Of a stretch of DNA of 64,000 bases, positions 1 through 64,000 are shown piece after piece. The notes below the pieces were generated by a model. It was not told where the DNA came from and did not search any database. It saw nothing but the letters and a program-made list of their open reading frames with translations. Position 1 is the stretch's first letter. The number at the start of each line of letters is the position of its first letter. Source of the DNA: an uncultured Alphaproteobacteria bacterium (GTDB taxonomy: Bacteria; Pseudomonadota; Alphaproteobacteria; ATCC43930; CGMCC-115725); the NCBI GenBank assembly GCA_963789025.1, contig CAWBIT010000004.1, forward strand, positions 253,041 through 317,040, in the 5' to 3' direction. The translations under genes were made by a program, and so were the position numbers.

Positions 1-1110
1 CCCGGCGATTTCCTCGCACACGGCTTCCGCCAGGAATTCGATGCCGCAGCAAAGGACCATTCGGACGCCGCCTATCGCATCTTTGTGCGGAAGACGATGC
101 AGTTCCTGGGACTACAGCTCGAGCAGAATTTTCCGGCCACCCCGATCCTTCCGGCGCTCGGCAACAACGACGAGGAGTGCGGTGATTATCAGCTGCAGCC
201 CGGCGGCCCGTTTCTCGCCGACACCCTGCCAATTCTGCGCCGGCTAGTCGGCAGCGCCGGCGGGCCGGGTTTCGACCGGGACTGGCAGGGCTATGGCAAT
301 TATACTGCTCGAGCAGGCGGCATCCGAGTGCTCTCGACCAACACCAACTTCCTGTCGATCCATTACCGCAACGCCTGCGGCTCATCCGCCGACGGCGACC
401 CCGGGCAAGCGACGCTCGCATGGCTCGAAGCCGAGCTCGCGGCGGCAAAGGAGGCTGCGGAGCGGGTCTGGCTTGTTTATCACATCCCGCCGGGTGTCGA
501 CGGCTTTGCGACGCTGCGGCGAGGCGCTTGCCCGGGCACAATGATCCCGATGTGGGATCAGACCCACGCCGCGGCTTTCCTCGCTCTCTTGAAGCGCTAT
601 GCCGATACTGTCGCAGCCGGTTTCGCCGGCCACACTCACATGGACGATTTCCGCCTGATCGGCGACGCCGAAGGCCGCTATGGGTTTGCACTAATCACGC
701 CGGCGGTGAGCCCGATCTATGACCAGAACCCGGCTTTTCGGACGGTCGTCTACGATGCCGCGGGCGGAATTCTCGATCAGACGACCTACGATCTGATGAA
801 CTTGGCGCAGGCGACAACCGCTGCCGGGGGCGTGCCGCCGGAATGGCGGGCGGAATACACCTTTACTCGGCAATGGAGCCTGCCGCGGGTCGATCTGCCG
901 AGCCTCGACCACCTTTATTCGCTGATCACGGACGCTCCGGTGAAGCGCGAGCAATGGCACATGATCTTCCCGGTATCGAGCCCGGTTTATTGGGCTCCGT
1001 TCTCCGGCGGGAGCGAGCAACTGGCGCAGGCGGTCCGCGCATTCCGTTGCGCATCGGGAAACGTCGCCCCATCGGATTACGGGCAATGCTACTGTAGCAG
1101 CCCAAACTAG
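1..1110 (+). CDS. Metallophosphoesterase (calcineurin-like phosphoesterase), 5' end outside window
   Basis: Frame is open from base 1 (PGDFLAHGF... precedes the Met at 85). Metal-ligand motifs GDxxxHG, GNNDEE and GHTHMDDF are typical of calcineurin-like phosphoesterases. Confidence 0.75.
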   Translation, partial: PGDFLAHGFRQEFDAAAKDHSDAAYRIFVRKTMQFLGLQLEQNFPATPILPALGNNDEECGDYQLQPGGPFLADTLPILRRLVGSAGGPGFDRDWQGYGNYTARAGGIRVLSTNTNFLSIHYRNACGSSADGDPGQATLAWLEAELAAAKEAAERVWLVYHIPPGVDGFATLRRGACPGTMIPMWDQTHAAAFLALLKRYADTVAAGFAGHTHMDDFRLIGDAEGRYGFALITPAVSPIYDQNPAFRTVVYDAAGGILDQTTYDLMNLAQATTAAGGVPPEWRAEYTFTRQWSLPRVDLPSLDHLYSLITDAPVKREQWHMIFPVSSPVYWAPFSGGSEQLAQAVRAFRCASGNVAPSDYGQCYCSSPN

Positions 1111-1205
1111 CGCAGGCTGCCGGGGCATCGCCCAACGGCCGTCGGCGCGAGACGAGGTTTGGCTTGCACTAAGCTCGGGCGCCGCAAACGGCGGATGAGG
1201 CCGGC

Positions 1206-1970
1206 TCAAAGATGTGCCTGCGCTCCTTGAACGCCGGCCCGATCGTCGGGGCTGCCCGATGGAGCAAAGATGCTCGCGAGCAGCACGCCGAGGATGCCGG
1301 TAAGAAAGATCCCGTCGAAGGTGCCTGCGCCGCCGATAGAAGCGACTGGCGCACCCAATCCTTGGACTTTTCCAAGATTGAGCAAGTCAGCCCCGATCAG
1401 CGTGCCGAGCGAGCCGCTGATATAGGCGAGCGCCCCGGCATGCCGTCGCGACAGCACCAGGGCGACAGCCGCCGCCGTAAGCGGCGGCACGAAGACCGGA
1501 AGGGCGATGCCGAGGCCAGGCACCGGGGTGGCCAACCAATGACACACCGCCGCCACCACGACGGCGCCGAGAATGCCGGTGATCCATAATTGGTTCCGGA
1601 TGTACAGATAAAGCGAGAGTAAACCTGGGATCAACGCGCCGCCGACATTGACGGCGATCACCGTGCCGGGCTGGCTGATGACCTGCGGGATTACATAATG
1701 CATGCCAAAGAACCAGACCTCCTGGGGCGAAACGATCTGCTGTGGCGGCAAAAGCGCTACCCGAATATTCAAGTAACTGCCGGCCAGCGAGGCCAGGAGT
1801 AGAAGCAGAGCGGCGTGTGGGCCGAGCCCCATGCTAAGATAGGCCGAGCGCAGCGCCTGAATCTCGATCCATGCGACGAGGAAGAGGAAGATCACCGCCA
1901 GCACAGAAAAGTGCGGCAGCGCGAGAGGGAGATATTGCAAGCTGCCCAGATCTATACTCGGCACGACCAT
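1206..1970 (-). CDS. Polytopic integral membrane protein (DUF1614-like, family recalled from memory)
   Basis: 254-aa ORF, almost entirely hydrophobic with multiple predicted helices. Antisense ORFs in the region are Arg/Pro-rich artefacts. Confidence 0.6.
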   Translation of the reverse strand: MVVPSIDLGSLQYLPLALPHFSVLAVIFLFLVAWIEIQALRSAYLSMGLGPHAALLLLLASLAGSYLNIRVALLPPQQIVSPQEVWFFGMHYVIPQVISQPGTVIAVNVGGALIPGLLSLYLYIRNQLWITGILGAVVVAAVCHWLATPVPGLGIALPVFVPPLTAAAVALVLSRRHAGALAYISGSLGTLIGADLLNLGKVQGLGAPVASIGGAGTFDGIFLTGILGVLLASIFAPSGSPDDRAGVQGAQAHL

Positions 1971-2098
1971 CCGGCTGAGGCTGATTTCGAGCCGCCCTGC
2001 GGTATATACGTACTAAATTGGCGAACGCTGGTGCGCGAGTCGTGATCCGGCTACCGCGCATCGCATATCCAAAATATACACATCAGGAAGCCGACCAC

Positions 2099-2344
2099 AT
2101 GGCAATTCAGGTTCAGATCGCGAAATGGGGCAACAGCCTCGGCGTCAGGCTTCCTCGTGATGTGGCCGCCCGCGCGGGTCTGACGGAGGGGGCGCGGGTC
2201 GATATCGAGGGCGCCGACGAGGGACGGATCATCATTTCTCGCTCGCGGCGCCGCTTTACGCTCGAGGAACTGCTGGCGGGAATGACACCCGAGCGCGAGC
2301 ACCGCCTGGAAGATGACGATACGAAGGGCGAGGAAATCATGTGA
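2099..2344 (+). CDS. AbrB/MazE/SpoVT-family antitoxin
   Basis: MAIQVQIAKWGNSLGVRLPRDV... is the SpoVT/AbrB looped-hinge motif. The internal ATG at 2099 is a better start than the track start at 2018. The stop overlaps a GTG/ATG (ATGTGATGG), as in mazEF operons. Confidence 0.75.
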   Translation: MAIQVQIAKWGNSLGVRLPRDVAARAGLTEGARVDIEGADEGRIIISRSRRRFTLEELLAGMTPEREHRLEDDDTKGEEIM

Positions 2345-2515
2345 TGGCGCCCCCTTGCTGAGTTTATAGTCCCGGCGGGCGGATCCCACATAAGACGAGC
2401 GCCCGGAACCGGGCTCTGCGCGATCGCTATCTCTGGCATGTCTGGAAACATGGTTGCTCGCGAGAGCGCCGTGCTAGGCTGACCCTCGATCGCTTTACTG
2501 AAACAGGAGGAAACC

Positions 2516-2839
2516 ATGGCGCAATCGCAACCATCGGCGGCCCGCGAGCAGGTTCGCAATATCGTGCCGGGGCTGATCGACCTCAGCGAGAGGGTGCTGT
2601 TCGGCGAAGTCTGGGAGCGTCCCGGTCTCTCGAAGCGCGACCGCAGCCTGATCACCTGCGCGACTTTGATCGCGCTGGGCCGTGAAAAGCAGCTCGTCGG
2701 CCATCTGCAGCGGGCGCTCGACAACGGCCTCACCAAAAACGAACTCAGCGAAGTCATCACCCATCTCGCCTTTTACGCCGGCTGGCCGGCGGCGATGACC
2801 GCGGCCCTCGTTGCCAAGGACGTGTTCGAGAAGCGCTAG
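2516..2839 (+). CDS. Carboxymuconolactone decarboxylase (CMD/AhpD-like) family protein
   Basis: 107 aa with GEVWERPGLSKRDRSLITCA...THLAFYAGWPAA, characteristic of the CMD domain. GGAGGA Shine-Dalgarno precedes the ATG. Confidence 0.85.
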   Translation: MAQSQPSAAREQVRNIVPGLIDLSERVLFGEVWERPGLSKRDRSLITCATLIALGREKQLVGHLQRALDNGLTKNELSEVITHLAFYAGWPAAMTAALVAKDVFEKR

Positions 2840-2858
2840 TTTAGCGCCGGACTGAATG

Positions 2859-2926
2859 CCCCTCACCCCGGCCCTCTCCCCGCAGGCGGGGAGAGGGAGG
2901 GACCCGCGAAGCGGGAGGGTGAGGGG
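2859..2926. repeat. REP-like nested palindromic element (type A)
   Basis: Outer arms CCCCTCACCCC...GGGTGAGGGG enclose an inner hairpin CCCTCTCCCCGC-AGG-CGGGGAGAGGG. It starts 20 nt after the CMD stop. The same family recurs at 6610, 22650, 50949 and 57635. Confidence 0.8.
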
Positions 2927-2968
2927 CGGCAAGCGACGGGTCCAGGGCGGAATACCAAGGAGGGCGAG

Positions 2969-3925
2969 ATGAAGATAGGGTTCATCGGTTTGGGCATGAT
3001 GGGTTCGGGCATGGCGGCCAATTTACAAAAGGCCGGGCATGACCTCGTCGTCCACGATTTGCGTCGTGCCGCCGCCGAACCCTATCTCTCTGCCGGCGCC
3101 GTTTGGGCCGATAGCCCGCGCGCGGTCGCCGAGGCGTCGGAAGTCGTCTTCACCTCACTCCCTGGACCGCCCGAGGTCGAGGCCGTGGCGCTCGGCGAGA
3201 ATGGGATTCTCAACGGGATGAGCCGCGGCAAAGCCTATTTCGACCTGTCGACAAATTCGCCGACGATGGTGCGCAAGATCAATGCCGCTTTCGCCGAGCG
3301 CGACGTCTACATGCTGGATTCGCCGGTCAGCGGCGGGCCGCGCGGCGCTCGGACCGGAAAGCTCGCGCTGTGGGTCGGCGGCGACGAGCAGATTTTCAAC
3401 CGCCACAAGCCCGTGCTCGATGCGATGGGCGACAAGGCGCGCTATGTCGGCCCGATCGGCGCCGGCTCGGTCGCCAAGCTTGTCCACAACGGCGCCGGCT
3501 ACTGCATCCAGACCGCTCTCGCTGAAATGTTTACGGTCGGTGTCAAGGCCGGCGTCGATCCTCTGGCGTTGTGGGAGGCGGTGCGCGAGGGAGCCAGCGG
3601 CCGCCGGCGCACCTTCGACGGGCTGATCGACCAATTCCTGCCCGGCAAATACGAACCGGCGGCTTTCGCGTTGCGTTTGGCGCACAAGGACATGTCCCTC
3701 GCCACGCAACTCGGCCGCGACTTCAACGTGCCGATGCGGGTCGCCAACCTGGCTTTGGCCGAGCTGAGCGAAGCTCTCAACCGAGGTTGGGGCGACCGCA
3801 ACTCGCGCTCCCCGATGCTGTTGCAGGAGGAGCGCGCCGGCGTCGAGATCCGCGTCGACCCAAAACGCCTGCAGGAAGCGCTCGATCGCGACCCGCCGGT
3901 CTCTGGCGACCCCAAGCACGGCTGA
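2969..3925 (+). CDS. NAD(P)-dependent beta-hydroxyacid dehydrogenase (3-hydroxyisobutyrate / 2-hydroxy-3-oxopropionate reductase family)
   Basis: N-terminal Rossmann fingerprint MKIGFIGLGMMGSGMAANL. Family-typical DSPVSGG and AGSVAKLVHN motifs. AAGGAGG Shine-Dalgarno. Confidence 0.85.
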   Translation: MKIGFIGLGMMGSGMAANLQKAGHDLVVHDLRRAAAEPYLSAGAVWADSPRAVAEASEVVFTSLPGPPEVEAVALGENGILNGMSRGKAYFDLSTNSPTMVRKINAAFAERDVYMLDSPVSGGPRGARTGKLALWVGGDEQIFNRHKPVLDAMGDKARYVGPIGAGSVAKLVHNGAGYCIQTALAEMFTVGVKAGVDPLALWEAVREGASGRRRTFDGLIDQFLPGKYEPAAFALRLAHKDMSLATQLGRDFNVPMRVANLALAELSEALNRGWGDRNSRSPMLLQEERAGVEIRVDPKRLQEALDRDPPVSGDPKHG

Positions 3926-4281
3926 GTGTCCGAACCCGTGTACCACAATTTTGCTAATTTATCAGTTAATATATTGACAATCGCCTCCAGAGCTAGTAAC
4001 GTCGGGCGGTTTTGTCTGCGGGCCGAGGCTGCTTTGGGATAACCGGATCAGCCAGCCGGAACAGCGGAAAACAGCGAAGGAACAGCCAAAGCCTTTGCTG
4101 TTTTCTTAGGCTCGGATCGTTGCCGTCCCTGCGTTTCCGCCAAAAACCAACCCTGTCTGACTGAAATTTTTTTGTCGAACGCCGAAAACAGCCAGAAATG
4201 TTCGGTTCCACTCTCCACGGATCGGGCGCTATAGTCGCTTAGAGGGCGGTCGATCGCCGGCATCGGGAGGAGTGACGAGAG

Positions 4282-5514
4282 ATGGATGGCACTGGCGTGG
4301 AGCTGGATTGTCTCGAAGGCGTGCGGGTGGTCGATTTTACGCAATTCGAGGCGGGGCCTTCCTGCACCGAGGCGCTCGCCTGGCTCGGCGCCGAGGTGGT
4401 CAAGATCGAGAACCCGAAGACCGGCGATCCCGGCCGCCGGTTGCGGCCTGGTCAACCCGACGATGACCCCTGGTATTTCCACCAGTTCAACGCCAACAAG
4501 AAATCGGTCACCCTCAACCTCAAATCGCCGCGCGGGCTCGAGATCGTCAAGGAGCTCTTAAAGAAGGCCGACATCACGGTCGAGAACATGGCTCCCGGCA
4601 CGATCGAGCGGCTGGGCCTGGGTTATGACGTCGTCAAGGAGCTGAACCCGGGGATCGTCTATTGCCAGGTCAAGGGCTTTGGCGCCGGCAGCCCGTACGA
4701 AAAGAACCTCGCCTTCGACATGATCGCGCAGGCGGCGGGCGGCCCAACCAGCGTCACCGGCTATGGCGACCGCCCGCCGGTCAAGCCGGGCCCGTCATTC
4801 GGTGACACAGGCACGGGCATGCTGATGGCGATCAGCATCCTCGCCGCGCTGCGCAAGCGGGACCGCACCGGCAAAGGACAACGGCTTCAGGTCGCGATGC
4901 AGGACGCGATGATCCATTACATGCGGGTGCCGTTTTCGCGCACCCAGCTGAGCGGCCAGGCCCAGCTGCGCGGCGGCAGCGACCGCTCCCAGCCCGGCGG
5001 GCTCGTGCCTTCAGCCTTGTACCCATGCAAGCCCGGCGGACCCAACGACTACGTCTATGTCTTTACCAGCCGCGCCAATCCGGAGCATTGGACCCGGCTC
5101 CTCAAGGCGATCGGCCGCGACGACCTGGTCGGCGACTCGCGCTACGACACCAATCAGGCCCGCAGCGCACGCGCCGCCGAGGTCGACGAAATCATCGCCC
5201 AATGGACACGCCAGCACAGCAAGGAGGTCGCGATGAAGATCATCGGCGAAGCCGGCGTGCCGGCCGGCGCGGTGTTCAACACGCTGGAGTTGATGAACGA
5301 TCCTTCACTCTCCGAACGCGGCATCATGCAGACAATCGACCATCCGACGACCGGCAAGGTAACGGTGCCGGCATGGCCGGTGCGCTTCGACGGCGCGCCG
5401 GCGCGCGTCAAGCCATCGCCGCTGCTCGGCCAGCACAATGTCGAGATTCTCGGCGGCTGGCTCGGCATCGGCACTGCTGAAGTCGAGGCGCTGCGCGCCG
5501 AAGGGATCGTTTGA
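4282..5514 (+). CDS. Family III CoA-transferase (CaiB/BaiF/Frc-like), paralog 1
   Basis: LEGVRVVDFTQFEAGPSCTEALAWLGAEVVKIE N-terminus and GDTGTG motif are typical of class III CoA-transferases. GGGAGGAG Shine-Dalgarno. Confidence 0.9.
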   Translation: MDGTGVELDCLEGVRVVDFTQFEAGPSCTEALAWLGAEVVKIENPKTGDPGRRLRPGQPDDDPWYFHQFNANKKSVTLNLKSPRGLEIVKELLKKADITVENMAPGTIERLGLGYDVVKELNPGIVYCQVKGFGAGSPYEKNLAFDMIAQAAGGPTSVTGYGDRPPVKPGPSFGDTGTGMLMAISILAALRKRDRTGKGQRLQVAMQDAMIHYMRVPFSRTQLSGQAQLRGGSDRSQPGGLVPSALYPCKPGGPNDYVYVFTSRANPEHWTRLLKAIGRDDLVGDSRYDTNQARSARAAEVDEIIAQWTRQHSKEVAMKIIGEAGVPAGAVFNTLELMNDPSLSERGIMQTIDHPTTGKVTVPAWPVRFDGAPARVKPSPLLGQHNVEILGGWLGIGTAEVEALRAEGIV

Positions 5515-5525
5515 CGAGCCCCGGC

Positions 5526-5894
5526 TCAGCGCTCACTGCCCGAGCGGTAACACGGGGCGACGTTGATCTTGTCCACGTGATGCCGATCGCCCTCGGTGTC
5601 GCTGAAAATCACGCAATGGCCGCCTTTTTGAGCGATCCGAGCAACAGGAAAAGCGTATTCCTTGGGACTGCTGCCAAACGTGACCGTGATCGTGTCGCCG
5701 ACCGTGATCTGTGGCGGCAAGGTGATGTGGTGATACCTTTTGCAGGAGCTGGCGACGAGCCAGTCGCGGCATTTGGTCAGCACGCCCGGGCCTCCCGGCT
5801 GGACCGCCTCGACGCTAGCGGGCTCTTGAGCGGCGGCAGGACCGAGATAGCCGGCGCCGATCAACAGACCTGCAGTCCAGATCCGCTGCTTCAT
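5526..5894 (-). CDS. Exported hypothetical protein
   Basis: Start chosen at MKQRIWTAGLLIGAGYLGPAAAQ, a Sec-type signal peptide. No recognisable domain. Confidence 0.5.
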   Translation of the reverse strand: MKQRIWTAGLLIGAGYLGPAAAQEPASVEAVQPGGPGVLTKCRDWLVASSCKRYHHITLPPQITVGDTITVTFGSSPKEYAFPVARIAQKGGHCVIFSDTEGDRHHVDKINVAPCYRSGSER

Positions 5895-5972
5895 ACGCTT
5901 CGCCAAGCACATGCGACGTGGTAAATTTGCCTCCAGCATGACAGCGTTTTAAACCAAAACGAGGGATCTACG

Positions 5973-6590
5973 ATGAAGCTTTACTACGCGCCAGGCGCCT
6001 GCTCTATCGGCATCCATGTGTTGCTCGAAGAAATCGGCAAGCCTTACCAGGCTGAGGCTGTGAACCTGCGCGACGGCGCACAATTCAAGCCGCCCTTCAC
6101 CGGGGTGAACGCAAAAGCAAAGGTTCCGACCCTCGAGCGCGACGATGGCTCGATCCTCACCGAGTTCCCGGTCATTGCCCGGTGGCTCGCTCGCCAAAAT
6201 CCGCAGGCGAATTTGATCCCGAAAGACGAGGAAGCCGACACGCGAGCGATGGAGGCGATGGAATACATCGTCGGTACGATCCATTCCCAGGGCTTTACGC
6301 GCATCTTTCGCACGGACCGCTTCGCTCCATCTCAATCGGATCACGAGGCGGTGAAGGCGACCGGCCGCGAGAACGCCGAGAAGGGGTTCGCGCTGATCGA
6401 CAAGCAGCTCGAAGGAAAGCCATACCTCGCGGGCGAGTTTTCGATCGCCGACGCCGCGTTGTTTTATGTGGAATATTGGGCGAGCAAGCGGGCCGGCATC
6501 CAATTGCCGAAAAATTGCGCCGCTCATTTCGACCGCATGATGGCGCGTCCGGCAGTGCAGCGCGCCCTGCAGCAGGAAGGGATGAACTGA
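5973..6590 (+). CDS. Glutathione S-transferase
   Basis: MKLYYAPGACSIGIHVLLEE... with KVPTLE and a C-terminal helical domain, typical of bacterial GSTs. Confidence 0.9.
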   Translation: MKLYYAPGACSIGIHVLLEEIGKPYQAEAVNLRDGAQFKPPFTGVNAKAKVPTLERDDGSILTEFPVIARWLARQNPQANLIPKDEEADTRAMEAMEYIVGTIHSQGFTRIFRTDRFAPSQSDHEAVKATGRENAEKGFALIDKQLEGKPYLAGEFSIADAALFYVEYWASKRAGIQLPKNCAAHFDRMMARPAVQRALQQEGMN

Positions 6591-6609
6591 CGACCAATGC
6601 CCCTGGAGA

Positions 6610-6696
6610 CCCTCACCCACCAAGCCCTTTCAGGCTTGGTCCCCCCTCTCCCGCGGTGCGGGAGAGCGTGCCGAGCGCAGCGAGGCGGGTGAGGGG
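6610..6696. repeat. REP-like nested palindromic element (type A)
   Basis: CCCTCACCCACC...CCCCTCTCCCGC-GGTG-CGGGAGAG...GGCGGGTGAGGGG. Near-identical in its arms to the element at 57635. It starts 20 nt after the GST stop. Confidence 0.8.
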
Positions 6697-6729
6697 AATC
6701 TGGCAGATCTTTGCAGGGAGTGAAAGATT

Positions 6730-7929
6730 ATGGATGGAAACGCCGTATCGCCGAACTGTCTTGCCGGCATCAAGGTGCTCGATCTAACCCAGTTCGAGGC
6801 CGGGACGAGCTGCACCGAAGCGCTCGCCTGGATGGGGGCCGAAGTCGTCAAGGTGGAACCCCCGAAGGGCGGTGAAGCCGGCCGCCGCGGCGTCGCTGAC
6901 CCGTATTATTTCATGGCGTACAACGCCAACAAGAAGTCGATCACCGTCAATCTCAAATCCGAACGCGGCTTGGCGCTGGTCAAGGACATGGCCAAACAGG
7001 CCGATGTCTTCACCGAGAACTTTGCGCCCGGCGCTGTCGAGCGGCTGGGCCTCGGCTATGATGTCGTCAGCGCGCTAAACCCGCGGATCATCTATGCGCA
7101 AGTTAAAGGCTTCGGTGCCGGCAGCCCGTATGAAGGCGGTCTGTGCTTCGACCCGATCGCGCAGGCTTGCGGCGGCGCGATGAGCATTACCGGCGAGCGC
7201 GACGGCAAGCCGATCAAGCCGGGGCCGACAATCGGCGACACCGGCACCGGCATGCTGCTCGCGTTCAGCATCGTCAGCGCACTCTATCAGCGCGTGCAAA
7301 CCGGCAAGGGACGGCGGCTGCAGGCGGCGATGCAGGATTCGGTCATGCATTACAGCCGCGGCATGTTCATCAGGCAGGCACAAACCGGGAAGCCCGCACA
7401 ACGACAGCCGGCCGGCGGCAATCCACCTCACGGTATTTTTCCATGCGAGCCGGGCGGCCCCAACGATTACGTCTATCTGCTCACCAGCCGAGCCAATCCC
7501 GAGCACTGGCCGCGCCTGTTGAAGCTGATCGGCCGCGAAGATCTGATCGGCGATCCGCGTTACGATACCGCCGCGGCCCGCGTCGAGCACGAGGCGGAGG
7601 TCGACGAGATCATCGCTACATGGACGCGCGAGCGCACCAAGCAGGAGGCGATGGCGCAGATCAGCGGCGCGGGTGTGCCAGCCGGGGCCGTCTTCGATTC
7701 TGTGGAGCTGACGAGCGAGCCGAGCTTCGCAAAGCGCGGTATCCTGCAGACCGTGCAGCACGGCGATTGGCAGATGACGATGCCGACCTGGCCGGTGCGG
7801 TTTGACGGCGCCCCGCCGCCGATCAAACCCGCGCCACTGCTGGGCGAGCACACCCTCGAGGTGTTCGACAAATGGCTCGGACTGGACGCCGCGGAGGTCG
7901 AGGCGCTGCGCCAGCAAGGGGTCGTTTAA
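6730..7929 (+). CDS. Family III CoA-transferase (CaiB/BaiF/Frc-like), paralog 2
   Basis: LAGIKVLDLTQFEAGTSCTEALAWMGAEVVKVE. Collinear with the 4282-5514 product over its whole length. Confidence 0.9.
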   Translation: MDGNAVSPNCLAGIKVLDLTQFEAGTSCTEALAWMGAEVVKVEPPKGGEAGRRGVADPYYFMAYNANKKSITVNLKSERGLALVKDMAKQADVFTENFAPGAVERLGLGYDVVSALNPRIIYAQVKGFGAGSPYEGGLCFDPIAQACGGAMSITGERDGKPIKPGPTIGDTGTGMLLAFSIVSALYQRVQTGKGRRLQAAMQDSVMHYSRGMFIRQAQTGKPAQRQPAGGNPPHGIFPCEPGGPNDYVYLLTSRANPEHWPRLLKLIGREDLIGDPRYDTAAARVEHEAEVDEIIATWTRERTKQEAMAQISGAGVPAGAVFDSVELTSEPSFAKRGILQTVQHGDWQMTMPTWPVRFDGAPPPIKPAPLLGEHTLEVFDKWLGLDAAEVEALRQQGVV

Positions 7930-7977
7930 GCGCGCCCTGTCGGTTCCCTCCCTCGCACGCCGGACGCGGGAGGGAAT

Positions 7978-8244
7978 TCAGCCGATGATGCCGGAGCTCG
8001 ATACTCCTGCATCGAGGGTCGCCGGCGGCAACTCCGAGGCGGCATCGGCTCGACCGCCGAAGTGTTGCGCGAAAGCGTGGGCCTGTTTAGCAATCTTAAA
8101 CTCGAGAGAAACGAGCACTCCATCATCAACGTCACGGCACGAAAAGGCGGAAGGCTCAAAACGGTGCTGGTCCAGCCACACCCGCATCGCGCCCATCTCC
8201 CGCGGCAGGTCGCTCGGGTTGAGGCGGAGTTCTACAGCGCTCAT
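7978..8244 (-). CDS. Small hypothetical protein
   Basis: 88-aa ORF with protein-like composition. No domain recognised and no clear Shine-Dalgarno. Confidence 0.4.
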   Translation of the reverse strand: MSAVELRLNPSDLPREMGAMRVWLDQHRFEPSAFSCRDVDDGVLVSLEFKIAKQAHAFAQHFGGRADAASELPPATLDAGVSSSGIIG

Positions 8245-8342
8245 ATTTTATAGCTCGGTTGTTACTGCGAGGCTCTATTGTACCATTACGCGCGGGCTAG
8301 CCTAGGCCGGGCGTGTCACGACACATCTTTGTCACAACCGGG

Positions 8343-9086
8343 TTAGACCGGTTCGCGCCGGTAATGATAGCGGTAGAGTTCCGTCTTCAATCCGACGGCG
8401 TCGTATAGGGCCCGCGCCGGCGCATTGTGGGCTTCCACCTCAAGGCAAACGCCGACGGCCCCCTGGTCCCTGGCCCAGGCGGCCAGTGCTTTGACGATCC
8501 GACGGCCCCAACCCCGCCTTCGCCGGGGCGAGTCGGTGATCACCAACTCATAGCAAAGCAAGCCGGTGTGCAACGCGCCATAGGCCAGGGCAACGATACC
8601 TCCCTCATCCGACAGCGCGGCAAAGGCAGCCGGAATGGCGAGCTGACCGACGATCCGCCGATAAGTCGCGGCTTGCTCGCTCGAATGATTCTGCAGCGCC
8701 GCCATCGCGCCGAACCACTCAGGGGTCGGCTTGTCGAGTAGCCCTACATCCGGGTCTCGTGCCGCCTCGATGTCTTCGATCGGACCATAGAGCACACAAC
8801 TTTCGCCCTCTGCGGTATAGCCAGCTTCCGCAAGGCGCTTGTCGACCATAGGACCCATCAGCGAGAGCACTCGAAAGATCGTGGGCAGGCCCACTCTCCG
8901 ATAGAGCGCCTCGCAAGCCCGCAAATCGACCTGTGAAACCTGCCGTAGCGGATTTGCCGAATTGGCGCGGCGCGTCAGGCCTGCGCTGAAGCGCAGCACC
9001 CAGCCATCGAGCAGCACTTCTCGAAGCGCCGGCCAGGCATTGAGGCAGGTTTCCTCGACGCGCCACTCCAGTGCCCGCTCCGGCAT
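8343..9086 (-). CDS. GNAT-family N-acetyltransferase
   Basis: Acetyl-CoA-binding signature RRRGWGRRIVKALAAWA followed by EVEAHNAPARALYDAVG. Confidence 0.8.
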   Translation of the reverse strand: MPERALEWRVEETCLNAWPALREVLLDGWVLRFSAGLTRRANSANPLRQVSQVDLRACEALYRRVGLPTIFRVLSLMGPMVDKRLAEAGYTAEGESCVLYGPIEDIEAARDPDVGLLDKPTPEWFGAMAALQNHSSEQAATYRRIVGQLAIPAAFAALSDEGGIVALAYGALHTGLLCYELVITDSPRRRRGWGRRIVKALAAWARDQGAVGVCLEVEAHNAPARALYDAVGLKTELYRYHYRREPV

Positions 9087-9092
9087 CTATCG

Positions 9093-9335
9093 CTACCTCG
9101 GCGCTCTGGGCTTACTCGGGTCGGCACCCGCGTGCCGGCACAGTGTCTTCACATAAGCGGTGCGGCCGATCTCGGCTGCGAGCGCCGAGCGGGCGATGAC
9201 ATCCTGCCAGCCCATCACGCAGGAGAGCTCGTTCTCGACCCCGGTCGATAGGACATCGGCGGCGGTCGTCTCGTCGCACGCCTCCGGGGCGATCGTGTTG
9301 AGGCAGATCAGGATCACCGCAACGAACGGATTCAT
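9093..9335 (-). CDS. Small Cys-containing hypothetical protein, directly abutting the pqqE stop
   Basis: 80-aa ORF whose ATG (9335) is the base next to the pqqE stop codon (9336-9338). Hydrophobic N-terminus MNPFVAVILICLNTIAP and four Cys residues. Confidence 0.4.
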   Translation of the reverse strand: MNPFVAVILICLNTIAPEACDETTAADVLSTGVENELSCVMGWQDVIARSALAAEIGRTAYVKTLCRHAGADPSKPRAPR

Positions 9336-10466
9336 TCACCCGAGAGCTGGTGAAGATACGGTCTCGGGTGATCGGCCCGGCGCGGCGGAATGCTGGCGAT
9401 AGACAAATCGGGGCGCGGTTTCGTCCGCGTCCGCGCGGGCGCCGACGAGCAGCTCGCGGTCCGGGGACAATGTGCAAGCCGGGTCGGTGCGCGCGGCATC
9501 GCCGGTCAGCGCAAAAGCCTGGCAGCGGCAGCCGCCCCAGTCGATCTCGCGCCGTTCGCAGGAGCGGCAGGGCTCCGGCATCCAATCCGTCCCGCGAAAC
9601 CGTTCGAACGCGGAAGAACGATACCAGATGTCGGAAAGGCTCGCTTCGGCTACGGACGGAAAATCGAGCCCTGTCAAGGTCTCCGCCGCGTGGCACGGCA
9701 GCACCTTGCCCGCCGGGGTCACGTTCATGAAGCGCCGGCCCCAACCGCCCATGCAGGCCTTTGGGCGATGGGCGTAGTAGTCGGGGAGCACGTAATCGAT
9801 CACCAGGACCCCGGCGAGGCGTCTGCGAGCGGCTTCGACAGCGGCGGTGGCGGCATCCAACTGATCGCGGCTCGGCAGCAACGCCGCCCGATTGCGCAAG
9901 GCCCATCCGTAATACTGCACGTGAGCGACTTCGAGCCGATCGGCGCCGAGCGCCACGGCCAATTCGATCATCTCGCCGAGCCGGTCGAGGTTTTGCCGGT
10001 GCACGACCGCGTTAACCGTCAATGGCAGACCGGCCTCGCGGACGAGGCGCGCTGCCCGTCGTTTGGCCTGTTGCGCCCCGAGGAGCCCGGCGATGCGGTC
10101 GCCGGACATCATGTCGGCATCCTGAAAACTGAGCTGGACATGCTCGAGCCCGGCCTCGACCAGCACCGCGAGCCGGCCGGCATCGAGATTTATGCCGGAG
10201 GTGATCAGATTGCCGTAGAGCCCGACTTCGGCCGCATGACGCACGAGATCGGCGAGGTCGCGCCGGACGAGCGGCTCACCCCCGGAGAAGTGGACCTGCA
10301 GAACGCCGAGCGCCGCAGCCTCGCCGAGCACCCGCTTCCAGCTTGCGGTATCGAGTTCGCCGCTGGCGCGCGATAGTTCGAGCGGGTTCGAGCAATAGGG
10401 ACAGCGCAGCGGGCACCGATGGGTCAGCTCGGCCAGCATTGCCAGCGGCGGGTCGACTGCCGTCAT
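9336..10466 (-). CDS. pqqE: PQQ biosynthesis radical-SAM protein PqqE
   Basis: [11 protein letters not shown] radical-SAM cluster motif, a C-terminal SPASM-type Cys cluster, and position after pqqD with an ATGA overlap. Confidence 0.95.
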
Positions 10467-10756
10467 AAACGCAGCACTTTTTTGTCGACGAGATCCTGCA
10501 GCATCTTAATGACGTCGCTGGCGATGACGTCGCGCGGCGCGTCGTAGCGACCGGCGAGTTCGTCGATGACGCCGTCGATGGCGCGCTTCCCGTCGATCAG
10601 CTGCAGGATTTCAACGGCCTGCTCGTCAGGCAACATGAGCCGCTCCGGCGCGAGCACGATCCATGCCTGCCGAACCTCGTCGAAGCGGAACCTTGTGTGC
10701 GGGGCAAAGCGCAGAACGGTATCGCCCTCGACCGATAGACGCGGCTCGCCCGTCAT
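10463..10756 (-). CDS. pqqD: PQQ biosynthesis peptide chaperone PqqD
   Basis: 97 aa starting at MTGEPRLS. This ATG overlaps the pqqC stop (ATGA). The track ORF 10463-11068 over-extends into pqqC. Confidence 0.85.
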
Positions 10757-11496
10757 TGCGCCGTCCGGCCGGGGACAAAGGCGCCCGGCGGGGTCAGTCC
10801 CGGCTCGACATAGGCGAAGTAGAGGGCGTCGAGCTGCGCCCAGAGCACGTCGCATTTGAACCGCAAGGTGTCGCGCACGAGCGCCTGCTTCTCGGCAGTG
10901 TCGGCGTGTTCTTTGACGTAGGCGAGGGCGAAGGCGACATCGGTAGGGGCCTGGGTCAGCCGCGGCGTGAAATAGGCGAGCGTGTCGCGGCTGATGAAAT
11001 CGTAGTTCTTCAGCAGACCCTCGACCCGCTCGGCGATGATCTCGGGTGAGAACATCTCGGTGAGGCACGAGGCGACGGCTTCGAGCAGCGACCGGTCGCG
11101 CACGAAATTGACATAGGCGTCGACCGCGAAGCGGGTAGCCGGCAACAGCCCCTTGGTCGAGATCACATATTCGCGATCGAGCCCGAGCCCGTCGGTCAGC
11201 CTGAGCCAGCGCGCGATCCCGCCGGTGTCCTCGCTCTCGCCGTCATGATCGATGATGCGCCGGCGCCATTCCCGGCGGAGCGCCGGCGTCGGCAGGCGCG
11301 CGACCAGATAGGCGTCCTTTGCCGGAATGCGAGCCTGATAGTAATAGCGGTTGAGCGCCCACGCCTGGACCTGACCGCGATTGAGCTTGCCGTCGCGCAT
11401 CAGGTGATGAAACGGATGGCGATGGTGGTAGCGCTCCTCGCCGATCTGCCGCAGGGCACTCTCGAGATCCGGCCCGGAGAGTAGGGACCCGCTCAC
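10753..11496 (-). CDS. pqqC: Pyrroloquinoline-quinone synthase PqqC
   Basis: 247 aa with YHHRHPFHHLMRDGKL and ...RYYYQARIP..., characteristic of PqqC. Operon position fits. Confidence 0.95.
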   Translation of the reverse strand: MSGSLLSGPDLESALRQIGEERYHHRHPFHHLMRDGKLNRGQVQAWALNRYYYQARIPAKDAYLVARLPTPALRREWRRRIIDHDGESEDTGGIARWLRLTDGLGLDREYVISTKGLLPATRFAVDAYVNFVRDRSLLEAVASCLTEMFSPEIIAERVEGLLKNYDFISRDTLAYFTPRLTQAPTDVAFALAYVKEHADTAEKQALVRDTLRFKCDVLWAQLDALYFAYVEPGLTPPGAFVPGRTAQ

Positions 11497-12419
11497 AGCC
11501 TCACCTCCATGCCGTCATAGGCGATCTCCCAACCGGCGGCTTCGGCGAGTTGTCGTTCCGGCGAATCGTCGAGCAATACCGGGTTCGAGTTGTTGATGTG
11601 GATAAAGATGCGGCGCTTCACACCCAGATCGCGGAAGGCGGCAATCGCGCCATCGTCGCCGCTCATGCTGATATGCCCCATTCGCCGGCCCGTCTTGTTC
11701 CCGACGCCGAGCTGGATCATCTCGTCGTCGCGCCAAAGGGTCCCGTCGAAAAACACCAGCTCGCTCCCAATCAGGCGCTGGCGCAGCCGGTCGGTCATCG
11801 CCGCGCAACCGGGGATGAAAAAGATGGATTTCTCGGCCGCGGTGTCGATGATCTGGAGACCCACCGCATCGCCCTCTTCTGCGATTCCCGGGTCTTGCCC
11901 GTCCTTTTCGAGATAGAGCGGGACTTTTGCCGGCACGGCGAACGCGACGACTGCCATTCCCGAAGGATCGACGGTCCCCGCAAGCTCGATCCGCCGATCG
12001 AGGGGCAATTCGACGCGCTCGACGCAATCCGGAGCGAGAACATGAAAAATCGGATTCGCCGCGATAACCGCGAGAACCCGCGCCGGAGCATAAACCGAAA
12101 AGCGATGCCGCTCGCGCAGGTGAAGCAACCCCGCGACGGCGTCGACATCGCCACCGGGGACCAGTACGCCGGCGATCGGCGACGACCTCAGCCCTTCGTG
12201 GGGGTGGAGAGCGAGGGTTGCCTCGATCTGCAGCCGCAGATCGGGCGAGGCGTTCAGAACGAACCAGTCGTGCCCGTTCGCCGAGACCGCGAGCGAAGCC
12301 TGCGTTCTCGGAACCGCGGTCTTATCTCCGGCGCGCGCCCGCCGACATGCCGGCGCGTTGGAATTCCATTGCGGGAAACCCCCGCCGGCGGCAGACCCGA
12401 GGACAACCACGTCGAGCAT
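11493..12419 (-). CDS. pqqB: PQQ biosynthesis protein PqqB (metallo-beta-lactamase fold)
   Basis: MLDVVVLGSAAGGGFPQWN N-terminus is typical of PqqB. Lies between pqqA and pqqC and overlaps the pqqC start. Confidence 0.9.
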   Translation of the reverse strand: MLDVVVLGSAAGGGFPQWNSNAPACRRARAGDKTAVPRTQASLAVSANGHDWFVLNASPDLRLQIEATLALHPHEGLRSSPIAGVLVPGGDVDAVAGLLHLRERHRFSVYAPARVLAVIAANPIFHVLAPDCVERVELPLDRRIELAGTVDPSGMAVVAFAVPAKVPLYLEKDGQDPGIAEEGDAVGLQIIDTAAEKSIFFIPGCAAMTDRLRQRLIGSELVFFDGTLWRDDEMIQLGVGNKTGRRMGHISMSGDDGAIAAFRDLGVKRRIFIHINNSNPVLLDDSPERQLAEAAGWEIAYDGMEVRL

Positions 12420-12462
12420 CGGTCGTCTCGCCGGATCCGACCGGCGTCAGAAAACGAGGAGC

Positions 12463-12543
12463 CTACTTGACCTCCGCACAGGCGTAAGCGTTGATCTCAA
12501 GCCCGACTGCGATTTCGATGATGACCGGCGTCTTCCACTTCAT
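12463..12543 (-). CDS. pqqA: PQQ precursor peptide PqqA
   Basis: 26-aa MKWKTPVIIEIAVGLEINAYACAEVK carries the conserved E-x-x-x-Y (EINAY) from which PQQ is made. It is hidden at the 3' end of the 93-aa track ORF 12463-12744. AAGGAA Shine-Dalgarno precedes the ATG at 12543. Confidence 0.9.
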   Translation of the reverse strand: MKWKTPVIIEIAVGLEINAYACAEVK

Positions 12544-12574
12544 GGCTATTTCCTTCGGTCTGATTGCCGGTCGC

Positions 12575-12603
12575 AAAGTAGGATCGCAGCCGAACGCTGT
12601 CAA
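12575..12603 (-). promoter_or_regulatory. Candidate sigma70-type promoter of pqqA
   Basis: On the minus strand: TTGACA, then a 17-nt spacer, then TACTTT, about 30 nt upstream of the pqqA ATG. Sequence pattern only. Confidence 0.3.
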
Positions 12604-12640
12604 CCAAGAGCCTCGACGCTTGCTGCCCCGCGGCTCCGCA

Positions 12641-13384
12641 ATGGTTTTTGGTCTCACCGCAATCCTCGGCATGTCGCTGCATGCCAGCCTCGCAGCGGAG
12701 AGCGGCGATCCTCGGTTCACCGTGCTCGTCTTCTCCAAGACCACCGGGTTTCATCACAATTCGATCCCGCAAGGGATTGCGGCAATCGAGGCGCTGGGGG
12801 CCGAGCACGGGTTCGCGGTGGACAGCACGGAAGACGCCGCGCGGTTCAGCGACGCAGTGCTAGCTCGATATAAGGTCGTCGTATTCCTCAACACGACCGG
12901 AGACGTTCTCGATGCGGGCGAGAAGGCCACCTTTGAGCGATACATCCGTTCCGGCGGCGGCTTCGTCGGCATCCACTCGGCGAGCGACACGGAGTATGGA
13001 TGGCCGTGGTACGGCCGGCTCGTCGGAACCTGGTTCGCGAGCCATCCTCACATTCAGCGGGCGACGGTCCACATCGCAAACCCCGACCATCCTTCGACGA
13101 AGGGCCTGCCCACCGCGTGGGAACGCACCGACGAGTGGTATAATTTCCGCAGCAATCCGCGCGGCGCGGTGCAGGTCCTGGCGACCCTCGACGAGGCGAC
13201 CTATTCCGGCGGCGCAATGGGGGCCGATCACCCGATCGCCTGGTGTCAAACGATCGACGGTGGCCGCAGTTGGTATACCGCGATGGGCCATACCAAGGAA
13301 TCCTATGACGAGCCGCTGTTTCTCCTTCACCTGCTGGGCGGAATCGAAACTGCCGCGGGAGTCGCCGGTTCCTGCAATGATTGA
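12641..13384 (+). CDS. ThuA-domain (trehalose-utilisation-like) exported protein
   Basis: Start moved to MVFGLTAILGMSLHASLAA (signal peptide) because the track start at 12491 overlaps pqqA. ...VLVFSKTTGFHHNSI...GGFVGIHSA...HPIAW...GHT... is typical of ThuA-like proteins. Confidence 0.8.
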   Translation: MVFGLTAILGMSLHASLAAESGDPRFTVLVFSKTTGFHHNSIPQGIAAIEALGAEHGFAVDSTEDAARFSDAVLARYKVVVFLNTTGDVLDAGEKATFERYIRSGGGFVGIHSASDTEYGWPWYGRLVGTWFASHPHIQRATVHIANPDHPSTKGLPTAWERTDEWYNFRSNPRGAVQVLATLDEATYSGGAMGADHPIAWCQTIDGGRSWYTAMGHTKESYDEPLFLLHLLGGIETAAGVAGSCND

Positions 13385-13398
13385 CCAGCGGGAAAGGA

Positions 13399-14049
13399 TC
13401 AGCGGACGGGAGGAGGGCCGGTATCGCAATCGGCCAGACCGTGCTGAATGGCGATGCGGATTAAATCGGCGGTGCTCTCCGCCCGCAGCTTCGCTTTGAT
13501 TTGGCTGCAGTTGTTCGCAGCAGTCTTGTATCCGATGCCGAGTGTGTCGGCGATTTGGACGAGGTTGCGGCCTTGCGTCAGCAAACGCAGGATTTCGAGA
13601 TCGCGCGAGGAGAGGTCTTCGAGCGGGTGCGGTGGGGTTCGGATGCTCGAGAATACGAGTTCTTCGGCAATCTCGTGTTCGACATAGGTGCGACCGCCGG
13701 CAACGCGTCTGATTGCTTCGAGAAGCTCTTCCGGAGGGACGGTCTTGCTGGCATAGCCCGCTGCCCCCGCCTGCAGCGCGCGCGTCACATGGATACGGTC
13801 GTCGTGCATGCTGAGAACCAGAATGCGCGCATCAGGATCAATGATCTTCAGGCGCGCGATGATCTCGAGACCGCTGATATCGGGCAAGTTCAGATCGAGG
13901 ATGACGAGGTCTGGGCGCCTTCTCCGGAAGGCGCCCAGCGCCTCTTTTCCGCTCGCCGCCTCCTCAACCTCCACTGCCGGCTCGGCGGCGAGCAATCGTC
14001 GCAATCCGGCCCGGACTATCGGGTGATCATCGACGATCAGAATCTTCAC
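13399..14049 (-). CDS. Response regulator, NarL/FixJ (LuxR-type HTH) family
   Basis: MKILIVDDHPIVRAGL receiver domain with the phospho-acceptor Asp context (DLVILDLNLPD) and a C-terminal LuxR HTH (LTQGRNLVQIADTLGIGYKTAANN). Confidence 0.9.
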   Translation of the reverse strand: MKILIVDDHPIVRAGLRRLLAAEPAVEVEEAASGKEALGAFRRRRPDLVILDLNLPDISGLEIIARLKIIDPDARILVLSMHDDRIHVTRALQAGAAGYASKTVPPEELLEAIRRVAGGRTYVEHEIAEELVFSSIRTPPHPLEDLSSRDLEILRLLTQGRNLVQIADTLGIGYKTAANNCSQIKAKLRAESTADLIRIAIQHGLADCDTGPPPVR

Positions 14050-15467
14050 GGCTCGGCCGACTGCACCGAGGAGGATAGCGGGTCCGACGTCTGCAGATCG
14101 GGCAGCACGGCGACCACCGCGAAGCCTTCGTTGGATTTGTTCGAAATGCTCAAGCGCCCACCGACCGCGCTGACGCGCTCGCTTATGCCAATGAGGCCAT
14201 AACCCAATTTGTCCGGGTCGCGCATTCCCCGGCCGTCATCCGCGACCGTGAGCCTGATCTCGTCGCGTTCCCGCTCGATCGAGATGGCAATGCAGTTGGG
14301 TTCGGCATGGCGCAGGGCGTTGCTCAGAGCCTCCTGGACGATACGGCAGATCGCCGTCCCGACGACATCCACGAGATCCTCGCATTCCGCCGCGACCGCC
14401 ATCTCGTAACGGATCTCGGGACGGCGGCGGCGCCAGAATGCGACCAAATTCTCGATCGCCTCGCGCAAGCCAAATTCGGCGAGCCCGATCGGGCGCAACC
14501 GGCCGAGCATGCGTCTGACCTGCCGTTGCATGTGGCGAACGGCCTCGACGATCGACCCGACATGGAGGGCGGCCTCGCTCGCGCGACCATCCTCTATCAG
14601 CCGGCAGGCGGTAGCCGCGTCGGCGTTGATCGCGAAGAGATAGGGGCTCACCTCATCGTGCAGGTCGCGGGCGAGCTCGCTGCGCTCCTCCTCCTGCAAC
14701 GTCAGAAGCCGCTCGTTAAGACGGCGGTTCTCGGCGGCGGCTTCCGCAAGCCGCGCCGCCATCCGATTGAAACTGTCGCGCAACCGCGCCAGGTCCGGCG
14801 CCAGCCGGCCGCCGATCCGGATAAGGTAATGGCCGTCGCCGACCTCCTCCAGCGCAGCGGCCAGCCGGTCGAGCGGCCGCAAAGTGCGGCCGATAAAAAC
14901 ATAAATGAGCAGGATCGTGAGACCGCCGAACACGGCGAGGGTCGCAAGGCTCTCGGCGAGCTCGTTCCAGACTTCGAGCGTCTCGTTGTACGGATCGGTC
15001 TCGATCACGATCGTGCCGTAATCGCGGCCGCCGACGGCGATAGGGATTTGCTCGGTCTCGGGCGAAACTCCGATGAGGCGCACAAACCATGCCGGCGGGC
15101 GGCCGAATTTCGATTTCTCCATGGACGGCGCGGCGAAGGCCGGCGTCTCCCCGGCGTGCCGTACCCGCAGGTGACGATTGCCCTGGAAGGACGCCACCAA
15201 ATCATCGACATCGCGCGACGGGTCTCGGGCGTTCTGAAGGCGGTCGATCGCGCTCTCGATGGTCTGTCGCCCGACCAGAAAGGCCGCGCGCATCTCGGTA
15301 CGAACCGAGCGCGAGGCGTTGGAATACGCGGTTATGCCGGCCAGCGCGAGGCTGATCAGCAGCACGACGCAGACCAGGCCGATCAGACGGAACCGAAGCG
15401 ACATAGGGGGCCCGCCGGGCGTTGCATATCCGACTTTGCAGGATGCCATTACCCGATACCGATGCAT
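14046..15467 (-). CDS. Sensor histidine kinase, NarX/DesK-like (HAMP + HisKA_3 + HATPase)
   Basis: H-box LARDLHDEVSPYL, G-box DDGRGM...GYGLIGISERV, two TM segments and an overlap with the downstream regulator. An alternative start at 15404 (MSLRF) is possible. Confidence 0.85.
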   Translation of the reverse strand: MHRYRVMASCKVGYATPGGPPMSLRFRLIGLVCVVLLISLALAGITAYSNASRSVRTEMRAAFLVGRQTIESAIDRLQNARDPSRDVDDLVASFQGNRHLRVRHAGETPAFAAPSMEKSKFGRPPAWFVRLIGVSPETEQIPIAVGGRDYGTIVIETDPYNETLEVWNELAESLATLAVFGGLTILLIYVFIGRTLRPLDRLAAALEEVGDGHYLIRIGGRLAPDLARLRDSFNRMAARLAEAAAENRRLNERLLTLQEEERSELARDLHDEVSPYLFAINADAATACRLIEDGRASEAALHVGSIVEAVRHMQRQVRRMLGRLRPIGLAEFGLREAIENLVAFWRRRRPEIRYEMAVAAECEDLVDVVGTAICRIVQEALSNALRHAEPNCIAISIERERDEIRLTVADDGRGMRDPDKLGYGLIGISERVSAVGGRLSISNKSNEGFAVVAVLPDLQTSDPLSSSVQSAEP

Positions 15468-15591
15468 ACCGCTTCCAGTGGGAAGTTTTGCCGTGCTGAT
15501 CGGGAAGAATTTCCGGGCAAATCGGGAAGGCGCGGCGACGAGTAGTCTGGCTTAATGGTTGCGGTGGGGGACGGACCCGATGAGCTGAGCA

Positions 15592-17919
15592 ATGCCCGAC
15601 CTCAGGCACGTGTTACAAGCGCTCGGCTTGGCAACGGTCCTGCTCTCTGGCGCCGCGGCGGCGCAACAACCCGCCGCGGCGCCGGCGCTGAGCCTGCCCA
15701 CCGTGGAGGTGGTCGGCGCGACGCCGCTCCTCGGCTCCGGGGTCGATCGCGACAAGGTGCCGGCCGAGACGCGGGTTCTCACCGACCAGGACATCAGCCG
15801 GAACGGCTACCCGCAAGCATTGCGCGCGCTCAACGAGAACGTGCCGGGCGTCACGCTCGATGCCGCCGCCGGCAATCCGTTTCAACCCAACCTCGTCTAT
15901 CACGGTTTTCTCGCCTCGCCCCTGCAAGGCAATCCGCAAGGCCTCGCGGTCTATGTCAACGGGGTCCGTTTCAATCAGCCGTTCGGCGACACGGTCAATT
16001 GGGATTTGATCCCCGACCTCGCGATCGACCGCATGGACCTCGTCGGCTCCAACCCTGTCTTCGGTCTCAACGCCCTCGGCGGCGCATTGTCGGTGCGGAT
16101 GAAAAACGGGTTTACCTACCAGGGCGGCGAGGTTGACCTGCTGGGCGGCTCGTTCCAGCACTATCAGGGAAACCTGCAATACGGCATCCAAAGCGACAAT
16201 ACCGCGGCCTATGTCGCAGTCACCGGCCTGGATGAAGGCGGCTGGCGCGATCTGCAATCATCCGACCTCGGCAATTTTTACGGCGATCTCGGCTGGCGCG
16301 GCAATCACGGCGAAGTCCATATCAATGTTACTGCGGCCCAGACGCGGCTCAACGGCCCCGGCACCTCACCGGTCCAGCTGCTGGCGATCGATCCCGCTGC
16401 GCAGTTCACCGCTCCAAATCTGATCACCAACAAGTATACGCAAGCCAATCTGACCGGGTCTTACGATATCAACGACACAACCTCGCTGCAGGGGCTGGCC
16501 TACTACACCTTTCTCTTGCAGAAGGTCTATAACGGCAATGTTCCGAATCTATCACCGTGCAATGACGGCTCCGGCTTTCTATGCGAGGCGCCGGGTGTCT
16601 TCGGGACCGATCGCAATGGCAACCCGATCCCCGATTTTCTCAATGGCGGCCCTTATTCCGACCTCGACCAGCAGTCGACCAATACCAACGGCTATGGCGC
16701 CTCGCTTCAGGTTACCAACCGCGACCAGCTCTTTGGTCATCCCAACCAGCTGATCGCAGGCTTCAGCTTCGACGGCGCCCAGACCCTGTTCAGCGCGAGC
16801 ACGCAAATCGGCGGATTATCTTTGTCAGATCGTGTGTTCGCCGGACCCGGGATCACCATCGATCAGGCCGATGGTTCGATCGCGCCGGTGCGCGTCGGGA
16901 TCTCCAACGCTTATTACGGCGCGTTCTTCACCGACACCTTGGATTTCACCTCGCAACTTTCAGGTAACGTGGCCGGGCGCTTCAATCTCGCGCAAATCGA
17001 TTTGAACGATCAGCTGGGTAGCGCGTTGACCGGGAATCACACCTACAGCCGCTTCAACCCGGCTGGCGGGCTGACCTACAAGATCCTTCCCGCTCTGACG
17101 GTCTATGCCAGTTACGCCGACGCCAATCGGGCGCCAACTCCGGCGGAACTTACCTGCTCCAGTGCCGCCAGCCCATGCAGCCTCGCCAATTTCTTCACCG
17201 GCGACCCCAATTTGCAGCAGGTCGTTTCGCACACGATCGAGGCGGGTCTGCGCAGTCAGTTTCAGCCCTTCGAGGGCGCGACCCTGTCTTCGAACATCGC
17301 CTATTATCGCAGTACCTTGAACAACGACATCCTGTTCGTGAACAGTCCGATCCAGGGCCGTGCGTTCTTTCAGAATGTCGGGACGACTCTTCGCCAAGGG
17401 GTCGATATCGGTGTCCAGCTCAAGACCGACCGCTTGCTCGCCTGGATCGCCTATTCCTATATCGACGCAACGTTCCAGACCGGCTTTACGGCGTCCAGCA
17501 ACAACAACCCGGGCGCCGACGCCAACGGTAATATCCAAATCCAGCCTGGCAACCATTTGTCCGGCATCCCCGCCAATCTCGGCAAGCTCGGCGTCGATTA
17601 TAAGGTAACCGACGCCTGGACGGTCGGCGGGACGGGGATAGCGGGCAGCGGGCAGTACCTGTTCGGCGATGAAGCCAACCTGACCCCGAAGACCCCGCCC
17701 TATTTTGTGCTCAACCTGCATACCAGTTATCAGATCTCCAAAAACCTGCAGCTCTTCGGGCTGATCGAGAACGCGTTCAACGTCAGATATTACACTTTCG
17801 GCACCTTCTCGCCGACTTCGTCCGTGTTCATCGCCCAGGCACCGGGCGCCACCAACCCGCGCAGCTATAGCCCGGCCGCACCGATCGCCGGCACCGTCGG
17901 CGTCCGCCTTACCTTTTGA
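15592..17919 (+). CDS. TonB-dependent outer-membrane receptor
   Basis: Signal peptide, plug-domain motifs (...VEVVGATP..., NPQGLAVYVNGVRFN), a long beta-barrel with alternating pattern, and a C-terminal ...GVRLTF. Confidence 0.9.
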   Translation: MPDLRHVLQALGLATVLLSGAAAAQQPAAAPALSLPTVEVVGATPLLGSGVDRDKVPAETRVLTDQDISRNGYPQALRALNENVPGVTLDAAAGNPFQPNLVYHGFLASPLQGNPQGLAVYVNGVRFNQPFGDTVNWDLIPDLAIDRMDLVGSNPVFGLNALGGALSVRMKNGFTYQGGEVDLLGGSFQHYQGNLQYGIQSDNTAAYVAVTGLDEGGWRDLQSSDLGNFYGDLGWRGNHGEVHINVTAAQTRLNGPGTSPVQLLAIDPAAQFTAPNLITNKYTQANLTGSYDINDTTSLQGLAYYTFLLQKVYNGNVPNLSPCNDGSGFLCEAPGVFGTDRNGNPIPDFLNGGPYSDLDQQSTNTNGYGASLQVTNRDQLFGHPNQLIAGFSFDGAQTLFSASTQIGGLSLSDRVFAGPGITIDQADGSIAPVRVGISNAYYGAFFTDTLDFTSQLSGNVAGRFNLAQIDLNDQLGSALTGNHTYSRFNPAGGLTYKILPALTVYASYADANRAPTPAELTCSSAASPCSLANFFTGDPNLQQVVSHTIEAGLRSQFQPFEGATLSSNIAYYRSTLNNDILFVNSPIQGRAFFQNVGTTLRQGVDIGVQLKTDRLLAWIAYSYIDATFQTGFTASSNNNPGADANGNIQIQPGNHLSGIPANLGKLGVDYKVTDAWTVGGTGIAGSGQYLFGDEANLTPKTPPYFVLNLHTSYQISKNLQLFGLIENAFNVRYYTFGTFSPTSSVFIAQAPGATNPRSYSPAAPIAGTVGVRLTF

Positions 17920-18015
17920 AGATCCTCTCCCGCCCACCCGGCGATTAACGATATTGCCGGGTCCGCTCCTTCGGAGATAGAATCCCGCGGTCGGCATCAC
18001 CCTGGGAGGCACGCC

Positions 18016-18468
18016 ATGGTCAAGTTGCGCGTCAACGGCCAGGAACAGTCGTTCGACGGCGATCCGTCGATGCCGCTGCTCTGGTACTTGCGGGACGAGT
18101 TGGGGCTCGCCGGAACAAAGTACGGCTGCGGCGTCGCGCTGTGCGGGGCGTGCACCGTGCACGTCGACGGCCAGGCCACCCGCGCCTGCGTCACCGCGAT
18201 CAACGATGTTTCGGGCCGCTCGGTGACGACGATCGAGGGGCTCGATCCGCAAGGCAACCACCCGGTGCAGAAGGCGTGGCGCGCCTTCAATGTCCCGCAA
18301 TGCGGGTATTGCCAGTCCGGCCAGATCATGCAGGCCGCCGCGCTGCTCGCCACTAACAAGAACCCGTCCGAGGACCAGATCAACAGCGAGATGAGCGGCA
18401 ACATCTGCCGCTGCGGCTGCTACCAGCGCATCACCGCCGCCATCAAGGCGGCCGCCACGGGAGCGTGA
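18016..18468 (+). CDS. (2Fe-2S)-binding small subunit of a molybdopterin oxidoreductase (IorA / aldehyde-dehydrogenase small-subunit type), copy 1
   Basis: [11 protein letters not shown] and NICRCGCY cluster motifs. 150 aa. Confidence 0.9.
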
Positions 18469-18469
18469 C

Positions 18470-20755
18470 ATGAGCGCCGTCCACGCCACCATCGAGAATG
18501 TGAGCCGCCGCGGCTTCCTGCGGGGCTTGATCGCGACCGGCGGCCTGGTCGTCGCCGCCGAATTCGTGCCGGCCCGCGCCGCGCTCGCGACCTTCGCCAC
18601 CGGCGCGGCCAAAATGCCCGGCGGGGTCGTCAGCGACCCGCATGTCTTTGTCTCGATCGACCCCAGCGGCCTCGTGACGATCGTCGCGCACCGCGCCGAG
18701 ATGGGCACCGGCTCGAAGACCAGCCTGCCAATGGCGGTCGCGGACGAGCTCGAAGCCGACTGGTCGCGCGTGAAGGTCGTGCAATCGCCTGGCGATGAGA
18801 AGAAATACGGCAACCAGAACACCGACGGTTCGCGCAGTCTGCGCCATTTCATCCAGCCGATGCGCGAATGCGGCGCCGCAGCGCGGCTCATGCTCGAAAT
18901 CGCCGCCGCGCAGCGCTGGAACGTTCCGGTCAGCGAGGTGCAGGCGCAGAACCATGAGGTCATCCACAAGCCCTCGGGCCGCAAGCTCGGCTATGGCGAC
19001 CTCGCGGCCGCCGCGAGCGCATTGCCGATGCCGCCCGCCGACCAGATCAAGCTCAAGGACGAATCCGCGTTTCGCTATCTCGGCAAAGGCAACGTCCAGA
19101 TCGTCGATCTGTTCGACATCACGACCGGCCGCGCCGTCTACGGCATCGACACCAGGCTCGCCGGGCTGAAATATGCGGTCATTGCGCGGCCGCCGGTCAT
19201 GGGCGGCAAGCTCGCCTCCTATGACGGCAGCGCCGCGATGAAGGTGCCGGGCGTCGAGAAGATCGTCGTCATCGAGGGCACGCCGCCGCCATCGAAGTTT
19301 CAGCCGATCGGCGGCGTCGCGGTCATTGCCCGCAACACCTGGGCGGCAATCAAGGGGCGCGACGCGCTGGTCATCAAGTGGGATGACGGGCCGCACGCCA
19401 GTTACAATTCGGCCGCTTACAAGGCCCAGCTGGAAGAAACCGCGCGCAAGCCGGGTAAGGTCGTGCGGGATGAAGGCGATGCCGAGAAGGCCCTAGGATC
19501 CGCTGCGAAGATGGTGTTCGCGGAATATTACGCCCCGCATCTCGCTCATGCCCCGATGGAGCCGACTTGCGCGACGGCGCGCGTCGCCAACGGCAAGTGC
19601 GAGGTTTGGGCGGCAGTGCAGAGCCCCGGCGGCACGCAAAACGAGCTGGTCGAGAAGCTTGGCCTCAAGCCGGAAGATGTGACGGTCAACGTCACCCTGC
19701 TCGGCGGCGGCTTCGGCCGGAAGTCAAAGCCCGACTTTGTGCTCGAGGCGGCATTGCTGTCGCGCGAGATGGGAGGCGCCCCGGTCAAAGTCACATGGAC
19801 GCGCGAGGACGACCTCCACCACGATTATCTGCACACGGTCTCGGCCGAGCGCATCGATGCCGGGCTCGACGCGCAAGGCCACGTCGTCGCTTGGCGCCAC
19901 CGCACCGTCGCGCCGACCATCCGGGCCACCTTTGTCCCGGACCCGAAATTCGAGACGCCAGGGGAGCTCAGCCTAGGCGTGCTCGACGTGCCGTTCAATA
20001 TCGCCAACCTGCGTTGCGAGGTGGGCGAAGCCGAGGCGCACACCCGCATCGGCTGGTTCCGCTCGGTGTCGAACATCCCGCACGCCTTTGCGATTCAGTC
20101 GTTTGTCGCCGAGCTCGCCCATGCGGCAGGACGCGACCCCAAGGACATGCTGATCGAGCTGCTCGGGCCGTCGCGGCTCGTGAAGCCGCCCGCCGAATAC
20201 ACCAATTACGGCGACCCGCTCGAAACCTACCCGATCGATACGGCGCGATTGCGGCGCGTCGTCGATCTCGTCGCCGACAAGGCGGAATGGGGCAAGAAAT
20301 TGCCGCCCAGGCACGGCCAGGGCATCGCTGTGCATCGCAGCTTCTTGAGCTATGTCGCCACCGTCGTCGAGGTTGCGGTCGACGACAAGGGAAAGCTGAC
20401 GGTGCCGCGCGTCGACAGCGCGATCGATTGCGGCTTTGCCGCCAACCCCGAGCGTATATACTCGCAAGTGGAAGGGGCGGCGGTGATGGGGCTGAGCCTC
20501 GCGCGCTATGGCGAGATCAGCTTCAAGAACGGGCGCGTCCAGCAAAACAACTTCGACGGCTTTCAGGTCCTGCGCATCGACGAGTCGCCGCCGATCACGC
20601 ATGTCTGGATCGTGCCCAACGGGATCGACGTGCCGTCGAGCGGCGTCGGCGAGCCGGGGTTGCCGCCCTTCGCGCCGGCTTTGTGCAACGCGATCTTCGC
20701 CGCGACCGGCAAACGTATCCGGCGTCTGCCGATCGGCAACCAGCTGGCGACCTGA
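18470..20755 (+). CDS. Molybdopterin-binding large subunit (IorB / xanthine-dehydrogenase family), TAT-exported, copy 1
   Basis: Twin-arginine leader [24 protein letters not shown] and GVGEPGLPP motifs of the aldehyde-oxidase/XDH family. Starts 1 nt after the small-subunit stop. Confidence 0.9.
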
Positions 20756-20854
20756 CGTTTGGCACCGGGCGGGGTCCCCGCTCGGCGCCATAGCCGCATC
20801 GATGCGCGCCGCCGGCGCTGGCAGTATATCTTGGCATCGCAAAAAAAATCGGTG

Positions 20855-20918
20855 CCGGGGCTTTAATATGAGATCAGCAAGGGAGGCCGGGGCTTTAATA
20901 TGAGATCAGCAAGGGAGG
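20855..20918 (+). repeat. Perfect 32-bp tandem duplication spanning the Shine-Dalgarno of the PQQ dehydrogenase
   Basis: CCGGGGCTTTAATATGAGATCAGCAAGGGAGG occurs twice back-to-back (20855-20886 and 20887-20918), ending 6 nt before the ATG at 20925. Confidence 0.95.
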
Positions 20919-20924
20919 AAGCCT

Positions 20925-22649
20925 ATGCGAATGCAAAAATGGATGTGGGGCGGCTTGGCGGCAGCATCGGCTCTATGGTCGTTAGCTGCGGCTGCCGCCG
21001 AGATCGGCAACTACAGCCCGGTCACAGCCGACCGGCTCACCAACCCCGAACCCGGCAACTGGATGCTCTACCGCCGCACCTATGACGGCCAGGGCTACAG
21101 CCCGCTCGACAAGATCAACACGACCAACGTCAAGAGCCTGGAGCCGGCGTGGACATTTTCGACCGGCGTCATCGAAGGTCACGAGGCGCCGCCGATCGTC
21201 AACAACGGCGTCATGTTTGTGGCGACGCCGATGAACCAGGTCATCGCCCTCGACGCCAAGACTGGCGACCAAATTTGGCGCTACAAGCGGGAATTGCCCG
21301 AAGACCTGACGCAGCTGCATCCGACGAGCCGCGGCGTCGGGCTCTGGCAGGACAAGCTCTACCTCGCCACCACCGATGATCACCTGGTGGCGCTCGACGC
21401 CAAGACCGGCAAGGTGGCGTGGGACCAGAAGGTCCAGGATTACAAGAAGGGACAGTACATGACCTTGATGCCGTTGGTGGTTAACGGCAAGGTCCTCGTC
21501 GGTGGCTCGGGCGGCGAATATGGCGTACGCGGCTATGTCGTCGCCTATGACGCCAACGACGGCAAGGAACTGTGGCGCACCTTCACCATTCCCGGGCCAG
21601 GTGAGCCCGGCCACGAGACCTGGCAGGGCGACGACTGGAAGAGCGGCGGCGGCTCGGCCTGGATGACCGGAAATTACGATCCCGCCCTGAACCTCGTGTA
21701 CTGGGGCGTCGGCAACGCCGCGCCGTGGCCCGGCGACCTGCATCCCGGCGACAACCTTTACACCAGTTCGGTCCTGGCGCTCGATCCCGGCTCCGGAAAG
21801 ATCAAAGCCTACCACCAGTACCACCCGAACAACTCGTGGGACTGGGACGAAGTCGAGGCGCCGATGCTGATCGATCTGCAAAAAGACGGGCAGACGATCA
21901 AGAGCCTCGTCCATCCCGGCCGCGACGCCATTTTCTGGGTGTTGGAGCGCAAGCCGGACAAAATCGATTTTGTCGCGGGATGGCCGTTTGTTTACACCGA
22001 CGTGTGGAAGTCGATCGACCCTGAGACCGGCAAGCCCACCGCCGACCCCGATCACAAGCCCGCGCTCGGTAAAAAGATCGCGTTCTGCCCCTCGCTGTGG
22101 GGCGGCAAGGACTGGCCGTCCGCCGCCTACAGCCCGAAGACGCACTTGGTCTACGCGCCGGCGCAGAATAACTTCTGCGGCAGCTTTGTCGGCGCCAAGG
22201 AGCCGCTCGAGCCCGGCAAGCTGTGGCTCGGGACAAAAGAATCGGACATCCTCTTAACCGAGCGTCCGGGCGCGGATCACTTCGGCGAACTTCAGGCCTG
22301 GGACCCGGCGACCGGCAAGAAGGCATGGCAGCATAATTTCCGCTGGCAGCTGATGGCCACCGTACTCGCCACCGGTGGCGACCTCGTCTTTGTCGGCGGC
22401 ACCAACGACCGCATGTTCCGCGCCTTCGACGCCAAGACCGGAGACCTGCTGTGGGAGCAGAAGACCAACTCCGGCATTACCGGCGCCCCCGTCGCCTTTG
22501 CGGTCGACGGTACGGAATACATCGCCGTGCAGTCCGGCTGGGGCGTTGACGCCGAGCGCATCCAGGACAAACTGGCGCAAGCCAATATCGGCGTCAGCGA
22601 CAACGTTCCCCAGGGCGGCGTCGTCTGGGTGTTCAAGGTGAAGCAGTAG
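20925..22649 (+). CDS. PQQ-dependent dehydrogenase, methanol/ethanol (type I ADH/XoxF-like) family, atypical, copy 1
   Basis: Signal peptide and eight-bladed propeller W-motifs (...APPIVNNGVMFVAT..., GGSGGEYGVRGYV, GGGSAWMTG, DNLYTSS, SWDWDEV). Confidence 0.9.
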   Translation: MRMQKWMWGGLAAASALWSLAAAAAEIGNYSPVTADRLTNPEPGNWMLYRRTYDGQGYSPLDKINTTNVKSLEPAWTFSTGVIEGHEAPPIVNNGVMFVATPMNQVIALDAKTGDQIWRYKRELPEDLTQLHPTSRGVGLWQDKLYLATTDDHLVALDAKTGKVAWDQKVQDYKKGQYMTLMPLVVNGKVLVGGSGGEYGVRGYVVAYDANDGKELWRTFTIPGPGEPGHETWQGDDWKSGGGSAWMTGNYDPALNLVYWGVGNAAPWPGDLHPGDNLYTSSVLALDPGSGKIKAYHQYHPNNSWDWDEVEAPMLIDLQKDGQTIKSLVHPGRDAIFWVLERKPDKIDFVAGWPFVYTDVWKSIDPETGKPTADPDHKPALGKKIAFCPSLWGGKDWPSAAYSPKTHLVYAPAQNNFCGSFVGAKEPLEPGKLWLGTKESDILLTERPGADHFGELQAWDPATGKKAWQHNFRWQLMATVLATGGDLVFVGGTNDRMFRAFDAKTGDLLWEQKTNSGITGAPVAFAVDGTEYIAVQSGWGVDAERIQDKLAQANIGVSDNVPQGGVVWVFKVKQ

Positions 22650-22697
22650 CCCCCTCCCATTCCCTCCCCCGCAAACGGGGGAGGGTTAGGGTGGGGG
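22650..22697. repeat. REP-like palindromic element (type A variant)
   Basis: CCCCCTCCCATTCCCTCCCCCGC-AAA-CGGGGGAGGGTTAGGGTGGGGG begins at the base after the dehydrogenase stop. Confidence 0.7.
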
Positions 22698-22773
22698 CTT
22701 GGCGGCGGCAAGGTCGTCGCCGGGGTATTTTTACTGTATGCAACGCCTCTGGGCAGACGAGGGAGGAGACCCG

Positions 22774-23226
22774 ATGGTCAAGTTACAGGTCAACGGCCAG
22801 GCGCAGTCCTTCGATGGCGATCCATCGATGCCGCTGCTCTGGTATCTGCGGGATGAGCTGGGGCTCACCGGGACGAAATACGGCTGCGGCGTGGCGCTGT
22901 GCGGCGCCTGCACGGTCCATATCGACGGTCAAGCCTCGCGTGCTTGTGCCACGGCGATAAGCGATGTCGCCGGGCGCTCGGTGACGACGATCGAGGGGCT
23001 CGATCGCGACGGCAATCACCCGGTACAGAAGGCTTGGCGCGCCTTGAATGTTCCGCAATGCGGCTACTGCCAAGCCGGGCAGATCATGCAGGCCGCGGCG
23101 CTGCTGGCGACGACGAAGAATCCGTCCGAGGCCGAGATCAACGACGCCATGAGCGGCAACATCTGCCGCTGCGGCTGCTACCAGCGCATCACCGCCGCTA
23201 TCAAGGCGGCTGCCACAGGAGCCTGA
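22774..23226 (+). CDS. (2Fe-2S)-binding small subunit, copy 2
   Basis: [31 protein letters not shown]... is nearly identical in pattern to 18016-18468. Start set at the ATG at 22774, preceded by GGGAGGAG; the track start at 22699 lies in the REP element. Confidence 0.9.
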
Positions 23227-23227
23227 C

Positions 23228-25579
23228 ATGACCCCAGTCCACGTCGTTATCGAGAATGTCAGCCGCCGTGGCTTCCTCAAGGGAGTGCTCGCCACCGGCG
23301 GTCTCGTCATCGCCGCCGAGTTTGTGCCGGCGCGGTCCGCGCTCGCCGCTTACACCACCGGCGCCGGGAAGATGCCTCACGGCGTAAAGTGGGATCCCCA
23401 CATCTTTGTTTCGATCGCGCCCGACGGCACCGTGACCATCGTTGCCATTCGCTCGGAGATGGGCACCGGCTCGCGCACCAGCCTGCCGATGGTCGTCGCC
23501 GACGAAATGGAAGCCGATTGGTCGCGCGTGCGCGTTGCGCAAGCGCCGGGCGACGAGGAGAAATACGGCAATCAGGACACCGACGGCTCGCGCAGCCTGC
23601 GCCACGGCATCCAGCCGATGCGCCAATGCGGCACCGCCATCCGGCAGATGCTGGAGACCGCCGCAGCGCAGCGCTGGGGCGTCGATCCCGGCGAGGTCCA
23701 GGCGCAGAACCACGAGGTCGTACACAAACCCTCGGGGCGCAAGCTCGGCTATGGCGAGCTGGCCGCCGACGCCAGCGCCCTGCCGACGCCACCGGTCGAT
23801 CAAATCAAGCTCAAGGATCCCGCCGCCTTCCGGTACATCGGGAGGGGCACGACGCCGATCGTCGATCTCTTCGACATCACCACCGGGCGTGCGATCTACG
23901 GTATCGATGCCAAGCTTCCCGGTATGAAATATGCGGTCGTCGCCCGGCCGCCGGTGTTCGGCGGCAAGGTCGTGTCCTTCAATTCCGATGCCGCGATGAA
24001 GATCCCGGGCGTCGAGAAGGTCGTGACCATCGAGGGCACGCCAGCGCCGGCCAAGTTCCAGCCCCTGGGCGGAGTCGCGGTCATCGCGGGCAATACCTGG
24101 GCGGCGATCAAGGGACGCGAGGCACTCCAAGTGACCTGGGATGACGGTCCGAACGGCTCCTACAATTCGGCGGCTTTCAAAGCGCAGATCGAGGAGACGG
24201 CACGCCAGCCGGGCAAGGTCGTGCGCAACGACGGCGACGCCGAGAAGGCGCTGGCGTCGGCCGCCAAGGTAGTCTCGGCAGAGTATTACATCCCGCACCT
24301 CGCGCATGCGACGATGGAGCCGCCGAGCGCAACCGTGCGCATGAGCACCGAATCGACCAACCAGACTGTCGGCGAGTCTACAATGCGGATGGGCGCCGGC
24401 GGGAAGTGCGAGGCTTGGGCCTGCGTGCAAAGCCCCGGCAACACGCGGGAAGAACTCGCCAAGAAGCTCGGTTTGAAAGAAGAGGACGTGACCGTCCATG
24501 TCACGCTGTTGGGCGGCGGCTTCGGCCGCAAGTCGAAATGCGATTTCGTTCTCGAAGCGGCGGTACTGTCGAAGGCGATGGGCGGCGCTCCGGTGAAAGT
24601 GATCTGGACGCGCGAGGACGACCTGCGGAACAGCTACTACCACACCGTCTCCGCCGAACGCATCGATGCCGGCCTCGATGCGACCGGCAAGGTGATCGCC
24701 TGGCGGCATCGCAGCGTCGCACCGACCATCTTGTCGATCTTCAAACCCGACCAGACGCACGAGGCGCCGTTCGAGCTGGGCATGGGCTTGGTCGACGTGC
24801 CGTTCGACATCCCCAACCTGCGCTGCGAGAACGGCGAGGCGGAGGCCCATACGCGCATCGGCTGGTTCCGCTCGGTGTACAACATCCCGCACGGCTTCGC
24901 CGTCCAGTCCTTCGCCGCCGAGCTCGCCAACGCAACCGGGCGCGACCCCAAGGAGATGCTGCTCGCGCTGATCGGGCCGCCCCGCATCGTCGATCCCCGC
25001 AAATCGCCCGACGTCGCCGATTTCTGGAACTACGGTGACCCGTTCGAGACCTACCCGATCGACACCGCGCGGCTCACGCGTGTCGTCGAGCTCGTGGCGC
25101 AGAAGGCAGACTGGGGCCGCAAGCTGCCGGCGCGGCATGGTCTCGGCATCGCCGTCCATCGCAGCTTCCTCACCTATGTCGCGACCGTCGTCGAAGCGGC
25201 AGTGGACCAGAAGGGCCATGTGACGGTGCCGCGGGTCGACACCGCGATCGATTGCGGCTTCGCCGCCAATCCCGAGCGCATTCGCTCACAGATCGAAGGC
25301 GCGGCGGTGATGGGGATGGGTCTCACGCTCTATGGCGAGATCACGTTCAAAAAAGGCGGCGTCGAACAGAGCAACTACGACGGTTACCGAGTGCTTCGCA
25401 TCGACGAGTCGCCGCCGGTCACCGATGTGCATATCGTCCCCAATGGAATCGAGGTGCCGTCGAGCGGCGTCGGTGAGCCGGGGCTGCCGCCTTTTGCGCC
25501 GGCGCTGTGCAACGCGATCTTCGCCGCCACCGGCAAGCGCATCCGCCGCCTGCCGGTCGGCGATCAGCTGGCGGCGTAG
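23228..25579 (+). CDS. Molybdopterin-binding large subunit, TAT-exported, copy 2
   Basis: [15 protein letters not shown] twin-arginine leader. Collinear with 18470-20755 apart from a ~17-codon insertion near 24343-24393. Confidence 0.9.
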
Positions 25580-25620
25580 GGGCCGGTCGGGGATGCTTAC
25601 CGCGAGGCATTGCGCCCTTT

Positions 25621-25727
25621 CACTCGTCATTCCGGCGAAAGCGGGAAGCCAGGGATAGCGACGGTGCCAGTTGCCCCCTGTTCAAGCCAGGGGCAGGCTC
25701 TGGACCCCCGCTTTCGCGGGGGCGACG
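25621..25727. repeat. REP-like element (type B, 'VIPAKAGIQ / LDPRFRGGD'-coding type)
   Basis: GTCATTCCGGCGAAAGCGGGAAGCC ... CCCGCTTTCGCGGGGGCGACGG. Inverted arms GCGAAAGCGGG (25635-25645) and CCCGCTTTCGC (25707-25717). Confidence 0.7.
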
Positions 25728-25729
25728 GC

Positions 25730-26323
25730 TTGTGCTTGGGGGAATGGGGTGGTCGTGATTGTCCGTGCAGTGCCCGCCCGATCGACCGGCGCAGGGCGCT
25801 TGAGTTGGGGCTGGGCCTCGCGCTCGTGCCCGGTCTGGCGTTGGCGCAAACCGATGCGGCGCACGAACGGCCGCGCGAAGGCGATGTTTTGGTCGTGGTT
25901 GGTGCTACTCCCCCGGAGCCGCTGAAACCCGACGATTTGAAGCTCGACGCCAAACAGACTTTCGCGTGGCCGATGGATCCTGAGACCAAGACCGTGCGCA
26001 ACGGCTCGCGGCTCAACAAGGTGCTGCTATTGCGCCTCGACCCTGAAGGCTTCGACACCGAGACCAAGGAGCGTACCGCTGACGGTGTTGTCGCCTATTC
26101 GGCGATATGTGTGCACACCGGTTGTGACGTGACCAGCTGGGACCCCAATCGCCAGCTGCTCCAATGTCCCTGTCATTACTCGACTTATGATCCGAAGGAA
26201 GCGGCTAAGGTTGTGAGTGGGCCGGCGCCACGACGCCTGCCGGCGCTGCCACTGAAAATCGTCGATAGCCGGCTAGTCGTTGCAAAGCCGTTCACTGGAC
26301 GGGCCGGTTTCCAACAGATGTGA
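25730..26323 (+). CDS. TAT-exported Rieske (2Fe-2S) domain protein
   Basis: CVHTGCDV...CPCHYSTYD Rieske ligands and a twin-arginine leader IDRRRALELGLGLAL. The start is uncertain (TTG at 25730 or 25736); the track ATG at 25610 lies inside the REP element. Confidence 0.75.
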   Translation: MCLGEWGGRDCPCSARPIDRRRALELGLGLALVPGLALAQTDAAHERPREGDVLVVVGATPPEPLKPDDLKLDAKQTFAWPMDPETKTVRNGSRLNKVLLLRLDPEGFDTETKERTADGVVAYSAICVHTGCDVTSWDPNRQLLQCPCHYSTYDPKEAAKVVSGPAPRRLPALPLKIVDSRLVVAKPFTGRAGFQQM

Positions 26324-26349
26324 CCCCAAGAAAATCGAGGAGAGACGCC

Positions 26350-28128
26350 ATGCAGAAAAAACGTCATCGCCATTACGTGCTCGCGGCGAGCGGGTTGGCG
26401 CTGGTATTGGCCGCTGCAACAGCCTCGGCGCAGCAGCCGCTGCCGCCGCTGCCGACGCCGGACACGCCACCTCCGGTGCCGCCGATATTGCAGAGCTACA
26501 AGCCTGTGACACCGGACGAGCTCAAACAGCCGCAAGATGGCGACTGGCTGATGTACCGCCGCACCTATAATGGCTGGGGCTATAGTCCCCTGTCGCAGAT
26601 CACGGCGGAAAACGTCGGCAAGCTGAAACCAGTGTGGACCTTGGCGACTGGTCAGGTCGAAGGCCACCAGGCGCCGCCGATCGTCAACAACGGCGTGATG
26701 TTCGTCGCGACCCCGGGCAATCAGGTGCTGGCCATCGACGCCAAAAAGGGTGACGTGCTGTGGCGGTTCAAGCGGCCAATCCCGGAAGACATGCTGCTGC
26801 TGCACCCGACGAGCCGCGGTGTCGCCCTGCTCGGGGACAAGGTTTACTTCGCCGCGGCCGATGCCGTGCTCGTGGCGCTCGATGCCAAGACCGGCAAGGA
26901 GGTTTGGAAGGCGCCGGTCGAAGACTACACGCACGGATATTATATGTCATTGGCACCGCTCGTCGCCGACGGCAAGGTGATGGTCGGCGTCTCGGGCGGC
27001 GAACTCGGTGTTCGCGGCTTTGTCGCTGCGTTCGACGCCGAGACCGGCAAACCGCTCTGGAAAACCTACACCGTACCGGCGCCCGGCGAACCGGGCAGCG
27101 AGACCTGGCCCAAGGGCGACCAGTGGAAGACAGGCGGCGGCTCGGTGTGGATTACCGGCGCCTACGATCCCGAAACAGGTCTCAGTTTTTGGGGGACCGG
27201 CAATGGCGGGCCGTGGATGGGGGACCAACGGCCGGGGGACAATCTCTACACCTCATCCGTGCTGGCGCTCGACACTGCGACCGGCAAAATCAAGGGATAC
27301 CATCAATATCACCCCAACGACTCGTGGGATTGGGACGAAGTCTCGCCGCCGATCCTCGTCGATTACCAGCACAATGGTAAGACGATTAAGGGTCTCGTCG
27401 ATGTCGCACGGGACGGCTATCTCTGGGAGCTTGAGCGCACCCCTGACAAGATCAACTTCATAGACGGCAAGCCCTTTGTGAAGCAGAACGTCTTCCTCAG
27501 TCTCGATCCCGAGACCGGGCGGCCCAATGTCGACCCCACTCGCCAACCGGCGACGGGAAAGAAGGCCGATTTCTGTCCTTCGCTGTGGGGCGGCAAGGAT
27601 TGGCCGCCGGTCGCCTACAGCCCGAAGACACGGTTATTGTATATCCCCGCGAATGACAATCTGTGCGGCACATCGATTGGCGAACCAGTCACCTACACCC
27701 CGGGGCAACGTTATGTAGGGGCAACGACAACCCTCTATATCGCGCCGGGCGCCGATCACATCGGCGAGCTGCAAGCCTGGAACCTCGATACCGGACAGAA
27801 GGCCTGGAGCCATCCCTTTGCCAACTCGCAGCTCTGGGGCCCAGTGCTCGCGACGGCCGGCGGGGTCGTGTTCGCGGGCGGCACCAACGACCGGTATTTC
27901 CGCGCCTTCGACGCCTCGAACGGCAAGACCTTATGGGAATTCCGCACCAGCTCCGGGGTGAATGGGGTGCCGGTCTCGTTCCAGATTGACGGCAAGCAAT
28001 ACATCGCCGTGCAGTCGGGCTGGGGCGTCGACGCGGCACGCATGCAGGCCCGCCTCAACCTGGTGCGCCCGTGGGAGTTCCCTGATGTGCCGCAGGGCGG
28101 CTCGGTCTGGGTGTTCGCCGTCGATTAG
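26350..28128 (+). CDS. PQQ-dependent dehydrogenase, methanol/ethanol family, atypical, copy 2
   Basis: The ATG at 26350 is preceded by GAGGAGAG; the track ATG at 26320 overlaps the Rieske stop and remains an alternative. Signal peptide and the same propeller motifs as copy 1 (SWDWDEV, LHPTSRG). Confidence 0.9.
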   Translation: MQKKRHRHYVLAASGLALVLAAATASAQQPLPPLPTPDTPPPVPPILQSYKPVTPDELKQPQDGDWLMYRRTYNGWGYSPLSQITAENVGKLKPVWTLATGQVEGHQAPPIVNNGVMFVATPGNQVLAIDAKKGDVLWRFKRPIPEDMLLLHPTSRGVALLGDKVYFAAADAVLVALDAKTGKEVWKAPVEDYTHGYYMSLAPLVADGKVMVGVSGGELGVRGFVAAFDAETGKPLWKTYTVPAPGEPGSETWPKGDQWKTGGGSVWITGAYDPETGLSFWGTGNGGPWMGDQRPGDNLYTSSVLALDTATGKIKGYHQYHPNDSWDWDEVSPPILVDYQHNGKTIKGLVDVARDGYLWELERTPDKINFIDGKPFVKQNVFLSLDPETGRPNVDPTRQPATGKKADFCPSLWGGKDWPPVAYSPKTRLLYIPANDNLCGTSIGEPVTYTPGQRYVGATTTLYIAPGADHIGELQAWNLDTGQKAWSHPFANSQLWGPVLATAGGVVFAGGTNDRYFRAFDASNGKTLWEFRTSSGVNGVPVSFQIDGKQYIAVQSGWGVDAARMQARLNLVRPWEFPDVPQGGSVWVFAVD

Positions 28129-28159
28129 GACCTGCGCAGCGCTGGATGGGCGGTCAATG

Positions 28160-29314
28160 CTATCCCGCCGCCCGCGTTGGCGCATGGGCGAATGCCCGCG
28201 CGATCGCCTCATAGGCGGGCTTGGGCTTGAGGTCGGCATCGAAGGGCAAAGGCCGCGACGGCGAATCGTCGGCTCGCCACTTCGATTGATACGTCTCGCG
28301 CCGTACGATCCAGCTGTGCCTGTCCGATAAGCCCCACGTCACCACCATCTTGACCGCCGGCTCGTCGAGTGCAGCGTCCAGAAACCGGCTATAGGTATCC
28401 GCCACCAGCTGGTCCCGAATGGTGCGATCCGCGGGCGCGTGCTCGTCGGTGACATCGAGCTCGGTAATCTGGATCGTAAGGCCGAGATCCGCGATGTCCT
28501 TCAGAAGCTGCCGCAGGCGGGAAGCCGAAAACGGCGGTCCGCCGGCGCATGCCAGATGGGCCTGAATGCCAACCGCATCGACCGGCGTCCCGGACCGCTG
28601 CATTCGCTGAAGAAGATCGAGGAGCGCAACCCGGCGTGCTTCCTGCTCCGGCGCATCCAATTCGATATCGTATTCGTTGACGACGAGGCGTGCGGCGGGG
28701 TCGGCCTCGCGTGCGGTGCGATAAGCGAGATCGAGATAACCCGGCCCCATCATTTCGAGGAACACACCAATGCGCAGGCCGTCCGGCCTCCCGTCCTTGG
28801 GTTCGATCGGTTCGTTGACGACATCCCAGCTGTGAACCCTTCCGCGATAATGGCCTGCCAGACTGTGGATGCGCTCGACGATCGCGCTTTCCATTTGCCG
28901 CGGCGTTTCCAAATCAAAAAACCAGCTGGGAGTGCGGTGGTACCATAAGAGGTTGTGCCCGCGCAGAACGAAGCTATTTTTCAGCGCAAAATCTGCAATT
29001 GTGTCAGCGGGACCATAATCGTCGTCGCCGGGCTTGCCTCAATTCATGACCTGCCACTTCATCTCGTTCTCGGCGACAACGAGTCCGGCTTGCTGCAGCA
29101 CGAGCTCGACAAATTCGCGGTCGCCGGTGATCTGCGCCGCAGAAATGGTGGTCCCGTAGAGCAGCCCCTTTTCCGCCGCGAGCTTGCACAAGGCCAAGAT
29201 CTCTGCGGCATTGCCAGATAACGGTACCGCCAACCCGGTGCCGCACCCGATGGTCGCAAGGCCCGCGGCAATAAAATGCCGCCTATTCAGATGCCCAAAT
29301 TTGCAGCAACTCAT
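28160..29314 (-). pseudogene. Glycoside hydrolase family 10 (endo-1,4-beta-xylanase-like) gene interrupted by one in-frame TGA
   Basis: The N-terminal piece (29039-29314) has a TAT leader NRRHFIAAG and the AENEMKW motif. The C-terminal piece has WDVVNEP (acid/base) and ITELDV (nucleophile). Re-translation shows both are in the same frame, separated only by TGA at 29039-29041. Confidence 0.6.
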
Positions 29315-29506
29315 GAATTATTGAATTGACTCGACCGTTCGTATCCGCTCGCTGTCGGCGCGGTGTGCCCGCGCCGTTCCGATATTGCCATTGCGATCGG
29401 CTGCTTTTCGACATGATTCGGCGCTCGGCCTGCGCTACGGCGACGCACAGCACTCCTCAAAGGGTGCCTGAGACCTCTCTCCGCATCGCGGTCAGCTGGT
29501 CTTCCT

Positions 29507-31060
29507 TCAGACCGGTGTGGGGTCGATATTCGCGACGAAATCGCCGGCGCTCGCCGGAACGGTCGCCACTTCCGCTGCTGGCGGCGCCGCTGAAGGAACC
29601 CTCGACGGCGGCAGAATCACTGTTGCCGTCGTGCCGCGTCCCATTTCGCTCTTTAGCGCTAGCGAGCCGCCGTGGAGCTCGGCCAGCTTTCGAGCGAGCG
29701 GCAGTCCCAGACCGGAGCCTTCATTGCGACGGGCAAGTCCTCCGTCGACCTGGCCAAACCGCTCGAGGGCTGTTTCGACCTCGGCCTCTGTCATCCCACG
29801 GCCATTGTCCCGCACGACGAACGCGGCGCCGCCATCTTCTGTGCGCCGCACGAGGACGTTGATCGCCCCGCCAAGCTCGGTGAATTTGATCGCGTTCGAC
29901 AGCAGGTTGATCAGGATCTCCGTCAGCCGAGTCCGGTCGCCCGTTAGCGCGGGCATATCTTCTTCCACGTCGACGACAAATTTCAACAGGCCGGCGGCAG
30001 CGCGGTCCTTGACGAGGGTTAAGGCGCTGTCGACCAGCTTGCTCGGCTCGAGCATTTCTTCGTGCAGATCCAGCTTACCTGCGTCGATCCGCGCCAGATC
30101 GAGAATCTCGTTGATCAGGTGCAGAAGATGCTCGCCGCTCTGGCGGATGAGACCAACATATTCGGCTTGCCGCGACTGGAGCGGCCCGGCAATCCCATTC
30201 TCCAGGACCTCGGAGAAGCCGAGGATCGCGTTGAGTGGCGTGCGCAGCTTATGGCTCATATTGGCGAGGAACTGAGATTTGGCGATGTTGGCGGTCTCGG
30301 CGGCGGCTTTTGCTTCATGCACGGCTCGTTCGGCCAGAACCTTCTCGGTGATATCGCGAGCTGTCCCCCGATAGCCGAGAAACCGCCGCGCCTCATCAAA
30401 GAACGGGTTGCCGCCGACGGAAATCACGCGTTCAGGATCATCGCCGATCTTGCGTTTATAGACGAAATCACGGAAGGGTTCGTGCCGGTCCAGAACCGCC
30501 AGATGTTCCTGCCATTTGGCCGGTTCGCTGACGACGTCGAGTGCAAGCTCGGTGCGGGTTCGGCCGATGCGGGTTTGCGGATCCTGACCAAACGCACGAA
30601 TGTTATCGGACAGATAACTGAACCGATGCTTCTCATCGGCCTCCCAGAACCAGTCGGATGAAGTCAGAGCGAAATCGCGCCACCTGGCTTCGTTTTCGCG
30701 CAAAGTGGCCTCGGAGCGCTCGAGCAAGCGGGAGCGTGCCAACACTGTTCGGACCAAGAGCGCGAAACCGATCGCCCCGCAAAGCGTGCCGAGGGCGATA
30801 AACACCAATGGGCGACGCCAGTTCGCTAGCGCCGCCTCTTCCGCTGCCGAGACCGTCGCGATAAGGGGAAAATCGCGCGCGGGATGGAACGAGACGATAC
30901 GTGCGAGCCCGTCGACGTAGCCCCCACCACCTTCTTCGCGTCGATCCCAACCGGCGAAACTGGCGGTGATGACGATCACGATGAGCAGACCAATTCCGGC
31001 AAACGACAGATGTCGGCTGGCGCCGAAACGTTCCTTCTGCCGGTGGTTGTGTTTCACCAT
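29507..31060 (-). CDS. Membrane PAS-domain sensor histidine kinase (HisKA + HATPase_c), no adjacent regulator
   Basis: Two TM segments, a PAS-like region (WFWEADEKHRFSYLS...), H-box MSHKLRTPLNAILGF, N/G boxes (LLSNAIKFT, DNGRGM, GSGLGLPLA). Confidence 0.85.
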   Translation of the reverse strand: MVKHNHRQKERFGASRHLSFAGIGLLIVIVITASFAGWDRREEGGGGYVDGLARIVSFHPARDFPLIATVSAAEEAALANWRRPLVFIALGTLCGAIGFALLVRTVLARSRLLERSEATLRENEARWRDFALTSSDWFWEADEKHRFSYLSDNIRAFGQDPQTRIGRTRTELALDVVSEPAKWQEHLAVLDRHEPFRDFVYKRKIGDDPERVISVGGNPFFDEARRFLGYRGTARDITEKVLAERAVHEAKAAAETANIAKSQFLANMSHKLRTPLNAILGFSEVLENGIAGPLQSRQAEYVGLIRQSGEHLLHLINEILDLARIDAGKLDLHEEMLEPSKLVDSALTLVKDRAAAGLLKFVVDVEEDMPALTGDRTRLTEILINLLSNAIKFTELGGAINVLVRRTEDGGAAFVVRDNGRGMTEAEVETALERFGQVDGGLARRNEGSGLGLPLARKLAELHGGSLALKSEMGRGTTATVILPPSRVPSAAPPAAEVATVPASAGDFVANIDPTPV

Positions 31061-31105
31061 CCTCCGACGTTAGCCGAAGATGCTTATCAACAAATAAAGG
31101 GAAGT

Positions 31106-31945
31106 TCATCGAATATAACGTGATTTTGGCGAGTCGACATCCCGGTTTGATTGAAGACGCTCGATGTTCGCTTTGGCAGCCATGTCTGCCTGGCTGCCGG
31201 GAGCCAATTGCCCCACCCGCTCCCAATCTCGAAGGGCTCCCTCGTTATCGCCCTTCAGACGGCGGATGTTGCCGCGTTCCAGCACCGCCGGCGCGGAATT
31301 CGGCGCGCGCGCTATTGCCTTCTCGACATCGGCGAGCGCGGGGTCGAGCCGATCGAGGGCGCGGTTTGCCGAGGCGCGGTAGATCAGCGCGTCGACGCGC
31401 GACGGGTCCGCCTTCAAGACATGGTCGAGATCGGCTACTGCTTTGTCATAGTATCCCACCGATGCGGCCGCTTGCGCCCGGTCGATCAGCAGATCGAGGT
31501 CATTAGGCTCGAGGGCAACCGCCGCTCCGGCCGCCGCATAGGCGCGCGCCGGATCGCCAGCCAAGCCCCAGGCCTGCCCAGCCTGGTCGAGTACCTCGGC
31601 GCGCAACGCGGCCGGCGCCGTTATCGCTTGCGCCAGCGCTTCGAGGCGAACCGCCGCCTCCTTGTATTGCTTCAGGCCGATCAGTGCGACGGCGACGCAA
31701 TGATCGGCCGGATGCGCGCCGCCGCGCTCGTGCCAGCTCTGCCCGAGGCTGCGGGCCTCCACCGGATTTTGCCGGGCCAGCTTCATGCAGCGCTCATACG
31801 TCGCCGCCTCGGCCGCCGCGTCGCGTGGCGCAGCAGATTGCACGGGCGGCTCGGCTGCCGAGGCTTTCACCCACGCCACGAACAGCAGGCCGCACAACGC
31901 AAGAATCATCAAAGGATTGCGATTGCCCGAGGACAAGCTTATCAA
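31106..31945 (-). CDS. Exported tetratricopeptide-repeat protein
   Basis: Signal peptide LMILALCGLLFVAWVKASAAE followed by degenerate 34-residue Ala/Leu/Tyr-patterned repeats. Confidence 0.65.
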   Translation of the reverse strand: MISLSSGNRNPLMILALCGLLFVAWVKASAAEPPVQSAAPRDAAAEAATYERCMKLARQNPVEARSLGQSWHERGGAHPADHCVAVALIGLKQYKEAAVRLEALAQAITAPAALRAEVLDQAGQAWGLAGDPARAYAAAGAAVALEPNDLDLLIDRAQAAASVGYYDKAVADLDHVLKADPSRVDALIYRASANRALDRLDPALADVEKAIARAPNSAPAVLERGNIRRLKGDNEGALRDWERVGQLAPGSQADMAAKANIERLQSNRDVDSPKSRYIR

Positions 31946-31974
31946 CTCCCAGTTTGTTCAGCCGGAGGACGAGA

Positions 31975-33753
31975 ATGAGGGGATCGGTCGACCCGGTCGA
32001 GCATTCTCGAGGAAGTTCTGGCGGTGATCTGCTGAGAGGCCTCCGGCACTCCTGCGCCGTGGCCGGATTGGCCGCATGTCTTATGGCCGGCCTTCGAGCA
32101 GAGGCGGCCGCCCAAGTGATCCCCGAGACGCGCGGGCGCCCCTCCCCGCAGCTGCCGCCGGTTCAGCCGAGCCCATCCCCGCCGTCCAGTTTGACGGTGC
32201 CATTGCCGTCGCAGCCATCCGAAGGTGCACCGCTGGCGCAGGGCCCGCGGTTTGTCCTTCGCGATATCACGATCACCGGCAACACGGTCCTGGACCCAGC
32301 GGCGATCCGCGGTGTTGTCGACCCCTATCTCGGCAAGCCGGTGACCACCGCGGACCTCGAAGAAATTCGCCGGCAATTGACCTTGCTCTACATCAACCGC
32401 GGTTACATCAACTCGGGCGTGGTGATCCCGGATCAGAACGTTGTCAACGGCGTGGTTGCTTTTCGCGCCGTCGAAGGCCGGGTCAGCGGTATCGAGGTCA
32501 CCGGCACCGACCACTTCGATCCGGAATATTTCACCTCGCGCCTCGCCCGCGGCACCGAGCCTCCGTTTAATGTCGAGAATTTGGCTCGCGAGCAGCAAAT
32601 CCTGCTGCAAGACCCGCTGGTCAAGCGGCTCAACCTCGAGCTGCTGCCCGACCTCGAACCCGGCGAAGCGCGCCTTCATGCCGACGTTCTCGAGGGCAGC
32701 CGGTATTCGCTGAATGCTCAGATCGCCGATGATCAATCGCCGACCGTGGGCGCGGTGCGCGGTCAATTGCAGGGGTCATTCGCCAACATATTGGGTTTCG
32801 GCGATATTCTGAGCGCCCAATACGGCCGCAGCCAGGGTCTCAACGACGGGTATGTGGGTTATTCGGTGCCGATCGCCAGCGACGATACGCGGGTCAGCCT
32901 GCGCTACGACAAAAACGGCGTAGTGGTGATCACGCCGGAGCTCAGCCCGTTGAACACCACCAGTACCTTTTCGAGCATCGGTGTAGGGCTGAGCCGCCCC
33001 ATCTACCGAACCCCGGAAGAGACCTTTACGCTCGGCCTGAGCGTCGAAAGGCGGCAGCAGCAAACGTTTCTGCTCGGGATGCCGTTTCCCTTTACGGCCG
33101 GCGCCGAGCCCAACGGAAAGACGGTCGTGACGCCGGTGCGCCTCTACCAGGATTGGCTCGACCGTGACGCCGAGCACGCCTTTGCCGCCCGCTCGACGTT
33201 CAGCTTCGGGATCCAGACCTTGGGCGCCACCGTGATCGAGACGTCGCTTCCCGGCACTCCGACAGCGAAATTCTTCTCGTGGCTCGGCCAGGCACAGTAT
33301 GTGCGGCGGATCTACCAGGACTGGGAAATACTGCTCCGCTCCGACCTCCAGCTCGCCAACCGCCCGCTTTTTCAGATGGAGCAGATCGCGTTTGGCGGGC
33401 TCGGCTCGGTGCGTGGTTACCGCACCTATCTGACGATAACGGATGACGGATTTCTGGGATCAGCGGAATTGCGGGTCCCGGTCGGGCGGCTGCGGCTACC
33501 CTATCTCGCAGATTCGGATACCGCCGGAACCGTGCAAATCGTGCCGTTTTACGATTTTGCGAGGGCCTGGAACACCCTCCGGCCGACCCCGTATCCGCAG
33601 CAGATCTCGGGCGTCGGCGGCGGCGTGCGCTGGTATATCGGCTCCGGGATCACCGCGGAGTTCTATTACGCCAAAGCTCTGCGCCATGTCGATGTCGGCA
33701 ACTCGATCGAAGATCGCGGCATCTATTTCCGTCTAACCTCGGTCTTTTTTTAG
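31975..33753 (+). CDS. Two-partner-secretion transporter TpsB (ShlB/FhaC/HecB family, POTRA + beta-barrel)
   Basis: Start set at the ATG at 31975, preceded by GGAGGA. Signal peptide, a POTRA-like region (FVLRDITITGNTVL...LEEIRRQLTLLYINRGYINSGVVIPDQ) and a barrel ending ...GIYFRLTSVFF. Confidence 0.85.
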   Translation: MRGSVDPVEHSRGSSGGDLLRGLRHSCAVAGLAACLMAGLRAEAAAQVIPETRGRPSPQLPPVQPSPSPPSSLTVPLPSQPSEGAPLAQGPRFVLRDITITGNTVLDPAAIRGVVDPYLGKPVTTADLEEIRRQLTLLYINRGYINSGVVIPDQNVVNGVVAFRAVEGRVSGIEVTGTDHFDPEYFTSRLARGTEPPFNVENLAREQQILLQDPLVKRLNLELLPDLEPGEARLHADVLEGSRYSLNAQIADDQSPTVGAVRGQLQGSFANILGFGDILSAQYGRSQGLNDGYVGYSVPIASDDTRVSLRYDKNGVVVITPELSPLNTTSTFSSIGVGLSRPIYRTPEETFTLGLSVERRQQQTFLLGMPFPFTAGAEPNGKTVVTPVRLYQDWLDRDAEHAFAARSTFSFGIQTLGATVIETSLPGTPTAKFFSWLGQAQYVRRIYQDWEILLRSDLQLANRPLFQMEQIAFGGLGSVRGYRTYLTITDDGFLGSAELRVPVGRLRLPYLADSDTAGTVQIVPFYDFARAWNTLRPTPYPQQISGVGGGVRWYIGSGITAEFYYAKALRHVDVGNSIEDRGIYFRLTSVFF

Positions 33754-33786
33754 CGTGGCCACCGCAGGAGGTGTGTGCGGCCTGCG

Positions 33787-34533
33787 TCATCTTGCCTTGC
33801 TGGCTCCTGCGGTCTGGCGGTCGTACCTGGCCGGCTCGACCAGGCCGACCTCGTTCATCAGCGCATCCAAAGCGGCGTGCCGATCGAGGCCAGCCATCTC
33901 GGCGGCCGCAGCAACGGCGTCGTACCACAACCCGGCCTGCGCCAAGAGTGCGGCGCGACGGTCCGGCGGTGCAGCGCGCAGCGCGGCTGCGATTGTCGGC
34001 TCGGCAGTTGTGCGAACCAGGGAAGCGCTGGCGACGATGTCGCGCGAGCGCGCCTTGGGATTGAGGATGACCGACACCGACCAGGTATAGAGAACCCCCG
34101 GCTCCAATCGAACCGGATAGTCGGCGGTGCGGATGGAATACACGCCCGCCTCTCGCGGCGCAGGGATGTTGACCTCGAGTATCGGCTTGGGCTGGGTCGC
34201 GGCGCTGATCGTAAACTGGGTCGGCCAAGCGATCGGCTGCGACACAAAGAAATAGAGGGTCGGGGTCGCACTGGTCGTCAGACCGGTATGCTCGTCCGGA
34301 GCTAGAAGATCGATCGTCGGCAGCGGAACCGTCGCCTTTATGGTCCCCCGCGATGCACCGCCGACCCGGCCGCCGGGTGCGCCGCGCGGCGGCGGCTTGT
34401 AGGCCGGCTCCCCCGGCGGGGTTTCATCCTGGGCTGCTGGCGGTGCGTTGTTCTGCGCGAGCGCGGACGGCGGCGGCACCAGCCATATCGCTGCGATGGC
34501 GGCGGCCGCCAGCCTCCTAGTGAAGCACTGCAT
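33787..34533 (-). CDS. Exported DUF928-like protein
   Basis: Start at MQCFTRRLAAAAIAAIWLVPPPSALAQ (signal peptide) overlaps the CHAT stop (TGATG). The motifs YKPPPRGAPGGRVGGASRG and TPTLYFFV...GVLYTWSV match my recollection of DUF928; not verified by search. Confidence 0.6.
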   Translation of the reverse strand: MQCFTRRLAAAAIAAIWLVPPPSALAQNNAPPAAQDETPPGEPAYKPPPRGAPGGRVGGASRGTIKATVPLPTIDLLAPDEHTGLTTSATPTLYFFVSQPIAWPTQFTISAATQPKPILEVNIPAPREAGVYSIRTADYPVRLEPGVLYTWSVSVILNPKARSRDIVASASLVRTTAEPTIAAALRAAPPDRRAALLAQAGLWYDAVAAAAEMAGLDRHAALDALMNEVGLVEPARYDRQTAGASKAR

Positions 34534-36821
34534 CACAGCCAGTTGCCGATTAGCAGGAAGGGCGCCCAATAGGCCGGATGTGCATATCGCGGGTCGGCGG
34601 CCAGTGCGCGCTGGGCTCCTTGCAGCGCGTGGGCCTTCGACAGGGTGCCCGATTGCAGGCCACGGTAGAAGTCGACGACCAGTTCGCCGGCTGCCTTGTC
34701 GCTGATGTACCACAAGGTCGCGAGCGCACTGCGGGCTCCGGCTTTAAGAGCGACCCCGGCGAGGCCGAGCGCCGCCCGGTCGTCGCCGGAAGCCGTCTCG
34801 CACGCGCTCAGTATCAACAATTCGAGCGCCTTGTCGCGGCGTTCGCCGAATTTGATGTCCCGTTCCAGATCATCCATTGTCAGCTGACCATCGAAGGCAA
34901 GCACAAAGGTCTGGCTCGGGTCGTTGCCGAACTGTCCGTGCGAGGCGATGTGCACGATATTGTAAGGCACGCGCCTCAGCTCGGCCTCGAATCGCGCGCG
35001 GCTGAACTGGTCGTTGAGCAGCTCGTCTCCACCCTCGATTTCGTGCACCGCAGCGACTTCGGTGGCGACGTTGGGCAGATCGACATAACCCTGCACGCTT
35101 TTCGAGATGCCGAGCACAAGAGCCGTGCCGGGCGCTGCCTTCAAGGGTCTCGGATCGGTCAGGCGCATACTTGGGGCAATCGCCGTGGCATAGCGGTCCA
35201 TCAGGAACCCTTTGCCGTCGTGCAATGCCGCAAACGGGATCGTGCGCAACGTGTAATCGGGGACGATCACCAAAGTATCGATGTGGTGCGCGGCCAATAC
35301 CGGCTCCATTGGACGGATGAGCTGGTCGTAGAGCTGCCGCGCCGGCACCAGGTACTCGTTCGTCGTGCGCTTCTCCAGCAATTCGCGGAAGTGCTGAACC
35401 TCGTCGCGCAGGGTGATTTCGGGGATGGGGACGGTGAATTGCCGCTGCTCGTCGCCAAGGCTGACCAGCAGTTCGATCCGGTCCGGCAACGCAATCGGAT
35501 AGATTACCGCGGTGCCGGGGGCGATCGTCTCGATCGAGCGCTGCTTCGCCAGAAAGCTCGTGACGCAGGTGTCCCGGAAATAATCCTGCAGCTCGGTTTC
35601 CTTGAGTCGTTCGACGGTGTCGCGCGCTTCCCTGATCAGCGGCGCCGCCTGCGCCGGATCGGACGATGCCCGGCGCAACAGCAGGTCGCTGTATTCGAGG
35701 TAGACCGGGCCGAACGTGGTCAGGTACGAGGACCGGCCGTCGCGATACTCCACCGGGATGTCCTGACGCACCGATTGCAGTTCCGCGACCGCCCGGCGAT
35801 AGCTGGTCAGCGCCGCATCCGTCTCGCCGCGGCGCCGGGCGAGGCGCGCCCGCTGCCAGTCCCAGCGGAACGAAAGTTCGGGCGCTGAGGCTTGCTGGGC
35901 GGCAAACGCGGCCCGATCGGTCAAGTTCGCTGCTTCCTCCAGCCGGTTTTCCCGTTCGTAGAGCTGAGCCAGACCGCCTTGCGCCAATGACGAAAGGGTC
36001 GCGTTGTGGAGCGAGTCGGCGTTCCCCGCCGCGGCGCGGAAGGCGCGGGAAGCGACGGCTTGCGCATCGGCCGGGATGCTTCCTTCGCCCTCGAACACCG
36101 CGGAACCGGCCGAAACCAGGGCCATGCCGCGATTGTATGAAGGCGGCGACCGCTCGAGCGTGTCGACCGCTCGGGTTAGCAGTGCGGTCGCTTGGGTTGC
36201 ATCCTTGCGGCGCAGCGCGAGACGCGCGGCATTGGTTTCCGCAGTAGCGGCGAGCGCATCGTCATGCGCCGCTTCGGCGCTGGCTATCGCCTCGGCGTAA
36301 GCGGATGCGGCGTCTGCCGGACGTCCTGTCGAAGCGTAAAGATTGCCGAGGTCGTTGTTGCTCGCGGCGAGAATCGCAGGGTCGTGCAGTCGGCTGGCGA
36401 GGTCGCGCGCGCGTCTGAGCAACGGCTCGGCGACCGCAGTGCGGCGCGACATGAACGCCAGATTGCCGAGCGCTCCGCTGCTCGCCGCGATCAGTGGCTG
36501 GTCCCGGCTCTGCTCGGCCTTGGCAAGGGCGGCCTGAAGGTCGCTGCTGGCGTCGCGAAAATAACCCTCGACACGGTACGCCTCGCCGCGTCGCGCCAAG
36601 GCCTGAGCCTCGAGATCGGGGGCGACGTTGAGCCGGCACAAACGGATCGCCTCGGACCAAGCGCGGGTGGCCGCGACGATGTCCCCGGCACGAAAGGCCG
36701 CCGTCCCGCGCCCAAGGTAATCGAGTGCCGCGGCGCGGCCGCTCTCGACCTGCGCGGCCACCGGGGCAACGTAAAACAGAGACCCCGCTAGCAGCGCGGC
36801 CGGAAAGACGAGGCGGTTCAT
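34533..36821 (-). CDS. Exported TPR + CHAT-domain (caspase-fold) protease-like protein
   Basis: Signal peptide MNRLVFPAALLAGSLFYVAPVAAQ, N-terminal TPR-like repeats, and a C-terminal CHAT domain with His (VHIASHGQF) and Cys (LILSACETASG) of the catalytic dyad. The start overlaps the cyclase stop (ATGA). Confidence 0.85.
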   Translation of the reverse strand: MNRLVFPAALLAGSLFYVAPVAAQVESGRAAALDYLGRGTAAFRAGDIVAATRAWSEAIRLCRLNVAPDLEAQALARRGEAYRVEGYFRDASSDLQAALAKAEQSRDQPLIAASSGALGNLAFMSRRTAVAEPLLRRARDLASRLHDPAILAASNNDLGNLYASTGRPADAASAYAEAIASAEAAHDDALAATAETNAARLALRRKDATQATALLTRAVDTLERSPPSYNRGMALVSAGSAVFEGEGSIPADAQAVASRAFRAAAGNADSLHNATLSSLAQGGLAQLYERENRLEEAANLTDRAAFAAQQASAPELSFRWDWQRARLARRRGETDAALTSYRRAVAELQSVRQDIPVEYRDGRSSYLTTFGPVYLEYSDLLLRRASSDPAQAAPLIREARDTVERLKETELQDYFRDTCVTSFLAKQRSIETIAPGTAVIYPIALPDRIELLVSLGDEQRQFTVPIPEITLRDEVQHFRELLEKRTTNEYLVPARQLYDQLIRPMEPVLAAHHIDTLVIVPDYTLRTIPFAALHDGKGFLMDRYATAIAPSMRLTDPRPLKAAPGTALVLGISKSVQGYVDLPNVATEVAAVHEIEGGDELLNDQFSRARFEAELRRVPYNIVHIASHGQFGNDPSQTFVLAFDGQLTMDDLERDIKFGERRDKALELLILSACETASGDDRAALGLAGVALKAGARSALATLWYISDKAAGELVVDFYRGLQSGTLSKAHALQGAQRALAADPRYAHPAYWAPFLLIGNWL

Positions 36822-38902
36822 TTTTCGGTCATGACGATCAACGTGCCGCTTTCTCCGGCTTCGAGGCGCTGACAATGGAATGCGACGCACGGATCCTCGG
36901 GATATTCGCGATGCAGTGCCGCGAACTGCTCGGCAGTCTCGGGCAGCCCCGCCATCACCATTCGGAAAGCGGCCTCATAGCGGCCGATCCGGTCGCTTTC
37001 CAGATCCTCCGGCGCGAGCGGCTCGAAGACATCAGTTGCGGCGTGACGCCCTTTTACGACAAACGAGCCTATCGGGCGGAAGCGGTGGCGCTGCGCCTTG
37101 CCGACGATCTCCCCCGAAACACAGATCCGCGTGCCGATCGTCTTGTTCAATCCTTCGAGGCGCGATCCGGTGTTCAGCATATCGCCGAGCGCTGAATATT
37201 TCAGCCGGGAGCGGGTGCCAACGTTGCCAACCATCGCAACGCCAGTGTGGACCCCGATGCGGGTTTGGCCGAAATGGATGCCGCGGGCCTCCTGCTCGGC
37301 GCTGAAGCGGCGGGCGAACGCGTCGATCCCCAATGCGGCGCTGACCGCCCGGTCGGCGTGGTCCGGCTGGTCGACCGGCGCGCCGAAAAATGCGAGTACC
37401 GCATCCCCGATGAACTCATTCACCATGCCGCCTTCGGCAAAGATCGCCGCGCACACCCCGTCGAAATAATCGTTGCACACGGTTGCGAGAAATTCTGGTT
37501 CGACGGTCTCGGAGAATGTCGTGAACCCCGCGACGTCGGTGAACACTACCGAAATTTCCCGGCGCTCGCCGCCGAGCTTCGGCAGCGCCTCTGAAGCCAC
37601 CATTTGGGCAATGACCGCGGGCGGGAGATAATGTTCGAAGCTCTTGCGCAACAGCGCGCGAGCGCGGTTGCTGGCGGAGTACATGATCCGGTTCGTCAGC
37701 CCGGCCGAGCCGAGCCAGGCAATCGCAGCAGGCGCCGCCGGCAGCAGCAGGGCCATTCCGAAAGCTTGGTAGACGGTGCCGGCGAGTACCAACACGCCGA
37801 TGGCCGAGCCGCAGGCCGCCCGGATCGGGTGCCGGACGAGCAACCCGAGGGCCATGCCGGCTATTGCCCAGCCCCAGACCCACAAATCCTCGCTGCCGCG
37901 GGACAAACCGCGCAGGCTCGGAGCGCCGTCGATCGCCCCCCGGATCAACTGGTCGGCGATAAGCGCGTGCATGGTGATCCCCCATATCGGCTCTTCTCTG
38001 CCGAAGCCGGTGCCGAACGGGGTCGAGAAGGTATCCTTGACGCTTTCCGAGGTGACACCGATGAGAACGGCCCGCCCGCGGACCAGCGAGGCGGCATCAT
38101 CACCGCGCATGATTTCGCCGATGCTCTTCAATGGAAACCGGTGCGGACCGCCGTGATAATCGAGCAGCATTTGGTACCCGGCGCTGTCTAGCCGGATGTA
38201 GGGTCCGCGGCTGTCGTCGAGGGGAGCAATCAGCGCCTTGCCGAGGCGCAGCTGATCCCCCTCCGCGGGCACAGGCCTGATGTGATCAACAGCGAGATAG
38301 CCGAGAGCCAGGGCCATCCCCATGCTGGTGTAATTGTCGACGCCGTCATCGGCGTACAACAAGCCGCGCCGCACGACATTGCCCGGGTCGGTCACGACAT
38401 CGGCGAGGACGGCGCGGTCCGAACCGCGTAGAACCGCCGGAGGCGGGATCGCCCGTTTCGCGCCATCCTGCAATTTGAAGGTCCAGACAATTTCCTTGTG
38501 CTTGGCGAGAACCGCCGCGAGCCGCTCGGTGCCGGGCGGCTTCGGACGGTCGCGATAAATGTCGACACCGATGACCCGCGGGTGCCAGCCGGCGATCCGC
38601 TCCAACAGATCGGCGAGATCGCCGTCCTTCAGCGGCCAATCGAAGTCCTCGACATCGGCCTCGGTGCCGCCGACCAGAAGGACTCTGTTGCTCGGTGCGC
38701 TGCCGGCCCATGCCACCCGCAACCCGTCATAGATCAGGAACTCGAAGGGTTGCAGCCAGCCATGACCGCGAACCACGATGATCGCGGCGACTAGGATGTG
38801 CGCACCTATCAGCGCCTTGAAGCCGGCACCGCGCAAGGTCCGTATGATGCGGTCCCGAGCCGGGGCAAGCCGTCGTAGTGGGTCGATGACCGCGGCGGTC
38901 AT
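36818..38902 (-). CDS. CHASE2 sensor-domain class III nucleotide (adenylate/guanylate) cyclase
   Basis: An N-terminal TM segment, then a ~300-aa periplasmic CHASE2-like region (WPLKDGDLADLL...VIGVDIYRD...VLIGVTSESVKDTFSTP...ITMHA), then TM helices. Cyclase core: FTDVAGFT, EFIGDAVLAFFGAP, LGDMLNTGSRLE. Confidence 0.85.
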   Translation of the reverse strand: MTAAVIDPLRRLAPARDRIIRTLRGAGFKALIGAHILVAAIIVVRGHGWLQPFEFLIYDGLRVAWAGSAPSNRVLLVGGTEADVEDFDWPLKDGDLADLLERIAGWHPRVIGVDIYRDRPKPPGTERLAAVLAKHKEIVWTFKLQDGAKRAIPPPAVLRGSDRAVLADVVTDPGNVVRRGLLYADDGVDNYTSMGMALALGYLAVDHIRPVPAEGDQLRLGKALIAPLDDSRGPYIRLDSAGYQMLLDYHGGPHRFPLKSIGEIMRGDDAASLVRGRAVLIGVTSESVKDTFSTPFGTGFGREEPIWGITMHALIADQLIRGAIDGAPSLRGLSRGSEDLWVWGWAIAGMALGLLVRHPIRAACGSAIGVLVLAGTVYQAFGMALLLPAAPAAIAWLGSAGLTNRIMYSASNRARALLRKSFEHYLPPAVIAQMVASEALPKLGGERREISVVFTDVAGFTTFSETVEPEFLATVCNDYFDGVCAAIFAEGGMVNEFIGDAVLAFFGAPVDQPDHADRAVSAALGIDAFARRFSAEQEARGIHFGQTRIGVHTGVAMVGNVGTRSRLKYSALGDMLNTGSRLEGLNKTIGTRICVSGEIVGKAQRHRFRPIGSFVVKGRHAATDVFEPLAPEDLESDRIGRYEAAFRMVMAGLPETAEQFAALHREYPEDPCVAFHCQRLEAGESGTLIVMTEK

Positions 38903-38907
38903 CGGCT

Positions 38908-41900
38908 TCAGCCGCAGCGCATTGTCAGATGCGCCGTCGTTTGCACTGCGCCGCCATCCGCCTCGATGCCGCCTGCGCCCGGCGTCGGGTTGGGGGTGAC
39001 GTCGCGGCCGGCGATGTAGAGCGCTGGCAACGTTGCTTCCGGGTCCTGCGGCAGGCCGCCCCGGCCCGCCTCGACGAGGCTCGAAATCGGCCGGTCGCTG
39101 CGGGCCGCGCAGGCCTCGCGCAGAACCGCCGCCCGGCCGCGCAACTCGCTCGACAACACGACCAGGGCGCCGTTGACATCGACCCGCGGGCCATTGACCT
39201 CGACCGTCCCGGAGATCCCGAGCTGCGAAGTTGCCGATACGACGCTGTCCGAAGAAGGGATAAACAAACCAGCGGTGATCGTGATGTTGCCGCCATGGCC
39301 TTCGATCGCCTGGGCGATGATGCTGCTGTGATCGAGGATCATGAGCTGCGGGTCGATCGCGATGTTGCCGCCGTTCCCGGTCTCGCCCTTGACCGAGGTG
39401 GTGATCTCGCTGCTCACCAGATAGAGGAAATCGCGGATGTGCAACGTGATGTTGCCGCCGCTGGCCGTCGACGTTGCGGCTTCGGTCGAAATCGCCGCAC
39501 CGTTGTTCATCAACAAGCGGCCTGCCGAGACAGTGATCGACCCCGCATCGCCGCTGCCGGTCGATCGCGCGGTGATTTGTGGTCCGCGATCCGGCAGCAC
39601 GATGTCGGTAGCGACCATGACATCGACATCGCCACCCTTGCCGGGACCCGCGGTCGAGCTGGCGATCTGCGCGCCGCCCTCTACGGTCAGGCTGTTGGCG
39701 TTTACCGTCACCGAGCCGCCCGGACCCGATTGCGGCCCGATCGCCGATGCGGCGATCTGGGTGTTTGGATCGCCGCCGCCGTTGACGAGCAGTGCGCCGG
39801 GCGTCGTCACATTGACCGAGCCGCCGGCGCCGGTACCCGCCGTCGTACTGGAGATCTCGGCCCCCGACACCAGCGCGATCTGCGGCGCCGTCACCATCAC
39901 CGACCCGGCATTGCCGCTCGCCGTCGAACTAGCGGAGGCGATGATCCCGCTCCCGGCGTCGGTCAAGCTCAATGGTCCCTGGGCGGTGACCTGCACGGTG
40001 CCCCCATTGCCTGCTCCGGCCGTCGTCGAGGTCACTCTCGCACCACCGGACAGCGCGATCGCGCCGCCCGCCGCCAGCACCACTTCCCCGGCCGCGCCGG
40101 TCGAGCCCGCCTCGGCCGAGGCGGTGATCCCGCTCGCGCCGCCCGGCCCGGCGCCCGACAATCTCACATTGTTCGCCACGGTCACCGCGACATCGCCGCC
40201 TTGGCCGGGCCCGGCGGTGGTGGCGGCGATCTGCGCGCCGCCTGCGATGGCGAGGGCATTGGCCGCTACCGTCACCGAACCTCCGGGCCCCGATTGCGCG
40301 CCCGTCGCCGAGGCGGCGATCTGGGTATTGGAGACGCCGGCGCCGTCGAGCATCAGCGTGCCGGGCGTCGTCACATCGACCGAGCCGCCGGCGCCGGTCC
40401 CCGCAGTGGTGCTGGAGATCTCGGCCCCCGACACCAGCGCGATCTGCGGCGCCGTCACCATCACCGACCCGGCATTGCCGCTCGCCGTCGAACCAGCCGA
40501 GGCGATGATCCCGCTCCCGGTATCGGTCAAGCTCAATGGCCCCTGGGCGGTGACCTGCACGGTGCCGCCATTGCCTGCGCCGGCCGTCGTCGAGGTGACT
40601 CTCGCACCACCGGACAGCGCGAGTGCGCCGCCCGCCGCCAGCACCACTTCCCCCGCCGCACCGGTCGAGCCCGCCTCGGCCGAGGCGGTGATCCCGCTCG
40701 CGCCGCCCGGCCCGGTGCCCGACAATGTCACATTGTTCGCCACGCTCACCGCGACATCGCCGCCTTGGCCGGGCCCGGCGGTGGTGGCGGCGATCTGCGC
40801 GCCGCCTGCGATGGTGAGGGCATTGGCCGCTACCGTCACCGAACCTCCGGGCCCCGATTGCGCGCCCGTCGCCGAGGCGGCGATCTGGGTATTGGAGACG
40901 CCGGCGCCGTCGAGCATCAGCGTGCCGGGCGTCGTCACATCGACCGAGCCGCCGGCGCCGGTCCCCGCAGTGGTGCTGGAGATCTCGGCCCCCGACACCA
41001 GCGCGATCTGCGGCGCCGTCACCATCACCGACCCGGCATTGCCGCTCGCCGTCGAACCAGCCGAGGCGATGATCCCGCTCCCGGTATCGGTCAAGCTCAA
41101 TGGCCCCTGGGCGGTGACCTGCACGGTGCCGCCATTGCCTGCGCCGGCCGTCGTCGAGGTCACTCTCGCACCACCGGACAGCGCGAGGGCGCCGCCCGCC
41201 GCCAGCACCACTTCCCCCGCCGCACCGGTCGAGCCCGCCTCGGCCGAGGCGGTGATCCCGCTCGCGCCGCCCGGCCCGGTGCCCCACAATGTCACATTGT
41301 TCGCCACGCTCACCGCGACATCGCCGCCTTGGCCGGGCCCGGCGGTGGTGGCGGCGATCTGCGCGCCGCCTGCGATGGTGAGGGCATTGGCCGCTACCGT
41401 CACCGAACCTCCGGGCCCCGATTGCGCCCCCGTCGCCGAGGCGGCGATCTGGGTATTGGAGACGCCGGCGCCGTCGAGCATCAGCGTGCCGGGCGTCGTC
41501 ACATCGACCGAGCCGCCGGCGCCGGTCCCCGCCGTCGTGCTGGAGATCTCCGCCCCCGACACCAGCGCGATCTGCGCCGCCGCCACCATCACCGACCCGG
41601 CGTTGCCGCTCGCCGTCGAGCTCGCCGAAGCGATGATCCCGCTGCCGGCTTGGCTCAAGCTCAGCGATCCCCGCGCGGCGACCTGCACAGTGCCGCCATC
41701 GCCTTGCCCCGCCGTGCCCGAGCTGACGAGCCCGCCGCCGGTGACGACGATGTCCTGACCGGCCAGAGTTACTGCGCCGGCGCGGCCAGTGCTTCCGGGC
41801 TCCGCATTGGTCAAGAGACCGGTGCGCACCTGCGTTCCCGTGCCGTCGATGACGACACCGCCTCGCGCGGTGACATTGAGATCCCCGCCATTGCCCGAAC

Positions 41901-44900
41901 CAAAGGTCAGGCTCTGGATCTCACCACCATTCGAAAGCGACAGGCTGTCGGAGCCGACTGCCACCGTGCCCGCGTTCCCGCCGCCGAAATTGGCGCTGGA
42001 CGCGATGCTGGCGCCAAACCTCGGCGTGCCGGCGCCGTCGATGACAAGCTTGCCCGACGCGTTTACCGAGACTTCTCCGGCGGCGCCGTTGCCAAAGGTC
42101 GAGGTGGAAATCACCCCGCTGTTGAGGATCGAGACGTTGCCGGCATTGACGGTTATATGCCCGGCGTTGCCGCCGTTGGGATCGAGAGTGCGGGCAATAA
42201 TTCCGGCCGGCACCGCGGCACTCGGGTTGGCGATCCCATCGATCACCAGGTCGCCCGCCAGATTGACCATGATGTCGCCGCCGGCGCCTTGGCCGACGGT
42301 GGAGGCCGAGACCTCGCCGCCATTGAAAATGGCGAGCGAGCCGGCGCTGACAGTCACCGCGCCGGCATTTCCGCCGCCGGTTCCCGAGGCCGAAGTGATA
42401 CCGGTGACGTTGTTCTGCGCAGTTCCGTCGATCGAAAGCGGTCCGGCAATCGCGACAGTGACATTGCCACCCGCACCATTTCCGAAGGTCGAAGCCGAGA
42501 TCGACCCGTCCTGGGTAATCGCGAGCGAGTTGCCGGTGACCTGGACATTGCCCCCCGCGCCGGCGGCGTAGGTCGAGGCGGAGATCATTCCGCCATTGCT
42601 CAACCCCAATACTCCGGCGGCGACCTGAACATCGCCGCCCGCGCCGGCGCCGAACGTCGAGGCGGAGATCTGCCCGCCGTTGGTGAGCGCCAGCGAACCG
42701 GCGGTGACCCGAACGTCTCCCGCGTTTCCTGGGTTGAACCCCGACTCCGAGGAAATGCCGGTAGACAGGTTCTGCCCGCGGCCATCGATCGACAACGCAC
42801 CGGCAACATTGACCGTGACGCTTCCGGCGCTCCCGGTCCCGCCCAACGAGTTTACCGAGATCAGCCCGTTCGTTACGATGCTGAGACTGCCCGCCGCGAT
42901 CGTGATGTTGCCCGCGCTGCCCGTGCTGTCGGTCAGCGCAGTAATACCCGTCGGGACGGTCGACGACGTGCCGTCGATCGACAGCGCGCCGGCGACAGTC
43001 ACAGCAATATCGCCGCCCTTGCCCATTCCGAAGGTATCAGTCGCAATCTGGCCATTGGGGCTCATCGACAGTGAGCCGGCGGTGACCGAGATGTTGCCCG
43101 CGCTGCCCGTGCTGTCGGTCAGCGCGGTAATACCCGTCGGGACGGTCGATGACGTGCCGTCGATCGATATCGCCCCGGCGACGGTCACGGCAATGGTGCC
43201 ACCTTTGCCGGTCCCGAACGTATCGGTCGTGATCTGCCCGTTTGGTGTGATTGACAACGATCCGGCATTGACGGTGATGTTGCCGGAGTTTCCGGTGGCT
43301 GCTCCAGTCTTGAGCGGAAGAGAAATCGCACTGATGCCAGTTAGAACGGTCTGCGAAACGCCGTCGATCGACAGGGCGCCGGCGACGTTGACGGCAATGC
43401 TGCCGCCGTTGCCCAAATTCGTCGTGTCGGTGGTGATCTGGCCATCGGGGCCGATGGACAAGGTCCCGGCGGCGATCGTTACAATGCCGCCGTTTCCGGG
43501 TCCTGTGGTGTCGCTGGAAATGCCACCCGAACTTGCCAGCTGCAACGCCCCGGCATTGATGTTGACATCGCCGGCATTGCCGAGCCCGAAGGCGTCGCTC
43601 GATATTGTGCCGCCGTTGATGATCGACATATTGCCCGCGGCGACGCTCACGCTGCCGGCGTTGCCTTTGCTTCCCGGTTCTGCATCCGTGGTTATTCCGG
43701 TCTCGAAATTGGGATTGGCGTTCGTCCCGTCGATGGTCAGCGCGCCGGCGACATTGACCGATAGGTTGCCGGCGTTACCCGTTCCGAAGGTGCCGCTCGA
43801 GACCTGACCGTTGGTGACGATCTTCAAGCTCCCGGCATTGACGGTGACATTGCCGGCGCTGCCGTTACTGACTGAACTGGCGTTGTTGGACGCAATGCCC
43901 GTCAATTGGGTCGCCGAGGTGCCGTCAATCGACAATGTCCGGGCGACGCTGACCGAGACATTTCCCGAATTTCCAGATCCGAACGTGGCGCTGGCGATCT
44001 CCCCGTTGGTGACGATCGACAAATCGCCGGCGGTGACGGTTATGTTGCCGGCGTTCTTTGCGCCGGGCAGGAGTGTCGTGGCGCGGATCCCGGTCGTCGT
44101 CGACAAGGACCCGGCGCCGTTTATCGAGAGGTTGCCGCCGACCTGGACATTGACGTCGCCGCCCGCCCCCAAACCGATCGTCGACGCGGAAATCTGCCCG
44201 GCATTGACGAGCGATAGAGAGCCGGCGTTAACCTGCACCGAGCCCGCATTCCCGCTGCTTCCGGGGTTGGCTTGAGACAGAATACCGGCCTGAAAGACCG
44301 TCGAGGTCCCGTCGATGGACACTGCGCCGGGAGCGCTCAGCGAGACATTGCCGGCGTTGCCCGGCCCGGCGGTGAAGCTGATGATTTCGCCATTGGCCAG
44401 GATGGTCAGGGTACCGGCGGAGACCGCCACATCGGAGGCGGTCCCCCGCCCGGTCGTGACCGCGCCGATTGCGGTCAGAGCTGTGGGGTTGGCGGTGCCG
44501 TCGACTACGACAGTATTGGCATTGACCGCGACCGGTCCGCTATTGCCGGTGCCCTGGGTGATGCTCGCCAGCTCGGCGCCGTTCGTCAGGGTCAGCTGGC
44601 CGGTCGATGCGGCGAGCGGGCCCGCACTCCCCGGCCCGGTGCTGCTGGTCAGCACCAGGCTGGCATCGGCCGAGATGGCGCCGGCTGGCGCGGTCGCAAT
44701 GGAGATCCCCGCGCCGCCGCCGCTACCCAACGCCGCCGCGTGAACAGAGGTGCCATTGGACAGAGCTACCTGCGTCTCGCCGCGCAGCGCGATGACCCCG
44801 CCGGGACCCGAACCGTAATTGTCGGCGCCGATCTGGCTGGCATCGATCGTCAATGCCCCGGCGTGGATGAAGACGCTGCCGCCGGCGCCGAGGACGCCCG

Positions 44901-45666
44901 GATTGCCGACATCGAGTTTGGAGCCGCCCTTGATGTCGACCGACCCGAAATTGCCGACCGTCAAGGCCGGGGTGTTGCGTGGGTCGACCGGCACCTCGCC
45001 GGTGCCGGCGGCGCTCGTCACGTGGATCGTGCCGCCGGGCGCAGCGAGGGTCGCGGCGGAGTTGATCGAGACGGGTCCGGCGACCAGACCGAGGGTCCCC
45101 GACACCGGTCCCAGGCTGCTGCCGTTGACCGTGATCGCGGCCGGCCTCGACGTCAGAAATCCGAAAGCCGCCGGAGGCGCCGCGCTCAACGTGCTGGCGC
45201 CGGGGTTGGTCGCCTGAAACTTGGCACCGTCCGACATCTTGACGTAGTCGGCGGTCGAGGCATGAAAGCTGCCCGAGACATTGACCGTCGCGTTCGGCCC
45301 GAACACGATGCCGTTGGGGTTTATCAGGTAGAGGTTGGCGCCGGCGATGTTGGACTGAATCCGCCCGTCGATCGACGACAGATTGCCGCCGGTCACCCGG
45401 CCGATGATATTATTGACGGTCGCAGGCCCGCTGAACGCGGCGCTTTCGCCGGTCGACAGACCAAACTGTCCGAAGCTGTGGAAAAGGTTGCTGCCGACCT
45501 GCTTGCCGAGATTGGCGGTGATCGAGTAGTTAGGCCCGACCAGGGTCTGGGCCGGCGAGAAACGGCCGTCGACAGTGATGTGCTGACCCGCCGCCAACCG
45601 CGGCGTCAACGCCGCAAGCGAGCAAGCCGCGACAACAGCAAAAAACAGACCGGGTCTCAACGCCAC
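38908..45666 (-). CDS. Two-partner-secretion exoprotein TpsA (filamentous-haemagglutinin N-terminal domain, 2252 aa)
   Basis: Signal peptide and TPS domain (NLFHSFGQFGL...NNIIGRVTGG...LYLINPNGIVFGPNA). It is followed by >2000 aa of Gly/Ala/Ser/Thr/Asn-rich beta-helix-type repeats. GTG start; the stop is 5 nt before the cyclase start. Confidence 0.9.
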   Translation of the reverse strand: MALRPGLFFAVVAACSLAALTPRLAAGQHITVDGRFSPAQTLVGPNYSITANLGKQVGSNLFHSFGQFGLSTGESAAFSGPATVNNIIGRVTGGNLSSIDGRIQSNIAGANLYLINPNGIVFGPNATVNVSGSFHASTADYVKMSDGAKFQATNPGASTLSAAPPAAFGFLTSRPAAITVNGSSLGPVSGTLGLVAGPVSINSAATLAAPGGTIHVTSAAGTGEVPVDPRNTPALTVGNFGSVDIKGGSKLDVGNPGVLGAGGSVFIHAGALTIDASQIGADNYGSGPGGVIALRGETQVALSNGTSVHAAALGSGGGAGISIATAPAGAISADASLVLTSSTGPGSAGPLAASTGQLTLTNGAELASITQGTGNSGPVAVNANTVVVDGTANPTALTAIGAVTTGRGTASDVAVSAGTLTILANGEIISFTAGPGNAGNVSLSAPGAVSIDGTSTVFQAGILSQANPGSSGNAGSVQVNAGSLSLVNAGQISASTIGLGAGGDVNVQVGGNLSINGAGSLSTTTGIRATTLLPGAKNAGNITVTAGDLSIVTNGEIASATFGSGNSGNVSVSVARTLSIDGTSATQLTGIASNNASSVSNGSAGNVTVNAGSLKIVTNGQVSSGTFGTGNAGNLSVNVAGALTIDGTNANPNFETGITTDAEPGSKGNAGSVSVAAGNMSIINGGTISSDAFGLGNAGDVNINAGALQLASSGGISSDTTGPGNGGIVTIAAGTLSIGPDGQITTDTTNLGNGGSIAVNVAGALSIDGVSQTVLTGISAISLPLKTGAATGNSGNITVNAGSLSITPNGQITTDTFGTGKGGTIAVTVAGAISIDGTSSTVPTGITALTDSTGSAGNISVTAGSLSMSPNGQIATDTFGMGKGGDIAVTVAGALSIDGTSSTVPTGITALTDSTGSAGNITIAAGSLSIVTNGLISVNSLGGTGSAGSVTVNVAGALSIDGRGQNLSTGISSESGFNPGNAGDVRVTAGSLALTNGGQISASTFGAGAGGDVQVAAGVLGLSNGGMISASTYAAGAGGNVQVTGNSLAITQDGSISASTFGNGAGGNVTVAIAGPLSIDGTAQNNVTGITSASGTGGGNAGAVTVSAGSLAIFNGGEVSASTVGQGAGGDIMVNLAGDLVIDGIANPSAAVPAGIIARTLDPNGGNAGHITVNAGNVSILNSGVISTSTFGNGAAGEVSVNASGKLVIDGAGTPRFGASIASSANFGGGNAGTVAVGSDSLSLSNGGEIQSLTFGSGNGGDLNVTARGGVVIDGTGTQVRTGLLTNAEPGSTGRAGAVTLAGQDIVVTGGGLVSSGTAGQGDGGTVQVAARGSLSLSQAGSGIIASASSTASGNAGSVMVAAAQIALVSGAEISSTTAGTGAGGSVDVTTPGTLMLDGAGVSNTQIAASATGAQSGPGGSVTVAANALTIAGGAQIAATTAGPGQGGDVAVSVANNVTLWGTGPGGASGITASAEAGSTGAAGEVVLAAGGALALSGGARVTSTTAGAGNGGTVQVTAQGPLSLTDTGSGIIASAGSTASGNAGSVMVTAPQIALVSGAEISSTTAGTGAGGSVDVTTPGTLMLDGAGVSNTQIAASATGAQSGPGGSVTVAANALTIAGGAQIAATTAGPGQGGDVAVSVANNVTLSGTGPGGASGITASAEAGSTGAAGEVVLAAGGALALSGGARVTSTTAGAGNGGTVQVTAQGPLSLTDTGSGIIASAGSTASGNAGSVMVTAPQIALVSGAEISSTTAGTGAGGSVDVTTPGTLMLDGAGVSNTQIAASATGAQSGPGGSVTVAANALAIAGGAQIAATTAGPGQGGDVAVTVANNVRLSGAGPGGASGITASAEAGSTGAAGEVVLAAGGAIALSGGARVTSTTAGAGNGGTVQVTAQGPLSLTDAGSGIIASASSTASGNAGSVMVTAPQIALVSGAEISSTTAGTGAGGSVNVTTPGALLVNGGGDPNTQIAASAIGPQSGPGGSVTVNANSLTVEGGAQIASSTAGPGKGGDVDVMVATDIVLPDRGPQITARSTGSGDAGSITVSAGRLLMNNGAAISTEAATSTASGGNITLHIRDFLYLVSSEITTSVKGETGNGGNIAIDPQLMILDHSSIIAQAIEGHGGNITITAGLFIPSSDSVVSATSQLGISGTVEVNGPRVDVNGALVVLSSELRGRAAVLREACAARSDRPISSLVEAGRGGLPQDPEATLPALYIAGRDVTPNPTPGAGGIEADGGAVQTTAHLTMRCG
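39640..41760 (-). repeat. ~3.75 copies of a 564-bp (188-codon) in-frame tandem repeat inside tpsA
   Basis: The landmark GAGGCGATGATCCCGCTCCCGG recurs at 39935, 40499 and 41063, with a diverged copy at 41627, giving a period of exactly 564 bp. The central copies differ at only a few bases. Array limits are approximate. Confidence 0.9.
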
Positions 45667-45701
45667 GCGGAACCGTTCCTGCGAAATATGATCGTTGGAC
45701 T

Positions 45702-46439
45702 ATGCGGGACGTGACCGTTTCTGTCCAGGCAGCCTTGACCGAGAGGGCCGAATCTCTTGTCCGGAAGTGTGCCCGGTCGCGGCGGTCGGTTCTCCTTGCG
45801 CTCATGCTGGTTGCTTTGTGCGGCGCGGTGCGCGGGCAGACCCCGACCGGCGATGATGCCGCTTCGGAGCAGCACGGTCCGCCTGCCGTCATCGAAGGCT
45901 TCCGGCAGGCGCGGTTCGGAATGAATGACGAGCAAGTAAGGCAGGCGATCCGCAAAGACTTCCCGGAGCAGGCCGGAAAGCTGGCGCGCGCTATCCATCC
46001 AACCGAAAAAACCCTTGTCCTGTCGCTTACCGTCGCCGATTTGTTGCCGCACAGCGGCAACGCCCGCATCTCCTACATCTTGGGGTACCGCTCGAAAAAG
46101 CTCGGCCAGGTGAATATCGTCTGGTCGAGCGACGGAAGCACTGCCGGCGACGAGACGATCGTCGGCGCCGCGAATTCCCTGCGCGACTACTTCTCGACCG
46201 AAAATTTCAAGCCGGACAGCGTGGTCGCCAACCATCAGCTGGCGCCCGACGCAATCCTGGTATTTCGCGCCAGCGACGAGCAGCAGCGGACCATCCTTCT
46301 GGTGCTGAGCGGCGTCGCCGCTGCCGCGCGCGCCGAGGACAAGAAAGCCCCGAAGCCGCCGCCCCTGAGCCTCGAGCTTTCGTATATCGAGGACCCGGCC
46401 CACCCCGACGTGTTCCGCATCAGCCGGGGCCAATTCTGA
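45702..46439 (+). CDS. Hypothetical exported/membrane-anchored protein, divergent from tpsA
   Basis: 245-aa ORF with a hydrophobic segment VLLALMLVALCGAVRG. No domain recognised. Confidence 0.45.
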   Translation: MRDVTVSVQAALTERAESLVRKCARSRRSVLLALMLVALCGAVRGQTPTGDDAASEQHGPPAVIEGFRQARFGMNDEQVRQAIRKDFPEQAGKLARAIHPTEKTLVLSLTVADLLPHSGNARISYILGYRSKKLGQVNIVWSSDGSTAGDETIVGAANSLRDYFSTENFKPDSVVANHQLAPDAILVFRASDEQQRTILLVLSGVAAAARAEDKKAPKPPPLSLELSYIEDPAHPDVFRISRGQF

Positions 46440-46453
46440 CTCGGTACGGCTGG

Positions 46454-47302
46454 CTAGGAAAAGAACAGGATCGCTCCGGTCGCTTCGTGTGCCGGCACGA
46501 CGAGGCTGCCGTCCGGCAGTTCTTGAAACGAGACCTGCCGCCGCGTCAGGCAATCGGCGGTATCTTCCCGCCGCGCGACCCCAAATTCGACCGAGACAAT
46601 CCCGGGCAGCGGGAAATCCGATGCGACATCGAGCGCCGGATACATGGTCGAGAAGTCGTCGGGCGTGCTGAACACGATCCGGTGCGGCCCGGCGTGAACG
46701 CAGGCGACCGCATCGGTGGTGGTCACCTGCTGAATGCCGAACAGCCGGTCATAAGGCTCCAGCAGCGCAGCCGTGCTCTCGACCAGCACATGGATGCCTC
46801 TCAGACCGAGGGCGCCGTTCGGATGATGCAACCATTCGGAACGCCGCATCAGCTCCGGCGTCAGATGCGAGCAGATAAAGCAGTCCAGCCCCGGCGTCTC
46901 GTCCGCCGGCAGCGACATCAGGCTGAAGCGCGGCACGACGGCGCCCTCCGGGAGCTCGAGCTGGCGGCCGAGCGGCCGCGGCTCCGAGGGGTGAAGCCCG
47001 TGGCCGAGCAGCGTCGTGCGCACCTCCTCGGGGGCGCCGGCTGGCGCGAACGCCGCCGCCATCAACCCCTCGCGTTGCGCCAGAAAGCTGTCGAGCCGCT
47101 GAACAAAATCGTCCGGATCGACGATGCCGAGAAGTTCGACATAGTCGGACGTAAACATGATGCAATAATTCGCCGTTCCTTGTCCGATATGCCGGCCGCG
47201 GGGCGACAGGGTAAAGCCGAGCCGGCTCCATTCCAGCCGCGTCCGTTCGAGATCGCGAACCCCGACAATGACGTGGTCGATGCCCGCGATGCCGTTGTCC
47301 AT
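46454..47302 (-). CDS. VOC (glyoxalase/bleomycin-resistance/dioxygenase-fold) family protein
   Basis: IDHVIVGVRDLERTRLEWSRLGFTLSPRGRH... N-terminus is typical of glyoxalase-like-domain proteins. Two-domain length. Confidence 0.7.
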   Translation of the reverse strand: MDNGIAGIDHVIVGVRDLERTRLEWSRLGFTLSPRGRHIGQGTANYCIMFTSDYVELLGIVDPDDFVQRLDSFLAQREGLMAAAFAPAGAPEEVRTTLLGHGLHPSEPRPLGRQLELPEGAVVPRFSLMSLPADETPGLDCFICSHLTPELMRRSEWLHHPNGALGLRGIHVLVESTAALLEPYDRLFGIQQVTTTDAVACVHAGPHRIVFSTPDDFSTMYPALDVASDFPLPGIVSVEFGVARREDTADCLTRRQVSFQELPDGSLVVPAHEATGAILFFS

Positions 47303-47395
47303 ATTCGCCTCTGGGTGCCTTCATCGATAAGCTTAACTGCTCCTCGGCTTGCGGGCCAGGGGACCGGTAGGCCAAGGGACCGAGGGGAGAGATCG

Positions 47396-48556
47396 ATGCT
47401 CCTTGCCAGGCTGCAACGACTGTTCCGCCACGAGGCGGCGAGCGGGATCGTGCTGATGCTGGCTTCGGCCGTCGCGCTCGCGCTCGCCAATTCGCCGCTG
47501 GCCGAATTTTACGACTTGCTGCTGAGCCTGCGCGGCTCGGTGCGCATCGGCACTTTCGGCATCGAGAAGCCGCTGCTGCTGTGGGTCAATGACGGGCTGA
47601 TGGCAATCTTCTTTCTGCTGGTCGGGCTCGAGATCAAACGCGAGGTACTAGCCGGCCAACTCGCCGACCGAAGCGGCACGATCCTGCCTGCCGCGGCGGC
47701 GATCGGCGGCATGGTGGTGCCGGCGCTGATCTATCTCGGCATCACCTGGCACGCGCCCGGCGCCGCATCCGGCTGGGCGATCCCGGCGGCGACCGATATC
47801 GCATTCTCGCTCGGCGTCATGGCGCTGCTCGGCAGCCGGGTCCCGACCGCGCTCAAACTCTTCCTGACCGCGCTCGCGATCATCGACGATCTCGGTGCCA
47901 TCGTCGTGATCGCCATTTTTTATACCGAGGAGCTCTCTTGGGTGTCGCTGGCGGTCGCCGCGGCGGCACTGGCGGTCCTCGTCGTGCTGAACCTCGCCGG
48001 GGTTCGGCGGATTATATGGTACGTGCTCGTCGGCCTCGTGCTGTGGGTGTTTGTGCTCAAATCCGGCGTGCACGCCACCTTGGCCGGCGTAGCATTGGCC
48101 CTGGCGATCCCGTTCGAGGTCAAGCCGGGCGACGAATCCCCGCTCATCCGCCTCGAACATGAGCTGGCGCCCTGGGTGGCGTTCGGCATCCTGCCGGTGT
48201 TCGGGTTCGCCAATGCGGGGTTGTCCTTCGCCGGCTTGTCGCTCTCCTCCGTTCTGGAGCCGGTGCCGCTCGCCATCGCCGCCGGCCTGTTTTTCGGCAA
48301 ACAGATCGGCGTCTTTGGCAGCGCGGCGCTGGTCATCCGCGCCGGCTGGGCGGAAATACCCGCGAGCGCCGGCTGGGTGACGCTCTGGGGCACCAGCATT
48401 CTGACCGGTATCGGTTTCACGATGAGCCTCTTCATCGGCACGCTCGCCTTTGGAGAATCCGATGTCGAAGCCGTCATGCGCCTGGGCGTCCTCGTCGGTT
48501 CCGCCCTCTCGGCAATCGCCGGGTCGGCAGTGCTCGGGCTCTCGAAGAGGAGATAA
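47396..48556 (+). CDS. nhaA: Na+/H+ antiporter NhaA
   Basis: Start at the ATG at 47396 (GAGGGGAG Shine-Dalgarno). EAASGIVLMLASAVALALANSP...LWVNDGLMAIFFLLVGLEIKRE...AIIDDLGAI are NhaA signature regions. The 689-aa track ORF 46487-48556 is an upstream over-extension. Confidence 0.9.
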   Translation: MLLARLQRLFRHEAASGIVLMLASAVALALANSPLAEFYDLLLSLRGSVRIGTFGIEKPLLLWVNDGLMAIFFLLVGLEIKREVLAGQLADRSGTILPAAAAIGGMVVPALIYLGITWHAPGAASGWAIPAATDIAFSLGVMALLGSRVPTALKLFLTALAIIDDLGAIVVIAIFYTEELSWVSLAVAAAALAVLVVLNLAGVRRIIWYVLVGLVLWVFVLKSGVHATLAGVALALAIPFEVKPGDESPLIRLEHELAPWVAFGILPVFGFANAGLSFAGLSLSSVLEPVPLAIAAGLFFGKQIGVFGSAALVIRAGWAEIPASAGWVTLWGTSILTGIGFTMSLFIGTLAFGESDVEAVMRLGVLVGSALSAIAGSAVLGLSKRR

Positions 48557-49027
48557 TGCGCCCCGCATTGTCGGAACCCAGCCCTTCCCCCGGCTAGCCC
48601 CGTTTCGCGCCGCCGAGCCTCACCGATCACGCGAACCCCACGCCCCCATGGCGGTTCTCGCTCTTTTTACAGCCAGACAACAGCCAGCTGAGTAATTGCC
48701 GGATTAGAAATACGAGGATTTCTACCGCGCCTATAATCCCGACGCTCGGAAATCCCGGCCAAATCCCGGGCCCGGCGGTTCCAGGGCCAACCTGGCCACC
48801 TGTTCCACCTGTTTTATCAGGTGCATATCAGGCTCGGTTTTCCTTAAGGCGGTAAGGGCCGTGGGTCGCGGGGCCGACGATATCGATATAACGCGAGAAC
48901 TGGTCAAGCTCATCAGGATGACCTCCGGAAGCAGTGGAAACGGCCGACGCTAGCATATTTGTGCTAAAATATCAATGATTATCAGTGCAACAACGGCAAC
49001 GTTGACAGGAAATCGCTTGACTTTGTT

Positions 49028-50315
49028 ATCCATTGGCCGAATGACGATCAGGGCCGCACTACCCGCCCGCGCGACATTGGCGAGCACCTGACCAAAGCCG
49101 TGCGCGCCGTCGTGCGGCATAACCCTTCATTGTCGGGCGTCATTGACGTCGTGGATTTCGCCGCCGAGCGCAACGGCGAGCGGGACATCAACCCGGCCAA
49201 ATTGCGCGAAGTCGTCGAAACCTTTTCCGATCCGCGTTATCGGCTAGGCCTCGCCGACGTCCAACCCGATTTTCTCGGCCGCTCCTGTGAATACCTGCTG
49301 CGGAAATTCGCCGAAGGCTCGGGAGGGAGCGCCGGCGAACATTTTACGCCAACAGAAGTCGGCTTCCTGATAGCGCACATCATGCGCCCGAAGCCCGGTG
49401 AGGAGTGCCACGACTATGCGTGCGGGTCGGCGGGGCTGCTTGTGAAGCTTCAGCTCGTCGCGCGAGAACTCGATCCAACCAGCAAGGTCCCGCTCAGGCT
49501 CTATGGCCAGGAATTGATGGCCGAGAGTTACGCCGTCGCGCAGATGAACGCGATCATTCACGACATGAGTGTCGAGATCGCTCGCGGCGACACGATGATC
49601 AATCCGAAATTCAAGACGGCAGACAGCAAGATTCGCACCTACGACATCGTCGTGGCCAACCCCATGTTGGAACCAGGATTTCAATCCTGACATCTTCGCC
49701 GATGACCCGTTCGACCGGTTCCGCACCCAGGGCGGCATCACCACCGGCAAAGGCGATTGGGCGTGGCTGCAGCACACGATGGCCTCCCTCAACGAGCGCG
49801 GCCGGGCGGCGGTCGTGCTCGACACCGGCGCGGTGACGCGCGGCTCAGGCTCGAAGAACGAAGACCGGGAGCGCAATATCCGCAAATGGTTCGTCGATCG
49901 CGACCTGATCGATGGTGTGATCCTCTTGCCCGACAACCTGTTCTACAACACGTCAGCCGCCGGCGTGATCGTCGTGCTGTCGAAGCGCAAGCCGGCAGCG
50001 CGCAAGGATCGCATCGTGCTGCTTAACGCGAGCCGCCGGGTAGCAAAGGGCCAGCCAAAAAATTTCATTCCCGACGCCGACATCCGCCCGCTCGCCGCTG
50101 CTTTTTTGAAGGGCGAGTCGGTCGAGGGCGAGATCGCCGTCATTACGCGACAGCAGGCCGAGGAGGCGGATTACAACCTCAGCCCGAGCCGGTGGGTCGC
50201 GCAAAATTCAGCAGATCCTCGCGCCTCGATTGCTGAACTTACGAAGGTTTTAGAGTCAGTAACCAAGCAGCAATCCGAACTGGATCAAACCCTTTTCGCC
50301 GTTCTCCGGTCGCTT
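49028..50315 (+). pseudogene. hsdM: Type I R-M DNA methyltransferase hsdM, 5'-truncated and frameshifted
   Basis: [20 protein letters not shown] (AdoMet motif I) and VVANPM(W) (motif IV) are present. Deleting one of the two T's at 49667-49668 restores ...[22 protein letters not shown]...[12 protein letters not shown]...YNLSPSRWV. The N-terminal HsdM_N region is missing: an in-frame stop lies at 48965-48967 and no homology is seen before about 49070. Confidence 0.75.
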
Positions 50316-50360
50316 CAGCAGAAACGAGGCCAAGACTCCCAAGAGAGCGAGACCGACACT

Positions 50361-51008
50361 TTGCCTGAGGGCTGGGCACAAGTTCCGTTCTCCCATGCCG
50401 TTCAATTGCAACGAGGCTTCGATCTACCGACCTCACGAAGAGAGCCTGGGGCCGTTCCAGTCTTTGGCTCCAACGGCGTCGTTGGGATGCACAATCATAG
50501 CCCCGAAGGAGCCCGAGTGCCGGGCGTAATGGTCGGACGAAGCGGGAGCGTTGGAAAGGTCAGCTACTCGGCGGTCCCATACTGGCCACTGAACACAACA
50601 CTTTTTGCGACAGATTTTCATGGTAATGATGAATTATTTATTTCCTATTTTTTGAGGGGATTTGACTTTTCCAGATTTTCTCAGGGCGTCAGCGTGCCCA
50701 CGCTTAATCGGAATTCATTTGCGGCCCAAACTGTCACACTCCCCACGCCTACAGAACAATACGCCATTGCCTCAATTTTACAGCTCCTCGATCGGCAAAT
50801 AGAGCAGAATGAAAAGGTGCGGGCGGTGCTAAACGAACTGTTCAAGGCGCTGCTGCATAAATTGATGACCGGCGAGATACGGGTCGGCGATCTCGACCTG
50901 GCGGCGCTCGCCCCGATGGAAGTGCACCAGAGCACGGCCGCGGAACTTCCCCTCTCCGCCCTTCAGGGCGGAGAGGGAGGGGCCCAGCGCGCAGCGATGG
51001 GAGGGTGA
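50361..51008 (+). CDS. hsdS: Half-size HsdS-like specificity module (one target-recognition domain plus one conserved helix), in frame with the hsdM 3' fragment
   Basis: (L/M)PEGWAQVPF...GRSGSVGKV...WPLNTTLF...VPTLNRN...[25 protein letters not shown]...[16 protein letters not shown] is the usual TRD plus central-conserved-region layout. The TRD DNA is visibly AT-richer than its surroundings. The last ~20 codons read into a REP element. Confidence 0.65.
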
Positions 51009-51081
51009 GGTGGGCGGCGGCAGGCGCTGCGGCTTCCCCACCTCACCCCGGCCCTCTCCGCCCCCGGGGCGGAGAGGGAGG
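50949..51081. repeat. Pair of inverted type A REP-like elements
   Basis: CCCCTCTCCGCCC-TTCA-GGGCGGAGAGGGAGG...GGGAGGGTGAGGTGGG // CCCACCTCACCCCGGCCCTCTCCGCCCCCGGGGCGGAGAGGGAGG. Together they form a larger composite palindrome. Confidence 0.8.
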
Positions 51082-51194
51082 TTGCAGACGGGCTCAGGGT
51101 GTTTTCATGGCGGTGCGATTGCCCGCACCCCTTCTTGCGTGGGGAATGCGGCCTAATACGGCTGAGATAACAGACAGGCAGCGGGAGACCCATC

Positions 51195-51432
51195 ATGTCC
51201 GTGACGATCGATCTCCCTCCGGACATCGAGGCGAGCCTCGCGGCGCACGCCGCGGCGCGCGGGGTGCCGCTTGCCGACCACCTGCTACACCTGCTCGAGG
51301 AGCAGGCCGGCGCCACCGAAGACGCCCGGGGAACGGGTCAAGCTGTGGCGCGACGTGTCGGGGCTGCCCGATACGAAACCGCTCTCCGACGAGGCGATCA
51401 GCCGCGAGAGCATCTACGCCGAGCGCGGGTGA
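51195..51432 (+). pseudogene. Frameshifted antitoxin remnant, followed by a few codons of a PIN toxin
   Basis: MSVTIDLPPDIEASLAAHAAARGVPLADHLLHLLEEQ in one frame. ...ERVKLWRDVSGLPDTKPLSDEAISRESIYAERG* follows in the next frame. Its TGA overlaps GTG AGC ATT CTC CTC GAT AGC (VSILLDS, a PIN-toxin-like start), which then loses all similarity. Confidence 0.5.
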
Positions 51433-51502
51433 GCATTCTCCTCGATAGCCGCGTCCCGCGGCAGCGGGCGAAGCTGGCGGCTGTTCGGGCGATCGGATGC
51501 GG

Positions 51503-51910
51503 TCACAACCGGATCGACGCCGGATGCGCCATCACGTCCGTCTGCCCGAAATCCCCGCCCTTGAACAACAACGGGGCGCCCATGACGGCCGATACGGCAT
51601 AGGCCATGCAGTCGCCAAAATTCAGCCGTGCCGGGTGTCCGCTCGCTCTGCCGAACCGGTCAAAGGCGCCCGACGCCGCGTCTGCCATCTCGCGGCTGAA
51701 CGGAACGACGGTGCCGTGTCCGGACTCGACCAAATGCTCCAGCCAACTCGACCGGCGCGCCGCCAGATTGACCGAGCACCAGGCGCGCGTTTCAACCAGC
51801 GTCGGCGCGCCGATCGCGCATTCCTCTTGGGCCAAGAGGTCGAGCAGCCGCTCGGCATCGGGCTCGCCTTTGATGATCCTGACCAGTACCGAGCTGTCGA
51901 GAACGATCAC
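51503..51910 (-). CDS. vapC: PIN-domain toxin VapC
   Basis: (V/M)[16 protein letters not shown]...LNFGDCMAYAVSAVMGAPLLFKGGDFGQTDV carries the conserved acidic PIN residues. The GTG start overlaps the vapB stop (GTGA). Only the last 135 codons of the 590-aa track ORF 51503-53275 are real. Confidence 0.8.
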   Translation of the reverse strand: MIVLDSSVLVRIIKGEPDAERLLDLLAQEECAIGAPTLVETRAWCSVNLAARRSSWLEHLVESGHGTVVPFSREMADAASGAFDRFGRASGHPARLNFGDCMAYAVSAVMGAPLLFKGGDFGQTDVMAHPASIRL

Positions 51911-52164
51911 GCCGGCAGTCCCGTACCCTCGTCGTACAGCGCCTCGATGGGCATCTCTGCCTCCGCTAGACCACCCTCGCGGTCCCCGCGCAACAGGCGC
52001 CGCCAGACCTCGACCTCGTTCGGCGGCGCTCTCCCGGGACGGTCGGGACGGTAGTGCCGGAGGGCATCCAGTACGACGTCGCCGATCGTCCTGCCGGTCT
52101 GCCGTGCCAGCGTGCGTGCGAGCTGTGCGGCTTCGGCATTGCGGATATGGATCTGATCCTTCAC
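51907..52164 (-). CDS. vapB: VapB-type antitoxin (Rv0623/PSK-like)
   Basis: GTG start at 52164, preceded by GGAGGAG at 7 nt. (M)[37 protein letters not shown]...[11 protein letters not shown] is the usual layout of this antitoxin family. Confidence 0.75.
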
Positions 52165-52249
52165 GAGTGTTCTCCTCCGTATGACGAAGCGAGGGCCTGG
52201 GTACACATGTACCTCGGCCCCGAGCCGGCCCGCAACTCGGAGATCCATT

Positions 52250-54742
<2,493 letters not shown>

Positions 54743-55469
54743 ACTGGCGATCATCGACCTGGCCGAGCCAACCCGCCCCGAGGTCGTCGGCCGGTGGTGG
54801 CTGCCCGGCATGCACACTGCAGGCGGCGAGATGCCGAGCTGGAGCGGCCGGCGCTACGCGTTGCACCATGCGATCGTCAGCGGCGACCTCGCCTACGCCG
54901 CGTGGCGCGACGGCGGAATGACGATCCTCGATGTCGCAGACCCGACCGCACCAAAGCTGCTCGCCCACCGCAACTGGTGCCCGCCGTTCGGCGGCGGCAC
55001 CCACACCCCGCTGCCGCTGCCCGGCCGCAACCTCGCGGTCTTCGCCGACGAGGGCAATCTCGACAATTGCGCCAACGGCATTCAGCGCTGCTGGGTGTTC
55101 GATGTGCGCGAACCGACCAACCCGGTCCAAATCGCCGCGTTCCCGACCCCGGCCGAAGAAGACTATTGCAAAAAAGGGGCGAAATTCGGCCCGCATAACC
55201 TCCACGAGAACCGCCCCGGCTCATTCCAGAGCGAGCAGCTGATCTTCGCCACCTACCAAAATGCGGGTGTGCGGGTGTTCGACATCGCCGACCCGTTTGC
55301 GCCGCGCGAGGTTGCGCATTTTGTGCCGCCCGCGCCCGAGAAGATGGTCGACCCGCGTCCGAACCGCCCACGCGTGATCCAATCAAACGATGTCTACGTG
55401 GCGCCGGACGGGCTGATGTACGTGACCGACGTCAACGACGGTCTGACCATACTGCAATACAAGGGCTAA
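54743..55469 (+). pseudogene. LVIVD-repeat beta-propeller protein, 5'-truncated fragment
   Basis: In-frame sense begins at ...[23 protein letters not shown]... directly at the hsdR break. Repeated G(M/V/L)xIxDvADPxxP units: [33 protein letters not shown]. Confidence 0.6.
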
Positions 55470-55573
55470 CTGTTCAGCCGGCGCGGGTCGAGCGGTGTGC
55501 GGGCACATGACGCTCGCCCGGGCCGTCGAGGATCCTTCCCTGTCCGACGAAATCTTGCTCCGGCGCGAGATAG

Positions 55574-55759
55574 TCGGCCGATACCACCGGGGAGGGCGAT
55601 CTTTACGCCAGCGGCTTCCCCTATGCCTTGACCCGCGCTGTGCTGCTTCCCATTTGCGGCGAGATCGGCAGTTTGTGCGCTGCCGAAATCATCGGCCATT
55701 TCGGTGCGCGCCCCGAGGTCGACCTGTCACAGCTCCTGGCCGATTCCGGTCGCACCTGA
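55574..55759 (+). pseudogene. C-terminal fragment of a PfkB-family (adenosine/carbohydrate) kinase
   Basis: ...ADTTGEGDLYASGFPYAL...GSLCAAEIIGHFGARPEV contains PfkB signature 2 (DTTGxGD). An in-frame stop lies at 55571-55573, and there is no room for the ~250 N-terminal residues. Confidence 0.55.
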
Positions 55760-55802
55760 CCATTCCGCGCCCGCGCTGCGTGCGGGTGAGGTTTTGCATA
55801 AA

Positions 55803-57626
55803 TTGGACATTCGCAACATCGCGATCATCGCCCATGTCGACCATGGCAAGACCACGTTGGTCGATGCGCTGCTGCGCCAGAGCGGCGCGTTCCGCGCCAA
55901 CCAGCAGGTTGCCGAACGTGCCCTGGATTCCAACGAGCTCGAGCGCGAGCGCGGCATCACGATCCTCGCCAAATGCACCTCGGTCGTCTGGCGGGACGTC
56001 CGCATCAACATCGTCGATACGCCCGGCCACGCCGATTTCGGCGGCGAGGTCGAACGCATCCTCAGCATGGTCGACGGGGTTCTCGTATTGGTCGATGCCG
56101 CCGACGGCCCGATGCCGCAGACCAAATTTGTTGTCGGCAAGGCGTTGAACCAGGGTTTGCGGCCGATCGTCGTCGTCAACAAGGTCGATCGGGCCGACGC
56201 CCGCGCTCAGGCGGTCCACAACGAGATCTTCGATCTGTTCGCGGCGCTCGACGCGACCGAAGCGCAGCTCGATTTCCCGACCGTGTTTGCGTCCGGCCGC
56301 CAGGGCTGGGCGACTGCCGCTCTCGACGCGCCGCGCAAGGATTTGTCGCCGCTTTTCGAATTGATCCTGGCGCATGTCCCGCCGCCGCACGCCGATCCCG
56401 ACGCGCCGTTTTCCATGCTCGCGACGACGCTCGACTACGACCCCTATCTCGGCCGCGTGCTGACCGGTCTCATCCATTCCGGGGTGGCGCGCCTCAACAT
56501 GCCGGTCAAATCCTTGGGCCGCGACGGCCGGGTGATCGAGCAGGCGCGGCTGACCAAATTGCAGGCCTATCGCGGGCTCGAGAGGCGGCCGATCGAAGAG
56601 GCCTGGGCAGGCGATATCATCGCGGTTGCCGGGCTCGCTCGGACGACGGTTGCCGACACGATCTGTGCCCCCGAGGTCACGACACCGCTCGCCGCCGATC
56701 CGATCGACCCGCCGACCTTGGCGATCACGTTCTCGGTCAATGACAGCCCGCTCGCCGGCCGCGAGGGCACCAAGGTGACCTCGCGCATGATCGGCGAGCG
56801 CCTCTACCGCGAGGCCGAGGGCAATGTCGCGATCCGCGTCAGCGAGAGCACGCAAAAGGATGCGTTCGAGGTCGCCGGCCGCGGCGAGTTGCAGCTCGGC
56901 GTGCTGATCGAGACGATGCGGCGCGAAGGGTTCGAGCTGTCAATCTCGCGGCCGCGCGTGTTGTTCACGACCGATCCGGCGACGGGCCGGCGACTCGAGC
57001 CGATCGAAGAGGTGGTAGTCGACGTCGACGAGGAATTCGCCGGCGTCGTCGTCGAGAAGATGAGCCGCCGCAAGGCGGAAATGCAGGAGATGCGGCCCTC
57101 TGGCGGCGGCAAGCTTCGCCTCACTTTTTTCGGCCCGACGCGCGGCCTCATCGGCTACCAGGGTGAGTTTCTCGCCGACACCCGCGGCACCGGCGTGATG
57201 AGCCGGCTGTTCCACGGCTACGCGCCCTTCAAGGGGCCGATCGAGGGACGCCGCAACGGCGTCCTGGTCTCGAACGCGAGCGGCGCGGCAATCGCTTACG
57301 CGCTGTGGAACCTCGAGGAGCGCGGGCCGATGTTCGTCGACCCTGGGACCCAGGTTTATCAGGGAATGATCATCGGCGCGCACAGCCGCGGCAACGACCT
57401 CGACGTCAACCCGCTCAAAGGCAAGCAGCTGACCAATATTCGCACGACCGCCAAGGACGAGGCGGTGCGGCTGACCCCGCCGCAGGTCATGACCCTGGAA
57501 CAGGCGATCGCTTACCTCGCCGATGACGAGCTCGTCGAGGTCACCCCGCAATCGATCCGCCTGCGCAAGCGGCTGCTCGACCCGAACGACCGCAAGCGGG
57601 CCAGTCGTGCCGCCGCGGCTGAGTAG
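55803..57626 (+). CDS. typA: Translational GTPase TypA/BipA
   Basis: (M)[24 protein letters not shown]1 motif, [19 protein letters not shown]. Length about 607 aa from the TTG at 55803. The track start at 55704 over-extends into the kinase fragment. Confidence 0.95.
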
Positions 57627-57634
57627 CAGGTGTT

Positions 57635-57772
57635 CACCCTCACCCACCAAGCCCTTGGGGCTTGGTCCCCCCTCTCCCGCGGTGCGGGAGAGGAGCTTTG
57701 CGGGTGTTGCGCCTTGTAGCCCCTCTCCTGCACCGCGGGAGAGGGTGCCGAGCGCAGCGAGGCGGGTGAGGG
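57635..57772. repeat. Composite type A REP-like element
   Basis: CACCCTCACCCACCAAGCCC...CCCCTCTCCCGCGGTGCGGGAGAGG...CCCCTCTCCTGCACCGCGGGAGAGGGTGCCGAGCGCAGCGAGGCGGGTGAGGG. Two inner hairpins lie between one pair of outer arms. It starts 9 nt after the typA stop. Confidence 0.8.
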
Positions 57773-57847
57773 TTTGCCCGGACCCGGATTTGACTTTGGC
57801 CAAGCGCCTACTATAGTTCAGCCTAATCGAAATCGGACTTCGAGTTT

Positions 57848-58465
57848 ATGAGCAGCAAGCGTCAGGAACCGAAATACAAGATCAATCGGCGTCTCCAGGT
57901 GAACCTTTGGGGGCGGCCGAAGAGCCCGCTCAACCGGCGCGAATACGGTCCGGGGCAGCATGGGCAGCGGCGCAAGAAGCCGTCGGATTTTGGCACGCAG
58001 CTCGCCGCCAAGCAGAAGCTGAAGGGCTACTACGCCAATATCGGCGAGCGCCAGTTCCGCCGCCTCTACGCCGAGGCGGTGCGGCGGCGCGGCGACACCG
58101 GCGACAATCTGATCGAGCTGCTCGAGCGGCGGCTGGACGCGGTGGTCTACCGCATGAAGTTCGTGCCGACGCCGTTTGCCGCGCGTCAGCTCGTCAACCA
58201 CAGGCACGTTCTCGTCAACGGCCGGCGCATCAACATTCCGTCCTACACGGTGGGCGATGGCGACACGGTCGAGCTGACGGCGAAGGCGAAACAGATGGCG
58301 CTAGTACTCGAGGCGTCCGGGTCAGGCGAACGGGACGTCCCGGATTATCTCGAAATCGACCACGACCGCATGCGGGGCCGGTTTATCCGCGCACCCAAGC
58401 CCACCGATGTGCCTTATCCGGTGTCGATGGAGCCCAACCTCGTCATCGAGTACTACTCCCGCTGA
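57848..58465 (+). CDS. rpsD: 30S ribosomal protein S4
   Basis: 205 aa. ...KYKINRRL...YGxQLxxKQKLKxxY...[11 protein letters not shown]...[22 protein letters not shown]... is unmistakably S4. Confidence 0.97.
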
Positions 58466-58548
58466 CCCTTTAGCGCGATCGCGTTCCTGATCCACACTGA
58501 TGGCGGCGCGCCCGCTTTCGGCGGGCGCCATCTCGACAGGCGATTGCG

Positions 58549-59853
58549 ATGCTTATCCTGCACCTCTCGATCGTCCTCTTGCTGATCATCGTGAACAGCG
58601 TCTTTGCGATGGCCGAAATCGCGCTGGTCTCGGCGCGGAAGGCGCGCCTGGTGCCGCTCGCCGAGGCTGGGAACCGTGGCGCCCAGGCGGCGCTCGAACT
58701 GAAGGCGGATCCCTCGCGCCTGCTCTCGACCGTCCAGATCGGCGTCACCTTGATCGCCGTCCTCTCCGGTACTTTCGGGGAAGCTACTTTGGGCGACCAA
58801 CTCGAGCGGCAGCTCGGTACCTATGGCGGATTTGCCGCGCGCTACGCGCATGTGATCAGCATGGCGGTTGTCGTGATCGGCATCGCGTACTTCTCGCTGA
58901 TCCTCGGCGAGCTCGTGCCAAAGCGCATCGCACTGCTCCACCCCGAGCGGATTGCCGCTGCGCTCGGCCGCTTCATGCGCGCGATTGCGCGGGTCGGAGC
59001 GCCGATCGAATGGTTCTTGAGCGCATCGACGGATTTTGTGCTTCGCCTGCTGCCGGTCCGCAGCCAGGGGGCCGCCCCCGTCACCGACGAGGAGATCACC
59101 TTCATGTTGCGCGAGGGGGTTGCGGCCGGGCACATCCCGCTCGCCGAGACCGCCATCGTCGAGATGGCGCTGCGGCTCGGAGAGCGCCGGGCGAGCGCCG
59201 TCATGACGCCGCGGACGCGGATCGAATGGCTAGATCTCGACGATCCGGAGGAGGACACCCAGCGCAGGATCCGTGAGAGCAACTACTCACGGTTTCCGGT
59301 GGTGCAGGGCGGCTCGCAGCAGGTGATCGGGATCGTCCAGGCCAAGGACCTGCTCGCCGCGTGCCTCGCCCGCCAACCGCTCGATCTGCGGGCCGCGACT
59401 CGGCCGCCGCTCTATCTGCCCAACACGGTCACGGTGCTCCGTGTCCTGGAAGTGTTCAAGACCTCCGGTGAGCCGATGGCGCTGATCGTCGACGAGTACG
59501 GCGATCTCGAAGGACTGGTCACGCCGAGCGACATCCTCGAGACCTTGGTCGGCGATATCCCGGACTCGCCCGCGGCCGATCAGAGAATTGTACGGCGCGA
59601 CGACGAGACCTGGCTGATCGACGGCATGGTCGGACTCGACGAGCTGAAGCAGGTGCTGGGGATTTCCCGCTTGCCCGGCGAAGACCCGGACTTCCACACC
59701 CTAGGCGGCTATTTGATGGCCCGCCTCAATCGCGTCCCGATGGAAGCCGACCGCATCACCGCCGACGACTGGCGCTTCGAGGTCGTCAAAATGGACGGCC
59801 GCCGGGTCGACCGAGTACTGGTGACGCCGCTCAAGGGCAGAAGCCGACGATGA
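58549..59853 (+). CDS. Hemolysin-family / CNNM (DUF21)-CBS-CorC_HlyC domain membrane protein
   Basis: N-terminal DUF21 (LLLIIVNSVFAMAEIALVSARKARL), a CBS pair, and a C-terminal transporter-associated domain (...GGYLMARLNRVPMEADRI...WRFEVVKMDGRRVDRVLV). Confidence 0.85.
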   Translation: MLILHLSIVLLLIIVNSVFAMAEIALVSARKARLVPLAEAGNRGAQAALELKADPSRLLSTVQIGVTLIAVLSGTFGEATLGDQLERQLGTYGGFAARYAHVISMAVVVIGIAYFSLILGELVPKRIALLHPERIAAALGRFMRAIARVGAPIEWFLSASTDFVLRLLPVRSQGAAPVTDEEITFMLREGVAAGHIPLAETAIVEMALRLGERRASAVMTPRTRIEWLDLDDPEEDTQRRIRESNYSRFPVVQGGSQQVIGIVQAKDLLAACLARQPLDLRAATRPPLYLPNTVTVLRVLEVFKTSGEPMALIVDEYGDLEGLVTPSDILETLVGDIPDSPAADQRIVRRDDETWLIDGMVGLDELKQVLGISRLPGEDPDFHTLGGYLMARLNRVPMEADRITADDWRFEVVKMDGRRVDRVLVTPLKGRSRR

Positions 59854-59962
59854 TGGACGCAGAGGTGCGGCAATACGACAATGCGGCCGAGGAAGACGTG
59901 GGTGGCCGGGCCATGCCCGGCCACGGGATGCTCTCTGGTTGTAGAAGATCGCGTAGGGCGAT

Positions 59963-60820
59963 CTATCCCAGGTGCTTCTTGTAGAAGGCGGCGACCGGGT
60001 CGAAGGATGCGCTGGTCGAGCGCTTTTCGTTGTCGACATAGACGATCTCGATGTCGCCGCCCGCCTTCCTATAGTTCGAGACGAACCGTTCGGGCTCGTT
60101 GCCGGGGAAGTTTGAATCGTCGTCGTGGTAGTCGTGCACGATGTCGGGGCGGCCCTGCACCCACAGCACCGGCGGGGTCGGCACCTTCTCGCCGCGTTCG
60201 AGGAGCAGCATCGGGTTGCCCTCCCGCATCGCGTCTTCGCTCTTCCAGTAGGTGTCGTGCTTTTCCTTCATGCCGATCGAGAATGCCGGCGGGTTTGGTC
60301 CCTTCGCCAGCTTCTGGGCGTTGCGGTAACGCGACAGCGGGTTGATGACGGGCCACGACATCGCGACGGCGCGCACCGTCGCATCGACTTGCGGCGATCC
60401 CGCCGGCAACGGGGCCGAGGCGTATCGAGAATCAGTCGGGCGCATCGCCGCCAGCATCGCGAGATGGCCGCCGCTCGACTGACCCGCGATGCCGATCCGG
60501 TTTGGATTGACCTTGAGCTCGCGGGCATGCGCCTTTACCCAGCGGATCGCATAATTGATGTCGATCAGCGAGTTCGGATAGCCGTCGGCGGCATGGCGGA
60601 AATTCAACGAGGCGACGACAAAGCCGTTTTTGGCCAAGGTTTCATCAAGCCCTTGGGTGCCGGTCAGGTCCCCGCTGGTCCAGGCGCCGCCATGGAGGTC
60701 GATGACCGCCGGGAACGGACCGTCGCCCTTCGGCTTGTAGAGCCGCGCGATCAGCCGCGCGTCGCCATGGCGGAGATATTCGACATCTTCGGTCGTGAAT
60801 TCGTGAGTGTTATTCGGCAT
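59963..60820 (-). CDS. Alpha/beta hydrolase (HSL-type esterase/lipase)
   Basis: Start at MPNNTHEFT (ATG at 60820). HGGAW oxyanion motif and GQSSGGH nucleophile elbow. The track ORF extends 178 codons further upstream without sense. Confidence 0.8.
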   Translation of the reverse strand: MPNNTHEFTTEDVEYLRHGDARLIARLYKPKGDGPFPAVIDLHGGAWTSGDLTGTQGLDETLAKNGFVVASLNFRHAADGYPNSLIDINYAIRWVKAHARELKVNPNRIGIAGQSSGGHLAMLAAMRPTDSRYASAPLPAGSPQVDATVRAVAMSWPVINPLSRYRNAQKLAKGPNPPAFSIGMKEKHDTYWKSEDAMREGNPMLLLERGEKVPTPPVLWVQGRPDIVHDYHDDDSNFPGNEPERFVSNYRKAGGDIEIVYVDNEKRSTSASFDPVAAFYKKHLG

Positions 60821-61289
60821 ATTCACTCCCTTCCGGGGTTGCTCTGCTGTATCGGCAACTCCGAAATCGAAGCCGACTTCACACCCTACTCGCTCCGCGC
60901 AGAGCGGGAAAGAAGCAGGCCGGGTAAGATGGCAAATCGGCAGGCGCGCCCGGCACGTTGAATATGCAACCCGGGTCAGGGCCATTCTGGGACTTTCGCA
61001 AACCACAATCTGAAAATTACACCATCGATTGCCGATCGCTGCACCTGCAGCAAATCTGCAGCAGAATTTCTCTTTGAGGTTGCGCGAGCCATCGGCCGCC
61101 CGCCCCAACGCCGCACTGTGACCTGGAGTGCGTCGCTGTCGGAACGCCGCCATCAAGCGCGACGGATCGTTCGGTTCTAAAGTAAGTCGACTCGTATTGC
61201 GCAACCTTTTCGCGCGGCCGCTCGCGGGGAAAGCTGCGCCTTGATCTAAATCATTCAACGATGCGGGGCGAGCGTATAAGTCTTCTCTC

Positions 61290-62285
61290 GTGACCAGCGT
61301 TGCGACTTGGCTAAAAGATTTCGCCGCCGTCCCGACGGGGGCGTTGCCACGCAACGTCTATCGCTACGTGTTTGGGACGAGCGCGCTGCATCAGCTGGCG
61401 CTGCTGGCGCTGACGGCCAGCATCGCCTTGCTCGAAGTCGCCCCACTCGAATTGCAGCGCCGGATTGTCAACGATTTGGTCAAGCACCGCCCCTATTCCT
61501 GGGTCATATGGCTGTGCGCGGTTTATGCCGGCGTCGTGCTCGTCCAGGGCAGCACCAAGCTCGCGCTCAATATCTACCGTGGCTGGGTCGGCGAGCGGGC
61601 CAAGCGCGACCTGCGTCGTCGAGTGCATACCGTCGTCGAGGCGCCAGCGGCCATTTCGCCCGCCGCCGAGGCCCAAGGCATCTCGATCTCGATGATCGTC
61701 GCCGAGGTCGAGCCGATCGGCGGCTTTGTCGGAGAGAGCGTGTCCGAGCCGCTGTTGCAAGCCGGCATCATGGCGTCAGTATTGGCCTATCTGATTCATA
61801 TTGACCCGTGGATGGCGCTCGCCGCTATCGCTCTCTTCATCCCGCAGCTGATTTTTGTGCCGTTGCTGCAATTGGCGGTGAACCGACGCACCGGGGCGCG
61901 CATCCAGGTGTTGCGCCAGCTCGGCATCGCGATGATCGCCCGCAATGACGACGCCGAGGACGATCGCCGGATCGAGCGGGCTTTCGCGCTCGACATGGGC
62001 ATCTTCAAGATAAAATTTACGATGAATTTCCTGATGAACCTCTGTAATCACCTACAGATCGTATCCGCGCTGCTGGTCGGGGGCTGGTGGGTTTATACGA
62101 ATCATCTTGAAATCGGCGGCGTCGTCGCGTTTATTTCCGGGATCGGGCGGATCAACGATCCCTGGGGCGATCTCGTCAACTACTTCCGCGACGTCAACGT
62201 CACCCAAGTCAAATATCGTCTGCTAGCCGACGCCGTCATCAGCTTGGCCCGCCCTCCCGGCACAACCGATCGCGCGCAATTATAG
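61290..62285 (+). CDS. Six-TM ABC-transporter-like membrane-domain protein (no ATPase domain)
   Basis: 331 aa with a GTG start. Spacing of the hydrophobic helices resembles an ABC exporter TMD. No Walker motifs. Confidence 0.5.
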   Translation: MTSVATWLKDFAAVPTGALPRNVYRYVFGTSALHQLALLALTASIALLEVAPLELQRRIVNDLVKHRPYSWVIWLCAVYAGVVLVQGSTKLALNIYRGWVGERAKRDLRRRVHTVVEAPAAISPAAEAQGISISMIVAEVEPIGGFVGESVSEPLLQAGIMASVLAYLIHIDPWMALAAIALFIPQLIFVPLLQLAVNRRTGARIQVLRQLGIAMIARNDDAEDDRRIERAFALDMGIFKIKFTMNFLMNLCNHLQIVSALLVGGWWVYTNHLEIGGVVAFISGIGRINDPWGDLVNYFRDVNVTQVKYRLLADAVISLARPPGTTDRAQL

Positions 62286-62389
62286 CTCAAAAGGTGCCGC
62301 TAAGGCTGGCATCGGACTGCGCTCTCGGCCGGGACCCGGCTACGCTTTGCAACTGAGTCATGGTTGCTCTCCTTGCGAACGGCTTCCGG

Positions 62390-62920
62390 CTACAGCATTC
62401 CCATCGGTCCCATCAGCAGCTCGTCGGCGGTTTTCTTTTGCTCGTCGGTCAGCGCCGCGTAGAGAGGGTCAACCGCCGCCTTGAGCCGGTGCAACGCTTC
62501 GAGATGCGCCGTCATTATTTTTTCCCGCAACGCCAGCTTTTCCGGCAGCGTGGCCCTCTGCGAGCTCCCCATCATCGCGCCCGACATTGCGCTCATGCTT
62601 TTGGCATTGGCGCGGATCGCGTCAGCGACCGCGTTCCAGAGCGGGAGCTGGGCGTCGGTGATCTTGAGCTCGGTCTTCAGAAAGGCTAGTCGCCCTTCGA
62701 CATGCCCGGCCATCATCGGCATACCGCCCATGCCGTCCTGGCCCATCATCATCCGCATCATGCCCATCATCGGCATGCCGCCCGCGCCAGCGGGCATCCC
62801 TGCATTTGGCGCTGTCGCTGCTGGCGGATGATGCTGCTCGTGCTCCTGCTGTTGGGCGAGCGCAGGAGCGCCAAGAAGAGCGAGGATCACAGCCAATGAG
62901 ACAACTCTCGGTTGATACAT
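62390..62920 (-). CDS. Periplasmic Met/His-rich Spy/CpxP (LTxxQ)-family protein, probable metal (copper) binding
   Basis: Signal peptide, then EHEQHHPP and the Met tracts GGMPMMGMMRMMMGQDGMGGMPMM, then helical LKITDAQ...LTDEQ repeats. Divergent from copA. Confidence 0.6.
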   Translation of the reverse strand: MYQPRVVSLAVILALLGAPALAQQQEHEQHHPPAATAPNAGMPAGAGGMPMMGMMRMMMGQDGMGGMPMMAGHVEGRLAFLKTELKITDAQLPLWNAVADAIRANAKSMSAMSGAMMGSSQRATLPEKLALREKIMTAHLEALHRLKAAVDPLYAALTDEQKKTADELLMGPMGML

Positions 62921-63031
62921 GTGAATCTCCTTTCCAATCTGGAGTAATTATATCTGGTGGTGATGCCCGGTTGTTTGATCCAGATCAATTGATCGAGATT
63001 GTTTTCTCCCTAAATAGCAATTAATTAGGTT

Positions 63032-63081
63032 TAACTTTCCAGCGCGGGAAGGTTTCCAAAGTAACGTTCCAGCGCAGGAAG
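63032..63081 (+). promoter_or_regulatory. Two direct copies of a 20-bp near-palindromic box upstream of copA (candidate MerR/CueR-type operator)
   Basis: TAACTTTCCAGCGCGGGAAG (63032-63051) and TAACGTTCCAGCGCAGGAAG (63062-63081), 30 bp apart. Each contains TTCC-N6-GGAA dyad symmetry. The second ends 19 nt before the copA ATG. Confidence 0.35.
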
Positions 63082-63100
63082 CTAATGCGTAAGGACAACC

Positions 63101-64000
63101 ATGACCGCGGCCAAGGCTCTATTCCGCCAGCATCATCATCGCCTGGAGCCGCCCAACGCGGCGCATGATCCTGTGTGCGGGATGACGGTCGATCCGGCCA
63201 CCGCCAAGCACCGGGCCGAGCACGCCGGCGACAGCTATTTCTTCTGCAGCACCCGTTGCCGCGAAAAGTTCACGGCGGAGCCGGCGCGCTACGTCGTCTC
63301 CTCTCCGCGCGGAGGGCCAGCCGCCGGCGCGGCTGGCGAGGTCCTATGGACCTGCCCGATGCATCCGCAGATCGTGCGCAAGGAGCCGGGCAATTGCCCG
63401 ATCTGCGGCATGACGCTGGAGCCGATGACGCCCGCGGCCGGCGATGCTGTGAGCCCGGAATTGCGCGACATGACCCGGCGCTTCTGGGTTGGCGTCGCGC
63501 TCTCGGTGCCGCTGCTGGCCATTGCCATGGCCGAGCATTTCAACAAAGCGGCGCTCGACGCCTTGATCTCCCCTCGCCTTCTGGTCTGGGTGCAGCTGAT
63601 CCTCGGAACGCCTGCCGTGCTGTGGGGCGGCTGGCCATTCTTTCAGCGCGGCTGGGCTTCCATCGTAAACCGCCGGCTCAACATGTTCACGCTGATCGCG
63701 CTCGGCACCGGTGTCGCCTATGTCTACAGCTTGGTCGCCGCACTGACGCCGGGGATTTTTCCCGCCTCCTTCCGTGATCCCGACGGGCAGGTGCCGCTCT
63801 ATTTCGAGGCGGCAGTCGTCATCGTCACGCTTGTTCTGCTCGGTCAGGTCCTCGAACTCCGCGCCCGTTCCCAGACCAGCAGTGCCTTACGCGCCCTTCT
63901 CGATCTGGCGCCTAAGCGCGCCCGCCGGCTGCGTGCGGATGGCAGCGATGACGACATCCCGCTCGAAGACGTGATCCCCGGCGATCGCCTGCGCGTGCGG
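63101..64000 (+). CDS. copA: Copper-translocating P-type ATPase (CopA-like), 3' end outside window
   Basis: Not in the ORF track because it has no stop in the window. My translation gives [14 protein letters not shown]...[10 protein letters not shown]...[12 protein letters not shown] (YHS/TRASH domain) and [21 protein letters not shown] (metal-binding module), followed by TM helices and ...[16 protein letters not shown] of the actuator region. Confidence 0.9.

Follow-up and report, generated by a model that had tools for sequence, protein, structure and literature searches.

The locus analysed here would be a periplasmic oxidation module of composite layout, in which PQQ enzymes lacking the usual Cys-Cys ring, the molybdenum enzyme IorAB and a set of support genes are joined to a Rieske protein that takes the place of cytochrome c. 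We give this interpretation about an even chance of being correct. It draws on gene content, motifs, export signals and a conserved gene neighbourhood, which are observed directly, and all support for the module as such is comparative. Our literature search found no paper describing a PQQ/molybdenum module with a Rieske protein in place of cytochrome c. Positions below refer to the window, the whole 64,000-nucleotide (64-kb) stretch of DNA that was analysed.

9336-10466, minus strand: pqqE
~10463-10756, minus strand: pqqD
10753-11496, minus strand: pqqC
11493-12419, minus strand: pqqB
12463-12543, minus strand: pqqA, a PqqA-like peptide (MKWKTPVIIEIAVGLEINAYACAEVK) found by translation
13399-15467, minus strand: two-component system (Pfam), made up of the next two genes
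13399-14049, minus strand: LuxR-type response regulator (Pfam Response_reg, GerE)
14046-15467, minus strand: histidine kinase with a LapD/MoxY-type periplasmic domain (LapD_MoxY_N, HAMP, HisKA_3, HATPase_c)
15592-17919, plus strand: TonB-dependent outer-membrane receptor (Pfam Plug, TonB_dep_Rec_b-barrel)
17954-17983: promoter-like site 5' of iorA1
18016-18468, plus strand: iorA1, leaderless small subunit carrying two [2Fe-2S] clusters (Fer2, Fer2_2)
18470-20755, plus strand: iorB1, molybdopterin subunit, 761 aa, twin-arginine leader (MoCoBD_1/2)
20854-20917, plus strand: perfect 32-bp tandem duplication (repeat search, family D18, 100% identity)
20925-22649, plus strand: PQQ1, periplasmic PQQ dehydrogenase, 574 aa, type 1 subfamily (TIGR03075)
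22698-22724, plus strand: terminator-like hairpin and T-run between PQQ1 and iorA2 (consensus match only)
22774-23226, plus strand: iorA2, second small [2Fe-2S] subunit (Fer2/Fer2_2)
23228-25579, plus strand: iorB2, second molybdopterin subunit, 783 aa, TAT leader (MoCoBD_1/2)
25625-25727, no strand: REP-like inverted repeat in the iorB2-Rieske spacer (repeat pair I7, 28-nt arms)
25736-26323, plus strand: Rieske [2Fe-2S] protein, ~195 aa, twin-arginine leader (PF00355)
26350-28128, plus strand: PQQ2, periplasmic PQQ dehydrogenase, 592 aa, type 2 subfamily (TIGR03075)

The core genes form two runs on the plus strand, iorA1-iorB1-PQQ1 and iorA2-iorB2-Rieske-PQQ2. The first-pass annotation of this DNA had read the order iorA-iorB-PQQ twice; its coordinates and its first run hold, but the second run has a Rieske gene before PQQ2. 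The pqq genes (9336-12543, minus strand; Pfam Radical_SAM with SPASM, TENA/PQQC and Lactamase_B_2) lie 6 kb upstream of the module, and the same block adjoins the module in the related locus L083. The histidine kinase scores 29.8 bits for LapD_MoxY_N (cut-off 25), and both it and the response regulator are kept in locus L003. Directly 5' of iorA1 stands the TonB receptor, whose orthologues occupy the same position 5' of iorA in L003 and L083; an assignment of this receptor as PqqU was rejected at 71 bits against a cut-off of 1200. The 32-bp tandem duplication takes in the ribosome-binding site of PQQ1 and was not found in L003 or L004. The PQQ2 open frame runs from 26320 to 28128, with a likely ATG start at 26350 that lies 26 nt past the Rieske stop codon and is preceded by a GGAGAG ribosome-binding site. 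The window comes from a soil bacterium.

The Rieske frame, the only one in the window with a Rieske motif, lies in what had been taken for a 740-bp gap between iorB2 and PQQ2 and was overlooked in the first pass. Its product carries the motifs CVHTGC...CPCHYSTYDP and a leader reading IDRRRALELG...LALA/QT. Which TTG starts the frame, 25730 or 25736, is uncertain; the 172-aa entry P0241, a protein encoded in the window, fits a TTG start at 25805 with which the RR motif would go, and homologues of 191-214 aa retain that motif. A twin-arginine leader and CxHxGC...CxCHxSx[YF]DP are present in all 86 of 86 homologues, so the Rieske protein would share a compartment with the PQQ enzymes, exported by Sec, and with IorB, exported by TAT. 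We judged the leaders of all three protein types by eye, and the TAT leaders of both large subunits and Sec leaders of both PQQ enzymes described in the first pass stand. Because the Rieske leader appears to end in an Ala-x-Ala-like site, the protein may be cleaved and soluble. Its best PDB match is the Thermus thermophilus cytochrome bc Rieske protein (1NYK, 9e-37; also 3FOU), with ~150 residues aligned, the CxHxGC...CxCH ligands and disulfide cysteines in common, and, past the second box, the Ser and Tyr/Phe seen in high-potential Rieske proteins. In contrast to the bc-complex proteins, its neighbours are iorB and a PQQ dehydrogenase, and no cytochrome b or c1 gene was found next to it in the window or any related locus examined; it scores 88.9 bits against the QcrA model (cut-off 275).

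A search of both strands of the entire 64-kb window, in open frames of 80 codons or more, found no C..CH motif; looser CxnCH matches there fall in implausible frames only, and the region is flanked by 18 kb on one side and 36 kb on the other that contain no haem gene. The lack of a haem-binding motif or a cognate cytochrome c gene, first reported for the core genes, holds for the whole window. The electron outlet had accordingly been described as unconventional or encoded elsewhere; it is not simply elsewhere, as the locus itself contains the gene for a conserved Rieske protein, which is probably the outlet in place of cytochrome c.

Both PQQ enzymes exceed the TIGR03075 cut-off of 480 bits (PQQ1, 617; PQQ2, 578) and start with a basic segment, a hydrophobic stretch and an Ala-rich site typical of Sec leaders. 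They belong to the same eight-bladed propeller family as PedH/PedE, ExaA with its cytochrome c550, XoxF-XoxG and MxaFI-MxaG. The best solved relative of PQQ1 is the lanthanide enzyme PedH (6ZCV, 1e-103), and 8GY2_A is also related (1e-83); shared with PedH-type enzymes are the Glu, the Asn, the catalytic Asp and the extra lanthanide-type Asp (WDWDE). With the soluble type I dehydrogenases the locus has in common Sec export, nearby pqq genes and a MoxY-like sensor. Unlike in those systems, however, the adjacent redox gene encodes a Rieske protein in place of a cytochrome c, and the vicinal disulfide ring is missing through a three-residue deletion in 88 of 88 clade members (replaced by L-HPT in PQQ1). 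The Glu, Asn, Arg and WDWDE are retained among the 88 sequences, by which the PQQ and metal sites of the clade, with the lanthanide-type Asp, are predicted to be intact. Because the Cys-Cys pair is absent, these are not full type I alcohol dehydrogenases, the class to which they had first been assigned.

No partner accompanies this PQQ clade more constantly than the Rieske gene. We surveyed 82 genome loci with 84 clade PQQ genes, seeded on PQQ and mostly from Bradyrhizobium, and 80 metagenome loci, seeded on Rieske and including near-identical contigs, so that the counts overstate independent observations. An intact Rieske gene lies directly upstream on the same strand of 81 of the 84 PQQ genes and a frameshifted copy upstream of one more; 81 of these 82 have no nearby CxxCH gene. 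Conventional ring-bearing PQQ enzymes in the same loci adjoin a CxxCH gene in 44 of 44 cases and a Rieske gene in none (0/44), and true XoxF-like enzymes there retain both ring and cytochrome. Among the metagenome loci, a PQQ gene directly follows Rieske in 49 of 80 and iorB directly precedes it in 28 of 80, and just one of the loci assessed on both flanks lacks both neighbours. The Rieske gene is not strictly tied to the PQQ gene, since none lies directly upstream of PQQ1 in the window, L003 or L004, and since in L004-like contigs Rieske follows iorB2 with no PQQ gene downstream. Neighbour-joining trees, all computed without bootstrap support, place the Rieske proteins in clades R1 and R2 that match the PQQ1-type and PQQ2-type clades; distance-matrix correlations (Rieske-PQQ 0.89, versus 0.83 and 0.85) do not single out the Rieske-PQQ pair.

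In sequence, the two-subunit molybdenum enzyme IorAB most resembles the membrane-bound aldehyde dehydrogenase found in acetic acid bacteria. IorA finds 8GY3_B (2e-58), IorB is collinear with 8GY3_C (6e-82), with both the TAT leader and the GxGEPG motif matched, and these two chains lead every other solved structure by far. The PQQ alcohol dehydrogenase and AldFGH-type molybdenum enzyme of acetic acid bacteria (Gluconobacter oxydans cryo-EM structures 8GY2 and 8GY3) follow the same periplasmic logic of PQQ to aldehyde and molybdenum to acid, and pass their electrons to ubiquinone. Both carry c-type cytochrome subunits, whereas the window has no haem motif, the clade PQQ enzymes have neither haem domain nor ring, and the locus codes for a Rieske protein instead. 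IorAB also shares the plan of isoquinoline 1-oxidoreductase: a small subunit with two [2Fe-2S] clusters, a TAT-exported Moco subunit and no FAD subunit. P. putida PP_3621-3623 comprises IorAB plus a cytochrome c as a three-subunit enzyme and is among the proteins listed with lanthanum-dependent abundance change (PMC7188995); the window lacks this cytochrome subunit and has a Rieske gene after iorB2.

The iorAB genes adjoin the Rieske-PQQ pair in ~66 of 84 cases, in four arrangements, and PQQ and molybdenum enzymes are neighbours in Bradyrhizobium, Stellaceae and Acidisphaera; this persistence despite changed order and orientation supports the functional link first proposed from the window. A same-strand unit of all four genes occurs in L002, L083, L084 and L085, the last three in the order iorA-iorB-Rieske-PQQ2. 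It is unlikely that the genes are neighbours with no common pathway, IorAB acting on N-heterocycles or other non-aldehydes and the PQQ and Rieske proteins forming an unrelated system, or Rieske having a maturation or regulation role. The IorB family is named for isoquinoline 1-oxidoreductase, xanthine-oxidase-family enzymes are chemically diverse, and IorA and IorB reach no NCBIfam equivalog cut-off. However, the neighbourhood survives at least four rearrangements across alphaproteobacterial families, the nearest solved relative of both subunits is an aldehyde dehydrogenase, Bradyrhizobium iorAB follows the formaldehyde-handling genes gfa and flhA, and the Rieske proteins keep every cluster ligand and the disulfide cysteines. 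Nothing was found linking these molybdenum enzymes to N-heterocycles.

We consider it distinctly improbable that the Rieske protein is a third subunit of IorAB only, replacing the AldFGH-type multihaem cytochrome c in the way that AioB works with arsenite oxidase, with an unlinked acceptor for the PQQ enzymes. In L083-L085, L004 and the window, the genes for IorA, IorB and Rieske do share a strand and are separated by short gaps, and 14 metagenome contigs have iorB upstream of Rieske and no PQQ gene downstream. Arsenite oxidase AioAB offers a precedent, being a periplasmic molybdenum oxidoreductase beside a TAT-exported Rieske subunit that passes electrons to soluble carriers; AioA, though, is of the DMSO-reductase family and IorB of the xanthine-oxidase family, and the window Rieske scores 51.9 bits against the AioB model (cut-off 95.65) and is nearer the bc-complex proteins. 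Against a role confined to IorAB, Rieske-PQQ pairs occur with no iorB found within 10 kb in 18 of 84 cases (e.g. L001, L023, L038), and in most Bradyrhizobium genomes iorBA lies on the opposite strand, in convergent orientation relative to Rieske-PQQ and in the same direction as xoxF-xoxG-flhA-gfa, whereas Rieske and PQQ remain closely paired on one strand. Ring loss likewise correlates with the Rieske gene and not with iorAB, and the Rieske clades track the PQQ clades. Because no iorB was found within 10 kb in the former cases and iorBA is co-directional with xoxF-xoxG-flhA-gfa in the latter genomes, the molybdenum enzyme may serve other aldehyde sources.

Pairwise comparison supports the first-pass description of near-identical small subunits (88% protein and 83% DNA identity), collinear large subunits (74-76% and 74-78%) and more diverged PQQ enzymes (61% and 70-72%), all far beyond chance. 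Both IorB proteins have the N-terminus SRRGFL[RK]G (SRRGFLRG in IorB1), and iorB2 has a window-specific 17-codon insertion (24343-24393). The proposed tandem duplication of the module stands for iorAB, IorB1 and IorB2 forming sister clades in the neighbour-joining tree, but not for the PQQ genes: only iorAB is a lineage-specific duplicate, and PQQ1 and PQQ2 belong to two sister subfamilies of old origin, which differ in their sets of orthologues and in their Rieske type, instead of having diverged after a local duplication. Least probable of all is a tandem duplication of an iorA-iorB-type I PQQ module with later substrate divergence, an unlinked cytochrome c or azurin as outlet and an incidental Rieske gene: the repeated order of collinear homologous pairs, the window free of haem genes and a PQQ1 with no adjacent Rieske gene fit it, but PQQ1 and PQQ2 are far closer to orthologues elsewhere (76-94% and 75-95%, the latter mostly of 592 aa) than to each other, the ring that defines type I enzymes is absent, and a Rieske gene that adjoins 82 of the 84 PQQ genes of the clade but none of the 44 ring-bearing ones is hard to regard as incidental. 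PQQ2 is the outgroup to the whole PQQ1/Bradyrhizobium clade, which suggests that the PQQ1/PQQ2 split is older than that between Stellaceae and Bradyrhizobium. L083 reads TonB-iorA1-iorB1-Rieske-PQQ2, with its iorB1 orthologue followed directly by Rieske-PQQ2 and no PQQ1-iorA2-iorB2 between. The composite layout of the window may thus have started from an iorA-iorB-Rieske-PQQ2 unit as in L083, which would have gained a second iorAB by lineage-specific duplication, together with a type 1 PQQ gene that brought no Rieske gene along.

In the periplasmic module that we favour, the PQQ enzyme would oxidize alcohol to aldehyde and IorAB would oxidize the aldehyde to acid, both in the periplasm, with pqqABCDE, the MoxY-like two-component system and the TonB receptor as candidate support genes nearby. 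The comparisons are our basis for inferring the substrates, the use of lanthanides, which partners exchange electrons and in which direction, and the potential of the Rieske protein. Electrons would go to this TAT-exported protein with bc1-like features and not to a c-type cytochrome: PQQH2 would donate to it directly, the IorA clusters would probably also be donors, and it would pass the electrons on to a carrier or oxidase encoded elsewhere.

We found that the cluster at 18016-28128 (+ strand) consists of seven genes, not six. The first-pass annotation had read the order iorA-iorB-PQQ dehydrogenase twice in succession, and this holds for the first run; in the second, a Rieske gene (Pfam PF00355) lies between iorB2 and PQQ2, encoded within what had appeared to be a 740-bp "spacer".

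Genes of the cluster
18016-18468, + strand: iorA1, 150 aa
18470-20755, + strand: iorB1, 761 aa
20925-22649, + strand: PQQ1, 574 aa
22774-23226, + strand: iorA2, 150 aa
23228-25579, + strand: iorB2, 783 aa
25736-26323, + strand: Rieske ORF, PF00355
26350 (ATG) to 28128, + strand: PQQ2, 592 aa

IorA matches the Pfam families Fer2 and Fer2_2, and IorB matches MoCoBD_1 and MoCoBD_2. DNA identity of the copy pairs is 83% for iorA, 74-78% for iorB and 70-72% for PQQ, and a pairwise identity check (small subunits 88%, large subunits 74%, PQQ 61%) bore out the earlier view that the PQQ enzymes are the most diverged. The leaders described before were also recovered: the twin-arginine sequence SRRGFL[RK]G starts both IorB proteins, and both PQQ proteins begin with a leader judged Sec-like by eye. 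The reported lack of a CxxCH motif extended to the whole 64-kb window, where all open frames of at least 80 codons on both strands contained zero C..CH. Looser heme-motif variants occurred solely in implausible frames, and neither a heme gene nor a second Rieske gene was found elsewhere in the window, which contains only one Rieske motif. Neither Rfam nor tRNA scanning of the window gave a hit.

The Rieske protein carries the motif CVHTGC...CPCHYSTYDP behind a twin-arginine leader, IDRRRALELGLGLALVPGLALA followed by QTD, which includes RRRALELG. Its stop codon is 26 nt away from the start of PQQ2, and GGAGAG lies ahead of that start. A 172-aa entry (P0241), apparently the window's own product, fits a start at TTG 25805 that loses the RR motif; because homologues of 191-214 aa retain this motif, TTG 25730 or 25736 is the likelier, if uncertain, start. 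The spacer between iorB2 and the Rieske gene is filled by a REP-like inverted repeat (25625-25727) with 28-nt arms, CGTCATTCCGGCGAAAGCGGGAAGCCAG ... CTGGACCCCCGCTTTCGCGGGGGCGACG, which overlaps the 5' portion of the Rieske ORF in its long, TTG-initiated form.

All 86 Rieske homologues examined have the RR leader and the motif CxHxGC...CxCHxSx[YF]DP. In bc1 Rieske clusters, Ser and Tyr at these positions reportedly increase the potential, and judging from its motif the clade's Rieske protein is probably of high potential. The family comprises 111 representatives at E <= 1e-30 in a 50%-identity library. We found no fusions to PQQ or Moco domains among the best 150 cluster representatives and the 120 closest homologues; the best 150 representatives were all stand-alone proteins of <300 aa, and source annotation calls the homologues "Rieske Fe-S protein", nothing more.

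Among solved structures, the window protein is most similar to the Thermus bc-complex Rieske protein (1NYK, 9e-37, ~150 residues aligned), and its cluster/disulfide motif and twin-arginine N-terminus are like those of a bc1/b6f Rieske subunit. However, it scored under the cut-offs of QcrA (88.9 versus 275), PetC (44.9 versus 250) and the proteobacterial Rieske model (33.3 bits versus 97.4), and whereas cytochrome b adjoins the Rieske gene of bc complexes, the Rieske gene here has iorB and a PQQ dehydrogenase gene as its neighbors, both in the window and throughout the related loci. Nor does the arsenite oxidase subunit AioB match (TIGR02694, 51.9 bits versus a cut-off of 95.65): a partner of the DMSO-reductase family would be expected there, whereas the molybdenum enzyme here belongs to the xanthine-oxidase family.

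We mapped the neighborhoods of related PQQ genes with phmmer against six-frame ORFs of 82 loci. The closest relatives of the window are Stellaceae MAGs (94% and 93%), and Bradyrhizobium orthologues stand at 76-78%. An intact same-strand Rieske gene lay directly upstream of 81 of the 84 genes in the PQQ1/PQQ2 clade, whose products lack the vicinal Cys-Cys disulfide ring, and one more gene had a frameshifted copy. The two without an upstream Rieske gene come from L003 and L004, the window's nearest relatives. Across these phylogenetically non-independent loci, possession of the ring separated two kinds of neighbor, and 81 of the 82 Rieske-linked PQQ genes had no adjacent CxxCH ORF.

Neighbors of PQQ genes by presence of the disulfide ring
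Ring-bearing PQQ enzymes (n=44): adjacent same-strand CxxCH ORF in 44, adjacent Rieske gene in 0
Ring-less PQQ enzymes (n=84): adjacent same-strand CxxCH ORF in 1, adjacent Rieske gene in 82

The clade is distributed over Bradyrhizobium, Stellaceae, Acidisphaera and many soil metagenome contigs, and iorB was present within the locus for 66 of the 84 PQQ genes.

Arrangement of iorB relative to clade PQQ genes
Downstream, convergent: 54 cases, typical of Bradyrhizobium
Downstream, same strand: 7 cases
Upstream: 5 cases

The B. lupini genes are arranged as xoxF-like, methanol-related cytochrome c (TIGR03874), flhA (TIGR02818), gfa (TIGR02820), iorA and iorB, followed by convergent PQQ and Rieske genes. 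This convergent run ties the molybdenum enzyme to a C1/formaldehyde cluster in Bradyrhizobium; the layout occupies 9231-20181 of the B. lupini locus (L045) and recurs in ~45 other Bradyrhizobium loci. Three Bradyrhizobium loci (L012, L062 and L037) contain two tandem Rieske-PQQ pairs each, one PQQ copy of L037 being fragmented, and so the pair has been duplicated more than once.

A survey seeded with the Rieske protein, covering 80 soil-metagenome loci, recovered both partners.

Neighbors of Rieske genes in soil-metagenome loci
PQQ gene directly downstream: 49/80, of which 9 also have iorB directly upstream
iorB directly upstream, PQQ absent downstream: 14/80
iorB directly upstream, downstream flank too short to judge: 5/80
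Neither neighbor, both sides judged: 1/80
Flank too short on at least one side: the other 11/80

Mirror-tree correlations of distance matrices (PQQ-Rieske 0.89, PQQ-IorB 0.83, Rieske-IorB 0.85) discriminated no pair.

Across the entire eight-bladed propeller, both PQQ enzymes passed the cut-off of TIGR03075 (PQQ-dependent dehydrogenase, methanol/ethanol family; PQQ1 616.8 and PQQ2 577.9 bits, cut-off 480.05), in agreement with the family first assigned. The closest solved relative of PQQ1 is the lanthanide enzyme PedH (6ZCV, 1e-103), whose ring region PCCDVINRG faces L-HPTSRG in a pairwise alignment. A textbook soluble PQQ alcohol/methanol dehydrogenase has three features: a PQQ and metal site, a ring formed by a vicinal disulfide, and a c-type cytochrome dedicated to it. 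An alignment of PQQ enzymes drawn from 82 related loci contained 132 sequences, comprising 88 clade members (PQQ1 and PQQ2 included) and 44 others that are XoxF-like because they contain CC and WDYDG. A 3-residue deletion takes out the vicinal Cys-Cys in 88/88 clade members, so that QL---HPT[SN]RG stands opposite VMCCDTVNRG of the neighboring XoxF-like enzymes (CC in 0/88 versus 44/44). All 88 also conserve the PQQ/metal-site columns GGEFG, GNAAPW, WDWDE, GRD and AW. Glu, Asn and Arg are retained, and WDWDE, the aligned counterpart of WDFDG in PedH and of WDYDG in the XoxF-like neighbors, holds the catalytic Asp and an extra Asp two residues later (DxD). An extra Asp after the catalytic one is typical of lanthanide PQQ enzymes; by this motif the clade would be lanthanide-type, with a predicted dependence on the metal. 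The earlier designation as type I alcohol dehydrogenases thus stands for the PQQ/metal site (Glu, Asn, catalytic Asp, Arg, stacking Trp), which is shared with ExaA/PedE/PedH and MxaF/XoxF, but not for the ring or for an adjacent cytochrome c550, cL or XoxG gene. The classification of PQQ alcohol dehydrogenases (Keltjens 2014), as mentioned in PMC10848612, includes a "subgroup 9", a candidate match for this clade.

In L084, a locus from a Stellaceae-like genome, the iorA-iorB-Rieske-PQQ2 unit has, at a distance of 2 kb, a gene (13869-15941, - strand) for a 690-aa PQQ dehydrogenase whose C-terminal domain is a cupredoxin (PF00127, Copper-bind). This domain is another non-heme redox partner, here fused to a quinoprotein.

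The molybdenum enzyme most closely resembles the Gluconobacter membrane aldehyde dehydrogenase. IorA1 matches 8GY3_B at 2e-58 (next solved structure 1e-35) and IorB1 matches 8GY3_C at 6e-82 over residues 10-755 (next 1.5e-30), the latter in an alignment that runs from one end to the other and takes in the TAT leader (SRRxFL) and the GxGEPG motif. Neither IorA nor IorB reached an equivalog cut-off, so we infer the substrate, putatively an aldehyde, from the 8GY3 similarity and the neighboring alcohol- and formaldehyde-handling genes. The small two-[2Fe-2S] subunit and TAT-exported Moco subunit are those of the AldFGH/IorAB family; however, the third, multiheme cytochrome c subunit of the AldFGH type is absent from the 64-kb window and from the four-gene units of L083-L085. 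Pseudomonas putida PP_3621-3623 represents the usual three-gene form (PMC7188995). In the window, iorB2 carries an in-frame insertion of 51 nt (24343-24393; 17 codons, 59% GC) that neither iorB1 nor the iorB2 orthologues of L003 and L004 share.

The history of the layout differs from the tandem duplication first proposed. PQQ2 has its own orthologue clade (75-95% identity), and the order iorA-iorB-Rieske-PQQ2 occurs in L083, L084 and L085. L083 reads pqqEDCB-TonB-iorA1-iorB1-Rieske-PQQ2, which is the window layout minus PQQ1-iorA2-iorB2, and L004 has PQQ1, a DUF1194 gene, iorA2, iorB2 and Rieske, with no PQQ2. In neighbor-joining trees without bootstrap, the PQQ1-type and PQQ2-type clades are sisters and are matched by a Rieske split into R1 and R2, with the window protein in R2; the IorB1 and IorB2 clades are sisters inside a Stellaceae group, with the IorB of type-1 pairs as outgroup. 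The IorB tree, the PQQ tree and L083 thus confine a lineage-specific duplication to iorAB, and simple duplication of a three-gene module is ruled out by the identities, the trees and L083. PQQ1 is a type-1 gene in the window without a Rieske gene of its own. We rejected a Rieske remnant in the iorB1-PQQ1 spacer, which is only 170 bp and unalignable with L003. This spacer contains a perfect 32-bp tandem duplication (20854-20917; GCCGGGGCTTTAATATGAGATCAGCAAGGGAG twice) directly 5' of the PQQ1 start, doubling the ribosome-binding site, and its being missing from the closest relatives L003 and L004 marks it as recent.

A complete pqqABCDE cluster lies upstream of iorA1, and the same block adjoins the module in L083. 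The interval between the pqq cluster and iorA1 in the window encodes a response regulator of the LuxR type, a histidine kinase whose periplasmic domain is of the LapD/MoxY type, and then a TonB-dependent receptor. The receptor stretch has lower GC (0.596) and negative GC skew, and a receptor upstream of iorA is conserved in L003 and L083. Identification as the PQQ importer PqqU was rejected (71 bits versus a cut-off of 1200); the putative cargo could be a lanthanide chelate or other cofactor. A promoter-like site lies 5' of iorA1, and PQQ1 is followed by a hairpin plus T-run that resembles a terminator. The downstream genes, among them a further histidine kinase, are unrelated; the GH10 ORF directly after PQQ2 may be 5'-truncated, as its match covers profile positions 99-310 of 311.

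Surroundings of the cluster
9336-12543, - strand: pqqABCDE; pqqA, a 26-residue peptide gene, at 12463-12543
13399-17919: response regulator and histidine kinase (- strand), then TonB-dependent receptor (+ strand, immediately 5' of iorA1)
28160-28912, - strand: GH10 xylanase ORF (fragment)
31684-33753: ShlB-type transporter of a two-partner secretion system
34533-36890, - strand: CHAT/TPR protein
38908-45666, - strand: 2252-aa TPS-domain exoprotein of that system, in a stretch of up to 73% GC
52181-55198: type I restriction R subunit

Together, the best-supported reading is that the cluster encodes a periplasmic module that would oxidize alcohol to aldehyde and aldehyde to acid, and whose first electron acceptor would be a Rieske protein instead of c-type cytochromes. 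The electron outlet had been described as unconventional or encoded elsewhere; the absence of a cytochrome stands, and the acceptor we propose is encoded inside the locus, by a gene missed earlier. The tie between Rieske and PQQ proteins is the strongest, given gene adjacency, matching clades, the correlation of ring loss with a Rieske neighbor (82/84 versus 0/44) and a shared export compartment. That between Rieske and IorAB is weaker, as it rests on the four-gene units and the iorA-iorB-Rieske contigs. Weak points of the model are the orphan PQQ1 and the phylogenetic non-independence of the loci. More tentatively, and with somewhat less confidence than doubt, we suggest that a widespread clade of lanthanide-type PQQ enzymes in soil Alphaproteobacteria, without ring or cytochrome c, may use a dedicated TAT-exported, probably high-potential Rieske acceptor that also serves a cytochrome-less IorAB-type aldehyde oxidoreductase.

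A full-text search of a paper collection with incomplete coverage of subscription journals turned up no link between a Rieske protein and a PQQ dehydrogenase. To judge by synteny only, the Bradyrhizobium diazoefficiens member of the clade may be bll6220, annotated as a "PQQ-dependent alcohol dehydrogenase" and detected in bacteroid proteomes (PMC2575884, PMC6320959); on the same synteny basis, bll6221 and blr6217-6218 of strain USDA110 are candidates for the Rieske gene and iorAB. If true, the clade-wide reading would amount to a heme-free chain that oxidizes alcohol to acid in two steps within the periplasm, apparently a type without earlier description. The ring-less, Rieske-adjacent clade would give quinoproteins a new kind of redox partner and would amount to a natural experiment on the purpose of the disulfide ring. 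Frequent in rhizobia of agricultural importance and in soil metagenomes, the clade also has the lanthanide-type Asp, and it therefore bears on the lanthanide-dependent share of alcohol and aldehyde turnover in soil.

Follow-up and report, generated by a model that had tools for sequence, protein, structure and literature searches.

A ring formed by two adjacent cysteines (Cys-Cys) is usually taken as a hallmark of type I PQQ alcohol dehydrogenases. The window analysed here, a stretch of 64,000 nucleotides of alphaproteobacterial DNA, encodes two PQQ dehydrogenases in which this ring is absent.

Copy 1 (20925-22649, plus strand) is a protein of 574 aa, whereas copy 2 (26320-28128, plus strand) has 602 aa when read from its GTG codon, with an ATG at 26350 being an also plausible start. 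The two proteins share 61% identity. Both score above the cut-off of 480 bits for TIGR03075, the PQQ-dependent dehydrogenases of the methanol/ethanol family (616.8 bits for copy 1 and 577.9 for copy 2), and below the cut-off of 832.65 for TIGR03074, the membrane-bound glucose/quinate dehydrogenases (189 and 198 bits). Their N-termini consist of Sec signal peptides only and the N-terminal membrane domain, which is present in Escherichia coli Gcd, is absent from both. Identity is only ~30-35% to every solved structure and 29-35% to those of XoxF and PedH, the best relative by sequence being the lanthanide enzyme PedH (6zcv, E=1e-103 and 7e-105). PedH is also the top match by fold (TM 0.85-0.87) of a cofactor-free AF2 model of copy 1 with moderate quality (mean pLDDT 76, pTM 0.82), and the eight-bladed propeller of this model matches 30 solved PQQ-ADH/MDH chains with TM values of 0.73-0.87. 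In NJ trees, which carry no support values, the sequences with the His/DWDE combination are monophyletic, form a sister group to the Cys-Cys-bearing P0124/P0128 and fall as a separate clade outside XoxF1-5 and type 2b. By sequence, the products of both genes are periplasmic, PQQ-dependent dehydrogenases of the alcohol type that fall into a single monophyletic clade of the methanol/ethanol family, as was anticipated in an earlier note on this DNA, which had assigned them to a little-studied clade. No biochemical data on any clade member were found in the searchable literature. The clade is common in Bradyrhizobium and in soil metagenomes, with at least 556 matches confirmed among the 599 candidates listed in a genome scan, dozens of Bradyrhizobium species included, and its automatic database annotation is "alcohol dehydrogenase (cytochrome c)".

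The two dehydrogenase genes belong to tandem units on the plus strand. Copy 1 is the third gene of the unit iorA1-iorB1-DH1, in which iorA1 (18016-18468) encodes the [2Fe-2S] small subunit of a xanthine-oxidase-family molybdoenzyme (Pfam Fer2_2 and Fer2; NCBIfam) and iorB1 (18470-20755) the molybdopterin-binding large subunit (Pfam MoCoBD_1 and MoCoBD_2), a putative periplasmic aldehyde oxidoreductase with the Tat motif SRRGFLRG. Copy 1 is followed by a hairpin (22698-22724, plus strand), terminator-like by consensus match only, with a 12-bp stem and then a T run, which divides the two units. The second unit comprises iorA2 (22774-23226) and iorB2 (23228-25579), further copies of the [2Fe-2S] subunit and of the molybdopterin subunit with its Tat motif (Pfam, NCBIfam), a gene for a predicted Tat-exported Rieske [2Fe-2S] protein (25736-26323) and copy 2. 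Directly upstream of iorA1, and also present in the related locus L001, lies the gene of a TonB-dependent outer-membrane receptor (15592-17919, plus strand; Pfam Plug and TonB_dep_Rec), which may take part in metal uptake. It matches no NCBIfam family at cut-off, and it was set aside as a lanthanide or PQQ transporter because no family cut-off was reached. On the minus strand, a two-component system identified with Pfam (13399-15467) consists of a sensor kinase with a LapD/MoxY periplasmic domain, HAMP and HisKA_3 (14046-15467) and a LuxR-type response regulator (13399-14049), and is conserved beside the locus in L001 and in a second relative, L004.

The place of the missing ring is occupied by a short loop. 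In copy 1 this is Gln130-Leu131-His132 (21312-21320, from codons and alignments), with the codons CTG CAT at 21315-21320 for Leu131-His132, and in copy 2 the codons CTG CAC at 26800-26805 encode Leu161-His162. Each protein contains two non-adjacent cysteines, at 388 and 418 in copy 1 and at 419 and 449 in copy 2. A vicinal pair is therefore absent from both proteins, no cysteine is found there in any alignment register and the loop reads Q/L-L-H. The earlier note, which had located the Leu-His and Asp codons exactly in both copies, was right that the adjacent pair is lacking, but most alignments show its placing of Leu-His on the Cys-Cys position itself to be one residue out. When aligned with HMMER to PedH (6zcv), XoxF (6dam and 4mae) and ADH-IIB (1kv9), and with MAFFT to the co-resident XoxF5 of Bradyrhizobium, the His stands opposite the Asp/Gly that follows Cys-Cys in all five alignments. 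In four alignments the Leu pairs with the second Cys; in that of copy 1 with PedH it pairs with the first, the second Cys facing a gap. TQLH132PTSRG aligns gap-free with SFQH262VTCRG of E. coli Gcd, so that His132 falls opposite His262, the residue that in Gcd takes the place of the Cys-Cys ring. Like both copies, Gcd combines the absence of Cys-Cys with a D-x-D motif and has an identical loop length; its acceptor is ubiquinone and not cytochrome c. Judged from these alignments, the clade has swapped the vicinal Cys-Cys for a Leu and an invariant His, in a loop with the length and register of the membrane glucose dehydrogenase. The motifs do not arise by chance, since all 80 related genome loci that were retrieved by patterns excluding the Leu-His and DWDEV motifs read QLHPT[SN]RGV-type and [SAL]WDWDEV. 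In addition, the nearest relatives in an unbiased representative set at 50% identity read H-x-T-x-RG and DWDE.

At the catalytic strand both copies read S-W-D-W-D-E-V. The segment Asp306-Trp-Asp308 of copy 1 (21840-21848) holds the catalytic Asp and the extra lanthanide-type Asp, with GAC at 21840-21842 and at 21846-21848, while the corresponding codons of copy 2 are GAT at 27328-27330 (Asp337) and GAC at 27334-27336 (Asp339). Asp306 and Asp308 stand opposite D-F-D of the lanthanide enzyme PedH and D-Y-D of XoxF, whereas the Ca-type ADH-IIB reads D-F-T, with Thr at the second Asp position; the D-x-D signature that had been noted in both copies is thereby confirmed. Glu198, Asn264, Asp306, Arg333 and the stacking Trp246 match their PedH/XoxF counterparts in the alignments and do not vary between the two copies and 27 relatives. 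By alignment, then, the clade keeps every PQQ-binding residue and the four metal ligands of the lanthanide enzymes, Glu198, Asn264, Asp306 and Asp308. The Glu/Asn/Asp/Asp set, the Arg/Trp contacts to PQQ, the propeller family and the Sec-exported periplasmic location are common to the clade and PedH/ExaF (PQQ-ADH type 2b). However, PedH is only ~34% identical to both copies, belongs to a separate clade and has the Cys-Cys ring where they have Leu-His. XoxF likewise shares the D-x-D motif, the PQQ ligands and the periplasmic location, and its gene frequently lies in the same part of the chromosome as the clade orthologue. In Bradyrhizobium, XoxF5 is found ~6 kb from this orthologue, with 36-39% identity, reads MCCDTVNRG and is followed by the cytochrome xoxG (CHVCH).

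From the ligand set we infer that the metal is a light lanthanide. The full Glu/Asn/Asp/Asp set agrees with the probable lanthanide dependence proposed in the earlier note, but the use of D-x-D as a sufficient marker does not hold. E. coli Gcd, which works with Mg2+ or Ca2+, carries D466-M-D468 too. Moreover, the XoxF1 of 'Ca. M. oxyfera' has the Asp, yet Ca is reported as its metal (PMC9291206). D-x-D is necessary for lanthanide binding but insufficient as a mark of lanthanide dependence. The same two cases speak for enzymes that are Ca2+-dependent or metal-promiscuous, with the second Asp being a clade-specific feature without metal selectivity, as does the fact that no gene for lanthanide-specific uptake or for a lanthanide chaperone was recognized, the TonB receptor reaching no family cut-off. 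We consider this unlikely, though not negligible, as both copies, unlike Gcd, keep the Glu and Asn beside both Asp residues and thus the full PedH/XoxF set, the closest solved structure is that of a lanthanide enzyme, and for XoxF and ExaF/PedH the second Asp is reported to be both essential and of predictive value (PMC11996626; PMC12628762).

A further alternative is that the proteins are cofactor-less or non-catalytic propellers like the 'acido-empty quinoprotein' homologues, the group A of which (TIGR04528) is the second-best NCBIfam match of both copies with 380 and 394 bits. These scores are far under the cut-off of 650, whereas that of TIGR03075 is passed, and the residues that bind PQQ and the metal are conserved throughout. 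In addition, the PQQ biosynthesis operon pqqA, pqqB, pqqC, pqqD and pqqE (9093-12543, minus strand; pqqA at 12463-12543, MKWKTPVIIEIAVGLEINAYACAEVK) adjoins the locus, lying 8 kb from the dehydrogenases inside the window, so that PQQ is available to the organism. Finally, the probable Bradyrhizobium orthologue bll6220 was detected as a protein in soybean bacteroids (PMC6320959). We reject this alternative as highly improbable.

Reading frames of at least 60 aa across the whole 64-kb window contain not a single CxxCH motif, in line with the missing cytochrome of the earlier note. PedH uses a c-type cytochrome, whereas the locus of both copies includes a Rieske gene and the 64 kb hold no cytochrome. 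In the earlier reading, the locus would have no dedicated acceptor and the disulphide would have been lost since no cytochrome c is used. This would suit the copy 1 unit, which encodes only IorAB and the dehydrogenase, and a like argument was made for the cysteine-less PQQ dehydrogenases of heterotrophic marine Thaumarchaeota, for which non-cytochrome acceptors are proposed (PMC7300363). The thaumarchaeal enzymes also have no Cys-Cys, and some contain DYD/DxD (PMC7300363), but the likeness is by description only, as they are archaeal, divergent and mostly membrane-anchored, with no Rieske partner described. The earlier reading is quite improbable in view of a conserved Rieske gene and of cysteine-less relatives that do have cytochrome c partners. 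In two cysteine-less subclades a c-type cytochrome domain is encoded upstream or, in P0121, fused, while P0124, the nearest Cys-Cys-bearing sister, has a fused cytochrome c. The loss of the disulphide is hence not strictly tied to the loss of the cytochrome; since such a domain, upstream or fused, accompanies the basal cysteine-less members, the clade can use cytochrome c without the disulphide.

The reading without an electron acceptor is not supported in view of the Rieske gene directly upstream of copy 2, the end of which, with its stop codon, runs 4 bp into copy 2 as read from GTG. Its start codon is uncertain (TTG at 25736 or 25730), and the database call from 25805 removes the Tat motif. 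The protein (Pfam Rieske) has a twin-arginine motif, DRRRALELGL, that is kept in its homologues, an A-L-A|Q cleavage motif, and the boxes CVHTGC and CPCH, which correspond to CxHxGC and CxCH with both disulphide cysteines included. It is the only Rieske motif in the 64-kb window and reaches no NCBIfam cut-off, and its best 120 homologues listed are all at least 77% identical. The best solved relative is the respiratory high-potential Rieske protein of Thermus thermophilus (1NYK/3FOU, E=5e-37), with an alignment over the full length and disulphide-type boxes. A Tat signal is common to the clade-linked Rieske protein, AioB and the bc1 Rieske proteins. However, unlike those of bc1, b6f and AioB, the Rieske gene is not beside a cytochrome b/c1 or a molybdopterin (bis-PGD) subunit, its partner being a PQQ dehydrogenase. 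No description of such a pairing was found in the searchable literature.

The pairing extends over most of the clade. Partner genes were counted in 147 members chosen by the motifs, for which motif invariance is circular and only partner counts are used, with a Rieske gene being scored when at most 700 bp upstream and on the same strand. It was found in 114 of these 147 members, including 79/83 genome cases and 34/57 metagenome cases, and was lacking in 33 (~22%). Among the genomes, the four cases without it (L001-L004) are all copy 1 orthologues, and copy 1 itself has no Rieske gene in its transcription unit either; in L002-L004 the gene lies inside the fetched flank, and the sequence of L001 ends within iorB2. 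No conserved neighbour was seen for the Rieske-less clade members.

Gene adjacency fits an acceptor of the dehydrogenase, an acceptor of IorAB and a shared carrier alike. The Rieske protein could serve IorAB or an unrelated process, while the dehydrogenases would use a cytochrome c or cupredoxin encoded elsewhere, the carriers to which other type I PQQ-ADHs pass their electrons. In the window, the Rieske gene sits between iorB2 and copy 2 and could belong to either, and the copy 1 unit has none. An iorB gene lies within 4 kb of 69 of the 78 Rieske-DH pairs, compared to 0/11 Rieske-less metagenome dehydrogenases. Molybdoenzymes with Rieske small subunits exist, with the arsenite oxidase subunit AioB being among the structure matches of the Rieske protein, and cysteine-less relatives pair with cytochrome c domains. 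Nevertheless, in the pairs the Rieske gene without exception directly precedes the dehydrogenase gene in the same orientation, whereas 62 of the 69 with iorB nearby carry IorAB on the other strand. Furthermore, IorB is missing from the surroundings of nine Rieske-DH pairs for which 4 kb or more is available on either side, Rieske and dehydrogenase are duplicated together as one unit in L008 and L070, and IorAB already includes a [2Fe-2S] subunit of its own. Service to IorAB or another process is accordingly the rather improbable option.

The Rieske protein may replace cytochrome c as the electron acceptor. The co-resident XoxF5 of Bradyrhizobium, for comparison, keeps Cys-Cys and has a cytochrome of its own. 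In the mechanism we favour, the Tat-exported Rieske protein of high-potential type that is encoded at the locus would re-oxidize PQQH2 in single-electron steps without a dedicated c-type cytochrome, and would hand the electrons to a carrier or oxidase of high potential whose gene lies elsewhere. The periplasmic IorAB molybdoenzymes encoded next to it would turn the aldehyde product into the acid, making the locus a tandemly duplicated alcohol-to-acid oxidation module; copy 1 would have been left without a Rieske gene by loss and would presumably rely on the one before copy 2. Taken jointly, enzymes of this clade with a lanthanide metal, a Rieske acceptor and an IorAB partner in a tandemly duplicated module form the best explanation, to which we give a little better than an even chance. 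The stricter proposal, that a soluble or Tat-anchored Rieske protein is the dedicated acceptor of a lanthanide-type PQQ alcohol dehydrogenase with a Gcd-like His, forming with IorAB a cytochrome-c-independent periplasmic alcohol-to-acid module widespread in Bradyrhizobium and soil Alphaproteobacteria, is made tentatively and falls somewhat short of an even chance.

On synteny only, the clade is probably the 'PQQ-ADH type 6a' of Keltjens, reportedly typified in 2014 by Bradyrhizobium (B. diazoefficiens) bll6220 (NP_772860). Bradyrhizobium loci have the order xoxF5-xoxG-flhA-gfa-iorA-iorB, followed by the dehydrogenase and Rieske genes on the other strand, which fits the range from blr6213 (xoxF) to bll6220. 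Keltjens group 9 (M. silvestris Msil_2867/3733, with D-x-D) was set aside for type 6a on synteny. The cluster of NP_772860 carries automatic names only. A survey of Methylobacterium found that some members of its type-6a group have no Cys-Cys (PMC8561711). The papers found on type 6a make no mention of a Rieske neighbour or of the His.

PQQ alcohol dehydrogenases are, to our knowledge, the only known lanthanide enzymes. If the Rieske protein is the acceptor and the metal a lanthanide, the annotation "alcohol dehydrogenase (cytochrome c)" would name the wrong acceptor, a natural variant would make it possible to test what the disulphide ring does in electron transfer, and rhizobial lanthanide-dependent metabolism would reach beyond XoxF. 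The probable orthologue bll6220, found in soybean bacteroids (PMC6320959), would then offer a tractable genetic system. The Rieske module, if true, would constitute a third route by which PQQ enzymes feed the respiratory chain, next to those through cytochrome c and ubiquinone.

The two PQQ dehydrogenases of the window, copy 1 (20925-22649, 574 aa) and copy 2 (26320-28128, 602 aa, with a GTG start), are 61% identical, and both pass the curated cut-off of 480 bits for the methanol/ethanol PQQ-dehydrogenase family TIGR03075 (617 and 578 bits, respectively). Each protein contains two cysteines, well separated in sequence (388/418 in copy 1 and 419/449 in copy 2), which, judged by their position, presumably correspond to the structural disulphide of methanol dehydrogenase, the second one in that enzyme. 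Re-reading of the codons confirmed all coordinates of the earlier note: Leu131-His132 (21315-21320, CTG CAT), Asp306 (21840-21842, GAC) and Asp308 (21846-21848, GAC) in copy 1, and Leu161-His162 (26800-26805), Asp337 and Asp339 (27328-27330 and 27334-27336) in copy 2. Leu-His had been assigned to the position of the vicinal cysteines; the disulphide is indeed missing, but the register is off by one, since the His faces the residue following Cys-Cys in all alignments. The preceding Leu takes the place of the second Cys in four of the five alignments and, in that of copy 1 with PedH, of the first.

Among solved structures, the lanthanide enzyme PedH (6zcv) is the top relative of both copies (E=1e-103 and 7e-105), followed at similar distance by XoxF, quinohaemoprotein ADHs, ExaA and MxaF. 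For copy 1, a moderate-quality AlphaFold2 model (mean pLDDT 76, pTM 0.82) also superposes best on PedH (TM 0.85-0.87, 34% identity). The D-W-D of both copies aligns in HMMER with PedH D-F-D and XoxF D-Y-D, whereas the Ca-type ADH-IIB has D-F-T, in agreement with the lanthanide-type signature proposed previously. Furthermore, both copies keep the GGE Glu, the GN Asn, the stacking Trp and an Arg past the catalytic strand. The two enzymes may be lanthanide-dependent: D-x-D has predictive value in XoxF and ExaF/PedH, though with exceptions.

The loop TQLH132PTSRG aligns gap-free (MAFFT), and with equal length, with SFQH262VTCRG of Escherichia coli glucose dehydrogenase (Gcd). In the modelling of the membrane glucose dehydrogenase by Cozier and Anthony, His262 reportedly occupies the site that the disulphide ring takes up in methanol dehydrogenase. 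A D-x-D is also present in Gcd (D466-M-D468), but the Glu and Asn metal ligands retained by copies 1 and 2 are absent from it. At the sequence level, the lack of the vicinal Cys-Cys ring, the completeness of the lanthanide-type ligand set in both copies and the equivalence of His132 to His262 are solid. The active site reads as a hybrid of an ADH/XoxF-type metal site and a glucose-dehydrogenase-type loop above PQQ, because the Gcd-like His loop is combined with the retained Glu and Asn.

Peptide patterns unrelated to either motif were used to scan one genome per species, which gave at least 556 confirmed relatives. Among the best 80, the top three loci show 93-94% identity, the nearest being from Stellaceae and Alphaproteobacteria MAGs, and the remainder are mostly from Bradyrhizobium species (76-78%). 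All 80 carry a QLHPT[SN]RGV-type loop and WDWDEV, whereas XoxF5, encoded a few kb off in the same loci, has MCCDTVNRG and EWDYDGV. When copy 1 was scored against 1.84 billion representatives of 50%-identity clusters, the closest full-length relatives (50-58% identity) likewise had H-x-T-x-RG and DWDE; Cys-Cys and WDYDE appear in the next cluster representatives, P0124 (50%) and P0128 (44%). Phylogenetic placement, suggested earlier as a check, puts the His/DWDE sequences in a single, separate clade, sister to P0124/P0128, in neighbour-joining trees. In these trees Cys-Cys was also lost independently elsewhere in the superfamily, so that loss of the ring, though uncommon among type I enzymes, is not unique. 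The PQQ dehydrogenases of Thaumarchaeota also lack Cys-Cys (PMC7300363).

In reference lists drawn from Keltjens 2014, "PQQ ADH type 6a" is B. diazoefficiens NP_772860, which is bll6220. The Bradyrhizobium gene order is xoxF5, xoxG (CHVCH), class III ADH, gfa, iorA and iorB, then, on the opposite strand, the dehydrogenase and a Rieske gene. As this order agrees with blr6213 (xoxF), blr6215 ("alcohol dehydrogenase") and bll6220, we infer by synteny that the clade is type 6a. The bll6220 protein was seen in soybean bacteroids (PMC6320959), and a 2025 Bradyrhizobium study describes the functions of the remaining PQQ dehydrogenases as unknown (PMC12628762).

The window holds two tandem units, iorA1-iorB1-copy 1, with a promoter-like site (17954-17983) and a strong terminator-like hairpin (22698-22724), and iorA2-iorB2-Rieske-copy 2. 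A cytochrome had been noted as missing; CxxCH is indeed absent from every reading frame of at least 60 aa in the whole 64 kb, but a Rieske gene adjoining copy 2 had been overlooked. Of these frames, it is the only one with a Rieske motif. The gene sits between iorB2 and copy 2 at about 25736-26323 and shares 4 bp with the latter, its stop codon running into the GTG start. Its product shows a twin-arginine signal (DRRRALELGL...ALA|Q) together with the CVHTGC and CPCH boxes, which contain both of the disulphide cysteines that high-potential Rieske proteins typically have. The protein matches the Thermus thermophilus respiratory Rieske protein (1NYK/3FOU) over its full length (E=5e-37) and reaches no curated NCBIfam cut-off. 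The database call P0271 (172 aa) begins at TTG 25805, past the twin-arginine motif. As homologues of 187-207 aa retain this motif, translation probably starts at TTG 25736 or 25730.

With Tat motifs on both IorB subunits and xanthine-oxidase-family [2Fe-2S] proteins as IorA, IorAB is a plausible periplasmic aldehyde-oxidising partner. Upstream lie a TonB-dependent receptor, a sensor kinase, a LuxR-type regulator and a complete pqqABCDE operon. The receptor (15592-17919, plus strand), directly 5' of iorA1, matches haem, siderophore and PqqU receptor families weakly, below cut-off; its location next to what may be a lanthanide enzyme locus is suggestive. The kinase (LapD/MoxY periplasmic domain, HAMP, HisKA_3) and response regulator (13399-15467, minus strand) are kept beside the dehydrogenase locus in L001 and L004, two related loci, and are a candidate, possibly metal- or alcohol-responsive, regulator of the module. 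We take their architecture to resemble MoxY/MxaY and PedS2/PedR2, regulators of other PQQ dehydrogenases. After the pqq operon comes a GNAT acetyltransferase-like gene (8343-9086; together 8343-12543, minus strand), and the pqqD ORF has no Pfam match.

Beyond copy 2, a GH10 (xylanase-family) gene (28160-29314, minus strand) with a Tat-like N-terminus has a single in-frame stop (...AENEMKWQVMN*GKPGDD...), the frame being unchanged beyond it; a pseudogene, an error in sequencing and read-through are possible explanations. Four related loci (L003, L004, L108, L121) also have a GH10 gene, intact or similar, next to the Rieske-copy 2 pair. Further along are a candidate ShlB/FhaC-type two-partner-secretion transporter, judged by sequence appearance (31684-33753, plus strand), and, near it, a 2252-aa ORF with 84-bp and 186-bp tandem repeats (38908-45666, minus strand), which may encode a large secreted repeat protein and is unrelated to the dehydrogenases.

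The pairing was counted in the 147 cysteine-less members of the clade whose upstream sequence covers 800 bp or more. A same-strand Rieske gene lies no further than 700 bp upstream in 114 of them; the figures are 79 of 83 for genome cases and 34 of 57 for a metagenome sample of greater divergence. The four genome cases without one are copy 1 orthologues in the window's own lineage (L001-L004); the Rieske gene is present within the flanking sequence of three of these, and the sequence of L001 ends inside iorB2. Two genomes (L008, L070) each have two tandem Rieske-dehydrogenase pairs, IorAB lies near 69 of 78 pairs, mostly on the opposite strand, and the Rieske gene is co-directional with the dehydrogenase in every pair. 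As far as sequence goes, both the clade and its conserved Rieske neighbour are firmly established.

The earlier note had linked disulphide loss to the missing cytochrome. The window, devoid of CxxCH, fits this, but cysteine-less relatives do have cytochrome c: the protein upstream of P0122 (55% identical) ends in a cytochrome c domain (CASCH), and in P0121 that protein and the dehydrogenase form a single chain. A few further members lie next to a c-type cytochrome ORF, and the Cys-Cys-bearing sister P0124 has an N-terminal cytochrome c fusion. In locus L081 (4404-5930), a protein of about 508 aa lies 5' of a cysteine-less dehydrogenase and combines a long acidic linker, rich in Gln and Asp, with a cytochrome c domain at its C-terminus. 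In P0121 such a protein is fused with the dehydrogenase. This architecture is unusual for an electron partner. Two or three PQQ-propeller genes stand in tandem beside a cysteine-less member in several metagenomic contigs (L136 6407-9606, L086 2599-6762, L099 1-3489), which suggests frequent local duplication.

In a neighbour-joining tree without support values, cytochrome-linked members are basal and Rieske-linked ones occur across most other subclades. A cytochrome-coupled ancestor, followed by ring loss and then by Rieske recruitment, would be a plausible order. A Rieske partner for a PQQ dehydrogenase was not found described in the literature searched. From gene order, the dehydrogenase would pass electrons to the Rieske protein, and the interest of the finding, which is moderate, lies mainly in this pairing and less in the two motifs flagged earlier.

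Follow-up and report, generated by a model that had tools for sequence, protein, structure and literature searches.

TPR-CHAT proteases are known from Csx29 of the type III-E CRISPR 'Craspase' and from separase, in both of which a CHAT caspase-fold domain, carrying a His/Cys dyad, comes after TPR repeats. The TPS system FhaB/FhaC of Bordetella combines a TPS domain and a long beta-helical passenger, whose conserved C-terminal region is distinct from the fibre, with a ShlB-type TpsB that has POTRA domains. Cya2 (sll0646) of Synechocystis PCC 6803 unites CHASE2, transmembrane segments and a class III cyclase, and its E488K substitution converts it into an adenylyl cyclase (PMC5995499); the literature we found gives no ligand or partner proteins for it. 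In Sinorhizobium meliloti, a signal of protein nature reaches the inner-membrane CHASE2 cyclases CyaK, CyaD1 and CyaD2, relayed by NsrA, by its description an outer-membrane beta-barrel protein, and cAMP then acts via a Crp-like regulator (PMC7529298, PMC13001267).

The locus studied here, from a 64,000-nucleotide stretch of an uncultured Alphaproteobacteria bacterium (the window), resembles each of these systems in part. It shares with FhaB/FhaC all the features listed above, and a dedicated protease is plausible in it too. However, its conserved tail is short (70 aa), Cys-flanked and marked by GRGG-LP, whereas the FhaB prodomain, which is kept in the periplasm and processed by proteolysis, is ~1200 aa, and the protease at our locus is a caspase-fold TPR-CHAT protein rather than DegP, CtpA or SphB1. 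Moreover, its TPS protein is linked genetically to a CHASE2 receptor and a DUF928 protein, and no characterised TPS system is known to have such a link. The cyclase has the same architecture as Cya2 and a Glu at the E488 position (a specificity predicted by sequence), but its second specificity residue is Ser where Cya2 has Gly. The inner-membrane CHASE2 cyclases and the outer-membrane beta-barrel partner recall the NsrA system, yet the cyaD1 locus contains clr, a FecR-family gene and a Sel1 gene, without TpsA, CHAT or DUF928. Unlike Csx29 and separase, the protease would reach the periplasm by means of a predicted signal peptide or lipobox, and there are no CRISPR genes near the module. Our literature search found no paper on this gene set and no study of the function of the module, in line with an earlier note on this DNA that had called the system a candidate uncharacterised one. 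We propose, with a probability of about 0.5, a five-component envelope signalling module in which a surface fibre and a protease report to CHASE2. Such a module may show what CHASE2 receptors sense.

Organisation of the locus and features of its proteins

The features of the locus are as follows.

31975-33753, plus strand: tpsB, ShlB/FhaC-type outer-membrane transporter, 592 aa
33787-34533, minus strand: DUF928 gene, 248 aa
34342-34401, minus strand: N-terminal motif of the DUF928 protein, YKPPPRGAPGGRVGGASRGT (coordinates checked)
34533-36821, minus strand: CHAT gene, predicted exported TPR-CHAT cysteine protease, 762 aa
34542-35345, minus strand: CHAT domain (Pfam, aa 493-760)
34785-34811, minus strand: catalytic Cys (Cys674) of CHAT in LSACETASG (coordinates checked)
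34929-34952, minus strand: catalytic His of CHAT in HIASHGQF (coordinates checked)
36818-38902, minus strand: CHASE2 cyclase gene, receptor with class III nucleotidyl cyclase output, 694 aa
37037-37561, minus strand: cyclase catalytic domain (Pfam, aa 448-622)
37853-38794, minus strand: CHASE2 domain, predicted periplasmic (Pfam, aa 37-350)
38908-45666, minus strand: tpsA, ORF of 2252 aa with GTG start, Gly/Ala/Ser/Thr-rich beta-helical TPS-type exoprotein
38911-39111, minus strand: C-terminal tail of TpsA, Cys2186 ... SSLVEAGRGGLPQDP ... Cys2251-Gly (cross-phylum conservation)
39611-41866, minus strand: four tandem repeats of 564 nt (188 aa) in tpsA (repeat search; end coordinate extrapolated from copy spacing)
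44911-45528, minus strand: TPS secretion domain of TpsA (Pfam PF05860, aa 47-252)
45586-45666, minus strand: N-terminal signal-peptide-like segment of TpsA, VALRPGLFFAVVAACSLAALTPRLAAG (translation and hydropathy scan, by inspection)
45699-45727, minus strand: sigma-70-like site 33 nt upstream of the tpsA start (weak evidence)
45702-46439, plus strand: divergent 245-aa ORF with a hydrophobic N-terminus

The ORF check and Pfam search returned the five genes, domains and junctions just as the earlier note had described them. The TGA stop of tpsA is followed after a 5-nt gap by the cyclase ATG at 38902, the cyclase and CHAT genes share an ATGA overlap, and the CHAT stop overlaps the DUF928 start in TGATG, which places the DUF928 gene at 33787-34533. 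tpsB converges on DUF928 with 33 nt between their stop codons, and the gene call on the source contig likewise gives it 592 aa. Pfam matches for all module proteins exceeded the curated cut-offs: TPS (6.6e-36; TIGR01901 also matched TpsA, 3.6e-20), CHASE2 (5.5e-44), Guanylate_cyc (1.6e-17), CHAT (8e-60, together with TPR families), DUF928 (5.9e-31), and for TpsB POTRA_2 (7.7e-20) and ShlB (1.7e-18), with Omp85 also matched. By inspection and hydropathy scan, the N-termini of TpsA, CHAT (signal-peptide-like, MNRLVFPAALLAGSLFYVAPVAAQ), DUF928 and TpsB are hydrophobic and end in AAG, AAQ, ALAQ or AAAQ. They fit Sec signal peptides, as had been claimed for the first three, and the sequence features as a whole fit an active, extracytoplasmic system.

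TpsA has an NPNG motif at aa 116, and its four repeats are spaced by 564 nt (protein 12-mer offsets 188, 376 and 564) in a stretch with a G+C content of 73%. Its tail, in which GRGGLPQDP lies at 39040-39066, keeps the pattern C…SSF…GRGG-LP…C from Alphaproteobacteria to Cyanobacteria, and C134, G149 and R150 never vary among 30 diverse sequences; this conservation bears out the suggestion that the GRGGLP motif marks this CHAT-linked subfamily. In the AlphaFold model the tail follows a helix and is extended, and its confidence is low (pLDDT <50), so the model establishes neither disorder nor a Cys-Cys bond; the motif stretch is probably disordered.

The catalytic His and Cys of CHAT, already noted as intact, are both present and did not vary in any of the 57 module CHAT domains compared; of 48 orthologues, 44 carry a signal peptide or lipobox ahead of the TPR region. 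No solved CHAT structure matched the module CHAT at the sequence level; only the TPR part matched the PDB. One locus (L054) has a single CHAT-CHASE2-cyclase fusion ORF. This fusion is not recurrent, since its best 120 homologues (up to 79% identical) all have TPR-CHAT as a separate protein, and it may be an assembly error. The DUF928 protein consists of a signal peptide, a Pro-rich linker, a conserved RG-rich motif, an Ig/FN3-like beta-sandwich and a helical C-terminal part (AlphaFold mean pLDDT 87), and its matches among PDB structures were weak and FN3-like only. The family consensus of the motif is Y-x-PP-x-RGAP-x-x-R-V-GGGTRG, with Y46, P48, P49, R51, G52, P54 and R63 near-invariant in 48 diverse sequences.

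In the receptor, CHASE2 is bracketed by transmembrane-like segments (~aa 25-46 and ~aa 340-400). Residue mapping placed the metal-binding Asp residues of the cyclase in FTDVAGF and NEFIGD, the Asn and Arg in MLNTGSR, and the specificity pair at Glu496/Ser570. Each of the 54 aligned cyclases with sequence at the Asp positions has these Asp residues, and the Asn and Arg are invariant in all 55 alignment rows; the earlier note had reported the metal-binding and transition-state residues as intact. The nucleotide-specificity residue differs by lineage. The closest solved structure to the catalytic domain is that of the CHASE2-linked guanylyl cyclase Cya2 (2w01, 2.5e-28).

Distribution of the gene set in bacteria

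A scan of species-representative genomes anchored on DUF928 gave 391 confirmed hits, from which 79 loci were fetched and searched with profiles built from the window's own domains. These loci came from Alpha-, Beta-, Gamma- and Deltaproteobacteria-type lineages, Nitrospirota, Rokubacteria/Methylomirabilota, Verrucomicrobiota and others. Near DUF928 we found CHAT in 62 loci, the cyclase in 57, CHASE2 in 56, TpsB in 52 and TPS-type fibres in 45-47, depending on the profile used; all five families were present in 34 of the 79, though many contigs were cut short. Where DUF928 was flanked by 9 kb or more on each side (25 loci), CHAT occurred in 22, CHASE2 in 21, TpsA in 20 and TpsB in 17; 13 of these loci had all five. 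Two RefSeq-annotated cyanobacterial plasmids also encode ShlB, CHASE2, a filamentous-haemagglutinin N-terminal domain protein, CHAT and DUF928.

The order of the five families is shuffled into at least 10 arrangements, the commonest being TpsA>TpsB>CHAT>CHASE2-cyclase>DUF928 in one co-directional block (11 loci). Beyond these families the flanks show no conservation: whichever family comes next in frequency occurs near DUF928 in only 16 of 79 loci. In a relative with 72% DUF928 identity the four-gene core persists in other genomic surroundings; some close relatives lack an adjacent TpsB gene, and DUF928 stands alone in a few loci. Protein identity across phyla is 32-45%, which contradicts recurrence as an artefact of one recently spread mobile element. 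The set recurs across phyla more than chance would give, and this co-occurrence in shuffled order strongly supports the claim that the genes are one functional unit rather than four neighbours; on the same grounds, the five genes very probably form one conserved module across many bacterial phyla.

A proposed signalling model and its alternatives

We propose that the beta-helical fibre TpsA reaches the cell surface through TpsB, while the Cys-flanked, probably unstructured tail of TpsA would stay in the periplasm. There the tail would meet the exported TPR-CHAT protein, an active caspase-fold protease, and the likewise exported DUF928 protein, which joins an Ig-like domain to a helical part and has an Arg/Gly-rich N-terminal motif of its own. 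We infer that CHAT cleaves TpsA and/or DUF928, and that the periplasmic CHASE2 of the inner-membrane receptor reads the assembly state, occupied or cleaved by CHAT, which would set the direction of signal flow. The receptor would turn this state into a cytoplasmic output, in the source genome a cyclic nucleotide, made by a class III cyclase that resembles Cya2 and has a guanylyl-cyclase-like Glu as specificity residue. The earlier note's cyclic-nucleotide output agrees with the invariant catalytic residues and with genes for cNMP-binding proteins beside the module in 16 loci (the window itself encodes none), but it does not hold for every module: the CHASE2 protein of a Pseudanabaena plasmid ends in HATPase_c, a histidine-kinase ATPase, instead of a cyclase, so the output is not fixed. 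On a Nostoc plasmid, a CHASE2 protein without a cyclase domain is adjoined by a response regulator.

That fibre and protease report to CHASE2 is our preferred reading, although the gene linkage would look the same if CHASE2 regulated the fibre instead of sensing it. A regulator may simply lie beside its regulon: CHASE2 would sense an unrelated small-molecule or envelope cue, a cyclic nucleotide or phosphorelay would control adhesin expression or secretion, TPR-CHAT would only mature or release TpsA, and DUF928 would be a chaperone, inhibitor or co-substrate. We regard this as possible, if rather unlikely. The linkage data fit it equally, and three of the 25 fully flanked loci (L045, L047 and L061) have TpsA/CHAT/DUF928 without CHASE2 within 10 kb, suggesting that the secretion and protease part can stand alone. 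FhaB, which is matured and released by periplasmic and surface proteases, offers a parallel, including the documented regulated periplasmic degradation of its prodomain (PMC8263021), and secretion by ExlBA, another TPS system, is reportedly under second-messenger control (PMC8472254). On the other hand, the sensor is always CHASE2 across phyla while the output swaps between cyclase and kinase, as expected if CHASE2 contacts periplasmic partners and not if any sensor would do. DUF928 also most often directly follows the CHASE2 gene (38 loci, against 24 with CHAT immediately upstream), and the cNMP-binding neighbours include enzymes and transporters besides transcription factors, a poor fit to a circuit that simply turns on the adhesin.

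A conflict or defence role, as CDI-like toxin delivery or as phage-sensing abortive infection via a caspase-like protease and a Pycsar-like cyclase, seems improbable. CHAT/caspase proteases and class III cyclases are known components of defence systems, PADLOC models of PycC match the cyclase domain (up to 2.4e-21), one locus has a cNMP-patatin neighbour, and the set occurs on plasmids in cyanobacteria. However, the PycC matches reflect the common cyclase fold and Cya2 matches better, CHAT, TpsA, TpsB and DUF928 have no PADLOC match, the protease is predicted to be exported rather than cytoplasmic, and the cNMP-binding neighbours are mostly metabolic or regulatory (glutaminase-STAS, MMPL, sigma-54 activator, kinase). 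As the earlier note had argued, TpsA lacks CDI hallmarks: we found no VENN or pre-toxin motif, variable toxin tip or small immunity gene with it, and its C-terminus is conserved across phyla rather than polymorphic. That five unrelated envelope genes became adjacent by accident in the source genome is very improbable: tpsB does lie on the opposite strand and promoter and terminator scans were uninformative, but at the other junctions start and stop codons either overlap or are separated by 5 nt, and all five genes, or subsets in many more loci, recur across phyla in shuffled order.

The site at 45699-45727 was the only sigma-70-like one on the operon strand in a consensus scan that gave 3 sites against 1.9 expected by chance. 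The divergent 245-aa ORF, for which a Pfam search gave no family match, shares 55% identity with its positional counterpart in a relative that differs on the other flank; it also has a counterpart in a further locus (L017), and it is possibly a lineage-specific accessory gene.

Gene composition and the exported components

The five genes of the module are arranged in the window as follows:

38908-45666, minus strand: tpsA, 2252 aa, ending in TGA
36818-38902, minus strand: CHASE2-cyclase gene
34533-36821, minus strand: TPR-CHAT gene
33787-34533, minus strand: DUF928 gene, 248 aa
31975-33753, plus strand: tpsB, convergent with the DUF928 gene

Only 5 nt separate the TGA of tpsA from the start codon (ATG) of the cyclase gene, whose stop in turn overlaps the CHAT start (ATGA), and the overlap of the CHAT stop with the DUF928 start (TGATG) sets the start, and thus the extent, of the DUF928 gene. 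The stop codons of tpsB and the DUF928 gene lie 33 nt apart. The coordinates and junctions that an earlier note had drawn from the sequence were correct when the ORFs were re-checked. The note's domain calls were borne out by a profile search in which all products exceeded the curated Pfam cut-offs, and the motifs that it quoted (HIASHGQF, LSACETASG, and GRGGLPQDP) were all found. The nearest named relatives of the window are Stellaceae (Alphaproteobacteria). On inspection, TpsA, CHAT, DUF928, and TpsB each have a hydrophobic N-terminal segment that closes with an Ala-X-Ala-like site; export of these four proteins is predicted from this inspection and from conservation.

The genes for two-partner secretion (TPS, type Vb) are present. 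TpsA contains the TPS domain (PF05860, E = 6.6e-36), a TIGR01901 match (3.6e-20), and an NPNG-type motif (LINPNGIVFG, aa 113-122), and the nearby TpsB contains POTRA_2 (7.7e-20) and ShlB (1.7e-18) domains. A linked TpsB was present in 52 of the 79 related loci. NCBIfam contributed nothing beyond the generic filamentous-haemagglutinin N-terminal domain. The last ~70 residues of TpsA follow the pattern C-x(7-13)-SS[FL]-x3-G[RK][GDE][GS]-[LIVM]P-x2-P and then a variable stretch, with a second Cys 1-8 residues from the end in most lineages. A C-terminal motif of the GRGGLP type had been proposed as a mark of this TpsA subfamily, and the comparison supports this: across 30 diverse sequences, the Gly, the Arg, and the first of the two Cys were invariant, and the pattern was discernible in cyanobacterial proteins too. 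No Pfam family covers this tail region. In an AlphaFold model of TpsA, the beta-helix stops about 90 residues short of the C-terminus; the first Cys sits on a helix, and the motif itself falls in an extended stretch modelled at low confidence, as one would expect for a short linear motif that a partner binds or cuts. A Cys2186-Cys2251 disulfide was examined in the same model, where the pLDDT of the tail is below 50.

Four tandem repeats of 564 nt (188 aa), partly near-identical and of 73% G+C, occupy 39611-41866 of the window (minus strand) within tpsA, and the TpsA of a relative has only 1679 aa. Therefore, fibre length probably varies with repeat number. Divergent from tpsA lies a 245-aa ORF (45702-46439, plus strand) whose product starts with a hydrophobic segment and matches no Pfam family. 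In a relative that differs in its other flank, the corresponding position holds a gene with 55% identity to this ORF. The ORF also occurs in locus L017, and it may be a lineage-specific sixth component. An apparent TpsA-CHAT fusion in locus L050 was discarded, as its ORF crosses a masked (N) stretch.

The CHAT domain (PF12770, E = 8e-60) is preceded by TPRs, and its catalytic His and Cys, the conserved residues of a CHAT peptidase, were invariant in all 57 CHAT domains taken from module loci. A hydrophobic signal lies ahead of the TPR region in 44 of the 48 CHAT orthologues with an intact N-terminus; the signals are of Sec type or, in Desulfobacterota, carry a lipobox such as VLAGC. Judged from these residues and signals, the TPR-CHAT protease is intact at its active site and extracytoplasmic. 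CHAT proteases are usually discussed as cytoplasmic, and an exported CHAT clade is unusual in itself. In a sequence search of the PDB, the matches of the CHAT protein were confined to its TPR part. A 1417-aa ORF in locus L054 (5651-9901) joins TPR-CHAT, CHASE2, and cyclase, but it was not used as a Rosetta-stone fusion: a search with it returned only stand-alone TPR-CHAT proteins of 780-940 aa, among them relatives up to 79% identical, and such a fusion did not recur among the 120 best homologues. It may represent a frameshift or an assembly error.

DUF928 (PF06051, E = 5.9e-31; 108 bits vs. a cut-off of 26) is a family of 3874 clusters (50% identity, E ≤ 1e-3). The protein consists of a signal peptide, a Pro-rich linker, a near-invariant motif (Y-x-PP-x-RGAP-x2-R-x-GGGTRG), an Ig/FN3-like sandwich, and a helical C-terminal part, of which the last two were confidently modelled (pLDDT 87). 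Because structure searches of the PDB and of viral models returned only weak, FN3/Ig-like matches, no function was drawn from the fold. DUF928 is often duplicated: several loci (among L034, L038, L049, L051, and L052) have two or three of its genes in tandem, and some database proteins of 460-500 aa (P0248-P0258) hold two DUF928 units.

Recurrence of the five families across genomes

The earlier note had suggested gene-neighbourhood statistics as a check on whether these genes belong together. DUF928, the smallest of the five families and also the least promiscuous one, was taken as the anchor. One genome per species was scanned with a pattern from a DUF928 alignment, which gave 429 candidate stretches, of which 391 were confirmed. 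The best 79 of these 391 loci were retrieved together with flanks of up to 10 kb, and the neighbours were scored with profiles that were derived from the domains of the window and then iterated. Many contigs break off within the cluster, which makes the counts over all 79 loci lower bounds.

Recurrence of the module families around DUF928 (all 79 fetched loci; the 25 loci with at least 9 kb on both sides)
CHAT: at least 62 of 79; 22 of 25
CHASE2: at least 56 of 79; 21 of 25
Cyclase domain: at least 57 of 79; 20 of 25
TpsA-like fibre: at least 45-47 of 79, depending on the profile; 20 of 25
TpsB: at least 52 of 79; 17 of 25
All five families: at least 34 of 79; 13 of 25

As an internal control, the top family from outside the module reached only 16 of the 79 loci. 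The loci came from Stellaceae and other Alphaproteobacteria, Burkholderiales, Gallionellaceae, and several Gammaproteobacteria, as well as from Desulfobacterota, Nitrospirota, Nitrospinota, Rokubacteria/Methylomirabilota, Verrucomicrobiota, Entotheonella, and others. Moreover, RefSeq annotation places ShlB/FhaC/HecB, CHASE2, filamentous hemagglutinin N-terminal, CHAT, and DUF928 proteins on cyanobacterial plasmids. At least ten arrangements of the module genes were observed. The commonest (11 loci) is one co-directional block, TpsA>TpsB>CHAT>CHASE2-cyclase>DUF928; the order of the window, TpsA>CHASE2-cyclase>CHAT>DUF928 with a convergent tpsB, is typical of Stellaceae. In a relative with 72% DUF928 identity, the four-gene core was kept, the downstream flank differed, and tpsB was not adjacent. 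Since the five families recur together at 32-45% identity and with shuffled order, a pattern classically read as the mark of a functional module, the view that they form a functional module, put forward earlier as "one functional unit," is strongly supported by comparative sequence evidence.

The neighbours beyond tpsB were also considered as parts of the module. A TPR gene (31106-31945, minus strand) is transcribed divergently from tpsB, and behind it comes a PAS-HisKA-HATPase kinase gene (29507-31060, minus strand). Synteny of the two genes is limited to the two closest relatives (L009 and L010), so the pair is probably outside the module. The module in L009 (90% DUF928 identity) appears decayed or disrupted: its tpsB is broken into three ORFs, and the tpsA, cyclase, and CHAT genes were not found in the 10 kb upstream of DUF928. 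Reverse transcriptase and large serine recombinase genes lie upstream of DUF928 in this locus (4402-12625).

The CHASE2 receptor and its outputs

The cyclase protein contains CHASE2 (E = 5.5e-44) and Guanylate_cyc (E = 1.6e-17) domains. According to Pfam and a hydropathy scan, CHASE2 is flanked on both sides by hydrophobic segments, and the protein has the Cya2/CyaD1-type architecture of an N-terminal TM segment, CHASE2, a TM bundle, and a class III cyclase. Its catalytic set is complete, with two metal-binding Asp and the transition-state Asn and Arg. Both Asp were invariant in all 54 aligned module cyclases covering those positions, and the Asn and Arg in 55 of 55 aligned rows; by these invariant residues, the module cyclase is predicted to be activity-competent.

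The specificity residue differs by lineage among the aligned module cyclases (L012-L087), including Asp (27), Lys (10), Glu (7), Gln (7), and Arg (2). The neutral wording "cyclic nucleotide" for the output, which the earlier note had chosen, is the safe one. Glu occupies the position in the window and its Stellaceae relatives. The closest solved relative of the catalytic domain is the CHASE2-regulated guanylyl cyclase Cya2 (2w01, E = 2.5e-28), which the substitution E488K turns into an adenylyl cyclase (PMC5995499). Based on the Glu at this very position, the window cyclase is possibly GTP-preferring, the specificity pair being Glu/Ser vs. Glu/Gly in Cya2. Asp/Thr and Gln/Val pairs were also seen among module cyclases and are unusual.

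Genes with cyclic nucleotide (cNMP)-binding domains adjoin the module in 16 loci (including L020, L023, L027, L029, L031, L048, L053, L054, L063, L065, L071, and L072), which supports a real cNMP output of the module. The fusion partner of the binding domain was glutaminase-STAS in 8 loci, and an MMPL transporter, a metallo-beta-lactamase-fold hydrolase, a sigma-54 activator, a patatin phospholipase, and a Ser/Thr kinase were found as further partners. Other modules carry other outputs. In Pseudanabaena, the C-terminal domain of the CHASE2 protein is a histidine-kinase ATPase, and in Nostoc flagelliforme, a CHASE2 protein without cyclase adjoins a response regulator. The periplasmic parts are thus constant while the cytoplasmic outputs are exchangeable, which argues that CHASE2 itself works with periplasmic partners.

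A possible signalling route and its alternatives

We propose that TpsB exports TpsA and that the Cys-flanked tail of TpsA would be retained in the periplasm, as is the C-terminal part of FhaB (PMC8263021). There, the TPR-CHAT protease and DUF928 would gain access to the tail, and the CHASE2 domain would read the state of the tail/CHAT/DUF928 assembly and set the cytoplasmic output. We regard this mechanism, in which signal flow would run from the envelope to the cytoplasm, as plausible, with a probability of about 0.5. Clan CD peptidases have a strict P1 specificity, and many of them cut after Arg; the invariant Arg residues of the TpsA-tail and DUF928 motifs are therefore candidate cleavage sites. 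In S. meliloti, which has trans-envelope signalling of the NsrA-CyaK type, the neighbours at the cyaD1 locus are different ones (clr, FecR, and Sel1), with no TpsA, CHAT, or DUF928. It is more speculative, and we hold it to be doubtful, that CHASE2 receives a protein ligand made in the envelope rather than a small molecule, namely the Arg/Gly-rich fibre tail and/or the N-terminal motif of DUF928, exposed or released by the periplasmic caspase-like protease when the fibre is engaged, pulled, or damaged.

Alternatively, CHASE2 might sense something else and merely regulate the adhesin, with CHAT as a maturation protease only. Loci without CHASE2 (L045, L047, and L061) favour this alternative, but CHASE2 is a fixed choice across phyla and DUF928 prefers adjacency to the CHASE2 gene (38 loci), so we consider it a possible though somewhat unlikely explanation.

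A conflict or defence system is unlikely. TpsA was said to lack the hallmarks of CDI, and this held: neither VENN nor a related pre-toxin motif was found in it, no small immunity gene directly follows tpsA, where the cyclase gene begins after 5 nt, and the C-terminus is kept across phyla instead of being polymorphic like a CDI toxin. PADLOC matches were limited to the shared cyclase fold (generic PycC), and the protease is exported. In Craspase (Csx29 of type III-E CRISPR), the TPR-CHAT is cytoplasmic and its gene accompanies those of gRAMP/Cas7-11 and of the substrate Csx30, whereas the TPR-CHAT of the window has an export signal, TPS, CHASE2, and DUF928 neighbours, and no PADLOC match. In Pycsar, the PycC cyclase stands alone and is encoded next to a cNMP-binding effector bearing a TM or TIR domain; in contrast, the module cyclase is a CHASE2 membrane receptor, and no cNMP-binding gene occurs in the 64-kb window. 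Finally, the idea that the five genes are independent neighbours can be dismissed, given their cross-phylum recurrence at 32-45% identity and in shuffled order.

In the searchable literature, outside which subscription journals lie, no paper joined DUF928 with CHAT, and nothing was found on a CHAT domain together with a hemagglutinin, with or without CHASE2. The sole paper found to mention DUF928 makes a passing reference to a CHASE2/DUF928/WD40 cluster of Nostoc punctiforme, and caspase-CHASE2 fusions were noted in a different, TRADD-N-related context. Precedents exist for every domain family and for the general logic of an outer-membrane component acting on an inner-membrane receptor and of regulated proteolysis. 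As it stands, the module combines known parts in a way that is undescribed yet widespread. CHASE2 is a sensor domain common in bacteria, for which the accessible literature gives no ligand outside the NsrA pathway of S. meliloti. Because the module names three constant extracytoplasmic candidates as its partners (the TpsA tail, the exported TPR-CHAT protease, and DUF928), the ligand question becomes directly testable. If the protein-ligand reading is true, it would assign a ligand class to CHASE2 and represent a bacterial counterpart of protease-activated receptor signalling. The module would also offer a role for the large DUF928 family, add a signalling role to two-partner secretion, and describe an exported, periplasmic caspase-fold protease tied to that pathway. 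Any function found would apply widely, since the module spans soil, sediment, freshwater, and cyanobacterial lineages.

Elsewhere in the window, an ORF at 49779-51008 (plus strand) joins the C-terminal portion of the N6 DNA methylase domain to a type I restriction specificity (HsdS) domain; it may be what is left of a type I R-M system after truncation or fusion. At 16001-18000, the local G+C content dips to 0.596, compared with about 0.64, and the GC skew is strongly negative (-0.133).
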